Shown: positions 1-64,000 of the stretch, one piece after another | How positions within the stretch are numbered: the first letter of the stretch is position 1 | Layout: every line of letters starts with the position of its first letter | NCBI GenBank assembly: GCA_965205015.1 | Contig: OZ242029.1 | Span: forward strand, 1,280,001 to 1,344,000 | Length of the DNA stretch: 64,000 nucleotides | Source: Candidatus Poribacteria bacterium | Lineage (GTDB): Bacteria; Poribacteria; WGA-4E; WGA-3G | Direction: 5' to 3' | Position numbers and translations under genes: made by a program | The notes under the pieces: generated by a model | What the model was told of the DNA's origin: nothing | Seen by the model: the letters and a program-made list of their open reading frames with translations, nothing else | Databases searched by the model: none

Positions 1-302
1 ATCAAGTAGGTTTTTTACTGTACTCAGGGTCATTTATGGTATAAGACGCTTCGCTGCTGAAACCGTAAGTTGGGTTGAACAAAACATAAAATATTAAACT
101 CACTTCACACAGCAACCTTCAAAAAAATATGGACAAACCTGATATTTTGTGGTATCATTAAGTACATATATTTATATTAACTGTCAACCATCGGAAACCG
201 TCAGGGGTCAGCAAGAGGACTTTGGTTTATCAGAAAACCCCTTTACTGACCATCAAAAGCCGATACCTATAAAAACTGACAACCTATAAGGGAGTATGAG
301 TT

Positions 303-575
303 TTGCATCGACGATCTGCCAAGAAACACGCACGTGCGGATACAGCGAAACGGACACGCAACCGACACCGTAAAGCGACCCTGCGGACAGTACTGAAACA
401 AACAGAAACAGCCCTTACGGAAGGGAACGTGGAAACAGCACAGGAATTGTGCCGAACCATGGCAAGCCTTTTAGATAGGGCTGCCAGTAAAGGTGTTATC
501 AAAAAAGGGACAGCGAACCGTCAAAAATCTCGACTCACTCGCAAATTGCATGCCCTCACTGCAGAAGCAGCGTAA
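303..575 (+). CDS. rpsT: 30S ribosomal protein S20
   Basis: 90 aa, basic; SAKK..R..RNR..K..LRT and LDRAASKGVIKK..ANRQKSRL match S20; TTG start with GGGAG upstream. Confidence 0.95.
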   Translation: MHRRSAKKHARADTAKRTRNRHRKATLRTVLKQTETALTEGNVETAQELCRTMASLLDRAASKGVIKKGTANRQKSRLTRKLHALTAEAA

Positions 576-653
576 TTTCGGTTTTCTGTTAGACGAATTG
601 CTGTCAAAGCAAAGGAGACTCGCGAGGCATCGGGACAGCGAACCCGAAACCTC

Positions 654-2144
654 GTGTTATTGCGAGATATGAACGCGCGCAGCGTCGCCTTAGAATGTCT
701 GTTGACCCTCTCTCACAGCAGCGCGTCAATAGCATCCGTTGTTGACAAGGCATTCAGACGGTACGCAATTGACGGGCGGGAACGCCGATTGGTAAACGGG
801 CTCGTCTACGGCGTCGTTCGGTGGCAGAAGCAACTGGACTGGGTGCTCGATCAGTTTATCAATCCCAAATTTCAGTTAGACGCGAGGCATCGTAATATCC
901 TACGACTCGGTGCGTTCCAACTGCTACATCTCGATGGGATACCTGCACACGCAGCGATCTTTGAAACCGTCCAACTCGCCACTTCGTCCCCACGCAAATC
1001 TTCAGGGAGACGGAAGACCGCGGGGTTTATCAATGCAGTACTCCGCTCCATCCAACGCGAAGGCACAAGAGCCACCTATCCACCACTCGATACAAACCCA
1101 ACTGAACACATCGCGTTCTCACTGTCCTATCCAACCTGGTTAGTAAAGCGATGGCTTCAAACACGCGGCGTTTCGTGGACGCTGGCGTTCTGTCGTGCAA
1201 GCAACCAAATCGCACCGCTCGCGTTCCGTGTCAATACCCACCTGACACGACGCGAAGAGGTTTGCCAATTTTTGGAAACGAAAGGTTTATCGGCGTCCCT
1301 TTCCAAAATCGCACCCGACGGGATAGCAGTTGAAAATGGCTATCGGAAACCATCAGTCGTCGGCAGTCAGGAAGAGGGTTCTGATACACAGATGGCGTCT
1401 CTTTCCGATAGCCGACAATCGAAGGAAACCGATGGCTGTTCCGCCCCTTTCGGCACCGCTGGTGAACTGACCCTGAAGGATATCCTTAACCGAAATAACC
1501 TCTATGTTCAAGACGAGAGTGCCATGTTAGTGGCACATCTACTCTCACCGGAGGATGCAGGATTTATAGTAGACCTGTGCGCCGCCCCGGGTGGGAAAAC
1601 GACGCATTTGGCGCATCTCATGAGGAATACCGGAAAAATTATCGCCGTGGATGCCTCAGCCAAAAAAATAGCGTTGTTGCAAAAGAACTGCCGACGCCTG
1701 GATGTACACAACGTTGAGACCCGTGTAATGGATGCAACGAAAGCCGACTTGGCGTTTATCAAAACAGCGGATGCTGTGCTTATCGATGCCCCGTGTTCAG
1801 GATTTGGAACGCTGCGGCGGCATCCTGACATCCGATGGAACAAAACGCGCGAGCAGGTTCGCGCCCTCAGCGAGATACAATACAACCTGCTGAAGAACGC
1901 AGCACCACACATCAAACCGGGAGGCATTCTCGTCTATAGTACATGTAGTATAGAACCGATGGAAAACGAGGAAGTCATCCAACGATTTTTGGCAGATTTT
2001 CCGATGTATACAGTGGAAAACGCCCGACGTTTCCTGCCGGACGTTCCGCCGAGTGCGATAACACCACAAGGCTTTGTCCAGACGTTTCCACATGAACACG
2101 GGGTTGATGGAGCGTTCGCGGCACGTCTCCGAAAAGAAGTTTAG
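654..2144 (+). CDS. rsmB: 16S rRNA m5C967 methyltransferase RsmB (NusB-like + SAM domain), with an in-frame repeat insertion
   Basis: NusB-like N-terminus, VQDESA, DLCAAPGGKT, DAPCSG, YSTCS motifs. Confidence 0.93.
   Translation: MLLRDMNARSVALECLLTLSHSSASIASVVDKAFRRYAIDGRERRLVNGLVYGVVRWQKQLDWVLDQFINPKFQLDARHRNILRLGAFQLLHLDGIPAHAAIFETVQLATSSPRKSSGRRKTAGFINAVLRSIQREGTRATYPPLDTNPTEHIAFSLSYPTWLVKRWLQTRGVSWTLAFCRASNQIAPLAFRVNTHLTRREEVCQFLETKGLSASLSKIAPDGIAVENGYRKPSVVGSQEEGSDTQMASLSDSRQSKETDGCSAPFGTAGELTLKDILNRNNLYVQDESAMLVAHLLSPEDAGFIVDLCAAPGGKTTHLAHLMRNTGKIIAVDASAKKIALLQKNCRRLDVHNVETRVMDATKADLAFIKTADAVLIDAPCSGFGTLRRHPDIRWNKTREQVRALSEIQYNLLKNAAPHIKPGGILVYSTCSIEPMENEEVIQRFLADFPMYTVENARRFLPDVPPSAITPQGFVQTFPHEHGVDGAFAARLRKEV
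1336..1439. repeat. heptamer-arm palindromic element, in frame inside rsmB
   Basis: TGGCTATCGG..CAGTCGTCGG..GAAGAG / CTCTTTCCGATAGCCGAC..CCGATGGCTG. Confidence 0.65.
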
Positions 2145-2148
2145 AAGT

Positions 2149-2814
2149 ATGCGAAACCCGCCTGACCGAACCGCAAGGAAAATTAAAAAAGTCGATTTCA
2201 GGTTGTATGCCATTACTGATAGACACCAGTGTGCGCCCACGCCATTGGTCGATGTTGTCTCGGAACTACTGGACACAGGCGTCACCGCTTTCCAATTACG
2301 TGAGAAAGATTTAAGCGATACTGCCTTGATTAAATTGGCACAACCGATTGCAAAATTGTGTCATAATTACGAAGCAAAGCTTTTTATCAATACACATACG
2401 AGCATTGCCTGCGACGTGGGTGCCGCAGGGATTCATCTTCCAGCGAATGCAGAATCCGTAGGTTCCGTAAAGGAAACCGAGACAGACGATAATTTCTATG
2501 TTGGGTGCTCGGTGCACTCTTTTGAGGCGGCAAAAAAGCGGGAAGCAGAAAGGGCTGACTTTGTGACTTACAGTCCTATCTATCCGACAGCAAGCAAACC
2601 CGGATACGGTCCCGCTGTCGGCACAGCGCGCCTCGCTGAGGTGGTCAGAGGTGTGGAACTGCCGGTCTTCGCATTGGGAGGAATTACACCTACACGAGTA
2701 TCTGAATGTTTAACTGCCGGCGCTTTCGGGGTGGCTGTGATGTCAGGTGTTATGTCATCCAAAGGTGCACATATACAAGCGAAATGTTATCTTGACGCTT
2801 TATGCGAACATTGA
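2149..2814 (+). CDS. thiE: thiamine-phosphate synthase (ThiE/TenI family)
   Basis: LYAITDR, QLREK, GCSVHS, SPIYPTASKP, ALGGIT; next to thiD; start taken at the ATG at 2149. Confidence 0.85.
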   Translation: MRNPPDRTARKIKKVDFRLYAITDRHQCAPTPLVDVVSELLDTGVTAFQLREKDLSDTALIKLAQPIAKLCHNYEAKLFINTHTSIACDVGAAGIHLPANAESVGSVKETETDDNFYVGCSVHSFEAAKKREAERADFVTYSPIYPTASKPGYGPAVGTARLAEVVRGVELPVFALGGITPTRVSECLTAGAFGVAVMSGVMSSKGAHIQAKCYLDALCEH

Positions 2815-2876
2815 AATTCTTCCTTAAATTGACACTGATGTATTAAAAGTAGTGAATTTAAGAGTAGGCTGAGAAT

Positions 2877-3659
2877 ATGAAACAGATTTTAACGATTGCA
2901 GGATCAGATTCAGGTGGGGGCGCGGGGATACAGGCGGACATCAAGGCGATCTCGGCGAATGGCGGCTTCGCTATGTCAGCGATTACCTCCGTTACAGCAC
3001 AGAACACAGTCGCTGTTACAGACGCTTTCGACTTGCCTATTTCGCTGATTGAAGCACAATTAGACGCTGTTTTCACGGACTTTGAGGTCGCCAGCGTCAA
3101 AACGGGGATGCTCTCCTCGTCAGCGATTGTCGAGGCGGTTGTGGGGAAATTGAGAGAATACACACCACCAGCCATTGTTGTAGACCCCGTGATGATTTCC
3201 AAAAGCAAATTTCCACTGTTAAAAGAGACGGCAATTGAAAGCCTCAAAACAGCGTTGATTCCGCTTGCGACAGTGATTACGCCTAACGTTTATGAGGCAG
3301 AACTCCTCGCGCAACAGGACATCCGAAACACAGACGATGCCAAAAGCGCTGCAAAAGCGATCGCGGCACTCGGTTGTCAGGCTGTTCTTGTCAAAGGGGG
3401 GCATCTTACTGGAAACAAGGCAACCGATGTACTTTACTACGATGGTCAATGGCGTTTTTTTGAGGCGGAACGGATCGAGACAGAAAACACGCACGGCACA
3501 GGCTGCACCTACTCAGCGGCAATTGCAACGCAACTCGCACATGGCGAAGATTTGGGGGACGCTATCAATACAGCAAAGACATATATCACTGGTGCCATCC
3601 AGCACGCCTTGGACCTCGGGCATGGACACGGTCCGACGAATCACTTCTTCCAGACGTAG
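2877..3659 (+). CDS. thiD: hydroxymethylpyrimidine/phosphomethylpyrimidine kinase
   Basis: [39 protein letters not shown]. Confidence 0.95.
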
Positions 3660-3682
3660 AGGCTGGGTAACCCAGCCCCTAC
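3656..3682. repeat. GTAG-type REP-like palindrome
   Basis: GTAGAGGCTGGGTAACCCAGCCCCTAC; near-identical copy at 42529-42555. Confidence 0.8.
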
Positions 3683-4059
3683 AACGGCTGTCGTCCTTCA
3701 AATCCGTCTTCAATTTCATGCCAGTAGCGGATCTCCTTTTCACCCATCCGCCAACAGAGATAGACCTCTCTACCGTTGCGGAGGTGTGGGAAATCGACTA
3801 ATCCTGGATCGAGTCCTTTCAGATGACACCCGCGTGCTTCAATCCGATCTAGAATTTCTTGAAAGCGTTCAATTGATTTGAGTAGGGCGGGTGTATGCTT
3901 ACTGCCCCCGTTGGAGGAAACCACCTCCAGAAGTGGGGTAATTTCTGCGTGGAGTGCCGAGAGTTGCGCTCTTATTGCTCTTAACAGTGAAATTTCATCA
4001 ACTAATTCGGGGATGCATTGATTTGCTTCTTCGAGTGTAAAATATCGTTTTTCCTGCAT
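3679..4059 (-). other. DUF2203 family protein
   Basis: FTLEEAN..IP, GLVDFP, VYLCWRMGE..I.YWH...GF.GRQPL. Confidence 0.8.
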
Positions 4060-4249
4060 CTTTTGGTCTCCTTATGTTCGTAGTGAGAATGTGTATTAAA
4101 TTTATGCTGGCACTGCTCTAAAATTTACACTAAATTACGAGCGATGTCAAGGAGAAGTGGTTGTTAATCTTCGGTTTTCGGTTAAGAGGTTTCGTTTAAA
4201 GCCCTCTCCTTCCGATAGCGGAAAACTGGTAACCGATAGCCACTATAAA

Positions 4250-5893
4250 ATGGAAAACGAAACCAAATCTACAGAGCAACAGCATCAAAATGTCACTCGT
4301 GCAGCGGGAATTGTCAGCATTGCCGTGATGATGTCTCGGGTATTGGGTCTCGCCCGCGAAACGGCGATCGGGTACTACTTCCCTTCAAAGACTATTGCGG
4401 ACCCGTTTTATCTTGCCTTCCGCATACCGAACTTCCTACGCGATATGTTCGGCGAAGGTATTTTGAGTAAGGCGTTTATCACGACATTCCTGGCGACAGA
4501 AGCTGAAGACGGCGAAGAAGCGGCGTGGAATCTTGCGAACCGTATCTTCAATCTGACGTTCCTCGTCTTAATCGGTATCACAGGCCTCGGCATCACTTTT
4601 GCCCCCGTTATTGTTGATGTGCTGGCACGAGACGGCTTTGACAAAAGCTTAGACCCTGTTGAACACTTCGGATTTGACCGCAAGATTGAATTGGCAATTT
4701 ATCTCACGCAATTGATGTTTCCGTATCTACTGTTCGTGTCATTTGCGGCAATTGCCATGGGATTATTGAACAGCAAGGACAAATTCGGCATCCCTGCGTG
4801 TGCGTCTGCCTTCTTTAACGTGAGTTCTCTTGCTGTCGGGATAGGCGGCTACTATTTGTGTCCACTGGTAGAGATTCACCCGATAACAGGCATGGCTATG
4901 GGTGTAATCGTAGGGGGTATTGCCCAATTCTTAATTCAGGTGCCGTCTATGTACCGGGTCGGCTTTCGATACCGTCCACTGCTGAGCCTGCGAGATCCGA
5001 GAGTACTCCAAGTTGTTCACCTCATCGGACCTGCCGTGTTAGGGGTCGCGGCAGTGCAGGTGAATCTACTGACGAACACATTCTTTATTACCTCAGATTC
5101 CGGATGGTTGACGTGGATTAGCAGAGCCTATCGCGTGATGCATCTCCCGATTGGGATATTCGGCGTCGCGATTTCAACGGTGGCATTGCCACAACTCGCG
5201 AGGTTTGTAGCAGCGGGGGAGACAGAGAATTTCCGCAACGCACTTTCGTATGCCCTTCGCTTAATGCTTGCCCTGACCATTCCCGCTGGAATTGGACTCA
5301 TGGTCCTCTCAGAACCGATCTGCCGTTTGCTTTACGAATGGGGTGTAACCGTCGAAGAAGACACACTCGAAACAGCAGGACTTCTGTTCGTTTATGCGTT
5401 CGGATTGTGCGGGTTCTCAACGCTGAAAATTGTCACAGATGGTTTTTACGCCTACAGAGATATTCGCGCCCCGGTTATTGTTAGTATCTGTGCCGTTGTG
5501 CTCAATATCTGCCTCAACTATCTGTTTATCTATCGTGGACTCTTCTTGGACCCGCGCGCTGTGGTATTTTCAACAGTCTTGACCGTGACGTTGAACTGTG
5601 CCGTTTTATTGCGACTGCTCCGCCGCAAAGTTGGACGATTGGGACTCCGATCATCCCTCCCATTAATGCTTAAAATCCTGATCGCTTCAGCAGTCATGGG
5701 GTTTGTTTGTTGGGTGACAAACGGTGTCATTGAAGACGACTGGCTCGGAACGGTCGGTATCATCCCACGTGCTACTGGCGTGTTTGTACCGATAGGCGTG
5801 AGTCTGTTGATACTTGCGGCAATGTATAAGCTTTTGAAAGTCTCGGAATTTGACGGTATTTTGAACATATTCAAGCAGCGATTTGGAAATTAA
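4250..5893 (+). CDS. murJ: lipid II flippase MurJ
   Basis: [21 protein letters not shown], many TM helices; the extension from 4157 is a repeat element. Confidence 0.93.
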
Positions 5894-5916
5894 TCAGTTT
5901 TTCACAGGAGGACGTC

Positions 5917-6696
5917 TTGCTAACGAAAAGAATAATTCCATGTTTAGATGTACGCGCGGGGAAGGTCACCAAAGGCATCGCTTTCAAAGGCAATGTCGAT
6001 GTCGGGGATCCAGTCGAGATGGCACGATTTTACTACGAAGGCGGTGCCGATGAACTCGTCTTTTACGACATCACAGCGAGCAATGAGCGACGTGATATAA
6101 TGATTGATGTCGTCTCTGCAGTCGCCGCCGAAATTTTTATCCCATTCTCTGTCGGCGGTGGATTGCGCACACTTGAGGATATGCGCCGCGTCCTGCTCGC
6201 AGGGGCAGAGAAGGTGAGTATAGACTCTGGTGCCGTGCGGAACCCTGAACTCATTGCGGAGGGTGCACGAGCGTTCGGGAGTCAATGCGTCGTATTGAGC
6301 ATGCAGGTGAAACGGGTCCCGAAAAGCGAACAGATCCCAAGCGGTTATGAAATTTACATAGACGGCGGGAGAACACCCGTCGGTTGGGATGCCTTGGAAT
6401 GGTCTGCGCGTGGGATCGATTTAGGTGCAGGCGAAATTGTCGTCAATAGCATCGATGCTGATGGCACGAAAGCCGGGTATGAACTCGAATTGACGGGTGC
6501 GATCGCTGATCTGGTGCCGGTGCCAGTAATCGCCTCCGGGGGGGCAGGAAACCCACAGCACCTACGAGATGTCTTCGTTGAGAGCAACGCCGATGCCGCG
6601 ATTGTCGCCTCTATTACACACTACGGCGAATTCACCATTGAGAACATCAAAACCTATCTGATGGACGAAGGTGTGAGCGTCCGAGATACATGGTAG
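5917..6696 (+). CDS. hisF: imidazole glycerol phosphate synthase cyclase subunit
   Basis: [41 protein letters not shown]. Confidence 0.96.
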
Positions 6697-6735
6697 GATT
6701 GGTTATCAACTGACACCTATTAAAATGGAGGAGAT

Positions 6736-7638
6736 ATGGTGCCTAAATTACCTGATTCAAGAAATGAAAACATTTTAATCCACGTTAACGGTGAACTGTT
6801 ACCCCGCGAAGACGCGAAGATCTCCGTCTTCGATAGCCTCGTCCAAGGCGGGGACGGTGTATGGGAAGGCTTGCGTGTCTATAACGGAAAGATATTCGCA
6901 CTGGACCCACATCTGGATCGACTCATAGATTCCGCACACGCCATGGCGTTCGCTGGCATTCCGACGCGCGATGCGATCAAACAAGCGATCTTTGAAACGC
7001 TCGCCGCCAACGGCATGCGGGACGGTGTTCACATCCGTCTAACGCTGAGTCGCGGGAAAAAGGTCACCTCCAGTATGGACGCACGCGTTAATCAATACGG
7101 GACCACCCTAATTGTGCTTGCGGAGTGGAAGCCGCCCATCTACGCCAAGAGCGGTATCCGATTAATCACCTCAGCGATCCGACGGAATCCGCCGCAGTGC
7201 GTTGACTCTAAGATCCATCACAACAACCTGATTAATAACATCCTCGCCAAAATTGAGGCGAACGTCGCTGGTGTGGACGATGCGATTATGCTCGATATCC
7301 ACGGATACGTCTCGGAGACGAACGCCACGAATATGTTTCTCATAAAGCGTGGGCATGTGTTGACACCACACGCCGATAGCTGCCTACCGGGGATTACACG
7401 CGGTATGGTCATCCAAATCGCTCGCGACGCGGGTATCCCACTAACGGAACGAAATGTTTCATTGACCGAGGTTTACACCGCGGACGAGGTTTTCACGACC
7501 GGCACTGTGGGTGAATTGAGTCCTGTTTTAGAGGTCGATGGCAGAAAAATTGGCGACGAAGGTATCCGTCCCATAACGACTCGCCTACAGGAACTTTACG
7601 CAGAATTGACTGCCAACGAAGGTGAACCGCTGCCATAG
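6736..7638 (+). CDS. class IV PLP-dependent aminotransferase (IlvE/Dat/PabC family)
   Basis: GDGVWEGLRVY, K.HHNNLINNIL, LPGITR, ADEVFTTGT; substrate not assignable. Confidence 0.85.
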   Translation: MVPKLPDSRNENILIHVNGELLPREDAKISVFDSLVQGGDGVWEGLRVYNGKIFALDPHLDRLIDSAHAMAFAGIPTRDAIKQAIFETLAANGMRDGVHIRLTLSRGKKVTSSMDARVNQYGTTLIVLAEWKPPIYAKSGIRLITSAIRRNPPQCVDSKIHHNNLINNILAKIEANVAGVDDAIMLDIHGYVSETNATNMFLIKRGHVLTPHADSCLPGITRGMVIQIARDAGIPLTERNVSLTEVYTADEVFTTGTVGELSPVLEVDGRKIGDEGIRPITTRLQELYAELTANEGEPLP

Positions 7639-7874
7639 AACAATATTTTGAAATAAGTCATAAAACGCGCCAGGATCGAATCTCGTTTGTGTGTCCCCCA
7701 TCAGGCATGAGCGCGGGAGGTGCGATCTCGGCGAATTCGAGTCGCAGTATCCGTTTGTTGATTTTCTGATGAAGGGGTTTGTGAAGTGCATACGCTTATT
7801 TAGACCACAATTTCGCAAAGTTAAGACAAGTGTTGTTGTTCAAATTCAAGAGGTGTCAAATACCCTAACGCCGA

Positions 7875-8372
7875 TTAAGCTGACTCAAAAATTGTGGTTG
7901 TGGATCGGAATTTGAGAGAATCTTTCGTCTCAATTTCAGTGATGACTTGTCTCACATCAGACTCTGTCAAAATTTTTAACTCCCAGAGTGCTCGTAGAAT
8001 TTCATCCAGATTGGTGCAACGAATACCGTTTGCTTGACAATGGTGCATCACTCGGCGTTCGTTGCTCGCCAAAAATGCTGTGAGACGTTTACATATTGCC
8101 ATAGATTCACGTTCACCAGCACCTAATGTATCTGGCAAAGACGACATAAATTCTTGGTCTGCAGTTGTTAGATGATGCGTCTGAAGCAGTTTTTGTGTTT
8201 GCAATTCCATGAGGGCATTGGCAAAAGGGAATCCCTTTGAAACACCAACAGCGATTTCATTTTCTACGGCAGCGGCAATGTTAAGTATATCTTGCTCAAA
8301 AACTGCGAACAATAATGGTAAACGCTGAATCTTGGAAAAAATTGAAAGGATATCAGTATCCACAAAGACCAA
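7875..8372 (-). CDS. PIN-domain putative toxin (DUF3368-like)
   Basis: VFVDTDIL, LGAGERESMA; follows a small antitoxin-like gene. Confidence 0.75.
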   Translation of the reverse strand: MVFVDTDILSIFSKIQRLPLLFAVFEQDILNIAAAVENEIAVGVSKGFPFANALMELQTQKLLQTHHLTTADQEFMSSLPDTLGAGERESMAICKRLTAFLASNERRVMHHCQANGIRCTNLDEILRALWELKILTESDVRQVITEIETKDSLKFRSTTTIFESA

Positions 8373-8378
8373 AGTCGA

Positions 8379-8744
8379 CTATTCCTCTGTTTTACTGTTT
8401 TCTCTGTGAAGACTTTTGATGAGCGAAACGCCCGCCTTTAGTTTTTCTACCGATCCAACCTCAACGATTTTCAAGATGCCTTTCGCTTTTAAAACCTCTT
8501 CAAATTCAAAACGGTGCATCCCAGCCAGTTCCGAAGCTCTCCCAAGTGTCACTTCCCCTGCTTGATAGAGCTGGATTGAAGCATCAAGACGAGATTTCTT
8601 TTTATTTTGGACGAGTCTTTCAAGAGCATCAATGATCAAGGTATGGGAATCAGGATAAAGTCCAGCACAAATCAGAGCATTAACCTCTTTCTCAAGAGTG
8701 GGTGAGTGAATTTTAATCTGTAGCATTCGGATAACCTCCTCCAT
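8379..8744 (-). CDS. UPF0175 family putative antitoxin
   Basis: LYQAGEVTLGRASELAGM.RFEF..VL...GI HTH-like motif. Confidence 0.75.
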   Translation of the reverse strand: MEEVIRMLQIKIHSPTLEKEVNALICAGLYPDSHTLIIDALERLVQNKKKSRLDASIQLYQAGEVTLGRASELAGMHRFEFEEVLKAKGILKIVEVGSVEKLKAGVSLIKSLHRENSKTEE

Positions 8745-8864
8745 TGCTGTTCCCTTGTTGGTAGGTTTCGAGTTTACTTATCGTAAAGTATACACGAAAA
8801 ATTTTGAAAAAACAAGGGATTCAGATTCCTAAGCAGCAGCATTCAGTTTTCCGTATTACCCCAT

Positions 8865-10265
8865 TCAAATCTCAAGGCGTATAAAAGCGAGATACCCACC
8901 TGATACAAGGACTGCAAGAAATAGCACCAACAGTAATAAATCCGTCGCTGCGGTATTGAAATCGCGGTTGAGGCTGAGTGTGTCTTTAAATTTGGGGATC
9001 GCCTCTGGGCTGACAGGTTTCTGCGACATACCCTCCTGAATCCCAACGACATGAAGACTCTCTGGATCTGCCCTATCCGTATCAATAACAAATTCTCGGT
9101 ATTCACGGGCGTAACGCTGCACATTCTCAATAAATTGCAGATGCCGTTCAAACCCCGTCCCGGCAAAAGATTCAAAGAGGCGTTGGACAATCGCTGTTGG
9201 TGAAATACGGGTTATCGCACGCGCCCGTTTCCCTTGTGCGATCTGCTGCTTCAAATATGCTTCGTTGAAGTGTTCGTATGCTTCTGCTTCTGAGGTAACA
9301 TACTCCCCGAGTACATGCACTGATGGCGTAGTTTGTGAATCTCCGTATTTATCCCGATAGGCTTCGCGTGCCTCATCTGCGAGTTGAATACGCCGATTCC
9401 AGAATTCCACATACGCGATCGGGACCGAGGTCCGACTGCCGATGGATGCTAATGTGTTCGGCATAAACACCACGAAACTCACCCAGATTAACAACAGAAC
9501 GACAAGACTTACACCACTCTCTCGTACCGCTGCAGAGATTAGAAGTCCCAAAGCGATAAAGAGACAGGTATAAAGAATAACAATACCGTACAAGATACCT
9601 AAGCGTCCCCACGCTTCGGTATTGAGTTGGACTGCGTCTGAGGTAGAAATCAGGAGTAGATTCATCAACACCGCAATCGCGAACGGAATGTTAACACTGA
9701 TAAACGCGCCTAAAAACTTCCCTGCCAGGACGGTGTGCCGCGGGATAGCGTTTGCCAATGTCAACCGCAATGTGCCGCGTTCCAATTCGCCAGAGATCGA
9801 ATCGAAAGTGAACAAAAGTGCAATAAAACTCAGCACATAACCGACGATGAACGCCCAATCGAGTGTTGTGAAATCGGGACGAATGTTAAACAGATTTGGT
9901 GTCTCTTGGGGATACCCCATCCGCCAGATAGGTGTCATGTCAGCGATCCTGCGAGCGAAGTTTGCTCCGTTGGCGTGTGTCGGTAGGAACGCCTCATCAC
10001 CCTCTGCACAGAAACGGAGGGGTGAGGGTGCTTTATGGAGATCACCCGGTCCTTCTGTCGCGAGGCGATATAAGTTGGTGCTGCGCGCTTCTAAGGTCTT
10101 TATAGCACCGGCAGCGGCGTTGTGATATGTCTGTGCCCGCGCTGGATGTTCGCGCAGATACACACTGGCATTGGTCAGCAGCAATGCCAGCAGCAACACC
10201 GTCGCTAATGCGAAACGGAGGCTATTCAGGTTGTCGTAGAGTTCACGCTTTGCAATATGCCACAT
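8865..10265 (-). CDS. ABC-2 type transporter permease, type A paralog 3
   Basis: MWHIAKRELYDN, GELERGTLRL..LAGKF, about 6 TM helices. Confidence 0.85.
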   Translation of the reverse strand: MWHIAKRELYDNLNSLRFALATVLLLALLLTNASVYLREHPARAQTYHNAAAGAIKTLEARSTNLYRLATEGPGDLHKAPSPLRFCAEGDEAFLPTHANGANFARRIADMTPIWRMGYPQETPNLFNIRPDFTTLDWAFIVGYVLSFIALLFTFDSISGELERGTLRLTLANAIPRHTVLAGKFLGAFISVNIPFAIAVLMNLLLISTSDAVQLNTEAWGRLGILYGIVILYTCLFIALGLLISAAVRESGVSLVVLLLIWVSFVVFMPNTLASIGSRTSVPIAYVEFWNRRIQLADEAREAYRDKYGDSQTTPSVHVLGEYVTSEAEAYEHFNEAYLKQQIAQGKRARAITRISPTAIVQRLFESFAGTGFERHLQFIENVQRYAREYREFVIDTDRADPESLHVVGIQEGMSQKPVSPEAIPKFKDTLSLNRDFNTAATDLLLLVLFLAVLVSGGYLAFIRLEI

Positions 10266-10367
10266 TGGTTGTCGGTTATCGGTTGTCAGTTGTCAGTTTT
10301 TAATGCGTTGGGTTTCACGTTGTTCAACCCACCCTACCACCTGCTGACTGCTGATCGGTGCCAGCCA
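10266..10367. repeat. heptamer-arm palindromic element with a nested REP-like unit
   Basis: TCGGTTA/TCAGTTG units, inverted CTGAC units, nested GTAGGGTGGGTTGAAC..GAAACCCAAC on the minus strand. Confidence 0.7.
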
Positions 10368-10369
10368 TT

Positions 10370-11863
10370 CTATACTTCGCTTCTGGTGAAAATAAGAACG
10401 ATCCCCATAAACAAAACGAGGTTGGCTATAAGCAGTAGAAACAGATCCGGTAATGCCCGTTTTGCATTCGTCCCGACATCACCTCTCTGAAAAGTAAACT
10501 GAGGGAGTGTGCTCCAATCTACGGTGCCTTTATCGGCGACAAACCACTCCCGTGACGCAAACGCGTCTTTTGCATAGAGATCGTCAATTATAATTTTCCG
10601 GTAACGTCGCGCTGCCTCGAAAAAATCTCTGAGTCCTAATAAGTCAGTCCCTGCCCACGCCTGCGTCGCAGCATCATATATGCCGACGGGTGAGAGTTTC
10701 AACAGTGTTCTATCCATTGTGGCTTGTCGGACGTAAATTTCATCAAGTGCCTGCTTGCGGATGCGCCACGCTTTTTCTGCTGTTCGGGTAGCCAACGGTT
10801 CAACGAAATTGTAATACCGCTTAGCGACAGGGACGTACTTCTCAAAGTCCGGGCGGATCTCTGAAACAACACTCATATTTTCAATATAAGTCGTCAGGGT
10901 TACGGAATCCACATCCGCTTGGTGATAAAACCCCAACGCCTTGCTGAACTCCGAGGTCTCGCCAGCGATTCCCTCGTTTTCAAGGAACTTTTGACGTTCT
11001 CTTTCATATTCATCTACAATTTGTTGAATCTTGTTGTGAGCAGTTTTCACACGTACTTGGAGGTCGCCCCCTGGATTCACCATTGCCCGAATCAAATTCG
11101 GATACACGAGTATCAGAAACCCCCATACAAACATCGCAAGCATTAACGCCGTGCCGGTTCTACGCGTCGCTACAGAAATCAGTAACCCAATGAGGTAGAA
11201 CAGAGATAGATACGCGAACGAAGCGAAAATAATTCCCGCAATGCGGAAAAAATCAGCCGTTGACAGTGGAATTGAACGCGTTAACAACAGCAGTGCAAAA
11301 AGCAGACTCAATATCAGCGGAACCAACAGACACGCCATCGCACTGATATATTTCGCAAGCAAAATCTGCCCGCGTCCGATAGACTGTGCCAGAACGAGAC
11401 GCAATGTGCCGCGTTCATGTTCTCCTGCAATCGCATCGTAAGCGAATATTAATCCCATTAGGCTGAGAATAACCTCAAAGACAAAGACAATATCGATTGA
11501 AGAGAAGAACGCGATAAACGGGTTGTCCGTGCCGTGCATTTGGGCATCCCAGAGTGTCGGCATAAATCCGTGATAGATACCAATGAGGTTGCCCAAACGT
11601 TTATCTAACCCGACATTGAAAATACTCAACGGATTCGGTGCCCGGTCAAGGAACAGATACGAATTAGAATAGGTTTTGGAATTGTGTAAATCCTGATAAT
11701 GCATTTTGACGGCATTATTGTAACTCTCCAAACGTTGTTCGTAATCTTGGACAAGCACGATCGTATTTGCAACAACGAGCAGCAGCGTGATGAGCAGGAC
11801 GGCTGCGAAACGGAAGGTCATTAGATTGTCAAGGAGTTCCCTGCGAATAAGTGTTAGTAGCAT
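10370..11863 (-). CDS. ABC-2 type transporter permease, type B paralog 3
   Basis: LIRRELLDNLMTFRF, GEHERGTLRL..LAKY. Confidence 0.85.
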   Translation of the reverse strand: MLLTLIRRELLDNLMTFRFAAVLLITLLLVVANTIVLVQDYEQRLESYNNAVKMHYQDLHNSKTYSNSYLFLDRAPNPLSIFNVGLDKRLGNLIGIYHGFMPTLWDAQMHGTDNPFIAFFSSIDIVFVFEVILSLMGLIFAYDAIAGEHERGTLRLVLAQSIGRGQILLAKYISAMACLLVPLILSLLFALLLLTRSIPLSTADFFRIAGIIFASFAYLSLFYLIGLLISVATRRTGTALMLAMFVWGFLILVYPNLIRAMVNPGGDLQVRVKTAHNKIQQIVDEYERERQKFLENEGIAGETSEFSKALGFYHQADVDSVTLTTYIENMSVVSEIRPDFEKYVPVAKRYYNFVEPLATRTAEKAWRIRKQALDEIYVRQATMDRTLLKLSPVGIYDAATQAWAGTDLLGLRDFFEAARRYRKIIIDDLYAKDAFASREWFVADKGTVDWSTLPQFTFQRGDVGTNAKRALPDLFLLLIANLVLFMGIVLIFTRSEV

Positions 11864-11866
11864 CTA

Positions 11867-13264
11867 TTACACCTCAACGCGCACAAATGCCAGATACGCT
11901 CCTGAGGAAAGAACAACGAAAAACAGCACCAACAGCAATAAATCTATCGCTGCGGCGTTGAAGTCTTTACTTAGGCTGATTGTATCTTCAAAGATCGGGA
12001 TTGATTCCGGACGCACGGGTTTCTGAGACATGGCTCTCCGAACACCTATGAGATGGAGGCTTTCTGGATCCCCCCTATCGGTGTCAACGATAAATTTGCG
12101 ATATTCGCTGGCGTAGCGCTGGGCGTTCTCTAAAAATTGTAGATGTCGTTCAAAACCGGTTCCGGCAAAGGATTCAAGGAGATGCTGGAGAACTGCAGTC
12201 GGTGAGATGCGAGTTATAGAACGGGCATGTTGAACCTGTACGATCTGCGCGTCCAACCGTTTTTCAATCAAGCGCTCCTGCTCTGCTGCTTCATGTGTGA
12301 CATACTTGCTCCCTGCATGCAAAGCTTCTGATCTGGATCTGCCCAACACGCGACGGTATTCCTCAAGGTGTTTGTCATTAATTTGTTTTTGGAGTACCCG
12401 TAATTGATCTTTCGACATGGGCGAGGAGAAGCCGCTGGCAATTAGCGCGAGAACACTGGGCATAAAAACCACAAGTGTAACCCACGTCAGCAGAAGCATG
12501 ACCAGACTTACGGCGCTGCGCTGCACACGCGTAGACACAAGCAAACCCAACGCCAGAAACAGACAGATGTAGAGGAGCGCGACAAAGAAGATGATGCCTA
12601 AGCGTCCCCATGCATCAGCATCGAGGTAGACTGTACTTGATGTGGACAGCACCAGAAGATTTATCAACACAGCCAGCGCGAAAGGGATACTAATGCTCAT
12701 CAACGCCCCTAAAAACTTGCCGATCAGGATGGTGTGGCGCGGCACTGAATTGGCTAACATCAATCGAAGTGTGCCACGTTCACGTTCACCAGCAACAACA
12801 TCGAAGGTAAACAGAAGTGCTATCAGACTCAACACATAACCGATCACAAATGCCCAATCTATTTTCGTAACGTCCGGACGAATATTTGTCAGATTTGCGG
12901 TCGCCTCTGGATACCGCATCTGCCAGAAACTTTTTAGATCTCCGTTTTCCCAAAAGTAGTGCTGTGCCTCAACAGCCCCTGACAGAAAGGGATCGCCGCC
13001 TTCGACACAGAAGTAAAGATCGGAGGGTTTTTTGTAAAGCTTTCCGGGTCCCTTTTGTGCGAGTTCATACAGACTCCCCACCCGTGCCTCTAAAGTATTA
13101 CGCGCATCTCTGACAGCGGTGAGATACCTCTGTACCCTTACTGGCTGCTCTTGGAGATGCACAATCGCATTGGTGAGCATCAAGCCCAATAGTAACACGG
13201 TTGTTAGGGCAAACCGGAGGCTATTTAGGTTATCGTAGAGTTCACGTTTTGCGATATGCCACAT
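11867..13264 (-). CDS. ABC-2 type transporter permease, type A paralog 2
   Basis: MWHIAKRELYDN, GERERGTLRL..IGKF. Confidence 0.85.
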   Translation of the reverse strand: MWHIAKRELYDNLNSLRFALTTVLLLGLMLTNAIVHLQEQPVRVQRYLTAVRDARNTLEARVGSLYELAQKGPGKLYKKPSDLYFCVEGGDPFLSGAVEAQHYFWENGDLKSFWQMRYPEATANLTNIRPDVTKIDWAFVIGYVLSLIALLFTFDVVAGERERGTLRLMLANSVPRHTILIGKFLGALMSISIPFALAVLINLLVLSTSSTVYLDADAWGRLGIIFFVALLYICLFLALGLLVSTRVQRSAVSLVMLLLTWVTLVVFMPSVLALIASGFSSPMSKDQLRVLQKQINDKHLEEYRRVLGRSRSEALHAGSKYVTHEAAEQERLIEKRLDAQIVQVQHARSITRISPTAVLQHLLESFAGTGFERHLQFLENAQRYASEYRKFIVDTDRGDPESLHLIGVRRAMSQKPVRPESIPIFEDTISLSKDFNAAAIDLLLLVLFFVVLSSGAYLAFVRVEV

Positions 13265-13266
13265 TT

Positions 13267-14784
13267 TTACACTTCACTCTTGACGAAAATCAGCAATATG
13301 ATGATGAACAGGGACAAATTGATCATTAACAGTAAGGACAGATCTGGTAAGGCGCGTTTTGCATTTACGCCTATATCACCACTCTGAAAAGAGAACCGAG
13401 GAAGTGTGTCCCAATCCACCTTCCCCTTGTCCGCAGCGAACCACCGTCGAGAACCGAACGCCTTCCTATCGTATAGATAGGCGACTACTGCTTGCCGGTA
13501 TTCTCGAATTGCGTGGAAAAAATCTTGAATACCTCTCAAATCGGTGCCTGCCCACGCCTGTGTTGTGGCATCGTACATCCCGACCGGCGACAGCTTTAGC
13601 AATATTCTATCAACGAACGCTGGCTTTACGAAGATTTCCTGTAGCACCTGTTTTCGGATAAGCCATGCCCGGTTTGCCGTATCAACCATGCGCGGTCCGA
13701 GGAAACCGTAGTAATTTTGGGCGTGTGGCACTTGCGGGAGATGTCTGTCATAGAAGTCGTTATAGGATATAACACTCCAATACCAATACAACAAGGTCAA
13801 TTGGTTCTCTATAAATCCATCGCCGCTTGACCACCCACTGGGACCCTCCATATTAAACATCGGGTCCTCTCCTGAAACAGGGTCATTAGCCAAGAAGTTT
13901 TTTCGCTCTCTATCGAATTCTTCATATATCTGCTTTATTTCATTGAGAGCAGATGCCCCGCGCGCGCTTGAGGTGTCTTGTGGAACAATCGTGGCAAGAA
14001 TCATATTCGGATAGACCAATACCAAGAACCCCCAAACAAACATTGACAGCATCAGCGCTGTGCTGGTGCGGTGCGTTACTGATGAAATCAGTAGCCCTAT
14101 GAGGTAAAACACTGAGAGATATACAAGCGATGATAGAACGATCCCACCGATACAGAGAAAATCATCGGTCCTCAAGGAAATTGAAGTGGATATCGTTAGC
14201 AAAATTACAGCGAGGAGCAGACTCATCAGCAACGGAATAAGTAAGCAGAGCATCGCACTGATATACTTTGCAAACAGGATATGCCCACGTCGGACAGGGT
14301 GCGTTAGGACGAGACGTAAGGTGCCACGCTCGCGTTCCCCGGCAAGGGCATCGTAGGCGAATATGAGTGCAAGTAGACTGAGGACGCCCTCGAAAATAAA
14401 GACGATATCAATGGAAGAAAAGATATTGAGAAACGAATTATCCGAACTGTCCATTTCGGCATCCCACAGTGACGGGACAAACCAAGGGGACACCTGAATT
14501 TTGTTACCCAGCCGCTTATCCAACCCAACATTGAACAGACTCAAGGGGTTGGGTGGACGATCAACGTACAATCTCAGCATCCCGGGCGAATAGGTTTGCC
14601 ACTTATGCAATCTCTGCCGATGTGTCTCAATGGAGGTGTTGTAACTCTCTAATCGACGCTCATAATCCTCGATGAGTACAGCGGTGGCGGCAACCACAAG
14701 CAAGAGTGTAATGAAAACAGCTGCAGCGAACCGGAATGTCATGAGAGTGTCGAGGAGTTCTCGACGGATGAGTGTTATGAACAT
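13267..14784 (-). CDS. ABC-2 type transporter permease, type B paralog 2
   Basis: LIRRELLD, GERERGTLRL..FAKY. Confidence 0.85.
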   Translation of the reverse strand: MFITLIRRELLDTLMTFRFAAAVFITLLLVVAATAVLIEDYERRLESYNTSIETHRQRLHKWQTYSPGMLRLYVDRPPNPLSLFNVGLDKRLGNKIQVSPWFVPSLWDAEMDSSDNSFLNIFSSIDIVFIFEGVLSLLALIFAYDALAGERERGTLRLVLTHPVRRGHILFAKYISAMLCLLIPLLMSLLLAVILLTISTSISLRTDDFLCIGGIVLSSLVYLSVFYLIGLLISSVTHRTSTALMLSMFVWGFLVLVYPNMILATIVPQDTSSARGASALNEIKQIYEEFDRERKNFLANDPVSGEDPMFNMEGPSGWSSGDGFIENQLTLLYWYWSVISYNDFYDRHLPQVPHAQNYYGFLGPRMVDTANRAWLIRKQVLQEIFVKPAFVDRILLKLSPVGMYDATTQAWAGTDLRGIQDFFHAIREYRQAVVAYLYDRKAFGSRRWFAADKGKVDWDTLPRFSFQSGDIGVNAKRALPDLSLLLMINLSLFIIILLIFVKSEV

Positions 14785-14787
14785 CTA

Positions 14788-16200
14788 TTACACCTCAACG
14801 CGCACAAAGGCGAGATACGCCCCCGATAGAAGCACGATGACGAACAGTGTTAGCAACAGCAAGTCGATTGCTGCTGCGTTGAAATCTTTGCTAAGGCTGA
14901 GTGTATCCTCAAATTTGGGAACTGCTTCTGGACTGACAGGTTTCTTGGACATACCTTCACGAATGCCGATGAAATGGGGACTCTCCGGATCGGCTCTGTC
15001 GGTGTCATCAATGAATACTCGAAATTGTTGGGCGTAAACTTTAACGTTCTCTAAGAACTGTAAATGCCTCTCAAACCCTGTTCCTGCAAAGGCTTCAAGG
15101 AGATGCTGGAAAATCGTGACAGGCGAAAGCCGGGTGATGGCACGTGCTCGTTTCACCTGAGAAATCCGTTGGTTTAAGCGTTCTGCGTGCAAGCGTTCCT
15201 GCTGTTCAGCATCTTTGATAACGTACTCGCCTGACAATTGTATGCTTTTCATCGAATCGTCACGCGGCCCATACCGATAATCACTGTATTCTTCTCCAAG
15301 TTCATTGTGAAGTTGCCAGGAGCGTTCCGAAAATCCAAAAGTAGGTCTGGGCGACGCGGATCCGCCTGCAATAGAGGCAAGGGTGCTCGGCATAAAAACA
15401 ACAAGGGTGACCCAAACCAGGAGGAGGACCACAAGACTGACTGCGCTCCGTTGCACCCGCGTCGACACTAATAGCCCTAAAGCGAGAAACAGACATGTGT
15501 ATAGGAACGCGATACCGAAGATGATACCTAAACGTCCCCACGCGTCTGCCCCGAGATGAACATCGCTCGACGTGGAGATCACCAACAGATTGACCAACAC
15601 GGCGAGTGTAAACGGGATGTTAACACTTATCAATGCCCCCCAAAATTTGCCAATCAAGACAGTATGCCGTGGAATGGAATTCGCCAAGGTCAGTCGTAAG
15701 GTGCCACGTTCGCGCTCACCGGAAATGGAATCGAAGGTAAATAGAAGCGCGACGAGACTTAAGACGTAGCCGATGATAAATCCCCAGTCTACTTTGGTAA
15801 CGTCTGGACGAACATTATCCCGATTCGGGGTAGCAGATGGGTATACCAATATCCAGAAACTTTTTAATCTGTCGGTGCTCCAACGATGGTATCCGCCTTG
15901 TGCCTGATTTGACAAAAACGCTTCACCGCCCTCTATACAAAAACGGAGATCGGAAGGCTTTTTGTAAAGATTGCCAGGTCCCTGCTGTGCCAGATCATAT
16001 AAACCGTTCCCGGCATGAGATGCGATGCGATTCTGATGTTTGGCAACATCGTCACGATATCGCTGGACCCGCTCTGGATGTTCCCGTAGATGCAAAACGG
16101 CGTTCGTCAGCATCAACCCAAGCAACAATACCGTTGCCAGCGCGAATCGGAGGCTATTGAGATTATCGTAGAGTTCACGTTTCGCTATATGCCAAATCAT
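14788..16200 (-). CDS. ABC-2 type transporter permease, type A paralog 1
   Basis: WHIAKRELYDN, GERERGTLRL..IGKF. Confidence 0.85.
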   Translation of the reverse strand: MIWHIAKRELYDNLNSLRFALATVLLLGLMLTNAVLHLREHPERVQRYRDDVAKHQNRIASHAGNGLYDLAQQGPGNLYKKPSDLRFCIEGGEAFLSNQAQGGYHRWSTDRLKSFWILVYPSATPNRDNVRPDVTKVDWGFIIGYVLSLVALLFTFDSISGERERGTLRLTLANSIPRHTVLIGKFWGALISVNIPFTLAVLVNLLVISTSSDVHLGADAWGRLGIIFGIAFLYTCLFLALGLLVSTRVQRSAVSLVVLLLVWVTLVVFMPSTLASIAGGSASPRPTFGFSERSWQLHNELGEEYSDYRYGPRDDSMKSIQLSGEYVIKDAEQQERLHAERLNQRISQVKRARAITRLSPVTIFQHLLEAFAGTGFERHLQFLENVKVYAQQFRVFIDDTDRADPESPHFIGIREGMSKKPVSPEAVPKFEDTLSLSKDFNAAAIDLLLLTLFVIVLLSGAYLAFVRVEV

Positions 16201-16230
16201 TTTATAGTTATCAGTTGACCGAAAACCATT

Positions 16231-17742
16231 CTACACTTCGGTTTTGACGAAAATCAGGAATATTACGATGAAAAGTGCGACATTCATCATGAGTAAAAGG
16301 CACATATCCGGTAAGGCGCGTTTGGTATTTTTGCCGATATCTACTGTTTGAAAAGAGAATTGCGGCAGACCGCTCCAATCTGCCGCCTCCTTGTCCGAAG
16401 AGAACCATTGTCGAGATCCAAACGCCTCTTTATCGTAGAGATAGTCAATCACCTGCTGTCTATAGTGTCTTGCGGTGTCGAAAAAATCTCTGACCCCGCG
16501 CAAATCTGTGCCTGCCCATGCTTGTGTTGTTGCATCATAGAGTCCGACTGGCGAAAGTTTCAAATAGAGTCTTTCCACATTCGCCGGGTGAATATAGATA
16601 TCTTCCAGTGCAGGCTTGCGAATGAGCCATGTCCGGTCGGCTGCACCGATAATCTGGGATCCGAGGAAACGGAAATGCTTCTGTGCGTGGGGCATTTTGG
16701 GTTCATCTTGCTCACCAAATCCATCAAACTCCATGACACTTTCATAGGTGTACAGGAGTGCGCGGGGGTTATCCCAAAAGTAAGCGTGGCGGGATCCCCA
16801 TCCTCTGAGTTCAAGTCCCCAATCCTCCCCTGGAAAATCATCAGTGGCAAGGAAATGCTTCCGTTCTCTGTCGAATTCCTCCCACATCTGTCTGATTCGA
16901 TTGAAATTGGAGGTCGTGCGCGCTTGTAGGTCATCATGCCGCGGGATCACAGCCAAGATCACATTCGGATACACCAGCACCAAAAATCCCCAGACGAACA
17001 TGGAGAGCATCAAGGCGGTGCTGGTTCTACGCGTCGCCGCCGAAATCAGCAGTCCGATGAGGTAAAATACGGAAAGATACGCGATAGATGCGAAAATAAT
17101 ACCGCCGATGCGTAGGAAATCATCGGTATTCAGGGAGATCGCGGTAGACATCGCCAGCAGCATCACAGAGAGCAGTAAGCTCATCAGCAGTGGCACCAAT
17201 AGGCAGAGCATTGCACCGATGTATTTGGCAAACAGGATATATCCACGTCCAATGGGATGTGTCAGGACTAAACGTAGCGTTCCCTGCTCGTATTCTCCCG
17301 CCAGTGCGTCGTAGGCGAAGATCAGTGCCATTAGACTCAGGATAACCTCAAGGATAAAGACAATATCCATTGAGGCGAACATATCCATGAACGGATTATC
17401 CGAGCCGTGCATACCTGCATCCCAGAGGGTCGGAACAAATCCGTGTGTCACTAAAACTTCGTTTCCGAGCCGTTTATCGAATCCAGTATTGAGGATGCTC
17501 AATGGATTCGGGGGCCGATCGACCCGCAATTTCTCCATCCCTGCGGAATACGTCTTTTTCTCCTGCAGTTGCCGTTGATGCATTTTGACAGCGGTATTGT
17601 GGCCTGCCAAGCGCCGCTCATAATCCTCTATAAGCACAACGGTATTCGCGACCACAAGCAGCAACATAATAAAAACCGCTGCAGCGAATCGGAATGTCAT
17701 GAGATTATCAAGGAGTTCTCGACGGATGAGTGTTGTTAGCAT
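16231..17742 (-). CDS. ABC-2 type transporter permease, type B paralog 1
   Basis: LIRRELLDNLMTFRF, GEYEQGTLRL..FAKY. Confidence 0.85.
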   Translation of the reverse strand: MLTTLIRRELLDNLMTFRFAAAVFIMLLLVVANTVVLIEDYERRLAGHNTAVKMHQRQLQEKKTYSAGMEKLRVDRPPNPLSILNTGFDKRLGNEVLVTHGFVPTLWDAGMHGSDNPFMDMFASMDIVFILEVILSLMALIFAYDALAGEYEQGTLRLVLTHPIGRGYILFAKYIGAMLCLLVPLLMSLLLSVMLLAMSTAISLNTDDFLRIGGIIFASIAYLSVFYLIGLLISAATRRTSTALMLSMFVWGFLVLVYPNVILAVIPRHDDLQARTTSNFNRIRQMWEEFDRERKHFLATDDFPGEDWGLELRGWGSRHAYFWDNPRALLYTYESVMEFDGFGEQDEPKMPHAQKHFRFLGSQIIGAADRTWLIRKPALEDIYIHPANVERLYLKLSPVGLYDATTQAWAGTDLRGVRDFFDTARHYRQQVIDYLYDKEAFGSRQWFSSDKEAADWSGLPQFSFQTVDIGKNTKRALPDMCLLLMMNVALFIVIFLIFVKTEV

Positions 17743-17951
17743 GATGTTTAACTCTTTACAAGTTTACCAGTTTTATCCCTTTTCGGCAAAGGCAAGGCAA
17801 GATATGATACTGTCTTAAGCGAAAGACAATCTGAATCCACGGTACTAACCCATTATAACCGAATCGGCTTCTTCTGCTTCATTAAATTTGCTTTCTACTC
17901 ATAACATGAGTAACGAGTTGAAGTGAGTGGGAAAAGAGGAGCGAAAAGAAA

Positions 17952-18028
17952 TGGTGGGCTTACCTGGAATCGAACCAGGGACCTCGCGCTTATCAGGCGC
18001 GCGCTCTAACCGTCTGAGCTATAAGCCC
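17952..18028 (-). tRNA. tRNA-Ile(GAT)
   Basis: GGGCTTATAGCTCAG...CTGATAA...GGTTCGATTCC...AAGCCCACCA cloverleaf, 77 nt, CCA encoded. Confidence 0.97.
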
Positions 18029-18089
18029 ACAAAAAGGAGAGATATTCACGAAAAACGGTTTCGCTTTCGTTTGTCAATAAGCACTATTA

Positions 18090-18118
18090 AGTATACACCC
18101 TAAAAGCAGATTTGTCAA
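18090..18118 (-). promoter_or_regulatory. sigma70-type promoter for tRNA-Ile
   Basis: TTGACA-17nt-TATACT on the minus strand. Confidence 0.7.
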
Positions 18119-18471
18119 ATTAATTTGTTAAAATTGGGTTTTGATGACTCCCCACGCCGTTGCTAACTTAAGACGGGGTGAAACAGGACGAACCTTATCA
18201 ATATCGGCAATACTTTCGACAACAACCATATTATCGAAGTAACTGACACGAAAAATTGGGACACGAAAAAATTAGACTTAAAATCCTTTTTTGTAAATAG
18301 AACCTTAAGGAAATTCAGATTGGATGTAAAAGGAAAATTGGATTGATTCGTATAGCAAAAGGCTTGCTGTATCCTGTAAGAAGATGTTCTTGAAAGTTAA
18401 ACAGTTTGGGTGCGTGTCTTATAAGGTAAAGAGCTGAACATAAGCACTGTGTGAGAGTTCTTATGTTAATG

Positions 18472-20029
<1,558 letters not shown>

Positions 20030-20148
20030 AGTATTGAAGTACATCTTCAAAGAATCGAAGTGCACTCACAAGCTATTAATAGGCACGTCACGTTCACTAT
20101 TTAACTTTCAAAGAACAAAATCACCTTTCTTGTCAAAAGGTAATGTTA

Positions 20149-20177
20149 ATTATACACGCTAAAAAAAAGTTTGTCAA
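20149..20177 (-). promoter_or_regulatory. 16S promoter, followed by boxA-like GTTCTTTGAAA near 20106-20116
   Basis: perfect TTGACA-17nt-TATAAT. Confidence 0.8.
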
Positions 20178-20436
20178 ATAAAATTGTAAAAAAAAAGGGT
20201 AATTTTGCCCCAAAAGCCCATCTTTATAACAATTTTATGACTTTTTTTCCATAAAAACGTCTCTTTTAGCGGTCTTTGGCATTTTTGCCTAATTTTTACG
20301 TGATTTCGCGCTGCACACGCATCGTTTATTCCATACACCTGCCGATGTGTAAACATTTTGTCAAAAGGAACAGAGTTGGGATAAACATGCCGCCTTTACA
20401 GGGCTTGAGTGTTGTTTTGAACGTTTTTCTGGGCTT

Positions 20437-21225
20437 TTATGGCCAATACGTTATGCTTTTCCCAACTGTTTCTGATGGGTCAACATATTTAGCCAGATCG
20501 CGCAACGCAACAACGGTACAACCGCTGTCCCGAAGATAATCCATGTAGGTCTTAAACTGCTCAGGTGAAACATCAACCCACGGATGCTCAAGCGCAGGTA
20601 CACCGTGAAACGTCAGGACTGCGATTTTTCCGTCCTGTGCCTGTTCAACCGCCCAGACCAAATCCTCAAATCCGTAGTTCGGACCGGGAACACCTGTTGA
20701 CGGAACAACCAATGGATGATGGACATTCGGATCGTAAGCCGGTCCGCGCCCGCCCTCTGGATGAAATGGAAACTCCGGTCCAATGCCACGCCGCGCGAAA
20801 CGATATCCTTTCTCCGTCAGCGCTTCTAACGCTTCCGGTCCGCGACAATCCGCAGGATAGCCAAAGGTCTGAGGGATGGGAATACGGTATTCCTCACATC
20901 GTTTATCAATGTGTATCAGGTCCGCCAGCAACTCCTCTTTCGATTGTGTGTTGGCGTGTTTATGATGACGGGTGTGGTTCCCTATCTCGAAACCCGCCTC
21001 GTGCAATTGACGGATCTCCTCCCATGTGACATAGTGCGCCTTGCTGTTGAGAAAATTGAGACCTTCAGTGATGAAAAATGTCGCCCCAAAACCGTAACGC
21101 TTCAATAGTGGTCCAACATAAGCATAATCCGACTTGTTACCGTCATCAAAGGTGAGGACCACCAACCCGTCGGGGATGGGTTGCAGGGTTTCAACTTTAG
21201 ACAATTCCTGATTTTCTTTTTGCAT
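20437..21225 (-). CDS. polysaccharide deacetylase (NodB/CE4) family protein
   Basis: VVLTFDDG, FEIGNHT..H, LTFHG; start taken at MQKENQ. Confidence 0.85.
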   Translation of the reverse strand: MQKENQELSKVETLQPIPDGLVVLTFDDGNKSDYAYVGPLLKRYGFGATFFITEGLNFLNSKAHYVTWEEIRQLHEAGFEIGNHTRHHKHANTQSKEELLADLIHIDKRCEEYRIPIPQTFGYPADCRGPEALEALTEKGYRFARRGIGPEFPFHPEGGRGPAYDPNVHHPLVVPSTGVPGPNYGFEDLVWAVEQAQDGKIAVLTFHGVPALEHPWVDVSPEQFKTYMDYLRDSGCTVVALRDLAKYVDPSETVGKSITYWP

Positions 21226-21233
21226 TTTTCCAC

Positions 21234-22124
21234 CTAACGATTTGCAGGTTCTCTCCTGCGGCGATGGTAAGCTGGTTGGACATCCATGTCGATTGCGTTC
21301 CAATAATACTTCAGCGGATCGTCCGTCTCCCACTCCGAATAGACCTCTTCCCATTTTGCACAACCGAGATGGACGGTGAGGGCATCTTCATCAACGGGTT
21401 CATTGACCGACTGGTAACGGGCACTCGTTGCGAGCCGTATGCGGTTCTCGGTCATATTGTTACGACCTCGGTGAATCGTTAAACTGTGAAACATGAGAAC
21501 ATCTCCGCACTTGAAGGGGTTCCAAGCCCATTCCGTACTTTCTTCGATCAACTGCCACGAACGGACATCGTTGTCCTTTAAGAATCCGCGACGGTTCGAT
21601 CCACGTGCGATCGCCAAGCCACCCAACTCGGCATCACAGTCTCCCAAGGGTGTCCAAACGGTCCACGTATCCTGTGCACCGCGAACTGGATGGAAGTCCT
21701 GATGCGGAGGTGTGGTATACTGATGTTCCCCGGGGAAGATAGCGTGACAAATGTGACGTGGGTGAATGAAAACAGAGTTGCCAAACAGGACCTCCAGAAC
21801 ATGCACGATATGCTCGTGATGGGGAAGGGCGTGGAAAAGTCGGAGTTTCTGGATGTCAATGTAGAAACGTCTGAAGGTTTCGGATCCGTCCTGTTCGCAG
21901 ATGAAAACGCCTTTTCTCCGGATAGCGGCATTGGGGTGGGTGCCGGGTTCAAGGAGTTCGTGCTGCTCTGCGACACGGAGCACCTGTTGACGGAGTTCAA
22001 GCACGGGTTCAGTCGGGAGCAGCCCGCGGAAGAAGAGATAGCCGTTCTGGCGGCTGTGCTCAAGAAGTCGAGGACGGTCTCCGATGAAGTCTGTGCAGTC
22101 TACAAACGGCAATTCGATGTGCAT
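21234..22124 (-). CDS. phytanoyl-CoA dioxygenase (PhyH) family Fe(II)/2OG oxygenase
   Basis: HQD, WTVWTPLGD, GDVLMFH...H.G..N...R. Confidence 0.85.
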   Translation of the reverse strand: MHIELPFVDCTDFIGDRPRLLEHSRQNGYLFFRGLLPTEPVLELRQQVLRVAEQHELLEPGTHPNAAIRRKGVFICEQDGSETFRRFYIDIQKLRLFHALPHHEHIVHVLEVLFGNSVFIHPRHICHAIFPGEHQYTTPPHQDFHPVRGAQDTWTVWTPLGDCDAELGGLAIARGSNRRGFLKDNDVRSWQLIEESTEWAWNPFKCGDVLMFHSLTIHRGRNNMTENRIRLATSARYQSVNEPVDEDALTVHLGCAKWEEVYSEWETDDPLKYYWNAIDMDVQPAYHRRRREPANR

Positions 22125-22147
22125 TAAAATTGCTCCTTCTGAACCTA

Positions 22148-22825
22148 TCATCTCATCTTGAGTTTTCCCCATGTGACCGGTAGGGCATCAGCGGGATCCA
22201 CGGCAAAACTGTGTCCCACGGTTGTAACTAACAGATTGTCATACAGAGAATGTTCACCGGCACTTGCTCTGAAACCTATACCGCCTTTATTATGGGTATC
22301 ATCCTCCCATGTGCAAGATAATTCCAATTCCTCACCCTGTTCACCCAGATAGAGGTCGTAACGCTTACCTTCGGCAACGATCTTTATCGTATACCATTCG
22401 CCAAGCTGAGCGTGCACACCTGATTCATTGTCCAATTTATCGTCATCATTCACAATATAGTTACCGCCGACTCTTGTAAACCACCAAAATTGATTACGAT
22501 TATCTGCGACAATTTGAACCAACGTGCAATTGTTTGGGTCTTCCGCCCGCACGACCCAATTCGATGCCCAGAGTGGGTTTATCATGTGAAAATCGACATA
22601 GAACTCAAAGTCAGCGAAGTCATCTTTGACACTCATCCCAACTTCTCCGCCGTTAACTTCCAGTGTCCCGCCATCCAAGTCCCAGCCTGCCGTAGGTGCC
22701 CATTTACTCTTGTCAATTTCGTTCTTCTCAAAGTCATCCTCAAACAGTACCTCGCCCATACAAAGCGGCGCGTATACTGAGATGAGTATGAATGAAAAGA
22801 GTGTGGGGATCCTGAATTTCATCAC
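22148..22825 (-). CDS. secreted DUF1080/ConA-like protein with C-terminal TWGxLK motif
   Basis: signal peptide, LFEDDF, WYTIKI, GGIGF, C-terminus VDPADALPVTWGKLK. Confidence 0.7.
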   Translation of the reverse strand: MMKFRIPTLFSFILISVYAPLCMGEVLFEDDFEKNEIDKSKWAPTAGWDLDGGTLEVNGGEVGMSVKDDFADFEFYVDFHMINPLWASNWVVRAEDPNNCTLVQIVADNRNQFWWFTRVGGNYIVNDDDKLDNESGVHAQLGEWYTIKIVAEGKRYDLYLGEQGEELELSCTWEDDTHNKGGIGFRASAGEHSLYDNLLVTTVGHSFAVDPADALPVTWGKLKMR

Positions 22826-22902
22826 AATTTCTCCTTTCTGGAAAGATTAGGTTTCTCCTGATCCAGAGCCATTCAGTTTAAGATTTCAAATGTTATAGAA
22901 CT

Positions 22903-23184
22903 TTAGTGCGGTGGTTCTGCAACACCGCCGCCGATGGCAGGAAGGAAATGAATTTCCGCGTCCGCGTCAACGCGTTCGAGGATGGATCCCCGAGTGAGGA
23001 GGCCATTGATATATACAGCGATGCCGGGCTTAAGACGATCTTCTTCATATAACCGCTCTTTTATACCCGGATGGCGACTTTCTAAATTATCAATCACTTC
23101 ACGAACAGTCGCACCAGGGAGAACAATGTTCTCTTCGCCGCCTGTGAATTTACGCATGAGGGGTGGAATGACTACGGTTGGCAT
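22903..23184 (-). CDS. MoaD/ThiS family sulfur carrier
   Basis: beta-grasp pattern IPPLMRKFTGG..GATVREVI..FLPAIGGG plus a short extension. Confidence 0.85.
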   Translation of the reverse strand: MPTVVIPPLMRKFTGGEENIVLPGATVREVIDNLESRHPGIKERLYEEDRLKPGIAVYINGLLTRGSILERVDADAEIHFLPAIGGGVAEPPH

Positions 23185-23270
23185 TTTTAATGGTTATCAG
23201 TTATCGGTTGTCGGTTGTCAGTTAAGAGAGAAAGGCGCGCTTGGAAAGCGCGCCTACCCGTGTTTGGGTT

Positions 23271-25529
23271 TTAGATTTTGTCCATGGCTTTCAGGAGCCG
23301 ACCGGGCGACATTGGGAGTTCGGTCATCCGAACACCGATTGCATCATAGATAGCATTGGCAATGGCAGCCATCGGTGGCACAATTGGCACTTCACCGACC
23401 CCACGCACACCATACGGATGCCCCGGATTCGGGACTTCAACAATGACGGCATCGATCATCGGTAAATCCAAGCAGGTCGGCATCCGATAATCGAGGAAAC
23501 TGGCGTTGGTCATGGTGCCTTCGTCATTGTAGATGTATTCCTCATTCAATGCCCATCCGATACCTTGAACAGCACCGCCCTGTATTTGTCCCTCAACGTA
23601 ACTCGGATGGATGGCTCTTCCGGCATCCTGGACTGCGGTATAGCGGAGAATCTCGACCTTACCGGTCTCCTCGTCCACTGCGACATCTACGATGTGTGTT
23701 GCGTAGGCACCACCCGCCCCCCCGGGATTCACTGTCCCACTACCTACAACCGGACCGCCGGTTTGACCGAGCCGTCCACAGAGGTCGCGGAAACTAATCT
23801 GCTCCTCTTTGCCGTTGATGCATGAAAATTCGCCATCTGCGAACTGCACGTTGGCTTCGTCAACTTCCCAGAGTTTTGCGGCGCGAGCAATCATCTTCTG
23901 CTTGACATCCTGTGCGGCTTCATAAGCGGCGTAGCCGGTCGCGTAGGTTGTGCGACTCCCGCCCGTTACAGCGGTGTAACCGACAGAATTGGTATCAACG
24001 ACGCTTGGGTTGACCGATTCAGCGGGGATACCGAGAACTTCTGCCGCCTGCATAGCGATCGAAGCGCGCGTGCCGCCGATGTCTGTGGAACCCTCAATGA
24101 GGTTAATTGTGCCATCGGAGTTGACATTAATTGTCACGCTCGACTCCAAGCCGATATTGAACCAGTAACCGGAAGCGACACCGCGCCCGTGGTGTTTTTT
24201 CCCATTCGGAGCGGAATAGTGTGGGTGCGCTTTTGCGGCTTCAACTGTCTCAATACAACCGATGCGCGGGTGAACGGGTCCATCTGCGCGTCGGTCGCCC
24301 TCTTTTGCACCGTTGAGCAATCGGATCTCAAGTGGATCGATGCCGAGTTTTTCCGCGAGCTCGTCAACCACTGTCTCTGAACCGAAAGCGGCGTTTGGTG
24401 CCCCGGGGGCGCGGTAGGGTGCGGTTTTCGGTTTATTGACAACGACATCGTAACCGTCAATGATAACGTTTTCAATGTTGTAGGGTGCAAAGATACACAT
24501 GGCACCAGGTCCAACGGGGGCACCCGGGTAGGCACCCGCTTCAAAAGCGAGATACGCTTCGGCGGCGGTTATCTTACCCTCTTTGGTTGCACCCATCTTG
24601 ACACGGATGTAGGAGGCAGGTGTCGGTCCTGTGCCTTCAAACACATCCGGGCGGCTCATGAGCACCTTGACCGGCTTACCGGTTTTCCTTGCCAGCAACG
24701 CGGCGACAGGTTTGATGTAAACGCTAATTTTGCCACCAAAACCACCGCCAATTTCCATCGGAACAACCTTAATTTTGGAAATAGGATATTGGAGAATTTC
24801 GGCGACCTGTTCACGCACAGTAAACGCGCCCTGTGTGCTACACCAAATGGTCAGTTGACCATCTTGGTTAAAATGCGCCGTGGCGTTGTGGGGTTCAATA
24901 TAGCCCTGATGGACAGTGCCTGTAACGAAATCCCGTTCAACAACGATATCCGCTTCGGCGAAGCCTTTCTCAGGGTCCCCCAACTGATGCTGGATATGAC
25001 TTGCGACGTTGCTCGGTTCATCAGCCGTCTCGCCCATTGAGGTGGTTTTCAGGGTTTCGTGCAGGAGGGGTGCATCCGCTTCCATTGCTTGGCGCACCTC
25101 TAAGACGGGGGGTAGCACCTCGTATTCGACATCAATGAGTGTGCAAGCTTCTTCTGCGATATGCGGACTTGTCGCAGCGACAGCGGCAACGGCGTGTCCC
25201 TTGTATAGCACCTTATCGCTTGCCAAGATGTTATCGCAGAGATATTTGAGATTGACCGCACCTTCGCCGAGGTCCGCGATTCTGTCCTCAGCAACAGGCA
25301 AGTCTTGCGCGGTGACAACGCCTTTAACGCCGGGATAAGCTTCGGCACGGCTGGGGTCAATCGATATGATTCGCGCATGGGCGTGTGGACTCCGCAGGAC
25401 CCTCCCGTGCAGGAGTCCGGTCATTTGGAAATCTGCCCCGTAAAGTGCGCGACCGGTGACTTTGTCGACCCCATCATGGCGGATAGGACGGGTGCCAATG
25501 ACTTTATATTCTTTCTTTTCGGTTGCCAT
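23271..25529 (-). CDS. xanthine dehydrogenase family molybdopterin-binding subunit (CoxL-like)
   Basis: IGGGFGGK, YRAPG, VEGQIQGG, RGVGE. Confidence 0.9.
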   Translation of the reverse strand: MATEKKEYKVIGTRPIRHDGVDKVTGRALYGADFQMTGLLHGRVLRSPHAHARIISIDPSRAEAYPGVKGVVTAQDLPVAEDRIADLGEGAVNLKYLCDNILASDKVLYKGHAVAAVAATSPHIAEEACTLIDVEYEVLPPVLEVRQAMEADAPLLHETLKTTSMGETADEPSNVASHIQHQLGDPEKGFAEADIVVERDFVTGTVHQGYIEPHNATAHFNQDGQLTIWCSTQGAFTVREQVAEILQYPISKIKVVPMEIGGGFGGKISVYIKPVAALLARKTGKPVKVLMSRPDVFEGTGPTPASYIRVKMGATKEGKITAAEAYLAFEAGAYPGAPVGPGAMCIFAPYNIENVIIDGYDVVVNKPKTAPYRAPGAPNAAFGSETVVDELAEKLGIDPLEIRLLNGAKEGDRRADGPVHPRIGCIETVEAAKAHPHYSAPNGKKHHGRGVASGYWFNIGLESSVTINVNSDGTINLIEGSTDIGGTRASIAMQAAEVLGIPAESVNPSVVDTNSVGYTAVTGGSRTTYATGYAAYEAAQDVKQKMIARAAKLWEVDEANVQFADGEFSCINGKEEQISFRDLCGRLGQTGGPVVGSGTVNPGGAGGAYATHIVDVAVDEETGKVEILRYTAVQDAGRAIHPSYVEGQIQGGAVQGIGWALNEEYIYNDEGTMTNASFLDYRMPTCLDLPMIDAVIVEVPNPGHPYGVRGVGEVPIVPPMAAIANAIYDAIGVRMTELPMSPGRLLKAMDKI

Positions 25530-25571
25530 TACGATTATGCCTCCAATTCATGAGACTGTGTTTGTATGAAG

Positions 25572-26048
25572 TTAAGCAGAGGTTTCCTTAGCGGCCTCCA
25601 TTACTGCTTTGACGATTTTATCATAGCCGGTACAGCGACACAGGTTCCCCGCTAACCAGTACCGAATTTCATGTTCGGTTGGATTCGGGTTGCTATCCAA
25701 CAATGCCTTGGCACTCATAATAAAGCCGGGTGTGCAAATACCGCACTGGAGTGCGGCGTTTTCCAAGAACGCGTCTTGGATCGGGTGCAGCTTGTCGGGT
25801 TCCGCGAGACCTTCTATAGTTTCGACAGATTTGCCTTCAGTTTCTACACCGAGGACGAGACATGAATTGACGAGTCTGCCGTCGAGGATGACACTGCAAG
25901 CCCCGCAATTCCCGTTGTTGCACCCCTCTTTAGCACCCGTAAGATAGAGTTCGTCCCTGAGAACTTCGAGTAGGCTTTGCCGGGATTCGCAGAGAAATTC
26001 TACTGTTTCGCCATTGATAGTGGTTTGAACGTGCGATTTTCTTGCCAT
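25572..26048 (-). CDS. 2x[2Fe-2S] subunit (CoxS-like)
   Basis: GC..G.CGAC, QCGIC, NLCRCTGY. Confidence 0.92.
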   Translation of the reverse strand: MARKSHVQTTINGETVEFLCESRQSLLEVLRDELYLTGAKEGCNNGNCGACSVILDGRLVNSCLVLGVETEGKSVETIEGLAEPDKLHPIQDAFLENAALQCGICTPGFIMSAKALLDSNPNPTEHEIRYWLAGNLCRCTGYDKIVKAVMEAAKETSA

Positions 26049-26095
26049 AGTATAGTTCCTTCCAGGAGTAATAAATTAAAAAATGGACAAAAAAC

Positions 26096-26974
26096 TTATG
26101 CTGCGTCTCGAATTCTCTGGATGGCGCCGTTGAGTGCGCGCCGCGTCAGCACACCGACGAGGTGTGTCCGTTGCTCGGCAGACCCACGCATATCGCTAAT
26201 CGGGCGTGCAATGGCTCGCGCAGCTTCTGCAGCAGCATCAATCGCGGCATCAGAAACCCTGCGACCGGCGAGCAGTGCCCCTGCTTCCTCCGCAAAGAGC
26301 GGCGTGGGCGCAACCGCAGCGAGTGCGATACGAGCAGAGACGATTGTCTGTTTTGCGTCATCAAGTGTCACAGATGCCCCGGCACCAACGACAGCGATAT
26401 CCATCTCATTGCGCGGGATAAACCGGAGATAGAAGGAACTGGAATTGCTTGCGGGTGCTGGTATTTTCAGAGAGACGAGCATCTCACCTTTTTCCAGAGC
26501 AGTTTGCCCCGGTGCCGTACAGAACTGTTCGACGGGGAGTTCACGCTCACCGTTTGGACCGGCAATGACACAGGTAGCACTTAGTACAATCAGTGGCGGT
26601 ATGCAATCCGCAGCGGGTGAAGCGTTACACAAATTACCGCCAACACCGGCGCGTCCTTGGATGGCAGTGCCACCAATAATTTTGGTTGCATCGATCAAAC
26701 CGGGATAGGCATCGCAGATGGCATCAACGGCGTAAATTTTATAACACTCGACTGCAGCACCGAGCGTCAAGCCGGCGTTCGCATCGTAATCCAAGACGTT
26801 CACCTCTGGAACGGATTTGACATCAATCATCAAGTCAACGTCTCGCCGTGCTTCTCGGACTTCAACGATGAGGTCAGTTCCACCCGCCAAGATGCGAGCT
26901 TTTTCTCCGTTTTCATCAAGCAGTGCAACGGCTTCTGGGACCGTTTTCGCGGAAACATAGGAAAAATCTTGCAT
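26096..26974 (-). CDS. FAD-binding subunit (CoxM-like)
   Basis: ILAGGTDL, GGNLCNASPAAD, DMRGSAE. Confidence 0.9.
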   Translation of the reverse strand: MQDFSYVSAKTVPEAVALLDENGEKARILAGGTDLIVEVREARRDVDLMIDVKSVPEVNVLDYDANAGLTLGAAVECYKIYAVDAICDAYPGLIDATKIIGGTAIQGRAGVGGNLCNASPAADCIPPLIVLSATCVIAGPNGERELPVEQFCTAPGQTALEKGEMLVSLKIPAPASNSSSFYLRFIPRNEMDIAVVGAGASVTLDDAKQTIVSARIALAAVAPTPLFAEEAGALLAGRRVSDAAIDAAAEAARAIARPISDMRGSAEQRTHLVGVLTRRALNGAIQRIRDAA

Positions 26975-27144
26975 AAACGGAATCTCCTTTCATTACTATT
27001 AAATAAGTGGAATTCACATTTCATAAAGTGTTGGGGGCTGAGGCGCGGAACCCCCGCCACAGAAATCGGTATTGATGAGATAGGTTTTAGAAATATTTAT
27101 TTTGAATCCTACTATATCAAAAATTCGATTTTAAGGCAAGTTTT

Positions 27145-28293
27145 TTATCTTTTGGAAGGGTGCATCTCAGCAATCAACGCGTCCAAATTCATAAACTTAA
27201 CTTGGATACCGTTGTAATTGCTTGTGAAAGAACGATCTACATCGTGGGCTACGACGAAATTCTCGCCATCCGGATATTGTTTACGGAATGCAAGTAGGGA
27301 ACGCGGTGAAAATCCAGAGGCAGCCCACTTGCACTCGATAGCAATTGGTAGACCCCGTGCACGTGTGAGTACAAAATCGACCTCTTGTCCCCTTTTGTTA
27401 CGCCAATAGCGAATATCGCGGGATTGCGTATGTGCCATAATTTCATTGAGAACAAAATGTTCCCACAATGAACCGAGATCTTCCTGTCGGAGTTGCAACC
27501 ACCCTCGGTAATAACAGACGAATCCGGTGTCGAATCCGTAGACTTTCGGTGCAGCGACAATCTCGGTGGCACGATGAGAACTGAAGGGACGGATGACATG
27601 CACGACGAAGGTCGCCTCCAGAATAGAGAGATAGTTTGATATGGTAGTCCGACTCACCTCACAGGGACGTGCGAAACGGGAGGCTTCAAAAACCCCACCG
27701 CTCTGCGCCATAAGAAGTTCAGTAAATCTCTGAAAGGAGTAGCGGCGTTCAAGTCGAAAAAGTTCCTGGATATCTTTTGCCCAATAAGCATCTATCCATT
27801 CTTGGAAATCAGGTTCGGGAAGTTCAGCCTCAAGGAAAAACGGGGGCAGTCCGCCGTGCAACAGACGATGGTGAATGTCCATTCGGTTGAAATCCGCCAA
27901 GTCCGCCTGTATCAGCGGCGTCAACCATAATTCAGATTTACGCCCAGCAAGCGTATCCCTAAATTTAGCACTGGCACCGAGTGTTGATGAACCCGTCGCG
28001 ACAATCTGAATCTGTGGATAGTGATCCGCCGCAATTTTTAACAATTCGGATGGGTTCGGTAGCCGATGGACTTCATCGAGCACAATCCGCCCAGTGCCTA
28101 CACTATCCAGAAATGCCTGTGGATCTTCCATCAAGCGTCTGACACGCGGCAGTTCACAATCAAAATATTCAATATCGGAAAGTGTCTGGCACAAGCATGT
28201 TTTTCCAACACGCCGGACCCCGGACAACCATACGATTGAACGGTGTTCCCAAGCAGTTTCAATGCGATTGCGCCAAAATTGTCTATCTACCAT
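27145..28293 (-). CDS. AAA_14 ATPase with C-terminal DUF4143 (nuclease-like) domain
   Basis: Walker A GVRRVGKT, Walker B VLDEVH, ATGSS, GGLP, EVDF..IECK. Confidence 0.85.
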   Translation of the reverse strand: MVDRQFWRNRIETAWEHRSIVWLSGVRRVGKTCLCQTLSDIEYFDCELPRVRRLMEDPQAFLDSVGTGRIVLDEVHRLPNPSELLKIAADHYPQIQIVATGSSTLGASAKFRDTLAGRKSELWLTPLIQADLADFNRMDIHHRLLHGGLPPFFLEAELPEPDFQEWIDAYWAKDIQELFRLERRYSFQRFTELLMAQSGGVFEASRFARPCEVSRTTISNYLSILEATFVVHVIRPFSSHRATEIVAAPKVYGFDTGFVCYYRGWLQLRQEDLGSLWEHFVLNEIMAHTQSRDIRYWRNKRGQEVDFVLTRARGLPIAIECKWAASGFSPRSLLAFRKQYPDGENFVVAHDVDRSFTSNYNGIQVKFMNLDALIAEMHPSKR

Positions 28294-28592
28294 ACATTTA
28301 TAGTAGCATATAGTGTACTATTTGTCAAGTTCGTTTGCATATAGTAGCACTATATGCCAATCTGTTTGCATATAGTAGCAATTTAAGGATCGCCTTCAAG
28401 GGACACGCGCCGAATACTGTCCAATTCTTCAGCACTAAAGACACCCGCTTGATAGAGATTCCGATATTCCTCGGAGACGCTCTGACCGAATATCATCAGA
28501 TCGTCTGTATTAATTGTCACGCCGACACCGTTATCAAATAAGATGCGGATCGGGCGAGGTTCGGAAACCTCACCAGTAGAGAAATAGACCAA

Positions 28593-31500
28593 CTAAACCT
28601 GTTCAACGCTTAAGGTTGCGGGTTCGCCGTTCAGTTTTTGGGCGAGGGTGAAAGCGTTTTCACCCGGCGTATCTACGACGGCTGTCGTAAGGGTCTCGCG
28701 GAGGATGTAGTCTCGATGTGCCTGAAACGCCTCATCCAGAAGTGGAGACGTATCACTGAGACTGAGTTTAATCCGATCGGAAACGTTAAAATCGGCATTC
28801 TTCCGCATATTCTGGATTTTATTGACGAACTCGCGCGCCAAGCCTTCCAGTGTCAACTCGTGCGTCAATTCCGTTGACAGTGCGACGAATTTCTTCGCGT
28901 CTACTTCTACGAAGAAACCCTCTCGATTCTGGGTCTGCACATCAACTTCAGATGGCTCCAGGGTGTATGCCTCTCCCGAGACCTCAACCTGTAAACTACC
29001 CGTAGCTTCCAATTCCGCCTTCAACGCGACTGCGTCTGCGGAGGCGAATGCTTTGGCGATGGCTTGCACGCCCTTGCCGTATTTGGGTCCCAATACCCTG
29101 AAGTTGGGTTTGAGTGTCACCTGTGCGAAAGCCTCCAAGCTCTCTGTGAAGCCGATCGCTTTGACATTGAGTTCATCGTGGATGAGGTCTGCCAAACGAT
29201 TCACAGCCGCTTTCTCAGTGTCGGAGAGTCCACCGAGGGTGATTTCTCCCAAGGGTTGGCGTGTTTTAATGCCGGAACGGTTGCGAGCGGCATGCCCCAT
29301 GCGAATCACTTCGCGTGTGAAATCCATATCTGCTTCTAACTGAGTGTCTTTGAAGGCGGCATCCGCAATCGGATATTTCGCAAGATGAACACTCAGAGGT
29401 GCCTCGTCATCCAATGAACACACCAAATTACGATAGAGTTCATCCGCCCAAAACGGAACGAAGGGGGCAGCGAGTTTCGCAACGCTTACGAGGACCTCAT
29501 AAAGCGTGGCGTAGGCGGCATGCTTGTCAGTTCCGGCTTCCGCGCCCCAGAAGCGGTCGCGGGAGCGGCGGACATACCAGTTGCTGAGGTCGTCCACAAA
29601 CGCCTCAATGGCGCGCGGAGCATTCGTGAGATGATAATTTTCCATCTCGGCGCGCACCTTGTCAATGAGGGTGTGGAGACGCGACAAGATCCACCTGTCT
29701 ATCGTGGCGCGTTCTGAAACAGGTGGCGCGTCTCGCAAGACATCGACCTGCTCAAGGTTGGCATACATGACGAAGAAACTATAGACGTTCTGGAGCGTTC
29801 CCATGAACCTCTTCAAGGCTTCATCAATGCCCTCTATTTTGAAAGCGCGGGGTGTCCAGGGTGTGGTTGCGGTGAACATATACCAGCGCATCGCGTCTGC
29901 GCCTTGTTCGTTCAGAATTGTCCACGGATCGATGGTGTTGCCTCGGCTCTTACTCATCTTCTGGCCGTCGGGTCCCATAATCAGTTCAAGACAGAGACAG
30001 TTTTTGTAAGCGGGCTTGTCATAGAGGAGTGTGCCAGTCGCTAAGAGACTATAGAACCACCCACGGGTCTGATCGATGGCTTCGGAGATGAAATCGGCGG
30101 GGTAGGCTTGCTCCAGCATTTCCTGATTCTCAAAGGGATAGTGCCACTGCGCCGTGTGCGCACAACCGGAGTCAAACCAGCAATCAATGACATCTTGCAC
30201 GCGATGCATCGTGCCACTGCATTTCTCACACGCAAGAACAACATCGTCTACATAAGGACGGTGGAGTTCAATATTATCCGGCACATCCGTCCCGAGTTCA
30301 TGCAATTCGGCGATACTGCCGACACAGTGTTGATGTCCGCAGTCGTCACACACCCAAACCGGCAAGGGGGTGCCCCAATAGCGTTCACGACTCAATCCCC
30401 AGTCGATATTGTTTTCCAACCAATTGCCGAAGCGTCCGTCTTTGATATGCTCGGGATACCAGTTGATCTGCTGGTTGTGCTGATGCATCTGATCTCGGAT
30501 AGCGGTCGTCTGGATAAACCACGATTCACGGGCATAGTAGAGCAAGGGGGTATCACACCGCCAACAGAACGGATATTGGTGGGTATACTCGGCAGCCTTG
30601 AATAACAGTCCACGCCCATCCAAGTTTTCGATGATCTTTGGATCGGCGTCTTTGACGTATTCACCCGCCCAGGTGTCTTTAACTTCTGGGACAAATCTAC
30701 CGTCGGGACCGACCAATTGTACGAGGGGCAAACCGTGTTTCTGTCCGATCTCGTAGTCGTCCTGTCCGAAAGCCGGAGCGATGTGAACCAAGCCACTCCC
30801 CTCCGTTGTCGTCACGAAATCGCCGGTGACGATGTAGTGTGATTTTTCCGGATGCTGTCCACCATCGAACAACGGTTCGTATTCCCAGTCTTGGAGGTCA
30901 CTGCCTTTATAGTTTTCGACGATTTGTGGGGGTTCATCTCCGAATAAACTGGGTATACATTCTTTTGCGAGAATGAGGTGCTTCCCATCGCTTTCTTCAA
31001 CGGAAACGTAATCGTAATCCTCACCGACAGCGACAGCGACGTTAGAGGGTAATGTCCACGGGGTCGTCGTCCAGACGAGGAGGTAGGTATTCTCTCTGTT
31101 TTTCAGCGGGAAGCGAACGAAGATAGATGGATCGGAGACTTCTTGGTAACCCTGCGCGACTTCGTGGCTCGCTAAGGTTGTGCCGCACCGATAGCAATAG
31201 GGTTGGACCTTATGCCCTTGATAGAGGAGTTCCTTGTCCCACGCTTGCCGGAGGACCCACCAAACGCTTTCAATGTAATCGTTCGACAAGGTGATATAAG
31301 CATCATCGAGATCAACCCAATATCCGATGCGTTCCGTCATCCGCCGCCACTCCTGCTCGTATTGGAAGACGTTCTCCTTACATTTTTCGATAAAGTTTTG
31401 AACGCCGTAAGCCTCGAGTTCGGCTTTGTTTTTAATATCGAGTTGCTTTTCGACCTGATATTCAACGGGCAGTCCGTGTGTGTCCCAACCTGCCTTACGA

Positions 31501-31739
31501 TGGACGTAATGTCCCGTCATCGTTTTGTAACGACAGACGGCATCTTTCATGATACGCGCGAGGACGTGATGCACACCCGGCGGGGCATTCGCAAACGGAG
31601 GTCCTTCGAGAAAAACAAAGGGCGGATCGCCTTTGTGGACATCCATACTCTTCTGAAAGATGTCGTTTTCACGCCAGAATTCTAAGATCTGTTTTTCCCT
31701 CTCAGCAAATGTGAATTGGGATGATACCTCTTCAAACAT
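28593..31739 (-). CDS. ileS: isoleucyl-tRNA synthetase, type 2 (long form)
   Basis: EGPP..N..PGVHH, GWDTHGLPVE, WTTTPWTLPSN, KMSKS, LKPNF..LGPKYG and EGLAREFVNKIQNMRK C-terminus. Confidence 0.96.
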   Translation of the reverse strand: MFEEVSSQFTFAEREKQILEFWRENDIFQKSMDVHKGDPPFVFLEGPPFANAPPGVHHVLARIMKDAVCRYKTMTGHYVHRKAGWDTHGLPVEYQVEKQLDIKNKAELEAYGVQNFIEKCKENVFQYEQEWRRMTERIGYWVDLDDAYITLSNDYIESVWWVLRQAWDKELLYQGHKVQPYCYRCGTTLASHEVAQGYQEVSDPSIFVRFPLKNRENTYLLVWTTTPWTLPSNVAVAVGEDYDYVSVEESDGKHLILAKECIPSLFGDEPPQIVENYKGSDLQDWEYEPLFDGGQHPEKSHYIVTGDFVTTTEGSGLVHIAPAFGQDDYEIGQKHGLPLVQLVGPDGRFVPEVKDTWAGEYVKDADPKIIENLDGRGLLFKAAEYTHQYPFCWRCDTPLLYYARESWFIQTTAIRDQMHQHNQQINWYPEHIKDGRFGNWLENNIDWGLSRERYWGTPLPVWVCDDCGHQHCVGSIAELHELGTDVPDNIELHRPYVDDVVLACEKCSGTMHRVQDVIDCWFDSGCAHTAQWHYPFENQEMLEQAYPADFISEAIDQTRGWFYSLLATGTLLYDKPAYKNCLCLELIMGPDGQKMSKSRGNTIDPWTILNEQGADAMRWYMFTATTPWTPRAFKIEGIDEALKRFMGTLQNVYSFFVMYANLEQVDVLRDAPPVSERATIDRWILSRLHTLIDKVRAEMENYHLTNAPRAIEAFVDDLSNWYVRRSRDRFWGAEAGTDKHAAYATLYEVLVSVAKLAAPFVPFWADELYRNLVCSLDDEAPLSVHLAKYPIADAAFKDTQLEADMDFTREVIRMGHAARNRSGIKTRQPLGEITLGGLSDTEKAAVNRLADLIHDELNVKAIGFTESLEAFAQVTLKPNFRVLGPKYGKGVQAIAKAFASADAVALKAELEATGSLQVEVSGEAYTLEPSEVDVQTQNREGFFVEVDAKKFVALSTELTHELTLEGLAREFVNKIQNMRKNADFNVSDRIKLSLSDTSPLLDEAFQAHRDYILRETLTTAVVDTPGENAFTLAQKLNGEPATLSVEQV

Positions 31740-31849
31740 TTTTTTAACTATTCGCCTCCTGGACCTGTTTCGTTAGAATGATTTAGAAGTCGGGAATCGG
31801 AGTTCCCTCCTACAGAAAAGCTAAAGGTTCTGAATCTGCTACCTACGTT

Positions 31850-31896
31850 AAAAAAAAACACCCTCACTGAAATCGTCTGCTTCAGTGATGGGCGTT
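31850..31896 (-). terminator. attenuator terminator upstream of ileS
   Basis: AACGCCC-A-TCACTGAA / TTCAGTGA-GGGTGTT stem ending in a 9-U tract on the minus strand. Confidence 0.85.
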
Positions 31897-31925
31897 GTTA
31901 TGGAGACTTTTTTCTCTGCTCGTGA

Positions 31926-32078
31926 TTAGCCCACCACAGCACGACGAATAGCAATAATAATAATAATGGATATGGCGCGCGAAGCCGAGACAGCCCGAAG
32001 GTTGCCTTGGTGTAGGGCGTTGTGGCGCACAAGCTCCTTATATTGCAATGTCGGTGTCGTAAGCATTTTCCTGTCCAT
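31926..32078 (-). CDS. putative ileS attenuation leader peptide (34-50 aa depending on start)
   Basis: MDRKMLTTPTLQYKELVRHNALHQGNLRAVSASRAISIIIIIAIRRAVVG*; ATA-TCC-(ATT)5-GCT-ATT; directly upstream of the terminator and ileS. Confidence 0.8.
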   Translation of the reverse strand: MDRKMLTTPTLQYKELVRHNALHQGNLRAVSASRAISIIIIIAIRRAVVG

Positions 32079-32160
32079 GTCTTACTTGAACAATGTATGG
32101 GGTCTTTGTGAATGCTGTCCGAGCCTTGTCAGACTCGGCGAAGACTTATCCCTATTAATT

Positions 32161-32190
32161 ATGATACCATATTCTATGAGGAGTTGTCAA
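32161..32190 (-). promoter_or_regulatory. promoter of the ileS leader
   Basis: TTGACA-18nt-TATCAT with TG extension. Confidence 0.6.
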
Positions 32191-32295
32191 ATCTTTTTTG
32201 TAACCATTCCAGTGTTGGCGATATCCATTGTCAGAATCAGGATTAAAGGATGGACAGGATTGTAAACTGTCGTGATTGAAAACTCTGGGAACGTT

Positions 32296-33024
32296 CTATT
32301 CGTTATTGTTGTCCTCATCTACGAGGTGAAATGGTGTTCCTTCCGCTCTCGCTTTTCGGTACTTCTCGATCCTCTGCAACTTCAAGGCCTCAGGCCACAG
32401 CACATATTTCGCTTCGAGAAAGGCGATGTATTCGTCTTCATCGCCGGGAAACCTAAAGCCTCCAAACCATAACTTTGTCTCTCCCTCAACAACAGTATCT
32501 ACCTCTGGGATATCGCCATGTTGTTTGATTAACTCTTCTCTGTAGATTTTAGCAAATAACTCTGGATCATCCGTCTCACGCCTCAATTTGGTCTTTAGCA
32601 ACTCTTCAAGGAAGTCCTGATTGGACTTGTTGGGCCAGAGGAGATGTTTCGCCTTGGCAAAGTTAATCATTTCCTCAGATGTATATGTAACGTAATCTCC
32701 CGATGCTTTTGCTTTCCTTCGTTCATGCGCTGCGACGATATGAACGGCTGGAATGTTCCCGAATTGTTGGAGGAGATGCGCATGGTAATATTTGGCGCGT
32801 AGTTCACGATCTTTCGTCTGATCCCAGTTTATGGGCACATCTAACGCCATGAGTTCCTGAACTTCTGCATCGCTAATGTCATAGGTAAGCCCGCTGGTAT
32901 CGTAAAATTCGCTTGGTATTACGATTGGATCCGTGTCTTCAGTTTCGCCACAGCCGACGAGAATAGATAGCCCTATGCACCAAGCGAAACCTAAAATTGC
33001 GCTAAGGATTTTGGTGTGTTTCAT
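32296..33024 (-). CDS. lipoprotein with two GDIPEV-type repeats, unknown function
   Basis: lipobox ILVGC; FGNIPAV...LLWP and HGDIPEV...VLWP. Confidence 0.75.
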   Translation of the reverse strand: MKHTKILSAILGFAWCIGLSILVGCGETEDTDPIVIPSEFYDTSGLTYDISDAEVQELMALDVPINWDQTKDRELRAKYYHAHLLQQFGNIPAVHIVAAHERRKAKASGDYVTYTSEEMINFAKAKHLLWPNKSNQDFLEELLKTKLRRETDDPELFAKIYREELIKQHGDIPEVDTVVEGETKLWFGGFRFPGDEDEYIAFLEAKYVLWPEALKLQRIEKYRKARAEGTPFHLVDEDNNNE

Positions 33025-33614
33025 TTGTGTCTCCCCTTTAAAGTTCGTTAGGCTGAAGGTTTATCGTTTGAATCCAGCGATATACGTGAATTAGCATAAC
33101 ATATCCTGAAGTTCGGTCAATGTAAATTCTGTTGTAAGCACCTCTGGCTTTCTTCAAAGGAATACAAAACTTATTGTCTGAATCGCGGATTCTCGCAGAT
33201 TATACAGATTTCTCGGATTTTGGGTCTCCTATGTATCTAACGCCTTTTGGAGTGTTGGGTTTACCTATTGCGCTTGTTTACAATGCATTCTGGTGCGGTT
33301 TTGTGAGAAAATTTATGGGATAAAAAAAGAGGCAATTCACGGAGGCTTCACGGAGGTTTTTCTGGTAGTAGGTGACCATTGACTTCCCAGCATCGAAAAA
33401 ACACGTTCTCCGTGAAAACGGATTTTTGAGGTTAAAATGCTTGCAAAATAGTGAGGCTTTTAGTATCATATTATAAGTAAAATTTAGTTTACTCATATAA
33501 TTTGATTAAATTCGTTTTTTACCATGAAAGATAGGCAAAGGCGGAAGGGTCCCATCCTCCTTTGTTTACAGACTTTCAGGTTTTACGATCAGCAATTCAG
33601 AAGGAGAACTTCAA

Positions 33615-34160
33615 ATGAGCGGAAATTTGGTAGTACAGCACACGGATCTCGCAGCGCAAGCGAAGCAGATTCCTGCCGGTTGCGACTTTTTTAAGGAACT
33701 GGCGGCACTGCATAGACCCCGTGCAGAGGCAGCGACCGAGGCTTTTTGTCGAGACTGGGTGGCAAAGTATGAATCGCGTGAGATTAAACTCATCAGCAGA
33801 ACTTGGAGAGCGAATGACGGGACGGAATATAAAGGCGATAAAAATGGCTGGAATATGACGGTTCCGTCGTGTATTGCGGATTATCTGGAGGAGCAGCAAA
33901 ACGAGATCTATTTTGAACTGTTCCCGCGTTGTGCGATGTTACCGATCACGGATACACATCGTGAGTTTATTGTGATTTGCCATGCGCGACGGTTGGAGAC
34001 AGAGGAAGCACTGGTCGAAATGGTGAACTACTTTTCGGAGTTTGCGTTCCTGCGCCAACATATTGAGTTGAGCGAAAAGGAGGTGATGAAGGAATTTAAT
34101 TCAACGTTTTGGGTGAGTCCTGGATGGGTGAAGTTAGAACTACCGACAGTAGCAAAGTGA
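33615..34160 (+). CDS. hypothetical protein, C-terminus probably derived from the antisense of the neighbouring gene
   Basis: RBS AAGGAG; overlaps the convergent PLD fragment by 133 bp. Confidence 0.5.
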   Translation: MSGNLVVQHTDLAAQAKQIPAGCDFFKELAALHRPRAEAATEAFCRDWVAKYESREIKLISRTWRANDGTEYKGDKNGWNMTVPSCIADYLEEQQNEIYFELFPRCAMLPITDTHREFIVICHARRLETEEALVEMVNYFSEFAFLRQHIELSEKEVMKEFNSTFWVSPGWVKLELPTVAK

Positions 34161-34555
34161 ACGGGACTTGAGTCCTGGGCGTGCATCAAGTTGAGTTTCG
34201 CGTGAAATTTGGCTTTGTCATAGACACGAATGACAATTTGTCCACGGCGGATTGCATCACGGACAGCGGCAAGTCCGTGGAGAGTATCGTCTTTTTCCTT
34301 TACGGATTCAATATTCTCATTGGTAACTTCTTGCAGGGCTTCAATGAGGTGTTCTTTTGTGCGTCGTGTGGTCTCGTCGCCCATCAGGAGTCGGATGCCA
34401 TCAAGGTGTTGCCATGTTTTCCCAAGCGATAGAAATGCCCCGATTTCAAAGGTTCCGGTCGCTATGTCTAACTTGGCACTTTTCACGAGAAGGCTTTCGA
34501 GAACTTTCAGGAGGGTATTGCCATCTACATTGTCAATGAGTGTCGGAATCTGCAT
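34028..34555 (-). pseudogene. truncated PLD-like nuclease domain (N-terminus of a PLD-SNF2 helicase type protein)
   Basis: DIATGTF, FHAKL, GSSNFT..GL..N.ELN, then recognisable sequence stops. Confidence 0.65.
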
Positions 34556-34762
34556 ATTGGGCCAGTTTTTCTTCCTATAGCGTTTATTTGATTATATTAC
34601 AGAAAGCCCTAATTTTCAAATCAAATCTTTTGTATTCCATTAAACGAGAGACTTAAGGTATAATATTATGGGTTCGGTATAAAGATAATACACTCCCCTG
34701 TATGACATCCATGCCAAAACGACAACATTTTAGCATTCGTTCGAAAAAAGGATCACCCTGTC

Positions 34763-36415
34763 ATGAGAAAGCGGAAACGTAAATCACCGCATAAGCAGAA
34801 AATAAAAAAGAGGGCGGATAAATCACTTCAGCGGATTGCCTCCAAAGCCTTGCATGCGTGTGTTTCTCTCCTGGAGATAGAACAGACTGAACCCCGAAAG
34901 CGTAAATTCGCAAAAGGGGTTAAGGTCGCAGCAGGGAGCGGGTTTTTCGTCGCACCGGACCTGATCGCCACGAATATTCATTGTGTTGTCGGCACAACGT
35001 GGGCCTTCGTAGATCCCGTCAGTCTGCCCGATGTGTATCCGATTGAGAGCGTGGTTGCGTTTGATGACAAAATAGATTTGGTCATTCTACGTATTTCGGT
35101 TGAAGGGATGCCGCTTTCGCTTGCTGACAGTAATACCGTCCAAGTGGAGGAAGAGATTTATGCCGTGCGGTGCGTCGGTGGCGGGATAGAAGAGAAAGGC
35201 GCGAGCGGTGCAATCACGCCAGGAACGGTACACGGTATCCAAAATACGGACAGATATTTGCGCTTAAAAGCGATGCTGTCGCATGGTAACAGTGGAGGAC
35301 CGGTGATAAACAAAGCGGGTGAGGTTATCGGGATCGCTGTTAGTGGCGGTAGCTCGGTTGACGAACACGGCAGAAAGCATGTTTCCGAATTCGCTTACGC
35401 AATCCCTTCTAATACTGTCAAGACGCTGCTTGCGACGGGAGGCGTCGAGGAATCCTTTGAAACATGGCGCGAGCAGCCCCGAATCCACGCCTATGCCGAA
35501 GCTTCTCAAGGGTATGTGAAGCAAAGTCAAGGAGAATATAAAGCGGCGATAAAGCACTATACAGCTGCCCTGCAACTCAACCCAGATTTAGGAGAGATTT
35601 ATCACAATCGTGGAACTCTCAAAAATACGCTCGGACACCATAAAGCAGCCATTGCTGACTGGGATGCCGCCCTGAGATGCAACCCAGCACTTGCAGAAGC
35701 ATACTTCAACCGGGGTGGCGCGAAGTATGCCTTGGGCGACTCTGAAGGATGCATCGCCGACTGTAGTACTGCCCTTGATCTGAATCCGGACGCAATGCCC
35801 GCCTATTACAACCGTGCCCAGGCAGAAATGGCCCTGAATCGGTACGCTGCGGGGATTCAAGACTACGATAAAGTCTTCAAATTTCCGATGCGTCAGGCGG
35901 ACGCGTATGGTGCCTACTACAATCGCGCCTTGGGGAAATATCTCCTGGGATTAGACACAGCAGCTCAGGGGGATGGCGCGGAAGCCGTTCAACTCTATCA
36001 CGCATCAATCGATGATTATACATACGCCATTAAGGTCGCTCCAGACCCTATCCTCGCCAGTAGAAACTATAACAACCGCGGTTATTCCAAGTACCTCATT
36101 GCAGAATATGAATCTGAACACGGAAACATGGAGGCGGCGCGAGTTCTCTATGAAGCAGCACTGGTGGACAGCGAGGAAGCGATCAAGCGCGATAAGAAAA
36201 ATGCTTATGCCTATTGCACGCGCGCAGTCGTAAAGGTCGCCTTTGCGGAACACACTGCAGCAATAAACGATTTTGATAGAGCCCTCAAACTTAATCCAGA
36301 TTTCGCGCATGCCTACCACCAGCGCGGGCTTGCAAAGCAGGCGATGGGGCGACAGCGAGAGGCAGCGGTGGACTTTCAGAAGGCGAAGCAACTGGACCCA
36401 AACATAGAAAAATGA
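34763..36415 (+). CDS. trypsin-like serine protease with TPR repeats
   Basis: GSGFF..ATNIH, DLVIL, GNSGGP; many AY.NRG TPR units. Confidence 0.88.
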   Translation: MRKRKRKSPHKQKIKKRADKSLQRIASKALHACVSLLEIEQTEPRKRKFAKGVKVAAGSGFFVAPDLIATNIHCVVGTTWAFVDPVSLPDVYPIESVVAFDDKIDLVILRISVEGMPLSLADSNTVQVEEEIYAVRCVGGGIEEKGASGAITPGTVHGIQNTDRYLRLKAMLSHGNSGGPVINKAGEVIGIAVSGGSSVDEHGRKHVSEFAYAIPSNTVKTLLATGGVEESFETWREQPRIHAYAEASQGYVKQSQGEYKAAIKHYTAALQLNPDLGEIYHNRGTLKNTLGHHKAAIADWDAALRCNPALAEAYFNRGGAKYALGDSEGCIADCSTALDLNPDAMPAYYNRAQAEMALNRYAAGIQDYDKVFKFPMRQADAYGAYYNRALGKYLLGLDTAAQGDGAEAVQLYHASIDDYTYAIKVAPDPILASRNYNNRGYSKYLIAEYESEHGNMEAARVLYEAALVDSEEAIKRDKKNAYAYCTRAVVKVAFAEHTAAINDFDRALKLNPDFAHAYHQRGLAKQAMGRQREAAVDFQKAKQLDPNIEK

Positions 36416-36431
36416 AGGAGTTTACGTCTCT

Positions 36432-37835
36432 ATGGAACTTTATGAAGCCGTCAGTCCGTTGGATTTTAGGTACTATGGCGGTGATGATACTTTTATGAAA
36501 CGCTTGTTGCCTTATGTCTCTGAGGCAGGATATGTCACGTATCAGGCGAAGGTGGAGGCGGCACTGGTACGCACTTTGGCAAATTATGGTGTCTGCACTT
36601 CCGCGATTGCCGATGAGGTGGAAGCGGCAGTAGACCTCGTAACGGCGGAAGAGGTCTATGAGGAACAGTCCCGCATTCGGCACAATATCCGATCACTCGT
36701 CAATGTGATTCGGCGGAACATTCGTCCCGACGCGCGTCCGTATGTCCATCTGTTCGCTACTTCTGCGGACATTCTGGATACGGCGACTGCTTTGCGGTTC
36801 AAGGCACTCACTGAAAATGTCATTGTCCCTGACCTGGTTGCTCTGGAACATCAACTCATCGCGCTGGCGCGTGAGCATGCGGAGACGGTGCAAATCGGGA
36901 GGACACACGGTCAACACGCGGAACCGACAACGTTCGGTTATGCCTTGGCACTTTATGTGAGTCGCCTCGGCACGCGAATTGAAGAGATTCACAGAGCCGG
37001 ACAAAACCTCCGTGGGCAATTTTCAGGGGCGGTCGGTGCGTTCAATGGACTTACGCTGATTCATGAACATCCAGAGCAGATTGAGGCGGATTTCCTCGCA
37101 CTGCTCGGTTTGAAGCCGTCTGATACAAACACATCAACGCAGTGTGTCGAGCCGGAGTTCATCTCTGATCTGGCATATCAGGTTACGGCGGCATATACAG
37201 TGCTTGCGAACTTCGCGGACGATATGCGGCACCTTTATCGGACTGAAATCGCTGAGGTCGGCAGGAAGTACAATCCGCAGCTGGTTGGCTCATCGACGAT
37301 GCCGCACAAGGTGAATCCAGAGACCTACGAGAACATCAAAAGTTTGTGGAAGGCGTTTGTGCCGCGTATGCAGACTGTTTTCATGGATAGTATCCTTGAG
37401 CATCAACGCGACCTAACGAATTCGGCATCAAGCCGTTTCTTGACGGAACTGTTCACGGCGTTCGATTACGCGATCTATCGGCTCCGGCGCGCGTTGGAGG
37501 AGATGGATGTTAAAGCGGATAACATGCGGCGTAACCTCGCCCTGAGCGCAGAGGATACGATTGCAGAACCCATCTATTTACTGATGGCGTATTACGGGTT
37601 TCCTGATGCATACGACCACACCCGGAAGTTGATCGGACAGGTGCATGAGACTGGAAAGAGTTTGACGACGTTACTGTGGGAAGATGAGACGTTTCGTCCG
37701 TTTCTCAACAAGTTGACGGAACCGCAGCGCGAAGCACTGCGTGATCCGACGAATTACATCGGTGCCTCGGTGCGGCGTACGCACGCAACGTGCGATGAAT
37801 GGGAGAAACGGATTTTTAATTTACCTTGCGGTTAA
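36432..37835 (+). CDS. purB: adenylosuccinate lyase
   Basis: SPLDFRY, GRTHGQHA.PTT.G, GSSTMPHKVNP. Confidence 0.9.
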   Translation: MELYEAVSPLDFRYYGGDDTFMKRLLPYVSEAGYVTYQAKVEAALVRTLANYGVCTSAIADEVEAAVDLVTAEEVYEEQSRIRHNIRSLVNVIRRNIRPDARPYVHLFATSADILDTATALRFKALTENVIVPDLVALEHQLIALAREHAETVQIGRTHGQHAEPTTFGYALALYVSRLGTRIEEIHRAGQNLRGQFSGAVGAFNGLTLIHEHPEQIEADFLALLGLKPSDTNTSTQCVEPEFISDLAYQVTAAYTVLANFADDMRHLYRTEIAEVGRKYNPQLVGSSTMPHKVNPETYENIKSLWKAFVPRMQTVFMDSILEHQRDLTNSASSRFLTELFTAFDYAIYRLRRALEEMDVKADNMRRNLALSAEDTIAEPIYLLMAYYGFPDAYDHTRKLIGQVHETGKSLTTLLWEDETFRPFLNKLTEPQREALRDPTNYIGASVRRTHATCDEWEKRIFNLPCG

Positions 37836-37966
37836 ACTTCGTGCGTTTATTTTACATAGATGCTGAAGAAACACCCAAGCAAATAAACCCTACGGGACTA
37901 AAGAGCAAATCTTAACTGAAGATTTTTTCTGCGATACCAGCAGCTCAGAAACCCAATCGTTAAAAA

Positions 37967-39325
37967 ATGTTTGATATTACCTATTTAGGACGGCGATGCT
38001 TCCGTTTCATCAAACGTTATCCGCGTACGTGGACAATAGTTGGTTTTCTACTGATCCTCGGTATCGGTATTCGGTTAGGGCAGACGGTTCAGTTCAGCAA
38101 AATAACCGATTATTTGCGTTCCTTTGCGGATCGTGAGCGTGCAGATGTGACAAAATCGGTTGCACGGGGAGTTGTGCACCGACAGATACAAGATAACGGA
38201 ATGCTGACGAATATCCTTGCGGTGTCCCCAGATGCCGTGGACATCCGTCCATACCGTGCGCTGAGTGCGGGGATCGGGACTGAAACATTGGTGTCGCTTG
38301 CGCGGCGACACAAGGCACTCGCCGCGATAAACGGTGGCTTTTTTGAAATGGTAGGGACGTTCCGTGGCGAGTCCGTGGGTGCGTTGAAGATCGACGGTGA
38401 GTGGGTCAGCGAACCGGAGCAGGGCAGAGCAGTGATCGGGTTCCGAACGGTTGACGGAAAAATCGAAGCGTATATTGATAAGATTGCTCTACAGCAGGAA
38501 CTCGTCTTGCCGAGTGGAGGGACATTGCCGATTGACGGTATGAATCGGGAGCGTGGGAAAAATGAATTGGTCATTTACCGTCCGCATTTTCACGCAGTAA
38601 CTTTGACGATGCCGGATGGCGTAGAAACCGTCGTGAGAAACGGCGAGGTCGTCGGTATCCACGAGGGACAGGGGAGTTCTCGCATTCCCGAAGACGGTTA
38701 CGTTTTGTCCGCGAGTGGTAAGAAACGGGATGAACTTTTATCGCATATCGCTGAAGGTGATACGGTTCAGATTCGTGAAACCATCATTTCTGAACGTGTC
38801 GGCGATAGCGAGTTATGGGCAAGTTTTGCACATATTGTCGGCGGTGGTCCGTTACTATTGCAGAATGGAACTGCGGCTTCCACACAGGCGTACGAGCGCG
38901 AAGGTTTCGATCGGGCATTTCACAGTTTCTGGCATCCGCGGACGGCTGTCGGGAAAAAGGCGGACGGCACCCTTCTTTTCGTGACAATAACAGCAGCAGA
39001 AGCAGGCGTTCGCCGCGGTGTTATGCTGCCACGGCTCGCGGAACTGTTCTTGGAATGGGGCGCGACGGATGCGCTTAATCTTGACGGCGGTAATTCATCA
39101 ATGCTCGTCATTCGGGATGAGGTTGTGAGCGTCAAGCAGAAAGATTCTAACAATCCCGAATCTAAAGATGAATTGAAATCGGCTTCTCATGATAAGCCGG
39201 AACTGAAAAAGGCACGAGCAGAGAAGAACACGAAGACTGCCCGTGGGAATCGTCGGATACGTCCGATGCCGAAACAACATGGACGCGCGATCGCGGATGC
39301 AATCTTGATTTTTTCCCACTTTTAG
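37967..39325 (+). CDS. phosphodiester glycosidase (NAGPA) family protein
   Basis: AAINGGFF, GGGPLL, HPRTAVG, ALNLDGG.SS. Confidence 0.85.
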   Translation: MFDITYLGRRCFRFIKRYPRTWTIVGFLLILGIGIRLGQTVQFSKITDYLRSFADRERADVTKSVARGVVHRQIQDNGMLTNILAVSPDAVDIRPYRALSAGIGTETLVSLARRHKALAAINGGFFEMVGTFRGESVGALKIDGEWVSEPEQGRAVIGFRTVDGKIEAYIDKIALQQELVLPSGGTLPIDGMNRERGKNELVIYRPHFHAVTLTMPDGVETVVRNGEVVGIHEGQGSSRIPEDGYVLSASGKKRDELLSHIAEGDTVQIRETIISERVGDSELWASFAHIVGGGPLLLQNGTAASTQAYEREGFDRAFHSFWHPRTAVGKKADGTLLFVTITAAEAGVRRGVMLPRLAELFLEWGATDALNLDGGNSSMLVIRDEVVSVKQKDSNNPESKDELKSASHDKPELKKARAEKNTKTARGNRRIRPMPKQHGRAIADAILIFSHF

Positions 39326-39387
39326 GTTATAATGCAGGAGAAAAGACATGTTTGGCTACAATAGAAATCGGAACAGGAGGAAAGGTC

Positions 39388-40317
39388 ATGTCAAGTAACA
39401 ATAGACACCTCGAACCTCGGAAGAAATCGGATGCTGGTAACGAATACCGAAAACCTATATCCGGTGTGGGATCGAAACCAGCAAAAAGACTGTCGCGACG
39501 CTCCTTTTTCAAAGGCTCCGTTGGGCTTGCTGCCGCTGCACTCACCGCGGATAAACTGATCTCGCCTGCACACGCTCAGTGGCGGTTCCGCGAATATCTC
39601 CCTTATGATGCAGCTGGGGATTTTCACTACGGACGATATGGGAGGATTTACCATCATTATCCTGAGATGAATCCAACAGGCGAAAAGTTCACGTTTGTGC
39701 GTCTCAAGTACCCCGGTGGCGATTGGTATACGAACATTGTCAACTACTATTATTGGCAATCGGATTTGCAATTTTCTAAGGTCCTCGCTGAAGAGACCAC
39801 GATTGATGTTGAGGTCCGTGAACATCCGCAATATGTTGACATTGACGATGAAGGGTTATTCGCCTATCCGTTCCTCTATATGACGGGACATATCGGGATT
39901 CGGCTTTCTCCGCAACAGGTCCGAAAGTTGAGAGACTATTTTGAACGGGGTGGTTTTCTCCATGTCGAAGATTGCGATGCACGGCTGAACAATTATCGCG
40001 GCGGCTTGCGTCCGCATATCTATGAGATGATGCGGCAGGTCTATCCAGAAAAGAATTTTGAACGATTGGAAATGAGCCATCCGATTTATCATACGCTTTA
40101 TGATCACGATGAGTATCTCGGCGGTGATAAACGCATCCCTGATGTCTCCGATTACGACGAGGCGATCATGGACGATGACCGTGTGATTGTCTATTTCTGT
40201 CCGAGCGACCTGAATTGTGCGTGGGAAGGTAGACAGTGTGAGCCTGGTGGTGAGGAACAGCGGAAGTGGGCATTTGAACAGGGGATGAACGTGGTTGCCT
40301 ATGCCTTGACACGGTAA
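39388..40317 (+). CDS. DUF4159 domain protein with Tat signal
   Basis: SRRSFFK..AHA signal; YPFLYMTGH, LRDYFERGGFL..ED, GMNVVAYALT; RBS AGGAGG. Confidence 0.8.
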   Translation: MSSNNRHLEPRKKSDAGNEYRKPISGVGSKPAKRLSRRSFFKGSVGLAAAALTADKLISPAHAQWRFREYLPYDAAGDFHYGRYGRIYHHYPEMNPTGEKFTFVRLKYPGGDWYTNIVNYYYWQSDLQFSKVLAEETTIDVEVREHPQYVDIDDEGLFAYPFLYMTGHIGIRLSPQQVRKLRDYFERGGFLHVEDCDARLNNYRGGLRPHIYEMMRQVYPEKNFERLEMSHPIYHTLYDHDEYLGGDKRIPDVSDYDEAIMDDDRVIVYFCPSDLNCAWEGRQCEPGGEEQRKWAFEQGMNVVAYALTR

Positions 40318-40408
40318 AATGGTTATCGGTTAACGGTTTTCAGTTTTCAGTAAATCGCAATATTGTGGCAGGGACCCAAAATATTACAACTACAAGCGGT
40401 TCACCTCC

Positions 40409-41770
40409 GTCACTTACCCCCATTTTTTTTCGAGAGTAGATTGTAGTTGATGTAGTCAGGTTTTTCTGTGAGAAAGTCAGTCAGTGAGTGGGTCCGAAAA
40501 GTGGATCCCCTCTGGCACCTATCTCGGTGAAAAAGGAGATAAGAAAGTGTTGGTTCCATAAGTCGGTGAGCACGCGTTTGATAATAGTAATAACAGAAAA
40601 AGTTTTTCTGTTATTACTATTATATGCCCTCTGCCAATGCGTAGAGGCGACCTTCTCGTAACTGATAAACAGCAATCCATAAGCGAGGCAGGCACATAAC
40701 CAAAGGACCTCCAGACGCGCTTGTGTCGGTTTTTTCAAGACGAGTTTACCAAATCCGAAGCACGACTTTATATCTCGAAACCCGTGTTCAATCTGCATGC
40801 GGCGTTTGTAGCAGTGATGTATCTGATGTCCACTGAGGCGATTGGAGATAAGATACATCGGGTCTTTGAAGGTCTCATCTCTGAGGATATAGAGTTGAAG
40901 CGGTATCTGCTCCTGCGCCTGATAAAGGATATGCCGATACCAGCCCGCTTCGAGGTCATCAAGTTTCTTCAGACTCCCATCATGCCGGATACCGACATTT
41001 CTCGCAACACGCATCACGAACGGGATATCCCGTGCCTTGAGAAACTTGATGACGTATCGCGCACGCCCAAAACCACGGTCAAACACCAGAACAGGTCGTT
41101 GTTGATGCCGCGACACCACCCCTAAAGCCTCTTGATAAACATGGACACAGAAGTATTGGATAATCTCATTATGACTCTTATAGATACCCTCGTGAAGCTG
41201 GTGATCGCTATAGATGAACCAAAAGACAGGGATCGCACGATGCCGAAACGGGATCGAAACAACAAGGGCTTTCCACCCGGCAATCAGAGACGTCTCATCA
41301 ACGAGCAAATACAGATGAGCACCCGCATCCTTGAAAAACCAACCCACAACCGACACGAACCACGCTTCTTTGAGCGCATCAATCGGCAGTGGGGTGTCAA
41401 GGAAACGCAGAAACCTTTTCTGTTTCGACTTCTCCCGCTTGACGACGAGCGACAAACGCGACGCAACTTCATTGATCCGAAACGTCGGGGCAACACTGAT
41501 CGCTATCAAGACCAATACCAGATTCCGAAAAACCGGTTTTTTCATACCAACAGACTTGAAGATTTCTCCAAAACGTGTTATCATCGTTTCTGGATTTACC
41601 CGTTTTGGGTATCTCTTTTTCATAAAATACCTCCTTACATGTTTTGTAAAATGCGTTTACAAACAGTTGCTGTAAGGAGGTATTTTATCATAAACCCACT
41701 GAGTTTCTCACACTTTTTACAACTAAAACCTTTCACCACAAACCTTCAGAAAAAAATGGGGGTAAGTGAC
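40409..41770 (-). mobile_element. insertion sequence, IS4-like DDE family, copy 1 (1362 bp)
   Basis: TIR GTCACTTACCCCCATTTTTTT; 10-bp TSD GTTCACCTCC at 40399-40408 and 41771-41780. Confidence 0.92.
40481..41623 (-). CDS. DDE transposase
   Basis: VDET, FDRGF, YKRRMQIEHGFRDIK (YREK-type motif). Confidence 0.92.
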   Translation of the reverse strand: MKKRYPKRVNPETMITRFGEIFKSVGMKKPVFRNLVLVLIAISVAPTFRINEVASRLSLVVKREKSKQKRFLRFLDTPLPIDALKEAWFVSVVGWFFKDAGAHLYLLVDETSLIAGWKALVVSIPFRHRAIPVFWFIYSDHQLHEGIYKSHNEIIQYFCVHVYQEALGVVSRHQQRPVLVFDRGFGRARYVIKFLKARDIPFVMRVARNVGIRHDGSLKKLDDLEAGWYRHILYQAQEQIPLQLYILRDETFKDPMYLISNRLSGHQIHHCYKRRMQIEHGFRDIKSCFGFGKLVLKKPTQARLEVLWLCACLAYGLLFISYEKVASTHWQRAYNSNNRKTFSVITIIKRVLTDLWNQHFLISFFTEIGARGDPLFGPTH

Positions 41771-41889
41771 GTTCACCTCCAGAACCGCTTATGGTGGTTT
41801 TAGAATTAAGAAGGGTCTAAGGTCTCTTGAACTCTGACTGATAACTATAACAAGAATAGCAACCAGGCACTGGGATTCGGAGATCCCTC

Positions 41890-43194
41890 CTACAGAAGAG
41901 CGGAAATTTTTTCTCGGAGGCGTTGGTATGCCAGGTTTGCGCCAGCGATGTTGCCTGCAGCGGGACCTATTTGAAGTTGCGCGATAGTGCCAGATCCGAA
42001 GAGATTCTCGATGGGATGGAGTTGTAAATCGGTATCCAATCGTGGGAGTCCACAGACAAGCGGGACGTGGTGTTGTGTGAGTAATTCCCTTAAAAATCCG
42101 TATCGACGCAGGTCAAATCTATGCCCCGTTGCGAGGATAACGCGAGACACATCCGTAATCACGCCACGTGTCGTTTCAACCCTTAGTTTTCGCGCAGGCA
42201 GACTTCCTTCCTCCGTCGTGATGTTGTGGATACGGGTCTCAGGATAGATGTCAATGTTCGGGGTATGCAACAAGGCATCCATAATATCGGGCGTGATGCT
42301 CCCTTCCCCTCTGTTCTGTTGAATTGTCTCATAACGCCGCTGAAAATCGGTCTCGCTTGCGAATTCGGCGAGTGCTTTGGGACCTAACCACACCGGCGGA
42401 AAATCGAACTGCTCCGTCTTCAACGCTTTCCGAGCCATCAGTGCCACACTATGCCCGCGTTCGCTGAGACTTTTCGCAAGTGTCCCCGCCGTCAACCCAC
42501 CGCCAACGATAACAATTTGGTCTCCTTTGTAGGGGCTGGGTAACCCAGCCCCTACCTGCTTATCCTCACAATTCACCGAGAATTGGGAGGCGTGTAAAAT
42601 CTGATCAGGGTATCGACGTTGCCACTGGACGAACTCAGGAGGGACGTAAGCGCAATCGTCTGCTCCGATGGCAAGGACAACACAACTGCTCCGAAATCCT
42701 TCATTATTTGTTGAGATGAGGCGGAAGGGAAATCTACCTGCGCCTTTGTCCCACCGCAATTTCGCTACATCAAACTGATAATAGACCCGATGTTCTCTGA
42801 GTTCAGCAAGCGCACTTTTGCAGAAATCCCAAAAGAGTTGCGTGGAGGGTTGCGAATAGGGGGGTGCCAACGCATTCGTTCGGTTATGGCGTTCAGCATA
42901 TTCAACGATACCGAGCGCATCGGGCGTAATGTGATGGACAGCGGGTGAACGGAGAAACGTCATGCCTTGGCGTTCGGTTTTAGATCGCCATTGGGTGAGG
43001 GGTTGCGGATGCCGATCAACAATCGCGAGGCTTTTCGCGGCTGCTGGCATATCGCGGAGCAACCGGATTGCGATAGACACACCGTGTATCCCACCACCGA
43101 TGATGGTAATCGGGACGTTCCGATGTGCCAAGCGGCTGTCGGCTGTCGGCTGTCGGCAAAGAGGTCTTCTAACTGACGACTGGTGGCTATTCAT
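41890..43194 (-). CDS. FAD/NAD(P)-binding oxidoreductase (flavin monooxygenase-like)
   Basis: IIGGGIHG, LRSP, IVGGGLTA, ILATG; start uncertain because the N-terminus is a repeat element. Confidence 0.8.
   Translation of the reverse strand: MNSHQSSVRRPLCRQPTADSRLAHRNVPITIIGGGIHGVSIAIRLLRDMPAAAKSLAIVDRHPQPLTQWRSKTERQGMTFLRSPAVHHITPDALGIVEYAERHNRTNALAPPYSQPSTQLFWDFCKSALAELREHRVYYQFDVAKLRWDKGAGRFPFRLISTNNEGFRSSCVVLAIGADDCAYVPPEFVQWQRRYPDQILHASQFSVNCEDKQVGAGLPSPYKGDQIVIVGGGLTAGTLAKSLSERGHSVALMARKALKTEQFDFPPVWLGPKALAEFASETDFQRRYETIQQNRGEGSITPDIMDALLHTPNIDIYPETRIHNITTEEGSLPARKLRVETTRGVITDVSRVILATGHRFDLRRYGFLRELLTQHHVPLVCGLPRLDTDLQLHPIENLFGSGTIAQLQIGPAAGNIAGANLAYQRLREKISALL
42529..42555. repeat. GTAG-type REP-like palindrome, in frame inside a CDS
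   Basis: GTAGGGGCTGGGTAACCCAGCCCCTAC, 27 bp, encodes VGAGLPSPY. Confidence 0.8.
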
Positions 43195-43205
43195 CCTGTA
43201 GAAAT

Positions 43206-44159
43206 CTAATCCGTATTCGGTGCTGGTAGATGTACGCTTTTCAACGCGAAGGTTTGTGACAACGGTTCATCAACGGCACGATAACGACTGTAACGATACT
43301 GGACAACCCCAACGGAGGGTGCGATCCAATAAATTGCGGGTGGACTAATTAAGAAAACCGACGGCTCTGGACTGTCTCCGTAGACGACCTCCTCGTGAAC
43401 GACATACGTCGTATAACTACCGGCGGGGACGGTAACCCGCTCATTGTCGCTTACGACATAGCGCGTAACCGTGACCGGTATTCCGGCGGTCTTCTCAAAA
43501 ACCACCCACTCTTTCCCGACTTCCAAAGGAAAATCCAAGAGACGACGCGGCGGAAAATGCTTTCGGTGAGATATACGGAGAAACCCGAGATTCTCAGCGT
43601 CTGGAAGGTACATGTCAAACGCGGATTCTATCAACGCCTGATGGGTCTTAGCAAAGTAAGTGGCAAAAATTGGGAACGAGAATCCGTCAAAAAATTCGGT
43701 TTCTATCCGCAAATAATATGCGTTCGCTACTAAGTGATCAACAGCCTCAACACTGAATTGGTCGGGCTCCCCGGTGGTCAATTCGCTGATGGTGAGTTGT
43801 CGATGCGTTGTGCCACTGACATCGCGTGTGCCTTCGACGCGCATTGTGAATTCCTGATTGGTATCAACATTGACATAAGTCCATGCGGAACCTGGAGCCG
43901 TTGGAAGATCAATCGCTTGGAATCCTCTGGTCTCAGGTGGTGGAAGTGTCGTTTCGCCGTACGGGTCAATCAGCCCCTCATCTCCACACCCCACCAACAG
44001 CAGGAAAAGAAGTATGATAGGAAAGGTTTTCGGTATTTGGCTGGAAGGTTGGAAGGCTAGAAGGATAGAGTCCGACGCTTCCACGCTTCCACGCTTCCAT
44101 TCCGGGCTCTTTGCCGACGGCTGACGGCTGACGGCTGACAACTGATAACTTTTCATCAC
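43206..44159 (-). CDS. putative lipoprotein
   Basis: LLVGC lipobox, G..WTY, VTVPAGSY, WIAP.VG.V; N-terminal ~40 aa are repeat-derived, true start uncertain. Confidence 0.65.
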   Translation of the reverse strand: MMKSYQLSAVSRQPSAKSPEWKRGSVEASDSILLAFQPSSQIPKTFPIILLFLLLVGCGDEGLIDPYGETTLPPPETRGFQAIDLPTAPGSAWTYVNVDTNQEFTMRVEGTRDVSGTTHRQLTISELTTGEPDQFSVEAVDHLVANAYYLRIETEFFDGFSFPIFATYFAKTHQALIESAFDMYLPDAENLGFLRISHRKHFPPRRLLDFPLEVGKEWVVFEKTAGIPVTVTRYVVSDNERVTVPAGSYTTYVVHEEVVYGDSPEPSVFLISPPAIYWIAPSVGVVQYRYSRYRAVDEPLSQTFALKSVHLPAPNTD

Positions 44160-46762
44160 TTTATCACACTAAATTTGCCGGTGCTTTGGAATCCGTTTCC
44201 ATCGGTTGCCCGGAAGAAGTATAATCCGGTGCAGACCATTTCGCCGTGTGCGTTCGTGCAATCCCACTCGGAAGCCCCCTCCAGTACCTTAATTAAGTTT
44301 CCCAAAGCATCGTAGATTTCAACGGTTAAACCCTTCGGATAGAAGGTGAGGTGTTTGCCTTGTCCCGCATAAAGCGGGTTCGGTGCGACGACAACATTTC
44401 GGTTCTGGCTGTTTGCGACATAATTGAAGGTGCGTCCCTGCCATATCTGAGTGCCTGCTAAGCCGGCAGCGGTTTGTCCGCGTATTTTATAGAGATAGAT
44501 ACCTGTCGATGGAAACCCGTTCGTTCGGAGTGTTCCAAACCATCTCGTCTCGGTTTCTTGTGTCAAAAAAACAGTGTATTCATTTCTATTCGGACCCTCC
44601 ACTGTCAGGTGAGGTGAAGCTTGTAATGGGCGCGTGCTTTGGACTTCAACATTCCATTCGCCTATACCGTGGGGGTGCGTCCGAATGAAGAAGGCAGGTG
44701 CTCCACTCACGGTATCCACACCCGGCGTGATACTCTGCGGGACAATACTCGGTGTACCCATAAGTCCTATTGCGTCAACAGGCACAACGGCATAGTAATA
44801 GTGGAGATTGTTCGGATCAAAGAACTCGCTGTTGATATCAATTCCCTCAAAGACAGTGGGATCTTCAAACCGCGTTTGTGTGACATCAACACGCCCAACG
44901 ATGGCTATATCGTTTTCGGGAATACCGTTGCCATCGCTGTCGGCAGCAGCGAGCACTTCATCGGGATTCTGAAAAGGCAACGGGACATCCGTTTCATTCT
45001 GTAACATATAGCGTTTTCGGATGATTGCCACCTCTCGAATCTGCGCCGGATCGTCAACATTCCAAGTCACAAGAGGTCCGTTAGCACCTTGAACGACCTG
45101 TGCGCTTGAAAGCACACCTACCGGTGGCACGCCCGCCACATAGCTGACAGAGCCGCCAAAACTCCCACCCGGAATTACGACGCGCTCAACATCGGGGTGC
45201 ATATTAATTAAGATGAGCGTGATCTCCTGAATATCTCCGCCGAAATCCTTGAAGGTCATCTGTGCTTCTTGGGAACGGTGATAGGTAAACGCCTCCTTGA
45301 TTTGAGTGGTCCCATCCCGTTTCTTGACGATGAATTTGGCAGCCCATCCACGCAAACCGGTCCCTGCGTGCCGCTGCAGTTCGTCTTGAATGTTCTCCCG
45401 ATCATCAGGTGCCAAGTGTTGGAGGCTTATTGGTGCGAGATCGGCGCCATCAATTTTGACTGCGAATTCCGGCAGCAGACCTGCGGGACGGAAAACGATA
45501 TAGCGTGACGAGAAATGTTCAGGCATTGATTCGGAATCGAAATCGGAGCGAACCGGGTAACTGGCATGGACATCGTTGGGATGAATCGCGACCGGTGGGA
45601 AGCGGTGTGCGTTTCTATAGCCCGACATTCCAGTTGCTGTATTCGCACGGGTATGCGTGAAATAGTTCCAGACCGTGAAGGTCTTGAACGCCTCGGCAAG
45701 CGTGGTGCCGTTATTCGTAAAAACCTCGTAAAAATTGCCCATCTCTCGATAACTGCCATCGGTGGTGTTCTGGAAAAATTGGCGGACGATGTCGTATCCG
45801 AACCGCTCCGCCATATACAACGCCCAGATAACGGAGCCGTACTCGTGGTCGCCGATGCGGCTCTCAAGGGAAATATCTGGAATGAGAAACCAACGACGGA
45901 GTTGATGGATATAATAGTTATAGGAGTTGGTTTCGTTGGGTTCATCGGGATCGGGGAGCGTATCGCCATCGTCAATAACGCCGCCATCGTACGTCATGAC
46001 TTCTATCCACGTTGCGGACGCTTCCATGAACCATGTCGGCATATAAGCGTTATATCCGAACTGGACACCGTGCAGGAATTCATGTGTGCAGGTTGTCTCA
46101 AGATAGCGGATCCCCTCGGTTTTTCCAACGTAATCGTAGATACGGGAGTTAATCATGAAATAGGGAGCGACGGTCAGTACGGTGGATAAGACGCGTCCTT
46201 CAAACCAATCTGCGGTCGTGATACCGAGTGCTGGAAAGGTAAAGAGGTAGACATCGTATTTATGATTGCCACCGTTTTGTGCCGCCCAAAAGTCGATGTA
46301 GGGAATTTTGAAGTCCATTAGGTCAATTTGGACGTGATATGCGCGTTCCATTGCATCGGCACAGAGATCAATATAATCGGGAACGCCATTGCGCGGATGG
46401 AAATCTTCAAGCGGTGGTGCATGCGGTCCGACGCGCGTGTAATGGAGTTTAAAATGCGGCGTGTCGAACTTCTCTGGTAACTCTATCTCACCGAAGAAAC
46501 TGCCGGGCAGTCCGGGTCGCAGGAAAAGTCCTTTCAGTTTCTGCCGATGCACAGAGGGTAAGTTTCGCCAATTCTTAGCGATAGTGACAAAACTATCGGT
46601 TACACACTCGGTTATTTCGCTTGCGGTGTATCTCGGTTTGAGACGGGTGAATTGTTGAGCCGTTTGGATCGCGCGTTGGAGTTCGGGGTCTGGTGGAAGC
46701 GCGTGCACAAGAGGTAAGTATGTTATAAAGAGTGCAACGAGGGTTATAAACGATAATTTCAT
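44156..46762 (-). CDS. secreted putative zinc metallopeptidase with C-terminal secretion/FlgD-like domain
   Basis: signal peptide, HEFLH..Q..Y...WF.EASA, C-terminus APNP..IYD..G..WD..TGLYF..GKF.VIK. Confidence 0.75.
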   Translation of the reverse strand: MKLSFITLVALFITYLPLVHALPPDPELQRAIQTAQQFTRLKPRYTASEITECVTDSFVTIAKNWRNLPSVHRQKLKGLFLRPGLPGSFFGEIELPEKFDTPHFKLHYTRVGPHAPPLEDFHPRNGVPDYIDLCADAMERAYHVQIDLMDFKIPYIDFWAAQNGGNHKYDVYLFTFPALGITTADWFEGRVLSTVLTVAPYFMINSRIYDYVGKTEGIRYLETTCTHEFLHGVQFGYNAYMPTWFMEASATWIEVMTYDGGVIDDGDTLPDPDEPNETNSYNYYIHQLRRWFLIPDISLESRIGDHEYGSVIWALYMAERFGYDIVRQFFQNTTDGSYREMGNFYEVFTNNGTTLAEAFKTFTVWNYFTHTRANTATGMSGYRNAHRFPPVAIHPNDVHASYPVRSDFDSESMPEHFSSRYIVFRPAGLLPEFAVKIDGADLAPISLQHLAPDDRENIQDELQRHAGTGLRGWAAKFIVKKRDGTTQIKEAFTYHRSQEAQMTFKDFGGDIQEITLILINMHPDVERVVIPGGSFGGSVSYVAGVPPVGVLSSAQVVQGANGPLVTWNVDDPAQIREVAIIRKRYMLQNETDVPLPFQNPDEVLAAADSDGNGIPENDIAIVGRVDVTQTRFEDPTVFEGIDINSEFFDPNNLHYYYAVVPVDAIGLMGTPSIVPQSITPGVDTVSGAPAFFIRTHPHGIGEWNVEVQSTRPLQASPHLTVEGPNRNEYTVFLTQETETRWFGTLRTNGFPSTGIYLYKIRGQTAAGLAGTQIWQGRTFNYVANSQNRNVVVAPNPLYAGQGKHLTFYPKGLTVEIYDALGNLIKVLEGASEWDCTNAHGEMVCTGLYFFRATDGNGFQSTGKFSVIK

Positions 46763-46771
46763 ATTTTTTAA

Positions 46772-46865
46772 TAGTTATCAGTTGTCAGTTGTCAGTTTTC
46801 GGTTAACAAGAGAGGTTTAACGCGCACGAAAACCCCCTTTAACTGATCACTGAAATCAACAACTG
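46772..46865. repeat. heptamer-arm palindromic element
   Basis: AGTTATCAGTTGTCAGTTGTCAGTTTTCGGTTAA ... TTAACTGATCACTGAAATCAACAACT. Confidence 0.7.
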
Positions 46866-46866
46866 C

Positions 46867-47406
46867 TCAAGCAAAATGGGTTGGTTTTCCATCAAGGCTG
46901 GTGTGATTAGTTTCTTTCCAATATGCTTCTACGCCGTCTTCGCCCTTTTTCGCTGCCCACGCGTTTAACTGCTCCCTCTCACCGACATAATCATAAACCG
47001 GGACAGCCATTCCACACGAGGTTTGCACGAGGTCAACGTTGAGGTCAAAGATCTGCCTTGCTCCTGGGAGCGGCGTGAACAAAGGGAAGAGCAATTGCCA
47101 TTCGGCATCGTCTTTGTGTATCGTCTTCGCAGTGCCGTAGAGTCGGAGAATCATGGGATTATCTTGAAAAGCGGTAAACATAAGTGTCATTCGCGGGTTT
47201 TCCTGAACGTGCGCGGCGGTTTCATTCCCACTTCCCGTTACATTTAACCAAGCGACGCGGTTTGGACCCAAGACACGCAACGAATCCATGCCTTTCGGGG
47301 ACAGATTGATTCTGCTATCGGCTGTCGCGGTTGCGACAAAGAAGATTTTTTGTTCACTGATAAATTGCTGTAGTTTCTGGGGGATTTCAGTGTATAATTT
47401 TGACAT
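46867..47406 (-). CDS. pyridoxamine 5'-phosphate oxidase family FMN-binding protein
   Basis: FFVATA, NLSPKG, TGSGNET, VQTSCG.AVP; start taken at MSKLY. Confidence 0.85.
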   Translation of the reverse strand: MSKLYTEIPQKLQQFISEQKIFFVATATADSRINLSPKGMDSLRVLGPNRVAWLNVTGSGNETAAHVQENPRMTLMFTAFQDNPMILRLYGTAKTIHKDDAEWQLLFPLFTPLPGARQIFDLNVDLVQTSCGMAVPVYDYVGEREQLNAWAAKKGEDGVEAYWKETNHTSLDGKPTHFA

Positions 47407-47478
47407 CGTGTTAAGCCCTTGCTGTTTTGAAGGCGGCCAAGATAAGATGTAATCCACTCAACCGCCGACTCAAAAAAC

Positions 47479-48261
47479 TTAATGCGCTTTGATTGCCCCC
47501 CACGTGAGGGCAAGTTTCCCTGCGGGTTCAACATCAAAGGCGATTTGGTAATTTTCCATGACCTCTTTGTCATCTAAGGCACGATGATAGACAGCGACAT
47601 CGTCAATCAAACCCTCAAAATAGAAGGGTTTGATAAAGGCATTCCGGTCGTGTCCGACTGCGACGACAACATGGCTGCGTGTATCGCGACTGTTTATCTT
47701 TCCATCCGCCTCGGCATCGAGTTCACCGTTGATATAGAGGAACTTTTTCTCGTCCTCACCCGCAGCAACGAACGTTACGTGCGTCCATTCGTCCGCTTCA
47801 ACAGCCGTCTCAGTTTTGAAGACACCGAATCCGTCGCCCCCTCTTTGGGTTTGTATCGTGCCATCCGCTAAAAGTTCCAGCCATGAATCACCCCCGCCCT
47901 GTGGATCATCGTCCCAGATAATAACTTTAGGACCCTCGGGTAGGGCTGCGGGTTTAATCCACATGGCGTAGGTCAGATCCTGTCCTGTGGTGGCGGCGCC
48001 CATGACGACATAATCTTCTTCACCGTTAAAACTGAGTGCGTCTCCGACAATGCCTTCTACAATTTTCGGGGCACCCTTAATCTCCCCATCGTTTTCACCG
48101 AGGGCATCCTTGGCGACCTTGGCATCGGTATCAGCCTTATCAAAGGTCCAATGCCCGCCTAATCCGTCTTCAAGAGATTGTGCGTGTGTCACCGCTATAG
48201 GCGCGGACGTGAAGACGAGAACTACCGCGCAAAAGAGTGTAAGGAATAGACCTAATTTCAT
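47479..48261 (-). CDS. secreted LamG-domain protein with C-terminal TWGxIK motif
   Basis: HWTFD, ALSFNG, WTHV, LYING, FEGLIDDVAVY.RAL; RBS GGAGG. Confidence 0.85.
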   Translation of the reverse strand: MKLGLFLTLFCAVVLVFTSAPIAVTHAQSLEDGLGGHWTFDKADTDAKVAKDALGENDGEIKGAPKIVEGIVGDALSFNGEEDYVVMGAATTGQDLTYAMWIKPAALPEGPKVIIWDDDPQGGGDSWLELLADGTIQTQRGGDGFGVFKTETAVEADEWTHVTFVAAGEDEKKFLYINGELDAEADGKINSRDTRSHVVVAVGHDRNAFIKPFYFEGLIDDVAVYHRALDDKEVMENYQIAFDVEPAGKLALTWGAIKAH

Positions 48262-48462
48262 TGGTTCACCTCCTGGGTTTGTAAACCCATGACGTGCAAT
48301 GTGTTCTTCTTGTAGAAGCGAAATGCTTGCCACTTTTATTTGATGTATATTATATATCGTTTTGGGGGTATATGCAAGGGAAACCTCTTCTTGGTCCAAA
48401 GCCTTTCAGTTACTGGAGATGTGTCAGCGAGGAAGAGATACGTCACGATCAGGAGCGCGCTT

Positions 48463-49104
48463 TTACAAATCTTTGAGGGTTGCCCATGTGGTTGCCAACT
48501 TATGGGTGGGTTCAACGGTGTGTGGTTCGGCACCCTCGATATCAGCAACGAATTCACCTTCATAGAGACGGATGTGGTCGAGCCAGACATCCGCTTTTTG
48601 TCCACCCATGATGATGCCAGCGCGTGTACTCACATCATCTGCTGTCATTTTGAACGTGATGAAGAATTCCTTCCACGTTTCAGACAGATTGATTGTCTGC
48701 CTCGCGTATTCGTTCCACGGATCGCCTTGATGTAGGATGCGCATGACGACAGTTCTCGGTTTTTCGCTCTTCGCCCACAAACTGTAGGTATAGGTGGTGC
48801 CTTTCTCCAGCGTGAAAGGTTGCTGATAGAACTGGACATGCCATACGGCGTTACCTGCGTTACTGATTTTGATATACACCACTTTCTTTCCGACAACGGG
48901 TTCGGCTTTTTTGCCTTCAGGTTGAAAGAGGGCGGTGGCATCGGCATGTGTCCAGTGGTGCCATGCTTCGAGGTTGAGGTCGAAATCACCATTTCTGAGA
49001 ATATTTTCAGGAGGCTTCTCGGCATAAGCGTGTGTTGCGAACCCGAAAAACACCGTCAATAGAAACAGATACATGTAAGTCAAAGTTCCGTGAGTTGTGT
49101 TCAT
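48463..49104 (-). CDS. secreted CBM4/9 carbohydrate-binding protein with C-terminal TWAxLK motif
   Basis: NILRNGDF, WHVQFYQ, YTYSLWAKS, WLDHIRL. Confidence 0.8.
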   Translation of the reverse strand: MNTTHGTLTYMYLFLLTVFFGFATHAYAEKPPENILRNGDFDLNLEAWHHWTHADATALFQPEGKKAEPVVGKKVVYIKISNAGNAVWHVQFYQQPFTLEKGTTYTYSLWAKSEKPRTVVMRILHQGDPWNEYARQTINLSETWKEFFITFKMTADDVSTRAGIIMGGQKADVWLDHIRLYEGEFVADIEGAEPHTVEPTHKLATTWATLKDL

Positions 49105-49204
49105 CTCCACCTTCCTTGTCGTGCTCGCCGTCATGTTCTGAGTCATTTTCGCCGGGTTCCCCGTCATGGCTATGCTCACCACTTCCGAAGGGGTTTACCA
49201 TAAC

Positions 49205-49230
49205 AAAAAAGGCAGGTGATGCACCTGCCT
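49205..49230 (-). terminator. intrinsic terminator after 5S rRNA
   Basis: AGGCAGGTG-CAT-CACCTGCCT followed by a U tract. Confidence 0.85.
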
Positions 49231-49241
49231 CTTGAAAGGAT

Positions 49242-49358
49242 TCCCGGCAACGACCTACTTTCCCGCGGGGTTGCCCCCGAAGTATCATCAGCGCTGAAGG
49301 GCTTAACTACCGTGTTCGGGATGGGAACGGGTGGGTCCCCTTCGCTATAGCCACCGGA
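49242..49358 (-). rRNA. rrf: 5S rRNA
   Basis: CCGGTGGCTATAGCG...CCCATCCCGAACAC..AGTTAAGC...AGTAGGTCGTTGCCGG. Confidence 0.96.
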
Positions 49359-49450
49359 AAATTGTTTGTATGGCTCAGTATGATGTCCGAGCCGTTACAA
49401 GAGTATTTGACAATTGTATATAATGTGAGGGGTCAGTAGAAGAGAAGAAG

Positions 49451-52418
<2,968 letters not shown>

Positions 52419-52492
52419 GTAATCTTATTCTTCTACCGATTTACCCTCTATATACAATTGTCAAAGAACAACGCCTATTCAATCATAGGCGA

Positions 52493-52561
52493 TGGAGCTG
52501 AACGGGGTCGAACCGTTTTCTGCCACACTGATGGCAGATGCTCACCTGAATGAGCTACTCC
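52493..52561 (-). pseudogene. degenerate tRNA-like element (resembles tRNA-Ala)
   Basis: D arm GCTC/GAGC, T arm AACGG-TTCGACC-CCGTT, 3' CAGCTCCA; abnormal anticodon arm and short acceptor 5' strand. Confidence 0.65.
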
Positions 52562-52582
52562 TAACGTTCATCTATGGTATGT

Positions 52583-52611
52583 AGTATACCACAAAAAATT
52601 AACTTTGTCAA
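52583..52611 (-). promoter_or_regulatory. promoter upstream of the tRNA-like element and 23S
   Basis: TTGACA-17nt-TATACT with TG extension and AT-rich upstream tract. Confidence 0.75.
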
Positions 52612-52699
52612 ATTTATTTTGCAAAAAAATCTAATTTTCGCCAAATTTGACCCGTTATCGCTTTATTTTTTAGCGTGAAAGCCGAGCCTGTAACCCGGA

Positions 52700-52772
52700 T
52701 GGAGATGAGCGGATTTGAACCGCTGACCTTCTGGTTGCAAACCAGATGCTCTCCCAACTGAGCTACACCCCC
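52700..52772 (-). tRNA. tRNA-Ala(TGC), CCA not encoded
   Basis: GGGGGTGTAGCTCAGTTGGGAGAGC...TTTGCAA...GGTTCAAATCC...CATCTCCA. Confidence 0.95.
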
Positions 52773-52786
52773 AAACGATCATATGT

Positions 52787-52865
52787 AGTATACACCAAAA
52801 AGCGATACATGTCAAATTTATTTTGCAACAGAGTTAAGTATACCACAAAAAGCGATACATGTCAA
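52787..52865 (-). promoter_or_regulatory. two tandem promoters (50-bp period) upstream of tRNA-Ala
   Basis: TTGACA-17nt-TATACT at 52787-52815 and 52837-52865. Confidence 0.75.
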
Positions 52866-52886
52866 ATTTATTTTCAATTTAATACG

Positions 52887-53693
52887 TTATCTGGGGACGT
52901 TCCACCCCAATACAGGTCCACCCATTGGGATTCCGAGTCTTTCGTATCGTTCTTTGTCCTTTTTCCACCTTTTTAAGTTCGCTTTTGTGGCATCTGAGGG
53001 ATAGAGGTGGACTTCTGCCGTATAGAGTTCTATTGCTTCATCAATGGTAAGTCCGATGCCGTATCGGAATTTCTGCTTGAGTCGGAGATAGGTGCGGACT
53101 TCTGGAATATCTCCGAATTTCTTGATGAAAGGGTTGTGAGGACTCGGATTGTCTGGGTCATCCGTGAAAGGGTTAACGAGGACAAAATCTGGGGACACCT
53201 GTTTATCACGGACGGATGGGTTTTGAACGAACTCCTTACTGGCATCCACTACGGCATCAAGGATATAGGAGGGTAAATGCTCACGCACGGGGATTCCGAG
53301 TCTTTGGTACCGCTGTTTATCTGCTTTCAGATCCTTTAACATTTCCTTTGCAGCAGGGGTGGGATAGAGGTGGACTTCTGCCGTATAGAGTTCTATTGCC
53401 TCATCAATGGTAAGTCCGATGCCGCGTCCAAGTTTTTGCTTCAATCGGAGATAGGTGCGGACTTCTGGAATATCTCCAAATTTCTTGATGAAGGGGTTGT
53501 GAGGACTCGGATTGTTTGGATCATCCGTGAGCGGGTTAACGAGGGCAAAATCTGGCGATACCCGTTTATCACCGGTGGGTGGGTTTTGAAGGGGCTCCTT
53601 GACACGCCTTGCACTGCAACCGGACAGCAGGGTTATAAAAATAACAAAAAAAATCAAGTTCGCGGGGGTCGCTTCCGTAGTCGTTTCATCCAT
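52887..53693 (-). CDS. lipoprotein with an internal tandem duplication (363-bp period) of a GDIPEV domain
   Basis: LLSGC lipobox; two near-identical FGDIPEVRTY...AEVHLYP units; 5' end overlaps pafA. Confidence 0.7.
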   Translation of the reverse strand: MDETTTEATPANLIFFVIFITLLSGCSARRVKEPLQNPPTGDKRVSPDFALVNPLTDDPNNPSPHNPFIKKFGDIPEVRTYLRLKQKLGRGIGLTIDEAIELYTAEVHLYPTPAAKEMLKDLKADKQRYQRLGIPVREHLPSYILDAVVDASKEFVQNPSVRDKQVSPDFVLVNPFTDDPDNPSPHNPFIKKFGDIPEVRTYLRLKQKFRYGIGLTIDEAIELYTAEVHLYPSDATKANLKRWKKDKERYERLGIPMGGPVLGWNVPR

Positions 53694-55096
53694 CTTTGCG
53701 CCTTCGTGATGTTGGTGTCAAAGGGTTCCTTCATCTCAAAATACTCTGTATGTCCCGCATATATTTGATGCCAATCGACGATACAAGGCATCCTGTATTG
53801 GGTGAGGGTCCGCATGAGGAATGCTCGGACTTTGGCACGGGTATCTTGGGGTGCGTTGTCAATAGCGTGCTGAATGTGTTCATCGGTGACAACGCGCTGC
53901 ATTTGTCCCTGCTCCTCCAGTGCGTAGTAGAGTCCGCTTTCGGTATGGATGTTATGATATTCTAAATCTTGACTTTTAATCCAAGGGTCTTCCCAATCCA
54001 ATTTTTCTTCATCAATGAAAGCTTCAAGGAGCCATTTCTTTGCCGCCCAATCGACGCGATCGATAACATTTAGCCAATCATCTTCGAGCTCATTAAGGAT
54101 AGACTCCCATGCCGCAAGCACCCATTCGGTTTCCTCGTCACGATCGGTAACCAAAGCCTGAACGAAGTTAAGATACTCTCTCTGTAAATCAACGGCAGAG
54201 ATCGTTTTTCCGGATTTCAGTTCGACGCGCCAGGTGAAGGTATTATCGCGTGAGATGTGTCGAATCGCGTAGACGGGATCGGCGAGTTCAAAACCCGGGA
54301 GCGGCAATTTTTCGCCATGCATCTCGTAGAATATTTCAATAGCAGAGAGCAAAAGTGCAGTCGTGCCGACCTTCAGGGCGGTTGCGTACTCTGACATATT
54401 GGAATCCCCAACGAGAAGATGGAGACGCCGATATTTCGTATAATCACTGAGGGGTTCGTCTCGTGTATTGATGATGGCGCGACTGAACTGGATCCATTCG
54501 TATATTTCAGTAACGATGTGATCAGCGCGCTGCGAGATTTGATAGTATTGTTGCTCAGCAAGTTCGTCGTGAAAATCGCCGAATTCAATCATTTCATCAT
54601 ACGCCCCCACTCTGCCCGCCCCTGCATAAATCTGGCGTGTAACGAAGAAGGGCATCAGTGTCGGGATAACAACACGGTAAAAGGGAACGTCTCGACTGAT
54701 TTGGAAGTTTTCGTGACATCCAAAGGTTGCACCTGTAAAATGATCGATATTATTTTTGAAAAATGCCGTAGGTAACCCTGTATCTGTAAGGATATTGTTG
54801 ATAACCTGTTCAATGGCTTTGTCGTAAGCGATAAGGTCAAAAAGCGTACCGCATTCGGGTGTAGCGTACTCCAGATGCCCCATATCAATGTAGAGACGTC
54901 CTCCATTGTACAGGAACCCACCGTTGCCCGGAGGTTCACCCCAGTCTCGGTAGTGAATATCCCGAAGCCCGAGTTCCAACACATCGAAAACATAATCCCG
55001 TACGCGTGCCGCAACACCCTCAGAGGTGCCACGAATCCGTTCGGCATCCGTCATGCATCCGAATTCAGTTTCGATCCCAAAAATTCTTTTTTTCAT
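53654..55096 (-). CDS. pafA: Pup/UBact ligase homolog
   Basis: IFGIETEFG, NGGRLYIDMGHLEYATPEC, GCHENF, INTRDEP, DLEYH; last gene of the operon. Confidence 0.88.
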   Translation of the reverse strand: MKKRIFGIETEFGCMTDAERIRGTSEGVAARVRDYVFDVLELGLRDIHYRDWGEPPGNGGFLYNGGRLYIDMGHLEYATPECGTLFDLIAYDKAIEQVINNILTDTGLPTAFFKNNIDHFTGATFGCHENFQISRDVPFYRVVIPTLMPFFVTRQIYAGAGRVGAYDEMIEFGDFHDELAEQQYYQISQRADHIVTEIYEWIQFSRAIINTRDEPLSDYTKYRRLHLLVGDSNMSEYATALKVGTTALLLSAIEIFYEMHGEKLPLPGFELADPVYAIRHISRDNTFTWRVELKSGKTISAVDLQREYLNFVQALVTDRDEETEWVLAAWESILNELEDDWLNVIDRVDWAAKKWLLEAFIDEEKLDWEDPWIKSQDLEYHNIHTESGLYYALEEQGQMQRVVTDEHIQHAIDNAPQDTRAKVRAFLMRTLTQYRMPCIVDWHQIYAGHTEYFEMKEPFDTNITKAQRWMKRLRKRPPRT

Positions 55097-55120
55097 TTTT
55101 AATTTTACTTTAAAGGGAAA

Positions 55121-55891
55121 TTATGGGAGTGCGGTTTCAATTTCTTGAGAAGTCAGCAGACGAAATTTACTCGTACCGCGCTGCGCAGTTTCCAAAACCC
55201 CTGCCTCAATTTCACCGTCTTCCCGTGCAAGATTAATAATTTCGTGCATTTGGGCAGTATCTATCTGGGTCTCCTCCGATTCAGCCTCCTCGGGTTCCCG
55301 GGAACTCAATTCTCTACCCACTGCCCACGCTTCTAAACCCAACTGGAGTGCAGCGGTTAAATCTCTGTCGGTATCTGCAGAAGCAGTCGTGAGATAGTTT
55401 TGCATTCCCGTCTCGATTGCCTCTGTACCACCGATAACGGTAGCGGTTGTGTCTGTTCGGACATTCCCGTCGTAGTTGATACAGGTAAAACGGTTTTTAT
55501 CATCCGTGCTGCCGAGTTCAGCGAGCAACATTTTAATGATATATGCTTCACCGACAATCGACTCAAACGCTTGTTTAAAAGTATGTGCCAAGACAAAGTT
55601 CGTGAGTCGGTGTAGGTTCACGTCCTCGGTGGCATTTTGAAAACCTTGGACGCTGGCGGTGTCGGTAACAAGCATTCGGAGGCGTTCAATATCGGCAGGG
55701 TGCCCGATTGCGGAGAGTGCGATTCGGTCATGCACCTCAAAAATTTTGCGTTGTCCTCTACCAATGGTAAGCAGGACCATACCCTCGTTATAGGTAAGTC
55801 CTACAACGGGACTCCCAGCGCGGAGTTGGTCTTCAATGTAATCTCGTCGGTCCTGGATGGCTTCTATCCAGCGATACGGTTCATCTCGCAT
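55121..55891 (-). CDS. prcA: 20S proteasome alpha subunit
   Basis: KIFEVHDRI..SAIG..AD.E.LR; lies between prcB and pafA. Confidence 0.85.
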   Translation of the reverse strand: MRDEPYRWIEAIQDRRDYIEDQLRAGSPVVGLTYNEGMVLLTIGRGQRKIFEVHDRIALSAIGHPADIERLRMLVTDTASVQGFQNATEDVNLHRLTNFVLAHTFKQAFESIVGEAYIIKMLLAELGSTDDKNRFTCINYDGNVRTDTTATVIGGTEAIETGMQNYLTTASADTDRDLTAALQLGLEAWAVGRELSSREPEEAESEETQIDTAQMHEIINLAREDGEIEAGVLETAQRGTSKFRLLTSQEIETALP

Positions 55892-56026
55892 ATTTTAATT
55901 TTTCCTTGCGGTTCGATCAGGGGCGTTTGAATGATGACATGCGCTCCCGTATATCCGTCCTCCACTACGTTACGGACTACGCTAAAAGAACGGCACCAAA
56001 GTTTTCACAAGCAGCCTCGCTTCAAG

Positions 56027-56881
56027 TTATGCTTGCTCTGGTTGTGCTTCAGCGTAACATGCCTCCAAGTCATCATCGGAAATATTTTCAACGCCGGTGC
56101 GTGTTACAGTCTTGAGATTTGGAAAAATTTGTGCTCTTGCGTTGTAACCGCTTGTGGCGGCATCGTACTCGCTTGCTGTGTCCAAGAGGCGTAAGATCGT
56201 GATGGTCGCCTGACGCTCATCCATCTCTTTCAAGGGTGTATCACCGAACCGAGAGAGATAACGTAACACGCCGCGGATCCAGATGGAGCCGGAACCGGTC
56301 GTGGCAAAATTGACGTTTTCAAAGTGTGCCCCGAGTGCGTCATAGAAAAAAATTTTTCCGCCATTCTCATCATCAGCGGCATTCAAATCGTAGAGGGCAA
56401 AGATCGGGATAACACCTCCAATGCCTTGAAGTGCCATCGGCAGATTTTCTCGGATGAGCCGCGAGAGCATCCGGAGCTTGCCTTCAAGACTCAACTCTTG
56501 GAGCTGGCTGCGGCGAAAGTATTGAAACGAGTGCTCCAGTATTCTGGCGATCTCATAAGCGATTGCGGGTGACCCTGAAATTGCGAGCACAGAATGCCTA
56601 TCGATCTGCAAAACCTTCTCTGCCCGATCATAGATGACAGAAGTGCCAGCGGTAGCACGCCGGTCCCCTGCGATCATAACGCCATCTCGGTAACGAACAG
56701 CGACAACAGTCGTACTATGTGCTATCTCAATGTCAACACCGTGCCGTGTCGTTTCCGCGGGCACATCTATCTTCAAGGGATAGTTTGCGTGCTTTAAGAG
56801 GTTGAGGAAGTCACCTTTATGGTTGATGCTTTCCTGTAGCCGCGCGTCCATTCGATTCAGAAAATTGCCGTTATCGCTCAT
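56027..56881 (-). CDS. prcB: 20S proteasome beta subunit
   Basis: propeptide then HS/TTVVAVRY.DGV..AGDRRAT, TGSGS. Confidence 0.9.
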   Translation of the reverse strand: MSDNGNFLNRMDARLQESINHKGDFLNLLKHANYPLKIDVPAETTRHGVDIEIAHSTTVVAVRYRDGVMIAGDRRATAGTSVIYDRAEKVLQIDRHSVLAISGSPAIAYEIARILEHSFQYFRRSQLQELSLEGKLRMLSRLIRENLPMALQGIGGVIPIFALYDLNAADDENGGKIFFYDALGAHFENVNFATTGSGSIWIRGVLRYLSRFGDTPLKEMDERQATITILRLLDTASEYDAATSGYNARAQIFPNLKTVTRTGVENISDDDLEACYAEAQPEQA

Positions 56882-57078
56882 TACTCACCCGTTCTTTGGC
56901 GGTAACGTCTGGACTGATCTTTGTCAACCCGACGCATCCGTTTGAGGAGTTCTTGTGTATCGGGCCGACTGACTTTCTGTCGTTTGGGTCCCTCGTTATC
57001 GCCATCACCATCACCGGGTCCGATGGGTTTGGTGTCTCTTTGCTTCCGTTCGAGTTGAGCAATCATCTTGGCTGTCAT
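56881..57078 (-). CDS. ubact: ubiquitin-like modifier UBact (65 aa)
   Basis: LLKRMRRVD..Q..RYRQRTGE C-terminus at the pup position between dop and prcB; RBS AGGAG. Confidence 0.88.
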   Translation of the reverse strand: MTAKMIAQLERKQRDTKPIGPGDGDGDNEGPKRQKVSRPDTQELLKRMRRVDKDQSRRYRQRTGE

Positions 57079-57094
57079 TTTATGTCTCCTTTTT

Positions 57095-58621
57095 TTATCG
57101 ATGCAATTTTTCAATGAGCGTCTCAACGTTTGGGGATTGATCGAGTACCTCGTTATATTGACGTGCGATCGCTGCATCGGCGAGGGCATTTAGACTGACT
57201 TCGCGGGTGCGTCCGTTTACCGTGAAAGTAATACTATCCCACTGGATAGCCTTTATGGCACTGCTGAATCGATCTACAGCGCGTCCGCGGAAGTATGCCC
57301 GTGTGTCGGCAGGTGGATTATGGAGCGCGGCATCAATCTGTTCATCCGTAACGAGGCGCCGCATCGGAATCCCATAGTATAGTCCTTCATCGAGAGCGAT
57401 GTTGTGATATTCTAAATCCAAGCTTTGGAGCCATGGGTCATCCCAGGCGACTCCCTCTTCCTCAGCAAACGTTTCAAGCAGCCATTTCTTGGCGACCCAA
57501 TCCAGTCGATCCGTGAGTGACATTGGGTCCCCCTCAAGTGCGTTGAGGGTATCTTCCCACTCGGTGAGCACCCAGTCCGTTTCAGGTAGGAACGCGGTAC
57601 CCTCGCTATTCGCGAGATGCTTCTGTGCGAGGGCAAGATACTCCCGTTGATGGTCAACGGCGGACATTGTTTTCCCTTCTGCCGTCGTTACTATCCAACG
57701 ATACGTCTGGTCATGCGATACAGTTTTGATGGTATCAATCGGGTTAACGAGTGCTAACTCCGCTGGAACCCTCCGCTGTTCAATCAAAGTAATCACGAGT
57801 GCTGTCGTGCCGACTTTGAGTGCCGTTGCGTATTCGGACATATTTGCATCTCCGGCGATGCCGTGCAACCTACGATATTTCGAGGCATCCGCATGCGGTT
57901 CATCTCGCGTGTTGACGATAGGTCGGTTATGCATCGTATCCACACTCGCCTCGACGTGAAAGAAATCGGACCGTTGCGATAACTGGTAGTGTCCTGGTGT
58001 GGCGAGCCCGGCTTCCGTTTCAATCCCGATCTTTCCTGCCCCTGCGAAGATTTGGCGTGTGATAAAGAACGGCATGATACCTTGCTTGAGCGTTTCAAAC
58101 GGCACTTCGCGTGCCATCAAGTAGTTATCGTGGCACCCGTAACTATGCCCATGGAAATCGGTATTATTCTTGTATAAAAGCACCCGTTTTCCGAGTTTCT
58201 GACTGCGTGTTTCGGCACACCGTTGAAGGATGCGTTCGCCGGCTTTATCATGTGCGACGAGGTCAAAGAGACTCTTGCATTCAGGCGTTGAATACTCCGG
58301 ATGTGCGTGGTCGTTGTAGAGTCGCGCCCCATTGGCGAGAATATGATCGCTTTTGATTTCAGCGAAAGAGAGTCGCTCTTTCGTATTGCGTTTCCGGTCG
58401 CGTTCCTCCTCCTCCTTCTCATCAGGATGATTAGAAAGGGTGTTTGCCCGAAAGCCGCGTTCATCTCGAAACGGATCCTCACCGCGGTAGTCCCACACGG
58501 GTCGAAAATCTGCTTGTCGATAACTTTTTATGAGCTCAATAGACTGCTTGACGGCATCAAGGTGCGCTTCGTTTTCGAGTGTTATTCCGTATTCAGTTTC
58601 GATTCCAAAAAGTCTTTCCAT
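57095..58621 (-). CDS. dop: Dop depupylase/deamidase homolog
   Basis: LFGIETEYG, NGARLYNDHAHPEYSTPEC, YKNN.D..G.SYGCH; start taken at MERLFG. Confidence 0.88.
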   Translation of the reverse strand: MERLFGIETEYGITLENEAHLDAVKQSIELIKSYRQADFRPVWDYRGEDPFRDERGFRANTLSNHPDEKEEEERDRKRNTKERLSFAEIKSDHILANGARLYNDHAHPEYSTPECKSLFDLVAHDKAGERILQRCAETRSQKLGKRVLLYKNNTDFHGHSYGCHDNYLMAREVPFETLKQGIMPFFITRQIFAGAGKIGIETEAGLATPGHYQLSQRSDFFHVEASVDTMHNRPIVNTRDEPHADASKYRRLHGIAGDANMSEYATALKVGTTALVITLIEQRRVPAELALVNPIDTIKTVSHDQTYRWIVTTAEGKTMSAVDHQREYLALAQKHLANSEGTAFLPETDWVLTEWEDTLNALEGDPMSLTDRLDWVAKKWLLETFAEEEGVAWDDPWLQSLDLEYHNIALDEGLYYGIPMRRLVTDEQIDAALHNPPADTRAYFRGRAVDRFSSAIKAIQWDSITFTVNGRTREVSLNALADAAIARQYNEVLDQSPNVETLIEKLHR

Positions 58622-58630
58622 TTTTTTAAA

Positions 58631-58720
58631 GCCATCAGCCATCAGCGGTTCGCCATCAGCAAAGCGGTAAGCGTATCAGAAATACGCTTCTCTTTGCTGA
58701 CAGCCGATAACCGATCGCCA
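58631..58720. repeat. heptamer-arm palindromic element between arc and dop
   Basis: GCCATCAGCCATCAGC..ATCAGCAAAG / CTTTGCTGACAGCCGATAACCGAT. Confidence 0.65.
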
Positions 58721-58723
58721 TTC

Positions 58724-60544
58724 CTAAATGACGCGTGATCCGGAGGCTCTGCGTCGCTCCTGTTTTTCAGCCTGAATAGGCGTAACTTTGACAACGTTTG
58801 CTGGATCGTAATCCAGGAGTTTAAGCCAGTCCTCAGTCGCCTCAGTCGGTGGGAAGATTTCGCTTTCGCCATACTCCGCGGCGAGTGCGTCGAACAGGTC
58901 CGCGCGCGTGATACCACTTTCCTTCTCTGGATTCTGAATCGCACGTTTGAGTGCGGATTCCTTCGCCCGCTGCACAATTGACTCAATAATTGCCCCGCTG
59001 CAGAGATGTCCCTTATAGAGGATATCGCGTCTGCCACTCCTGAGAGACACTTCAAGGAATCGGTTGTCTTCGTCTTCACGGAACATCTCATCAACGACCT
59101 GTGCGATAAGATCCGCAACGGCTTTCTCAGCCGGGATCACTTCGGGGGGTGTTTCACCTTCTCCTGTTTCGGTATCGTTCCCGTCATCAAGGAGCGAAGC
59201 GATGGGGAGTTCAGGGGTGAGATAGATACGGAAGATATCCTTCGCAGCCTCTGCCTTTGGACGCGTTACTTTAATTTTTCTATCAATGCGCCCTGGACGT
59301 AAAATGGCAGGGTCAATCAGGTCAGGACGGTTTGTTGCCAAGATAATGACGACATCCTGCAGAGATTCAATACCGTCCATCTCAGCACAAAACATCGGGA
59401 CCAGTGTGTTCGAGATACTGTGGGATCTGAGTGCGCGGCGCGTCCCCAATATTGACTCCGCTTCATCGATAAAGACGAACGCCAGTTTTCCATCTTCTTT
59501 TTTCTCACGGGCAATCTGAAAAATTTCTCGTACCTTCCGTTCAGATTCACCGAGCCACATGTTGAGAATTTCAGGTCCCTTGATATGTAGGAAACACCCT
59601 TCGACATCCTCACCGCTTTCCCGTCGGAGTCGCTGCGTTAAGTTGTAAGCGGTCGCTTTCCCAATGAGTGTTTTCCCACATCCTGGAGGCCCATGGAGCA
59701 GGAACCCTTTCGGTGCACTATACTGGAACCGTTCAAAAAGTTCAGGGTGCAGGATCGGAAGTTCAATCGTATCCTTAATGCGTTGGATCGTATCGTCAAG
59801 TCCGCCGACCTTTGACCACGGTATATTCGGCACAGCCTCAAGGGCGTACGCGTCTGTCTCTTTCGCGGCGATATGTTCAAGGGCGACACGGAAGTTGGCG
59901 TCAATCCGAACCTCATCCCCGGGCTTGAGTTTCGCATCGACGAGGTCTGTGGAGCGTTCAAGAATAACCGTTTGTGCGTTCGGTTCTTGACCGATACGGA
60001 GCCGTCCATCTGGCATGACATCGGCTATCTTCGCGATAGGTCCCGCATCGTTGTATCCGAGTTCGCCGACAACGACAAAAGCGTCGTTCAACAGGATGCT
60101 GAACCCCTTTTTAAGGTTGGGCGCTTCGAGCTCCGGATCAATGTTCGCATAGTATTCGGAGCCACCGACGATGACGCGGGCGATATCCTCTTTGGGCAAT
60201 CCGAGTAAGGTTCCGATCCGATTCGCGGGTGCGGTGAGCTTCTCAATCTGCTCCTCCATCTCCGCGTGGATACGGACGGCTTCCTGCTGAATCGCGCGGA
60301 GCCTCTCCTGAAATTCGCCTTCGTCGTTGAGAATAGAGCGACGGAGTTCCATGAGCCAGCGACGGCGCCGGTCATCTACCGGGGTATCGGCAATAATGTG
60401 GTGAATTAACTGTAACGAATAGCCGGAACCCATTGCGTCCTCTTCGGGCGAGAGTTCCTCTTCAAGTTCCTCGTCATCTTCAATAAACAGGTCGTTCCCA
60501 TCGGGACCTGGACCAGTAGTTTTACGATTCTTCTTATCGTACAT
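58724..60544 (-). CDS. arc: proteasome AAA ATPase (ARC/Mpa)
   Basis: coiled coil + OB region, GPPGCGKTLI, IKGPEILN, FIDEAES, ATNRPDLIDPAILRPGRID. Confidence 0.9.
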   Translation of the reverse strand: MYDKKNRKTTGPGPDGNDLFIEDDEELEEELSPEEDAMGSGYSLQLIHHIIADTPVDDRRRRWLMELRRSILNDEGEFQERLRAIQQEAVRIHAEMEEQIEKLTAPANRIGTLLGLPKEDIARVIVGGSEYYANIDPELEAPNLKKGFSILLNDAFVVVGELGYNDAGPIAKIADVMPDGRLRIGQEPNAQTVILERSTDLVDAKLKPGDEVRIDANFRVALEHIAAKETDAYALEAVPNIPWSKVGGLDDTIQRIKDTIELPILHPELFERFQYSAPKGFLLHGPPGCGKTLIGKATAYNLTQRLRRESGEDVEGCFLHIKGPEILNMWLGESERKVREIFQIAREKKEDGKLAFVFIDEAESILGTRRALRSHSISNTLVPMFCAEMDGIESLQDVVIILATNRPDLIDPAILRPGRIDRKIKVTRPKAEAAKDIFRIYLTPELPIASLLDDGNDTETGEGETPPEVIPAEKAVADLIAQVVDEMFREDEDNRFLEVSLRSGRRDILYKGHLCSGAIIESIVQRAKESALKRAIQNPEKESGITRADLFDALAAEYGESEIFPPTEATEDWLKLLDYDPANVVKVTPIQAEKQERRRASGSRVI

Positions 60545-60819
60545 TTGAACGTCTCCTCAGACAGCAGCGGATGACTTTACGATAGAGTTTACCACATTTC
60601 CCACAATTTTACGAATATTTATTTAGAACCTGCTCAAATTGGGAAATACCGTGATAATTTGCAATAGTTTAGCACAATTTGCAACACGGATGCAACAAAA
60701 AAACAAGTTTGAAGGGAATTTCGAGGAAAGGTAGCGTAATTTGGGAAAATCGGAGGATAGAACAGAAGCACTTTGATAACGGAAAACCAACGCAATGATC
60801 TTGAAGATAACCAACGATT

Positions 60820-62181
60820 GTCACTTACCCCCATTTTTTTTCGAGAGTAGATTGTAGTTGATGTAGTCAGGTTTTTCTGTGAGAAAGTCAGTCAGTGAGT
60901 GGGTCCGAAAAGTGGATCCCCTCTGGCACCTATCTCGGTGAAAAAGGAGATAAGAAAGTGTTGGTTCCATAAGTCGGTGAGCACGCGTTTGATAATAGTA
61001 ATAACAGAAAAAGTTTTTCTGTTATTACTATTATATGCCCTCTGCCAATGCGTAGAGGCGACCTTCTCGTAACTGATAAACAGCAATCCATAAGCGAGGC
61101 AGGCACATAACCAAAGGACCTCCAGACGCGCTTGTGTCGGTTTTTTCAAGACGAGTTTACCAAATCCGAAGCACGACTTTATATCTCGAAACCCGTGTTC
61201 AATCTGCATGCGGCGTTTGTAGCAGTGATGTATCTGATGTCCACTGAGGCGATTGGAGATAAGATACATCGGGTCTTTGAAGGTCTCATCTCTGAGGATA
61301 TAGAGTTGAAGCGGTATCTGCTCCTGCGCCTGATAAAGGATATGCCGATACCAGCCCGCTTCGAGGTCATCAAGTTTCTTCAGACTCCCATCATGCCGGA
61401 TACCGACATTTCTCGCAACACGCATCACGAACGGGATATCCCGTGCCTTGAGAAACTTGATGACGTATCGCGCACGCCCAAAACCACGGTCAAACACCAG
61501 AACAGGTCGTTGTTGATGCCGCGACACCACCCCTAAAGCCTCTTGATAAACATGGACACAGAAGTATTGGATAATCTCATTATGACTCTTATAGATACCC
61601 TCGTGAAGCTGGTGATCGCTATAGATGAACCAAAAGACAGGGATCGCACGATGCCGAAACGGGATCGAAACAACAAGGGCTTTCCACCCGGCAATCAGAG
61701 ACGTCTCATCAACGAGCAAATACAGATGAGCACCCGCATCCTTGAAAAACCAACCCACAACCGACACGAACCACGCTTCTTTGAGCGCATCAATCGGCAG
61801 TGGGGTGTCAAGGAAACGCAGAAACCTTTTCTGTTTCGACTTCTCCCGCTTGACGACGAGCGACAAACGCGACGCAACTTCATTGATCCGAAACGTCGGG
61901 GCAACACTGATCGCTATCAAGACCAATACCAGATTCCGAAAAACCGGTTTTTTCATACCAACAGACTTGAAGATTTCTCCAAAACGTGTTATCATCGTTT
62001 CTGGATTTACCCGTTTTGGGTATCTCTTTTTCATAAAATACCTCCTTACATGTTTTGTAAAATGCGTTTACAAACAGTTGCTGTAAGGAGGTATTTTATC
62101 ATAAACCCACTGAGTTTCTCACACTTTTTACAACTAAAACCTTTCACCACAAACCTTCAGAAAAAAATGGGGGTAAGTGAC
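60820..62181 (-). mobile_element. insertion sequence, copy 2 (1362 bp)
   Basis: same TIRs as copy 1; 9-bp TSD CCAACGATT at 60811-60819 and 62182-62190. Confidence 0.92.
60892..62034 (-). CDS. DDE transposase, identical to 40481..41623
   Basis: identical 380-aa translation. Confidence 0.92.
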   Translation of the reverse strand: MKKRYPKRVNPETMITRFGEIFKSVGMKKPVFRNLVLVLIAISVAPTFRINEVASRLSLVVKREKSKQKRFLRFLDTPLPIDALKEAWFVSVVGWFFKDAGAHLYLLVDETSLIAGWKALVVSIPFRHRAIPVFWFIYSDHQLHEGIYKSHNEIIQYFCVHVYQEALGVVSRHQQRPVLVFDRGFGRARYVIKFLKARDIPFVMRVARNVGIRHDGSLKKLDDLEAGWYRHILYQAQEQIPLQLYILRDETFKDPMYLISNRLSGHQIHHCYKRRMQIEHGFRDIKSCFGFGKLVLKKPTQARLEVLWLCACLAYGLLFISYEKVASTHWQRAYNSNNRKTFSVITIIKRVLTDLWNQHFLISFFTEIGARGDPLFGPTH

Positions 62182-62253
62182 CCAACGATTAACTTGACTT
62201 CTGCCAACCCGTATGTTAGGATAGGGGCAAAATAACAGCAGGAGAAACACTAT

Positions 62254-64000
62254 ATGACACTGATATCCCTGTTAGAACATTCAATCCAGCACTACGGCAG
62301 TCAACCGGCATTGGCATACAAACCGAAAGGTGGCACCTATCAAGATATCTCTTACACTGAACTTGGCGAATCGGTGGACGCCTTTCGTAAAGGGTTAACT
62401 GCCTTAGGGGTGCAAAAGAACGATCGGGTCGCGCTTCTCTCTGAGAACCGTCCCGAATGGGCAATCACGGATTTTGGTAGCCTCAAAGCCGGTGCGGTAA
62501 CCGTACCGATGTTCTCAACGCTAACGGCGGCACAGGTCGGTTATATCCTAAAGGATTCGGGATCGAAAATTATCTGCGTCTCCACGGACAGGCAGTTGGA
62601 GAAGGTACTGGCTATCCGAGACGAAATGCCGACGCTTGAACAGATAATTGTCTTTGATCCGATTGAAGGTGAACTCCCAGCGGGCGTTATCCAATTTGAG
62701 GCAGTCTGTGAATTGGAAGGACAGGAAACAGAAACCGCCGCGAGTGAAGACGACATCGCAACGATTATCTACACTTCGGGAACGACGGGAGATCCGAAGG
62801 GTGTTATGCTGACCCATGCGAATTTCATTTCAAATTTGCAGGCGTGTAAATCGCTGATCGATGTCAGTGATGCAGACGTGCTGTTGTCGTTCCTGCCGTT
62901 ATCACATGTGTTTGAACGGCTCGGTGGGCATTATGTGCCGTTGTTCTCCGGTGCGAAGGTGGCTTATGCGGAGAGCACGTTCACGGTTGCACAGAATATG
63001 CGGGAGGTCGCTCCGACGGTGATGCTCAGTGTGCCGAGACTCTACGAAACCATGCATGACAGAATCCTGCGTGCCGTTCAAGAAGGCTCACCACTCAAAC
63101 AGAAGATTTTCCATTGGGGGGTCTCCGTCGGTTCATCCGTGAGTTCAGCGATTCAAAAAGGGAAAAAACCGTCTGCGATTTTGCAATTACAGCAGAACAT
63201 CGCCGATAAACTGGTCTTCGCGAAACTGAAAGCGGCAACGGGGGGTCGACTCCGCTTTTTCGTCTCTGGTGGTGCCGCATTACCCCAATCGATTGCCGAA
63301 TTTTTCCACGCCGCGGGGATACTGATTTTGGAGGGATACGGTCTAACGGAAACCTCACCCGTCATTAGCATGAACCATCCGGCACAATGGAAGTTTGGCA
63401 CTGTTGGCGTGCCTGTCCCCGGGGTGGAGGTGCACATTGCTGAAGATGGAGAGATTTTAACCCGCGGTCCACACGTTATGAAGGGCTACTTTAACAACGA
63501 ATCGGCGACTGCAGAGGTTATTGATGACGAGGGTTGGTTTCACACGGGCGACATCGGTATCATTGATGCGGATGGGTTCGTTAAGATTACCGATCGGAAG
63601 AAGAATATTATTGTGCTTTCCAACGGTAAGAACGTTGCCCCGCAACCGATAGAGAGCGCGTTGGTGCAAAGTCCGTTTATTGACCAGATTATGTTGGTGG
63701 GCAATGAACGGAAAAATCTCGCTGCACTGATCGTTCCGAATTTCGACGCACTCAAGGCGTGGGCAGCGGAGAATAACGTCGCGACGGGAAGGACGGACGG
63801 GGGGACCCCGCCCCTACATGAGGCGCGCGAGGTGCAACAACTGATTCAAGGTGAGATCCGGAGCGGTTTAACCGATTTCGCCGACTTTGAACAGGTACGA
63901 CGGTTCACGCTGCTCGACAAGGAATTTTCTCAAGAAGCGGATGAGATGACACCCACGCTGAAGTTGAAACGGAATGTTATTATGGAGCGATACGGAGATA
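62254..64000 (+). CDS. fadD: long-chain fatty acid-CoA ligase (runs off the window end)
   Basis: read directly from sequence: MTLISLLEH..., YTSGTTGDPKGVMLTH, EGYGLTETSP, GWFHTGDIG, ITDRKK; RBS AGGAG. Confidence 0.9.
   Translation, partial: MTLISLLEHSIQHYGSQPALAYKPKGGTYQDISYTELGESVDAFRKGLTALGVQKNDRVALLSENRPEWAITDFGSLKAGAVTVPMFSTLTAAQVGYILKDSGSKIICVSTDRQLEKVLAIRDEMPTLEQIIVFDPIEGELPAGVIQFEAVCELEGQETETAASEDDIATIIYTSGTTGDPKGVMLTHANFISNLQACKSLIDVSDADVLLSFLPLSHVFERLGGHYVPLFSGAKVAYAESTFTVAQNMREVAPTVMLSVPRLYETMHDRILRAVQEGSPLKQKIFHWGVSVGSSVSSAIQKGKKPSAILQLQQNIADKLVFAKLKAATGGRLRFFVSGGAALPQSIAEFFHAAGILILEGYGLTETSPVISMNHPAQWKFGTVGVPVPGVEVHIAEDGEILTRGPHVMKGYFNNESATAEVIDDEGWFHTGDIGIIDADGFVKITDRKKNIIVLSNGKNVAPQPIESALVQSPFIDQIMLVGNERKNLAALIVPNFDALKAWAAENNVATGRTDGGTPPLHEAREVQQLIQGEIRSGLTDFADFEQVRRFTLLDKEFSQEADEMTPTLKLKRNVIMERYGD

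Follow-up and report, generated by a model that had tools for sequence, protein, structure and literature searches.

The ileS gene in the 64-kb window, which is the whole stretch of Poribacteria DNA that was analyzed, is preceded by a leader that is likely to act as a ribosome-mediated leader-peptide transcription attenuator, coupling ileS to the supply of charged tRNA-Ile as judged from the sequence and its relatives. The anatomy of this leader, its conservation, its open frame, its enrichment in Ile codons and its competing helices were established computationally. An Ile-codon leader-peptide attenuator controlling ileS had been proposed in an earlier sequence-only reading of this DNA, and the comparative data back the core of that proposal.

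All parts of the leader lie on the minus strand. A sigma-70-type promoter occupies positions 32190-32161 and consists of a -35 hexamer TTGACA (32190-32185), an 18-nt spacer and a TG-extended -10 hexamer TATCAT (32166-32161), matching the consensus at 11 of 12 positions. A motif search found TTGAC(A/T/G)-N16-19-TAnnnT 5' of 71 of the 73 leaders analyzed. The leader before ileS is about 300 nt long. Its 5'-UTR can form the hairpin CCGAGUCU-GACA-AGGCUCGG (32119..32138), identified by minimum free energy (MFE) folding and alignment; this hairpin is restricted to the clade of the window, and relatives with a short 5'-UTR lack it. The leader ORF comprises 50 codons and a stop codon (32078-31926), starting at a conserved ATG (32078-32076) and ending at TAA (31928-31926). 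Its translation is MDRKMLTTPTLQYKELVRHNALHQGNLRAVSASRAISIIIIIAIRRAVVG and its C-terminal end is RAISIIIIIAIRRAVVG, directly followed by the stop. Near the end of the ORF stand the regulatory codons ATA-TCC-ATT x5-GCT-ATT (31947..31973), in which seven of nine codons specify Ile.

Downstream of these codons, the last three sense codons form region 2, GUGGUGGGC (31929..31937), which adjoins the stop codon. Region 3, GCCCAUCAC (31885..31893), can pair with region 2 to give an antiterminator or with region 4 to give a terminator. The intrinsic terminator (31850..31894) has a 5' arm at 31894-31881, a loop at 31880-31872, a 3' arm at 31871-31859 and a tract of nine T residues at 31858-31850. A spacer of about 110 nt separates it in the window from ileS (31739..28593), which encodes an isoleucyl-tRNA synthetase (IleRS) of 1048 aa scoring 961 bits against TIGR00392 (cut-off 621). 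The sequence-only reading had placed the promoter, the stop of the ORF and the terminator at these positions on the minus strand, with ileS after them, and every one of these placements held.

The run of Ile codons is the sole run of at least four Ile codons on either strand of the 64-kb window; mononucleotide shuffles gave an expectation of 0.025 runs of at least five Ile codons per window. Because the run is unique in 64 kb and 75 related loci repeat the layout in full, the arrangement exceeds what chance would give.

The 75 loci came from an IleRS protein scan of species-representative genomes. The scan returned 80 loci: 76 from Poribacteria MAGs, two labeled "uncultured bacterium" (all 78 at 76-95% protein identity), and two from Anaerolineae (47-51%). 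Upstream DNA was present in 77 Poribacteria-type loci; nhmmer, with the leader of the window as query, found a leader 5' of ileS in 75 of them and in neither of the two Anaerolineae loci. The two Poribacteria-type loci with no match had just 151 and 501 nt of upstream DNA, and one further locus (L035) had none. At the level of the phylum, a BLAST search with 156 nt of the leader found leader DNA in 102 of 175 genomes. For annotators this adds a conserved cis-regulatory element, absent from Rfam, in about 100 species-level genomes.

The set of leaders analyzed comprised 73 sequences, from the window and 72 loci. Three leaders were left out: L037, which is cut by the end of its contig, and L048 and L056, which were missed by the end-motif pattern and whose ORFs are both open. 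The L048 ORF has lost its stop and is two codons longer. Leader ORFs were mostly 28-50 codons long, with three outliers of 55-57 codons and two of 72 codons. They begin with one of two alternative N-termini, MDKKSLTT or MFYQSLTT, and share the end RAI-x-III(I)(I)-A-I-RRAVVG-stop.

In a 70-row alignment, from which three leaders (L045, L047, and L053) were excluded as too divergent, 67 rows had an ATG at the start column; the other three rows carried ACG, ACG, and ATA there and had an in-frame ATG four codons downstream. The sequence-only reading had listed possible starts at 32078, 32066, and 32030: position 32078 is the conserved ATG, the ATG at 32066-32064 is the back-up used in relatives without the first ATG, and the start at 32030 is unneeded. 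The distance from the start column to the stop took nine different lengths between 108 and 150 nt and was in frame in 68 of the 70 rows. One of the two out-of-frame rows (L050) contained a real +1 shift; the other (L046) was a misaligned row with its own 28-codon ORF.

Variation within the ORF was measured as codon-position entropy in the 48-codon class (n = 32). Across codons 10-31, entropy at positions 1, 2, and 3 was 0.55, 0.45, and 0.51, with no codon periodicity. Across the last 17 codons the corresponding values were 0.10, 0.18, and 0.28, indicating mainly third-position variation. Since the ORF keeps its frame, its two ends and a small number of codons while the middle of the peptide varies freely, it has the character of a regulatory leader peptide. 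A well-spaced Shine-Dalgarno sequence was present in MFYQ-type leaders only; MDKK-type leaders, including that of the window, lack a properly spaced one and carry GAGA or GGGA just 1-2 nt from the ATG. On the opposite (plus) strand, a 99-aa ORF (31966-32265) was considered as a candidate gene and rejected: it is not conserved, and the median length of the longest antisense ATG-initiated ORF was about 27 aa in 76 leaders.

The last 16 codons of the 73 leaders contained five Ile codons in 48 leaders, four in 11, six in nine, seven in one, three in two and two in two. The median was thus five (range 2-7); Ile makes up 6.2% of residues in the long ORFs of the window. The lowest count belonged to leaders such as L028, in which two Ile codons are left. 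ATT accounted for 277 of 355 leader Ile codons (78%) and ATC for 11; in genes, ATT makes up 38% of Ile codons and ATC 46%. Additionally, the single Ile codons flanking the run are likewise conserved. Conservation of the Ile run and of its frame in relatives had been named as a check in the sequence-only reading, and both are kept, the frame in 68 of 70 rows.

The antiterminator would be formed by regions 2 and 3 (the 2:3 helix), with GTGGTGGGC (31937-31929) pairing to GCCCATCAC (31893-31885) over nine base pairs, one of them G-U. RNAalifold predicted this helix unaided from a 71-row alignment that included the terminator, and again from a 70-row alignment ending before region 4. A mutually exclusive antiterminator had been proposed from the window sequence, and the independent RNAalifold prediction recovers it as a helix that shares region 3 with the terminator. 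The 2:3 pairing was possible in 638 of 639 alignment cells (99.8%), and in 33-66% of cells when the partner was slid by 1-3 columns. Substitutions within the helix were UA to UG, GU to AU, GC to GU, CG to UG, and CG to UA, the last in three sequences; one cell was broken. A single compensatory pair was found, with a covariation score reached by 8 of 500 shuffles, and the alignment suggests that it probably reflects a single event. With so little variation on either strand, covariation is sparse. The case for the 2:3 helix in the alignment is therefore one of conserved pairing potential together with one compensatory event, rather than of strong covariation.

The terminator (the 3:4 helix) had a calculated energy of -18.2 kcal/mol in the window and a mean of -16.8 kcal/mol in the 73 leaders (range -23.2 to -12.8). 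Changes within it were one-sided, with no compensatory changes in the alignment. Covariation had been named as a check in the sequence-only reading; the 2:3 helix has its pairing potential and its one compensatory pair, and the terminator has no such pair. In the window the 2:3 segment folds at -16.0 kcal/mol and a local 1:2 helix at -10.5 kcal/mol; taken together, the calculated 3:4, 2:3, and local 1:2 energies resemble those of classical attenuators. The core of the 2:3 helix formed in 71 of 73 isolated segments. An extended antiterminator (UGCU:AGCA plus UCGUC:GACGA) appeared in the fold of the window and was rejected as clade-specific, being absent from the consensus.

The spacing of these elements relative to the ORF is fixed at one end: in every aligned row the stop codon directly follows region 2. 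The end of the Ile run lies 15 nt 5' of region 2 and the end of the last Ile codon 9 nt 5' of it. Because region 2 is made of the last three sense codons, a terminating ribosome would cover it. Judged from the usual ribosome footprint, a ribosome stalled on the Ile codons would leave region 2 at least largely free.

These features suggest the following order of events. RNA polymerase would set out from the conserved promoter, with a ribosome translating the leader ORF in its wake. Ample Ile-tRNA would let this ribosome reach the UAA and occupy region 2; region 3 would then pair with region 4, and the resulting terminator would end transcription at the T-tract, short of ileS. A shortage of Ile-tRNA, caused by Ile limitation or low IleRS activity, would make the ribosome stall on the ATA/ATT cluster 9-30 nt 5' of region 2. 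Region 2 would then be free to pair with region 3 on its emergence, no terminator would form and the polymerase would enter ileS. Stalling, ribosome-polymerase coupling and the response of ileS to Ile-tRNA are what we infer from this layout. If the switch works in this way, it implies transcription-translation coupling in Poribacteria.

A partner for region 2 in the absence of translation (region 1) was sought in folds and alignments, and two main candidates emerged. Candidate region 1a, GCUUACGAC (codons 5-8; 32056..32064), is complementary to region 2, and most relatives carry GCUUACCAC at this place. When transcripts ending at the stop codon were folded, 59 of 73 MFE structures paired region 2 with GCUUACCAC; in the remaining folds it paired with a CCCAUCAC-like stretch 5' of the Ile run (10 folds) or elsewhere (4 folds). 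Pairing of region 1a was possible in 94.6% of cells, with no covariation and with a G-G mismatch in the clade of the window, and GCUUACCAC is conserved at the nucleotide level. The alternative is a local region 1, GCGCGCCAUA (31971..31980), which lies directly 5' of the Ile run and is complementary to UGUGGUGGGC. This local helix could form in 83.9% of cells, also without covariation; on stop-cut transcripts RNAalifold picked six of its pairs in a weak consensus of -3.9 kcal/mol. As a third candidate for region 1, CCCAUCAC 5' of the Ile run was set aside, since it occurs in short-leader clades only; pairing was possible in 77% of cells, without covariation.

When transcripts ending before region 4 were folded thermodynamically with no ribosome, 45 of 73 leaders already formed the antiterminator; with a ribosome masked on the Ile run, the count rose only to 54 of 73. 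An off state free of translation would therefore need kinetics, as in classical attenuators. The folding models suggest that, without translation, an upstream partner, either GCUUACCAC or GCGCGCCAUA, probably sequesters region 2, so that the terminator would form.

The dependence of ileS on read-through can be judged from the distance between the leader stop and the ileS start, which ranged from 88 to about 460 nt across loci. At 18 loci this distance is at most 110 nt, leaving about 30 nt after the T-tract. This is too short for a promoter, and ileS in these 18 loci must therefore be transcribed through the terminator. Public RNA data were also consulted. Eight RNA runs shared sampled words with the locus, each 4-10% of the words, and four of these were examined. 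Their RNA-library contigs represent relatives at about 90% identity and joined the leader to ileS in three runs from three studies; such contigs reveal neither transcript ends nor the absence of DNA and are mute on termination and expression.

Some genomes contained weaker second matches to the leader DNA, two of which were read in detail. The start region of this paralog matches that of the ileS leader (GGATTATCGG-ATG-TTT-TAT...CTT-ACC-ACA), its region 2 is GAGGTGGGC or GTGGTGGGC, and its region 3 and terminator are as in the ileS leader. The paralogous ORFs end in GSGGTILIHRAEVGL or GFGAVLIINSMYRAEVG before the stop, without an Ile run. The product of the gene 3' of the paralogous leader is secreted, 716 aa long and composed with CBM9 and DUF5916 domains, and a motif search found the leader in 30 of 56 DUF5916 loci. 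The last 20 residues of the paralogous peptides contained 18% Gly, 15% Val, 11% Leu, and 11% Ile; in several copies the frame is shifted at the end. A covariance model of regions 2-4 recovered the ileS copy in five of five genomes and the DUF5916 copy in three of five, and no third copy at E <=0.01 in these five genomes, among the 150 scored of about 2000 first-look candidates per genome.

Because the DUF5916 paralog lacks the run, the Ile run is a property of the ileS copy rather than of the scaffold. By comparison of the two sequences, this confinement supports codon-specific sensing. The existence of two leader copies with a shared promoter, MFY..LTT start, regions 2-3 and terminator raises the tentative and rather doubtful idea that the attenuator is a reusable cassette in which the sensor stretch has been swapped, with a pure Ile run in the ileS copy and a hydrophobic stretch rich in Gly, Val, Leu, and Ile in the other. 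If so, it would be a natural example of attenuator specificity rewritten through the editing of a few codons. If the paralog is functional, it could be a multivalent sensor of branched-chain amino acids on a non-metabolic gene, or translation of its leader could report something else, for example stress from hydrophobic peptides or secretion. As one copy of the scaffold carries the Ile run and the other lacks it, the pair lends itself to an internal comparison of how sensor specificity evolves.

The paralog also bears on an alternative in which regions 2-4 answer to a protein, a tRNA, a small ligand or leader translation per se and the Ile run is secondary. Judged from the two copies, the switch can persist without a run of a single amino acid, as it does before the DUF5916/CBM9 gene, and this keeps such a reading alive. 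Nucleotide conservation of regions 2 and 3 moreover exceeds what pairing alone would call for, and GCUUACCAC is also conserved in its nucleotides. Against these points, neither the window nor the 12 loci searched matched a T-box or riboswitch family, and the frame, start and stop of the ORF survive in-frame indels, with the stop codon adjoining region 2 in the aligned leaders. The run itself is found only in the copy before ileS, where it matches the amino acid of the controlled enzyme. A different signal is accordingly considered unlikely, and the leader-peptide attenuator is preferred.

It is less likely still, and very improbable, that the ORF encodes a small protein or a stable, separately terminated small RNA, with ileS transcribed from a separate promoter in the spacer. 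The variable terminator-ileS spacer could hide a promoter in some genomes, and in Sinorhizobium leader RNAs released by attenuation act in trans (PMC6614838, in the part available). The roughly 30 nt between the T-tract and the ileS start in 18 loci, however, leave too little room for such a promoter, which would also make the antiterminator purposeless; coding-type conservation is absent from the middle of the peptide, and contigs from the RNA libraries of three studies span the leader and ileS, a weak argument in the same direction. That the likeness to an attenuator is a coincidence, an AT-rich simple repeat beside an ordinary terminator, is scarcely credible. The sequence ATTATTATTATTATT is indeed a simple trinucleotide repeat with a copy number of 3 to 5, but the comparative data contradict this account: the arrangement is kept in 75 loci with its frame, start and stop, no other such run occurs in 64 kb, and single Ile codons flanking the repeat are conserved with it.

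The enzyme encoded by ileS gave its best PDB matches to 1032-aa IleRS chains and 1ile (933-1041 bits); IleRS chains of 917-921 aa (8c9f, 8c9e, and 1ffy) scored 355-365 bits. The former are taken here to represent the type-2 clade and the latter, presumably, the type-1 clade. On this assignment of the chains, the sequence matches place the window IleRS in type 2, the eukaryote-like clade. The enzyme had been described from the window alone as a probably drug-resistant IleRS. This part of the sequence-only reading was not upheld: the MupB and MupA models scored 964 and 948 bits, far under the cut-off of 1900, and an IleRS of the window type was the sole match above the ileS cut-off in five of five complete Poribacteria genomes. 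The sub-cut-off matches in these genomes are probably other class I synthetase genes (valS, leuS, and metG). As the sole ileS of five complete relatives, the gene encodes the housekeeping enzyme, and the switch would therefore be ordinary homeostatic feedback rather than the induction of a resistance gene. The ileS attenuator gives no pointer to a resistance mechanism.

Among known systems, the closest in logic is pheST of E. coli, for which leader-peptide attenuation via pheM is established. Both place a leader peptide rich in the cognate codon before a synthetase gene, oppose an antiterminator to a terminator and would give homeostatic feedback on tRNA charging. The Poribacteria leader differs from pheST in reading Ile instead of Phe, in its unrelated sequence, in occurring in another phylum and in being longer (28-50 codons or more). 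In addition, its stop codon adjoins region 2, and its region 1 may be long-range, near the 5' end of the ORF. The ilvGMEDA (ilvL), ilvBN, and thr leaders are alike in that a stalled ribosome senses Ile codons and in that 1:2, 2:3, and 3:4 helices compete ahead of an intrinsic terminator's T-tract. These enterobacterial leaders are multivalent and precede biosynthetic operons, whereas the Poribacteria leader would sense one amino acid and precedes a synthetase gene. Lopatovskaya, Seliverstov, and Lyubetsky (2010) reportedly surveyed the attenuation of aminoacyl-tRNA synthetase operons by comparative genomics and may list more ileS cases.

In well-studied Gram-positive lineages, by contrast, ileS is under T-box control. 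The available passages of PMC1262725 describe ileS T-boxes as transcriptional in Firmicutes and translational in Actinobacteria; they share with the Poribacteria leader the target gene and the uncharged tRNA-Ile signal and, in Firmicutes, also a terminator that competes with an antiterminator. The same passages give pheST as the gamma-proteobacterial example of synthetase attenuation and, for Streptomyces, predict leader-peptide attenuation for trpS and leuS and translational T-boxes for ileS. The Poribacteria leader, unlike a T-box, has no Stem I, specifier loop or T-box sequence and would sense through translation of an ORF, not through tRNA binding. No T-box was matched at E <=10 in window positions 31000-33000 or at gathering score in the 12 loci. 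No other Rfam family reached its gathering score in these loci; the only, weak match in the window was Thr_leader at 18.3 bits (against 55; E = 2.4).

A precedent for a leader ORF at ileS exists in Caulobacter crescentus, where a ribosome-profiling study names an "ileS leader CDS", numbered CCNA_03934, as a control in a figure legend and reports a small CDS before trpS (PMC4117421, in the passages available). It is alike in being a short translated ORF directly 5' of ileS in a bacterium that lacks T-boxes; the available passages give it in the legend, without sequence, codon content, structure or mechanism. Since the phyla are distant, homology with the Poribacteria leader is unlikely. A literature search, with the supplementary tables of PMC2965389 and PMC4117421 outside its scope, returned no paper on an ileS attenuator in Poribacteria; four of the five papers pairing "Poribacteria" with "leader peptide" concern natural products, as judged by their titles and the starts of their abstracts. 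The sequence-only reading had regarded the system as undescribed in this lineage. This holds for Poribacteria in the literature searched, but synthetase genes under leader-peptide control are already known and for Caulobacter an ileS leader CDS is in print (PMC4117421, as far as available), and what is new here is the lineage and the sequence family only. The case would extend attenuation in the style of the trp operon to ileS and to sponge symbionts that form an uncultivated candidate phylum.

The spacer between the terminator and ileS also contains a short element (31786..31815, minus strand), seen as a spike in depth with loose ends on both sides in RNA-library contigs. This element is no part of the switch; it is high-copy in sponge RNA-library contigs and present as a single copy in the window.

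The leaders upstream of ileS at loci L001-L080 in related genomes fell into two types by their start region, namely MFYQ and MDKK, named for the alternative N-termini MFYQSLTT and MDKKSLTT of the leader ORF. MFYQ-type leaders contained a GGA/GAGA motif 7 nt upstream of the ATG and had a short 5' UTR. The MDKK-type leaders, which included that of the window, had lost 6 nt, so that the purine block directly adjoins the ATG; their 5' UTR was longer and carried an additional hairpin (32138-32119).

In the window's Ile run (31947-31973), taken together with the leaders from 72 loci, 78% of the Ile codons were ATT and 3% were ATC. In genes, by contrast, ATC was the most frequent of the Ile codons (46%). 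Most leaders encoded the motif's first Ile (that of R-A-I) as ATA, with 67 ATA codons among the 73 leaders. This bias may tune the sensitivity of the leader through wobble decoding and the minor tRNA-Ile.

A paralogous leader shared the promoter and start region, region 2 (the last three sense codons), region 3 (its pairing partner) and terminator of the ileS leader and lacked the Ile run. One example of its ORF reads MFYLSSITLMHKNCLCTFIGLGVVLIGISMCRAVVGE to the stop codon, and the downstream gene encodes a secreted CBM9/DUF5916 protein of 716 aa. This leader was located at 3830-3600 (minus strand) of locus L081, corresponding to about 3355100-3355330 of G004:C1 (a contig of one complete relative genome), and at 780-1020 (plus strand) of locus L082. 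Among loci L083-L141, it was present in 30 of 56.

The spacer that separates the terminator from ileS carries a short element, CTGTAGGAGGGAACTCCGATTCCCGACTTC (31786-31815, minus strand), with the appearance of a high-copy repeat interspersed in the genomes of sponge symbionts. RNA-library contigs covered it to a depth of up to about 2300, versus 5-40 in the flanks, with loose ends at both sides. The element was single copy in the window (up to three mismatches allowed), and some relatives' spacers contained similar pieces.

In the complete relative G004, the ileS family model matched two adjacent open frames of 774 and 336 aa (G004:C1:4137750-4140262), a pattern suggestive of a frameshift or of misassembly in this record.

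Follow-up and report, generated by a model that had tools for sequence, protein, structure and literature searches.

We analysed a 64,000-nucleotide stretch of a Candidatus Poribacteria genome (hereafter the window), whose minus strand carries between positions 53654 and 60544 six intact genes in the order arc-dop-ubact-prcB-prcA-pafA. The operon is a copy of the already described UBact-proteasome system in these sponge-associated bacteria, and nothing in it is new as such: it belongs to a system published in 2017 and is already annotated in databases. At the level of sequence, what is new is the end of its ATPase: the tyrosine-free tail is a clade-wide, previously undescribed detail, absent from the literature searched. 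An entire clade of UBact-type ATPases thus lacks the penultimate tyrosine, the residue taken as the main determinant of core-particle binding. Furthermore, in nearly every Poribacteria species genome a Pup system stands side by side with the UBact system, an arrangement that is also undescribed in the literature searched.

The UBact-proteasome operon

The original prediction of a complete six-gene UBact-proteasome operon of the tagging-and-degradation type is borne out by the open reading frames found at its place in the window, by profile searches in which each of the six proteins is recognised by both Pfam and NCBIfam, and by the tag models and gene order that give the identification. Solved relatives were found by sequence for five of the products (ARC, Dop, PrcB, PrcA and the enzyme encoded in the pafA slot). 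The catalytic features are whole, including Thr1, Asp17 and Lys33 in PrcB, Walker A, Walker B and the pore loop in ARC, and the GxExE start in both enzymes of the ligase family. When compared with the Pup-system equivalog models of NCBIfam (TIGR03686-03691), five of the six proteins score below the curated cut-offs, and the Pup model gives no hit on UBact.

The same gene order on a single strand was observed in 73 of the 80 Poribacteria loci fetched via UBact, which is too frequent for a chance arrangement, and UBact is present in 166 of 175 Poribacteria species genomes. All 80 loci retained in a genome scan for UBact operons belong to Poribacteria. A scan of metagenomes gave 80 soil contigs in which only ubact, prcB and prcA are grouped; neither arc, dop nor pafA was found nearby on them, so that they provided no ATPase tails. 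We consider it probable that the window encodes a functional UBact-proteasome operon, a member of the system described for non-actinobacterial phyla, with biochemical steps assigned by homology.

The tag and the ligase-family enzymes

The gene ubact (56881-57078, minus strand), whose stop codon overlaps the start of prcB by one base, encodes a basic modifier of 65 residues, with a net charge of +7 and, as originally read, the C-terminus RYRQRTGE. It scores well above the cut-offs of PF20513 (66.1 bits against 27.8) and NF033388 (69.6 bits against 35), and it lies between dop and prcB in the proteasome cluster, as it does in 73 of 80 related loci. The RYRQRTGE end, which fits the conserved family pattern R-Y-R-Q-R-x-G-[E/Q], was found in 93 of 104 homologues, some of which NCBI already names UBact in Poribacteria, and other ends were RTGQ (four), RGGE (three) and RAGE (one); all 80 Poribacteria loci have RYRQRTGE. 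Pup species with a Glu end reportedly retain Dop. The presence of a terminal Glu together with dop had been presented as a peculiarity of this operon: both observations are correct, but they make no anomaly, because this end is the family consensus and Dop is also the enzyme that removes the tag. The latter role is given in the abstract of an article covering Dop and PafA (PMC7947786).

The product of dop (57095-58642, minus strand; 515 residues; PF03136, 563 bits) is a tag-removing enzyme of the deamidase/depupylase type. Its score on TIGR03688 is slightly below the cut-off (490.1 against 492.3 bits), it is closer to the solved Dop (415 bits) than to the solved PafA (262 bits), and the motif around its catalytic Asp, NDHAHPEYSTPE, belongs to the Dop type in table 1 of PMC7947786. 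The enzyme in the pafA slot (53654-55096, minus strand; 480 residues; PF03136, 452 bits) is harder to classify. It falls under the cut-off of TIGR03686 (356.1 against 551.3 bits) as well as that of TIGR03688 (347.1 bits), and it is about equally similar to solved Dop (244-255 bits) and PafA (238-240 bits). Its motif IDMGHLEYATPE blends PafA-type and Dop-type residues. At the discriminating positions of the same table, its EYATPE segment has the PafA-type Ala and Thr; the inserted residue specific to PafA is missing, and the alpha-loop resembles neither type. A four-group Dop/PafA tree leaves the central branching and the placement of this enzyme without resolution. Given this even similarity and this tree, its assignment as a putative UBact ligase depends on where the gene lies, on the missing Dop loop and on a few residues of PafA type.

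The beta subunit and its cleavage site

The gene prcB (56027-56881, minus strand) encodes a 20S beta subunit of 284 residues with a 56-residue propeptide (PF00227; TIGR03690, 166.3 bits against a cut-off of 191.9). It aligns with the Rhodococcus and Mycobacterium tuberculosis beta subunits, of which the mature PDB chains begin at residue 57 of the query, and counting from Thr57 as residue 1 puts Asp17 and Lys33 in place. The predicted autoprocessing site, H55-S56/T57-T58 (56708-56719, minus strand), was located by alignment with HG/TT of Rhodococcus beta 1 (2h6j_H), AHS/TTVVAV standing opposite pHG/TTIVA. The earlier reading of HS/TT in place of HG/TT at this site is therefore accurate, with Ser56 and no Gly at position -1, but its status as a peculiarity of this protein is not retained, since UBact-type beta subunits have Ser, Ala or Gly at this position. 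In the 80 Poribacteria UBact loci, the 75 recognised sites have Ser (51) or Ala (24), and among 72 prcB genes of the soil clade, the 70 recognised sites have mostly Ala (53), then Ser (17). A single UBact-type locus, L181, has Gly there. The Ser is a lineage variant.

The tyrosine-free tail of the ATPase

The product of arc (58724-60544, minus strand) is a proteasomal AAA+ ATPase of 606 residues and of the UBact-type clade (PF17758, PF16450, PF00004; TIGR03689, 445.2 bits against a cut-off of 504.75). It has an acidic N-terminus, a coiled coil, two OB domains, an AAA module and a C-terminal tail, and its sequence reads GPPGCGKT at Walker A and W-L-G at the pore loop. Among solved structures, it comes closest to the M. 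tuberculosis Mpa entries 5kwa and 7px9 (E about 1e-100), which align up to residue 588 and leave 18 residues beyond the last aligned one, a tail similar in length to that of Mpa. The codons at 58727-58747 (minus strand) give ASGSRVI as the last seven residues, a tyrosine-free tail in the place of GQYL.

This end, without GQYL or HbYX as originally proposed, was read correctly and is conserved in Poribacteria. All 76 loci that reach the C-terminus of ARC end in [R/P]-V-I (51 RVI, 25 PVI), none has an aromatic penultimate residue, and across the 51 distinct tails V and I are invariant while the linker preceding them varies. The UBact-type ATPase clade also takes in proteins from Nitrospinaceae and Nitrospirota; the cluster names, which cover the ATPase sequences alone, pointed to no groups other than Nitrospirota, Nitrospinaceae, another Poribacteria lineage and a single archaeal cluster. 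The relatives in the clade end in NVI/NII, SII, QAI or TIE, the last in the Nitrospirota proteins, which shows that the tail rule is not universal inside the clade. The 111 Nitrospinaceae sequences are 95-99% identical overall, and their tails are thus uninformative on selection.

In a tree of 26 hand-chosen ATPases, the UBact-type proteins form one clade (SH-aLRT 100), in which six of the seven rows end in an aliphatic residue followed by Ile and one in TIE. The 17 ATPases with aromatic tails, four Pup-type ARCs of Poribacteria among them, all lie on the opposite side (SH-aLRT 97). A tree of 44 rows also has aliphatic-Ile ends outside the clade and many rows with other ends in the aromatic clade.

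A second, classical Pup-proteasome operon in relatives

Pup is present in 166 of the 175 Poribacteria species genomes, and 160 of them have both Pup and UBact. The second operon was found complete in relatives of the window genome, with UBact-operon DNA 84-91% identical to that of the window. In one of them (genome G001, locus L161) it reads recA-arc-dop-pup-prcB-prcA-pafA, and five of the six proteins of the Pup system exceed the NCBIfam equivalog cut-offs. Its Pup ends in GGQ and has a net charge of -20, and its ARC ends in GGTFL. An aromatic penultimate residue in the ARC tail and a Gly before the catalytic Thr were observed in all 20 Pup-type operons sampled (L161 and 19 other loci). The counterpart proteins of the two systems are 29-42% identical.

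Because the relatives have this separate operon, tagging in Poribacteria seems to proceed through two systems in parallel. The differences between the basic and the acidic tag, between the aliphatic and the aromatic ATPase tails and between the divergent alpha subunits probably prevent cross-talk between the pathways. We tentatively go one step further: each cell might contain two insulated pathways, one with acidic Pup, an ATPase with an aromatic tail and a 20S of its own, the other with basic UBact, an ATPase ending in x-[V/I/A]-I and a divergent 20S. If so, the tyrosine-free tail would be a second docking code, guiding each unfoldase to the core particle of its own system. The two systems are in any case a natural pair, related and possibly non-interchangeable, and swaps of their parts could probe tag recognition, ligase specificity and docking between ATPase and core.

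Probable docking of the ATPase on the core particle

The presumed partner of the tail is PrcA (55121-55891, minus strand), a divergent 20S alpha subunit of 256 residues (PF00227, 35.6 bits; TIGR03691, 73.1 bits against a cut-off of 139.05), which aligns with Rhodococcus alpha 1 and M. tuberculosis PrcA. Its Lys49 (55745-55747, minus strand), a candidate docking-pocket lysine, stands opposite the Lys of ...LHKVSELYDR of the Rhodococcus alpha 1 subunit and is invariant in an alignment of 36 UBact-type alpha subunits. We take this lysine, in both proteins, to be equivalent to the docking-pocket lysine of M. tuberculosis. PMC12288473 describes the role of a conserved alpha-subunit lysine.

The original prediction invoked a different docking mode between ATPase and 20S. 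A different motif is plausible, because the absence of GQYL is real and conserved, but the similar length of the tail and the alpha lysine point to the same pocket-type docking, in which an aliphatic motif would replace the aromatic one. Most likely, the ARC tail still inserts in the pockets of the alpha ring, through its x-[V/I/A]-I end.

The difference between the tails could nevertheless be functionless. ARC would then dock exactly like Mpa, with its carboxylate on the pocket lysine and a hydrophobic side chain, and V-I against Y-L would be drift inside a single docking mode, favouring neither 20S particle over the other. This fits the retention of the pocket lysine in both alpha subunits, the resemblance to Mpa of the tail length and of the preceding domain, and, as stated in the review PMC12288473, the dispensability of even the Gln of GQYL. 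Yet, the endings split cleanly between two deep ATPase clades, each is fixed in Poribacteria (76 of 76 UBact-type tails, 20 of 20 Pup-type operons) in spite of one shared cytoplasm, and the two alpha subunits are just 29% identical, and we thus regard drift as a serious but unlikely account.

More doubtful still is that the UBact-type ARC does not use its tail to dock on the 20S, the conserved end serving, for instance, in autoinhibition within the ring or in binding an adaptor, with degradation proceeding through other contacts or another activator. In mycobacteria, according to PMC12288473 and PMC8755798, the ring holds the tail tucked inside it and Mpa on its own performs poorly in vitro, and the UBact-type ARC lacks the penultimate tyrosine described as the main determinant of binding. 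However, arc shares an operon with prcB and prcA in 73 of 80 loci, no gene for another activator was seen within the 64-kb window, and the alpha lysine is invariant, all of which render this account improbable and leave insertion of the tail in the pockets as our preferred reading.

Finally, we rejected the hypothesis that the operon is a pseudogene or a copy of the Pup system that is decaying or silent, which has hardly any probability left: its family scores are below the equivalog cut-offs and arc has an IS element 275 bases upstream in this genome, but the frames are all open and the catalytic residues intact, neither frameshifts nor catalytic-residue loss were observed in most relatives, the system is retained in 166 of 175 species genomes, the 29-42% identity between the two systems points to a divergence much too ancient for a copy in decay, and contigs of sponge metatranscriptomes match most of the operon.

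These contigs come from four runs of three studies and show 90-99% likeness over 20 to 29 of 30 bins; they are compatible with expression in relatives but no proof of it, as contigs show neither transcription nor strand nor operon structure and DNA carry-over is possible. The flanks (53000-53533 and 60743-61000) are nearly uncovered, and both are strain-specific insertions, which makes them no valid silent control. Separately, a peak of depth at 55670-55936 led to a short leader module with a Shine-Dalgarno sequence, which is single-copy in the window and had no match in an Rfam search.

Proposed mechanism

We found no experimental account of UBact ligation, removal or degradation in the literature searched, and the following steps rest on homology. 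With ATP, the enzyme of the pafA slot would join the side-chain carboxylate of the C-terminal Glu of UBact to lysines of the target. The N-terminal region of the ARC hexamer would bind the basic tag, after which the target would be unfolded and threaded into the PrcA/PrcB 20S particle, with the C-terminal tail of ARC presumably seated in the alpha-ring pockets that keep Lys49. PrcB would mature by self-cleavage between Ser56 and Thr57. The Dop-like enzyme would take the tag off, with no deamidation step, since UBact already ends in Glu.

Comparison with known systems

Lehmann, Udasin, Livneh and Ciechanover reportedly described UBact in 2017 (BBRC 483:946) as a conjugation-proteasome system of non-actinobacterial bacteria, and Poribacteria are said to be among the phyla they listed. 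The window operon has no defining differences from this system (PF20513, NF033388): its tag family is the same, above both cut-offs, with the RYRQRTGE end and a gene between dop and prcB.

It shares with the actinobacterial Pup system (M. tuberculosis; PDB 5kwa, 7px9/7pxa, 4b0r, 4b0t) the six roles and their order, homologous proteins, catalytic residues and a C-terminal ATPase tail after the same domains. In contrast, the window tag is basic, unrelated to Pup in sequence and ends in TGE instead of GGQ/GGE, the ATPase ends in SRVI instead of GQYL, and PrcB has Ser instead of Gly before the catalytic Thr. All window scores on the Pup equivalog models are below cut-off.

The closest comparison is with the Pup operon of Poribacteria themselves (that of G001 and the 19 other loci), which shares the host lineage and the six-gene layout and likewise comes with an ATPase and a 20S of its own. 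The two operons differ in the charge of the tag (+7 for UBact, -20 for Pup), in the ARC tail (S[R/P]VI in the UBact type, GG[T/A][Y/F][L/F] in the Pup type) and in the residue before the catalytic Thr, which is Ser or Ala in the former and Gly in the latter.

Organization and distribution of the UBact operon

Our analysis confirmed, from ORFs and from Pfam and NCBIfam matches, the six-gene UBact-proteasome operon of the original prediction. Positions 53654-60544 of the minus strand hold six intact ORFs, arc (606 aa), dop (515), ubact (65), prcB (284), prcA (256) and pafA (480), separated in this order by 81, 16, -1 (a one-base overlap of ubact and prcB), 135 and 24 bases. Pfam recognizes two proteasomal-ATPase OB domains and an AAA module in the arc product, Pup_ligase in both the dop and pafA products, UBact in the tag (66.1 bits, cut-off 27.8) and Proteasome in both the prcB and prcA products. 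The NCBIfam models for all six proteins correspond to these assignments; UBact alone exceeds its cut-off (69.6 against 35), and the other five lie below the actinobacterial equivalog cut-offs (ARC 445/505, Dop 490.1/492.3, PafA 356/551, PrcB 166/192, PrcA 73/139). By homology with the Pup system, the tag would be ligated to proteins that are then unfolded and degraded, and a further enzyme would remove it.

The system itself is already known, its founding paper being Lehmann et al. 2017. The closest ATPase and UBact homologues bear the NCBI name Candidatus Poribacteria, several tags are already called "ubiquitin-like protein UBact", and a scan in which one genome represented each prokaryote species gave 582 stretches encoding UBact relatives. 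The best 80 of these 582 formed our set of Poribacteria loci (titles name Poribacteria in 77 and "uncultured bacterium" in 3). Among the matches listed for literature mentioning UBact, we found no experimental study of it. UBact-type clusters also occur in reduced form, as ubact-prcB-prcA in soil metagenome contigs (L081-L160) and with pafA as well in L181, a locus of genome G015; no arc or dop lies within the fetched flanks of these clusters.

Contigs from sponge metatranscriptomes (four runs, three studies) cover 20 to 29 of 30 operon bins at 90-99% likeness, and a single 2334-base contig spans prcB, ubact, dop and the end of arc, but these contigs derive from relatives, may include DNA, and are of a kind from which a single transcript is not provable. 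The prcB-prcA spacer (55892-56026 in the window) measures anywhere between 12 and 1286 bases in 54 distinct Poribacteria loci (within L001-L058, UBact loci of relatives). It carries recurrent short leader modules with a Shine-Dalgarno sequence, at times tandemly duplicated, for which Rfam gave no match. Contigs of the RNA runs accumulate at this spacer, and their many loose ends give the impression of a module common to many genes.

Family norms and a clade-wide trait

The residues quoted in the original prediction are right: the tag ends in RYRQRTGE, the ATPase in ASGSRVI, and PrcB reads AHS/TTVVAV. Its description of these features as non-canonical held for the ATPase tail; the terminal Glu beside dop and the Ser before the catalytic Thr turned out to be family norms.

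RYRQRTGE is the family consensus, ending 93 of 104 UBact homologues (RTGQ in 4) and the tags of all 80 Poribacteria loci (best 80 of 582). Glu- and Gln-ended tags both exist in the family, since 71 of 80 tags of the soil metagenome clade end in Gln. The retained dop product is clearly Dop-like in sequence, scoring 415 bits against solved Dop structures and 262 against PafA, and bearing Dop-type residues beside the catalytic Asp (table 1 of PMC7947786). The abstract of the same article ascribes to Dop a role in tag removal as well, so its retention beside a Glu-ended tag is expected.

At the PrcB cleavage site, HS in place of HG was read correctly. The site aligns with pHG/TTIVA of Rhodococcus beta 1, and Asp17 and Lys33 (counting Thr57 as residue 1) are present. 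Of the 80 Poribacteria loci, 51 have Ser ahead of the catalytic Thr and 24 have Ala (the pattern found no site in 5). Among 72 soil-clade prcB genes, 53 have Ala here and 17 have Ser (no site in 2), and L181, whose genome is a distant Poribacteria, has Gly. UBact-type PrcB thus tolerates small residues at this position, and the Ser of the window is a lineage variant.

The lack of a GQYL/HbYX end in the ATPase is a real trait shared across the clade. The protein aligns with Mpa of Mycobacterium tuberculosis to residue 588 and extends 18 residues beyond. In each of the 76 Poribacteria loci that reach the ARC C-terminus, the protein ends in [R/P]-V-I (RVI in 51, PVI in 25); among 51 distinct tails the last two residues are invariant and the linker ahead of them is variable. 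The nearest non-identical relatives, taken as representatives of 50%-identity clusters, end in NVI, QAI, SII and TIE, and by source names SII belongs to Nitrospinaceae, TIE to Nitrospirota and N[V/I]I to another Poribacteria lineage. Farther relatives (33-43% identity to the ATPase of the window) end mostly in GQYL, GHYL or GHYF. An 894-aa relative of UBact-type ARC (P0121, 51% identity) has a second AAA module in tandem and a Ser-Ile end.

Two quick trees bear on this distribution. In the 44-row tree, the window ATPase falls within an 8-row clade (SH-aLRT 99) with aliphatic-Ile ends in 7 of 8 rows; elsewhere in the tree there are three more such rows, along with several that end otherwise. 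A 26-row tree, of hand-picked rows without the "other"-ended ones inside the aromatic clade of the larger tree, separates the UBact-type ATPases (support 100) from all 17 aromatic-tailed rows (support 97). On the side of the 20S particle, Lys49 of PrcA aligns with a lysine in the Rhodococcus alpha subunit, and it is conserved without exception across 36 UBact-type alpha subunits; a review (PMC12288473) describes pairing of a conserved alpha lysine with the activator C-terminus. The simplest reading of these sequences is that UBact-type ARC would dock in the same pocket-type manner through another motif.

The pafA-slot enzyme

The product of the sixth gene has no Dop loop, and some of its residues are of the PafA type. 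The PafA-specific inserted residue is absent, and its alpha-loop fits neither the PafA nor the Dop type. The enzyme shares 47% identity with the Dop of its own operon and 40% with a relative's Pup-type PafA. We infer that it is a putative UBact ligase, in these cautious terms because its scores against solved structures are about equal (Dop 244-255 bits, PafA 238-240) and a tree of 21 Dop/PafA sequences gave four clean groups with no clear branching order among them.

Neighbourhood of the operon

An IS4-family element of 1362 bases, encoding a 380-aa DDE transposase, occurs in two 100% identical copies (60820-62181 and 40409-41770). The first stands 275 bases ahead of the arc start, in the upstream interval that separates arc from a divergent gene for an AMP-binding enzyme, at a site where related genomes have no insertion. 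On the other side, a 268-aa ORF (52887-53693, minus strand) has two halves that are nearly identical and an N-terminus resembling that of a lipoprotein; Pfam and NCBIfam gave no match to it, and only 1 of 80 loci shows a weak match. The DNA at 52875-53639 is absent in L001 and L004, where a tRNA-Ala gene directly follows pafA. Directly downstream of the operon, the window has genes for tRNA-Ala(TGC), 23S rRNA and 5S rRNA (49242-52865, minus strand), and no 16S gene occurs within 44000-64000. Promoter-like sites (TTGACA, 17 bases, TATACT) stand at three positions, 52865, 52815 and 52611. Farther away, at 8865-17742 (minus strand), there is a tandem array of six paralogous genes for ABC-2 type permeases, all of which include a DUF3526 region.

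Two tagging systems in Poribacteria

The most useful new point is the two-system setting of the operon in Poribacteria. In G001, the relative whose UBact operon (L001) is 88-90% identical in DNA to that of the window, a Pup_ligase family search found four matches, not two. Apart from the UBact operon, this genome has a classical Pup-proteasome operon (L161, G001:C1:3271000-3290900, 5002-16186), which is complete and flanked by recA and pyruvate phosphate dikinase; the order is recA, arc, dop, pup, prcB, prcA, pafA, ppdK. Five of its six proteins exceed the NCBIfam equivalog cut-offs (PafA 526 versus 551).

We gathered 19 such operons from 19 further genomes. With L161, all 20 agree in gene order, in an aromatic residue at the penultimate ARC position (Tyr in 12, Phe in 8) and in Gly ahead of the catalytic Thr, and their Pup ends in GGQ (18) or GGE (2). 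Pup_ligase occurs in 172 of 175 Poribacteria species genomes, 158 of which have at least four matches. Pup and UBact are each found in 166 of the 175, and comparison of the two lists places both tags in 160. Since a large share of the genomes are incomplete metagenome bins, the misses are perhaps not true absences. The evidence for co-residence comes from genomes of relatives of the window.

The two systems occupy one cell and differ at every point of recognition. The tag of L161 is an acidic Pup with a GGQ end and a net charge of -20, whereas UBact carries +7; its ARC ends in GGTFL, and in its PrcB the catalytic Thr is preceded by Gly. Counterpart proteins of the UBact and Pup-type operons are 29-42% identical, and the tags show no similarity. 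Over the first 60 residues, the ATPases of the two systems have charges of -11 against -3. Differences in tag charge, ATPase N-terminal charge, ATPase tail and alpha subunit would fit two insulated pathways.
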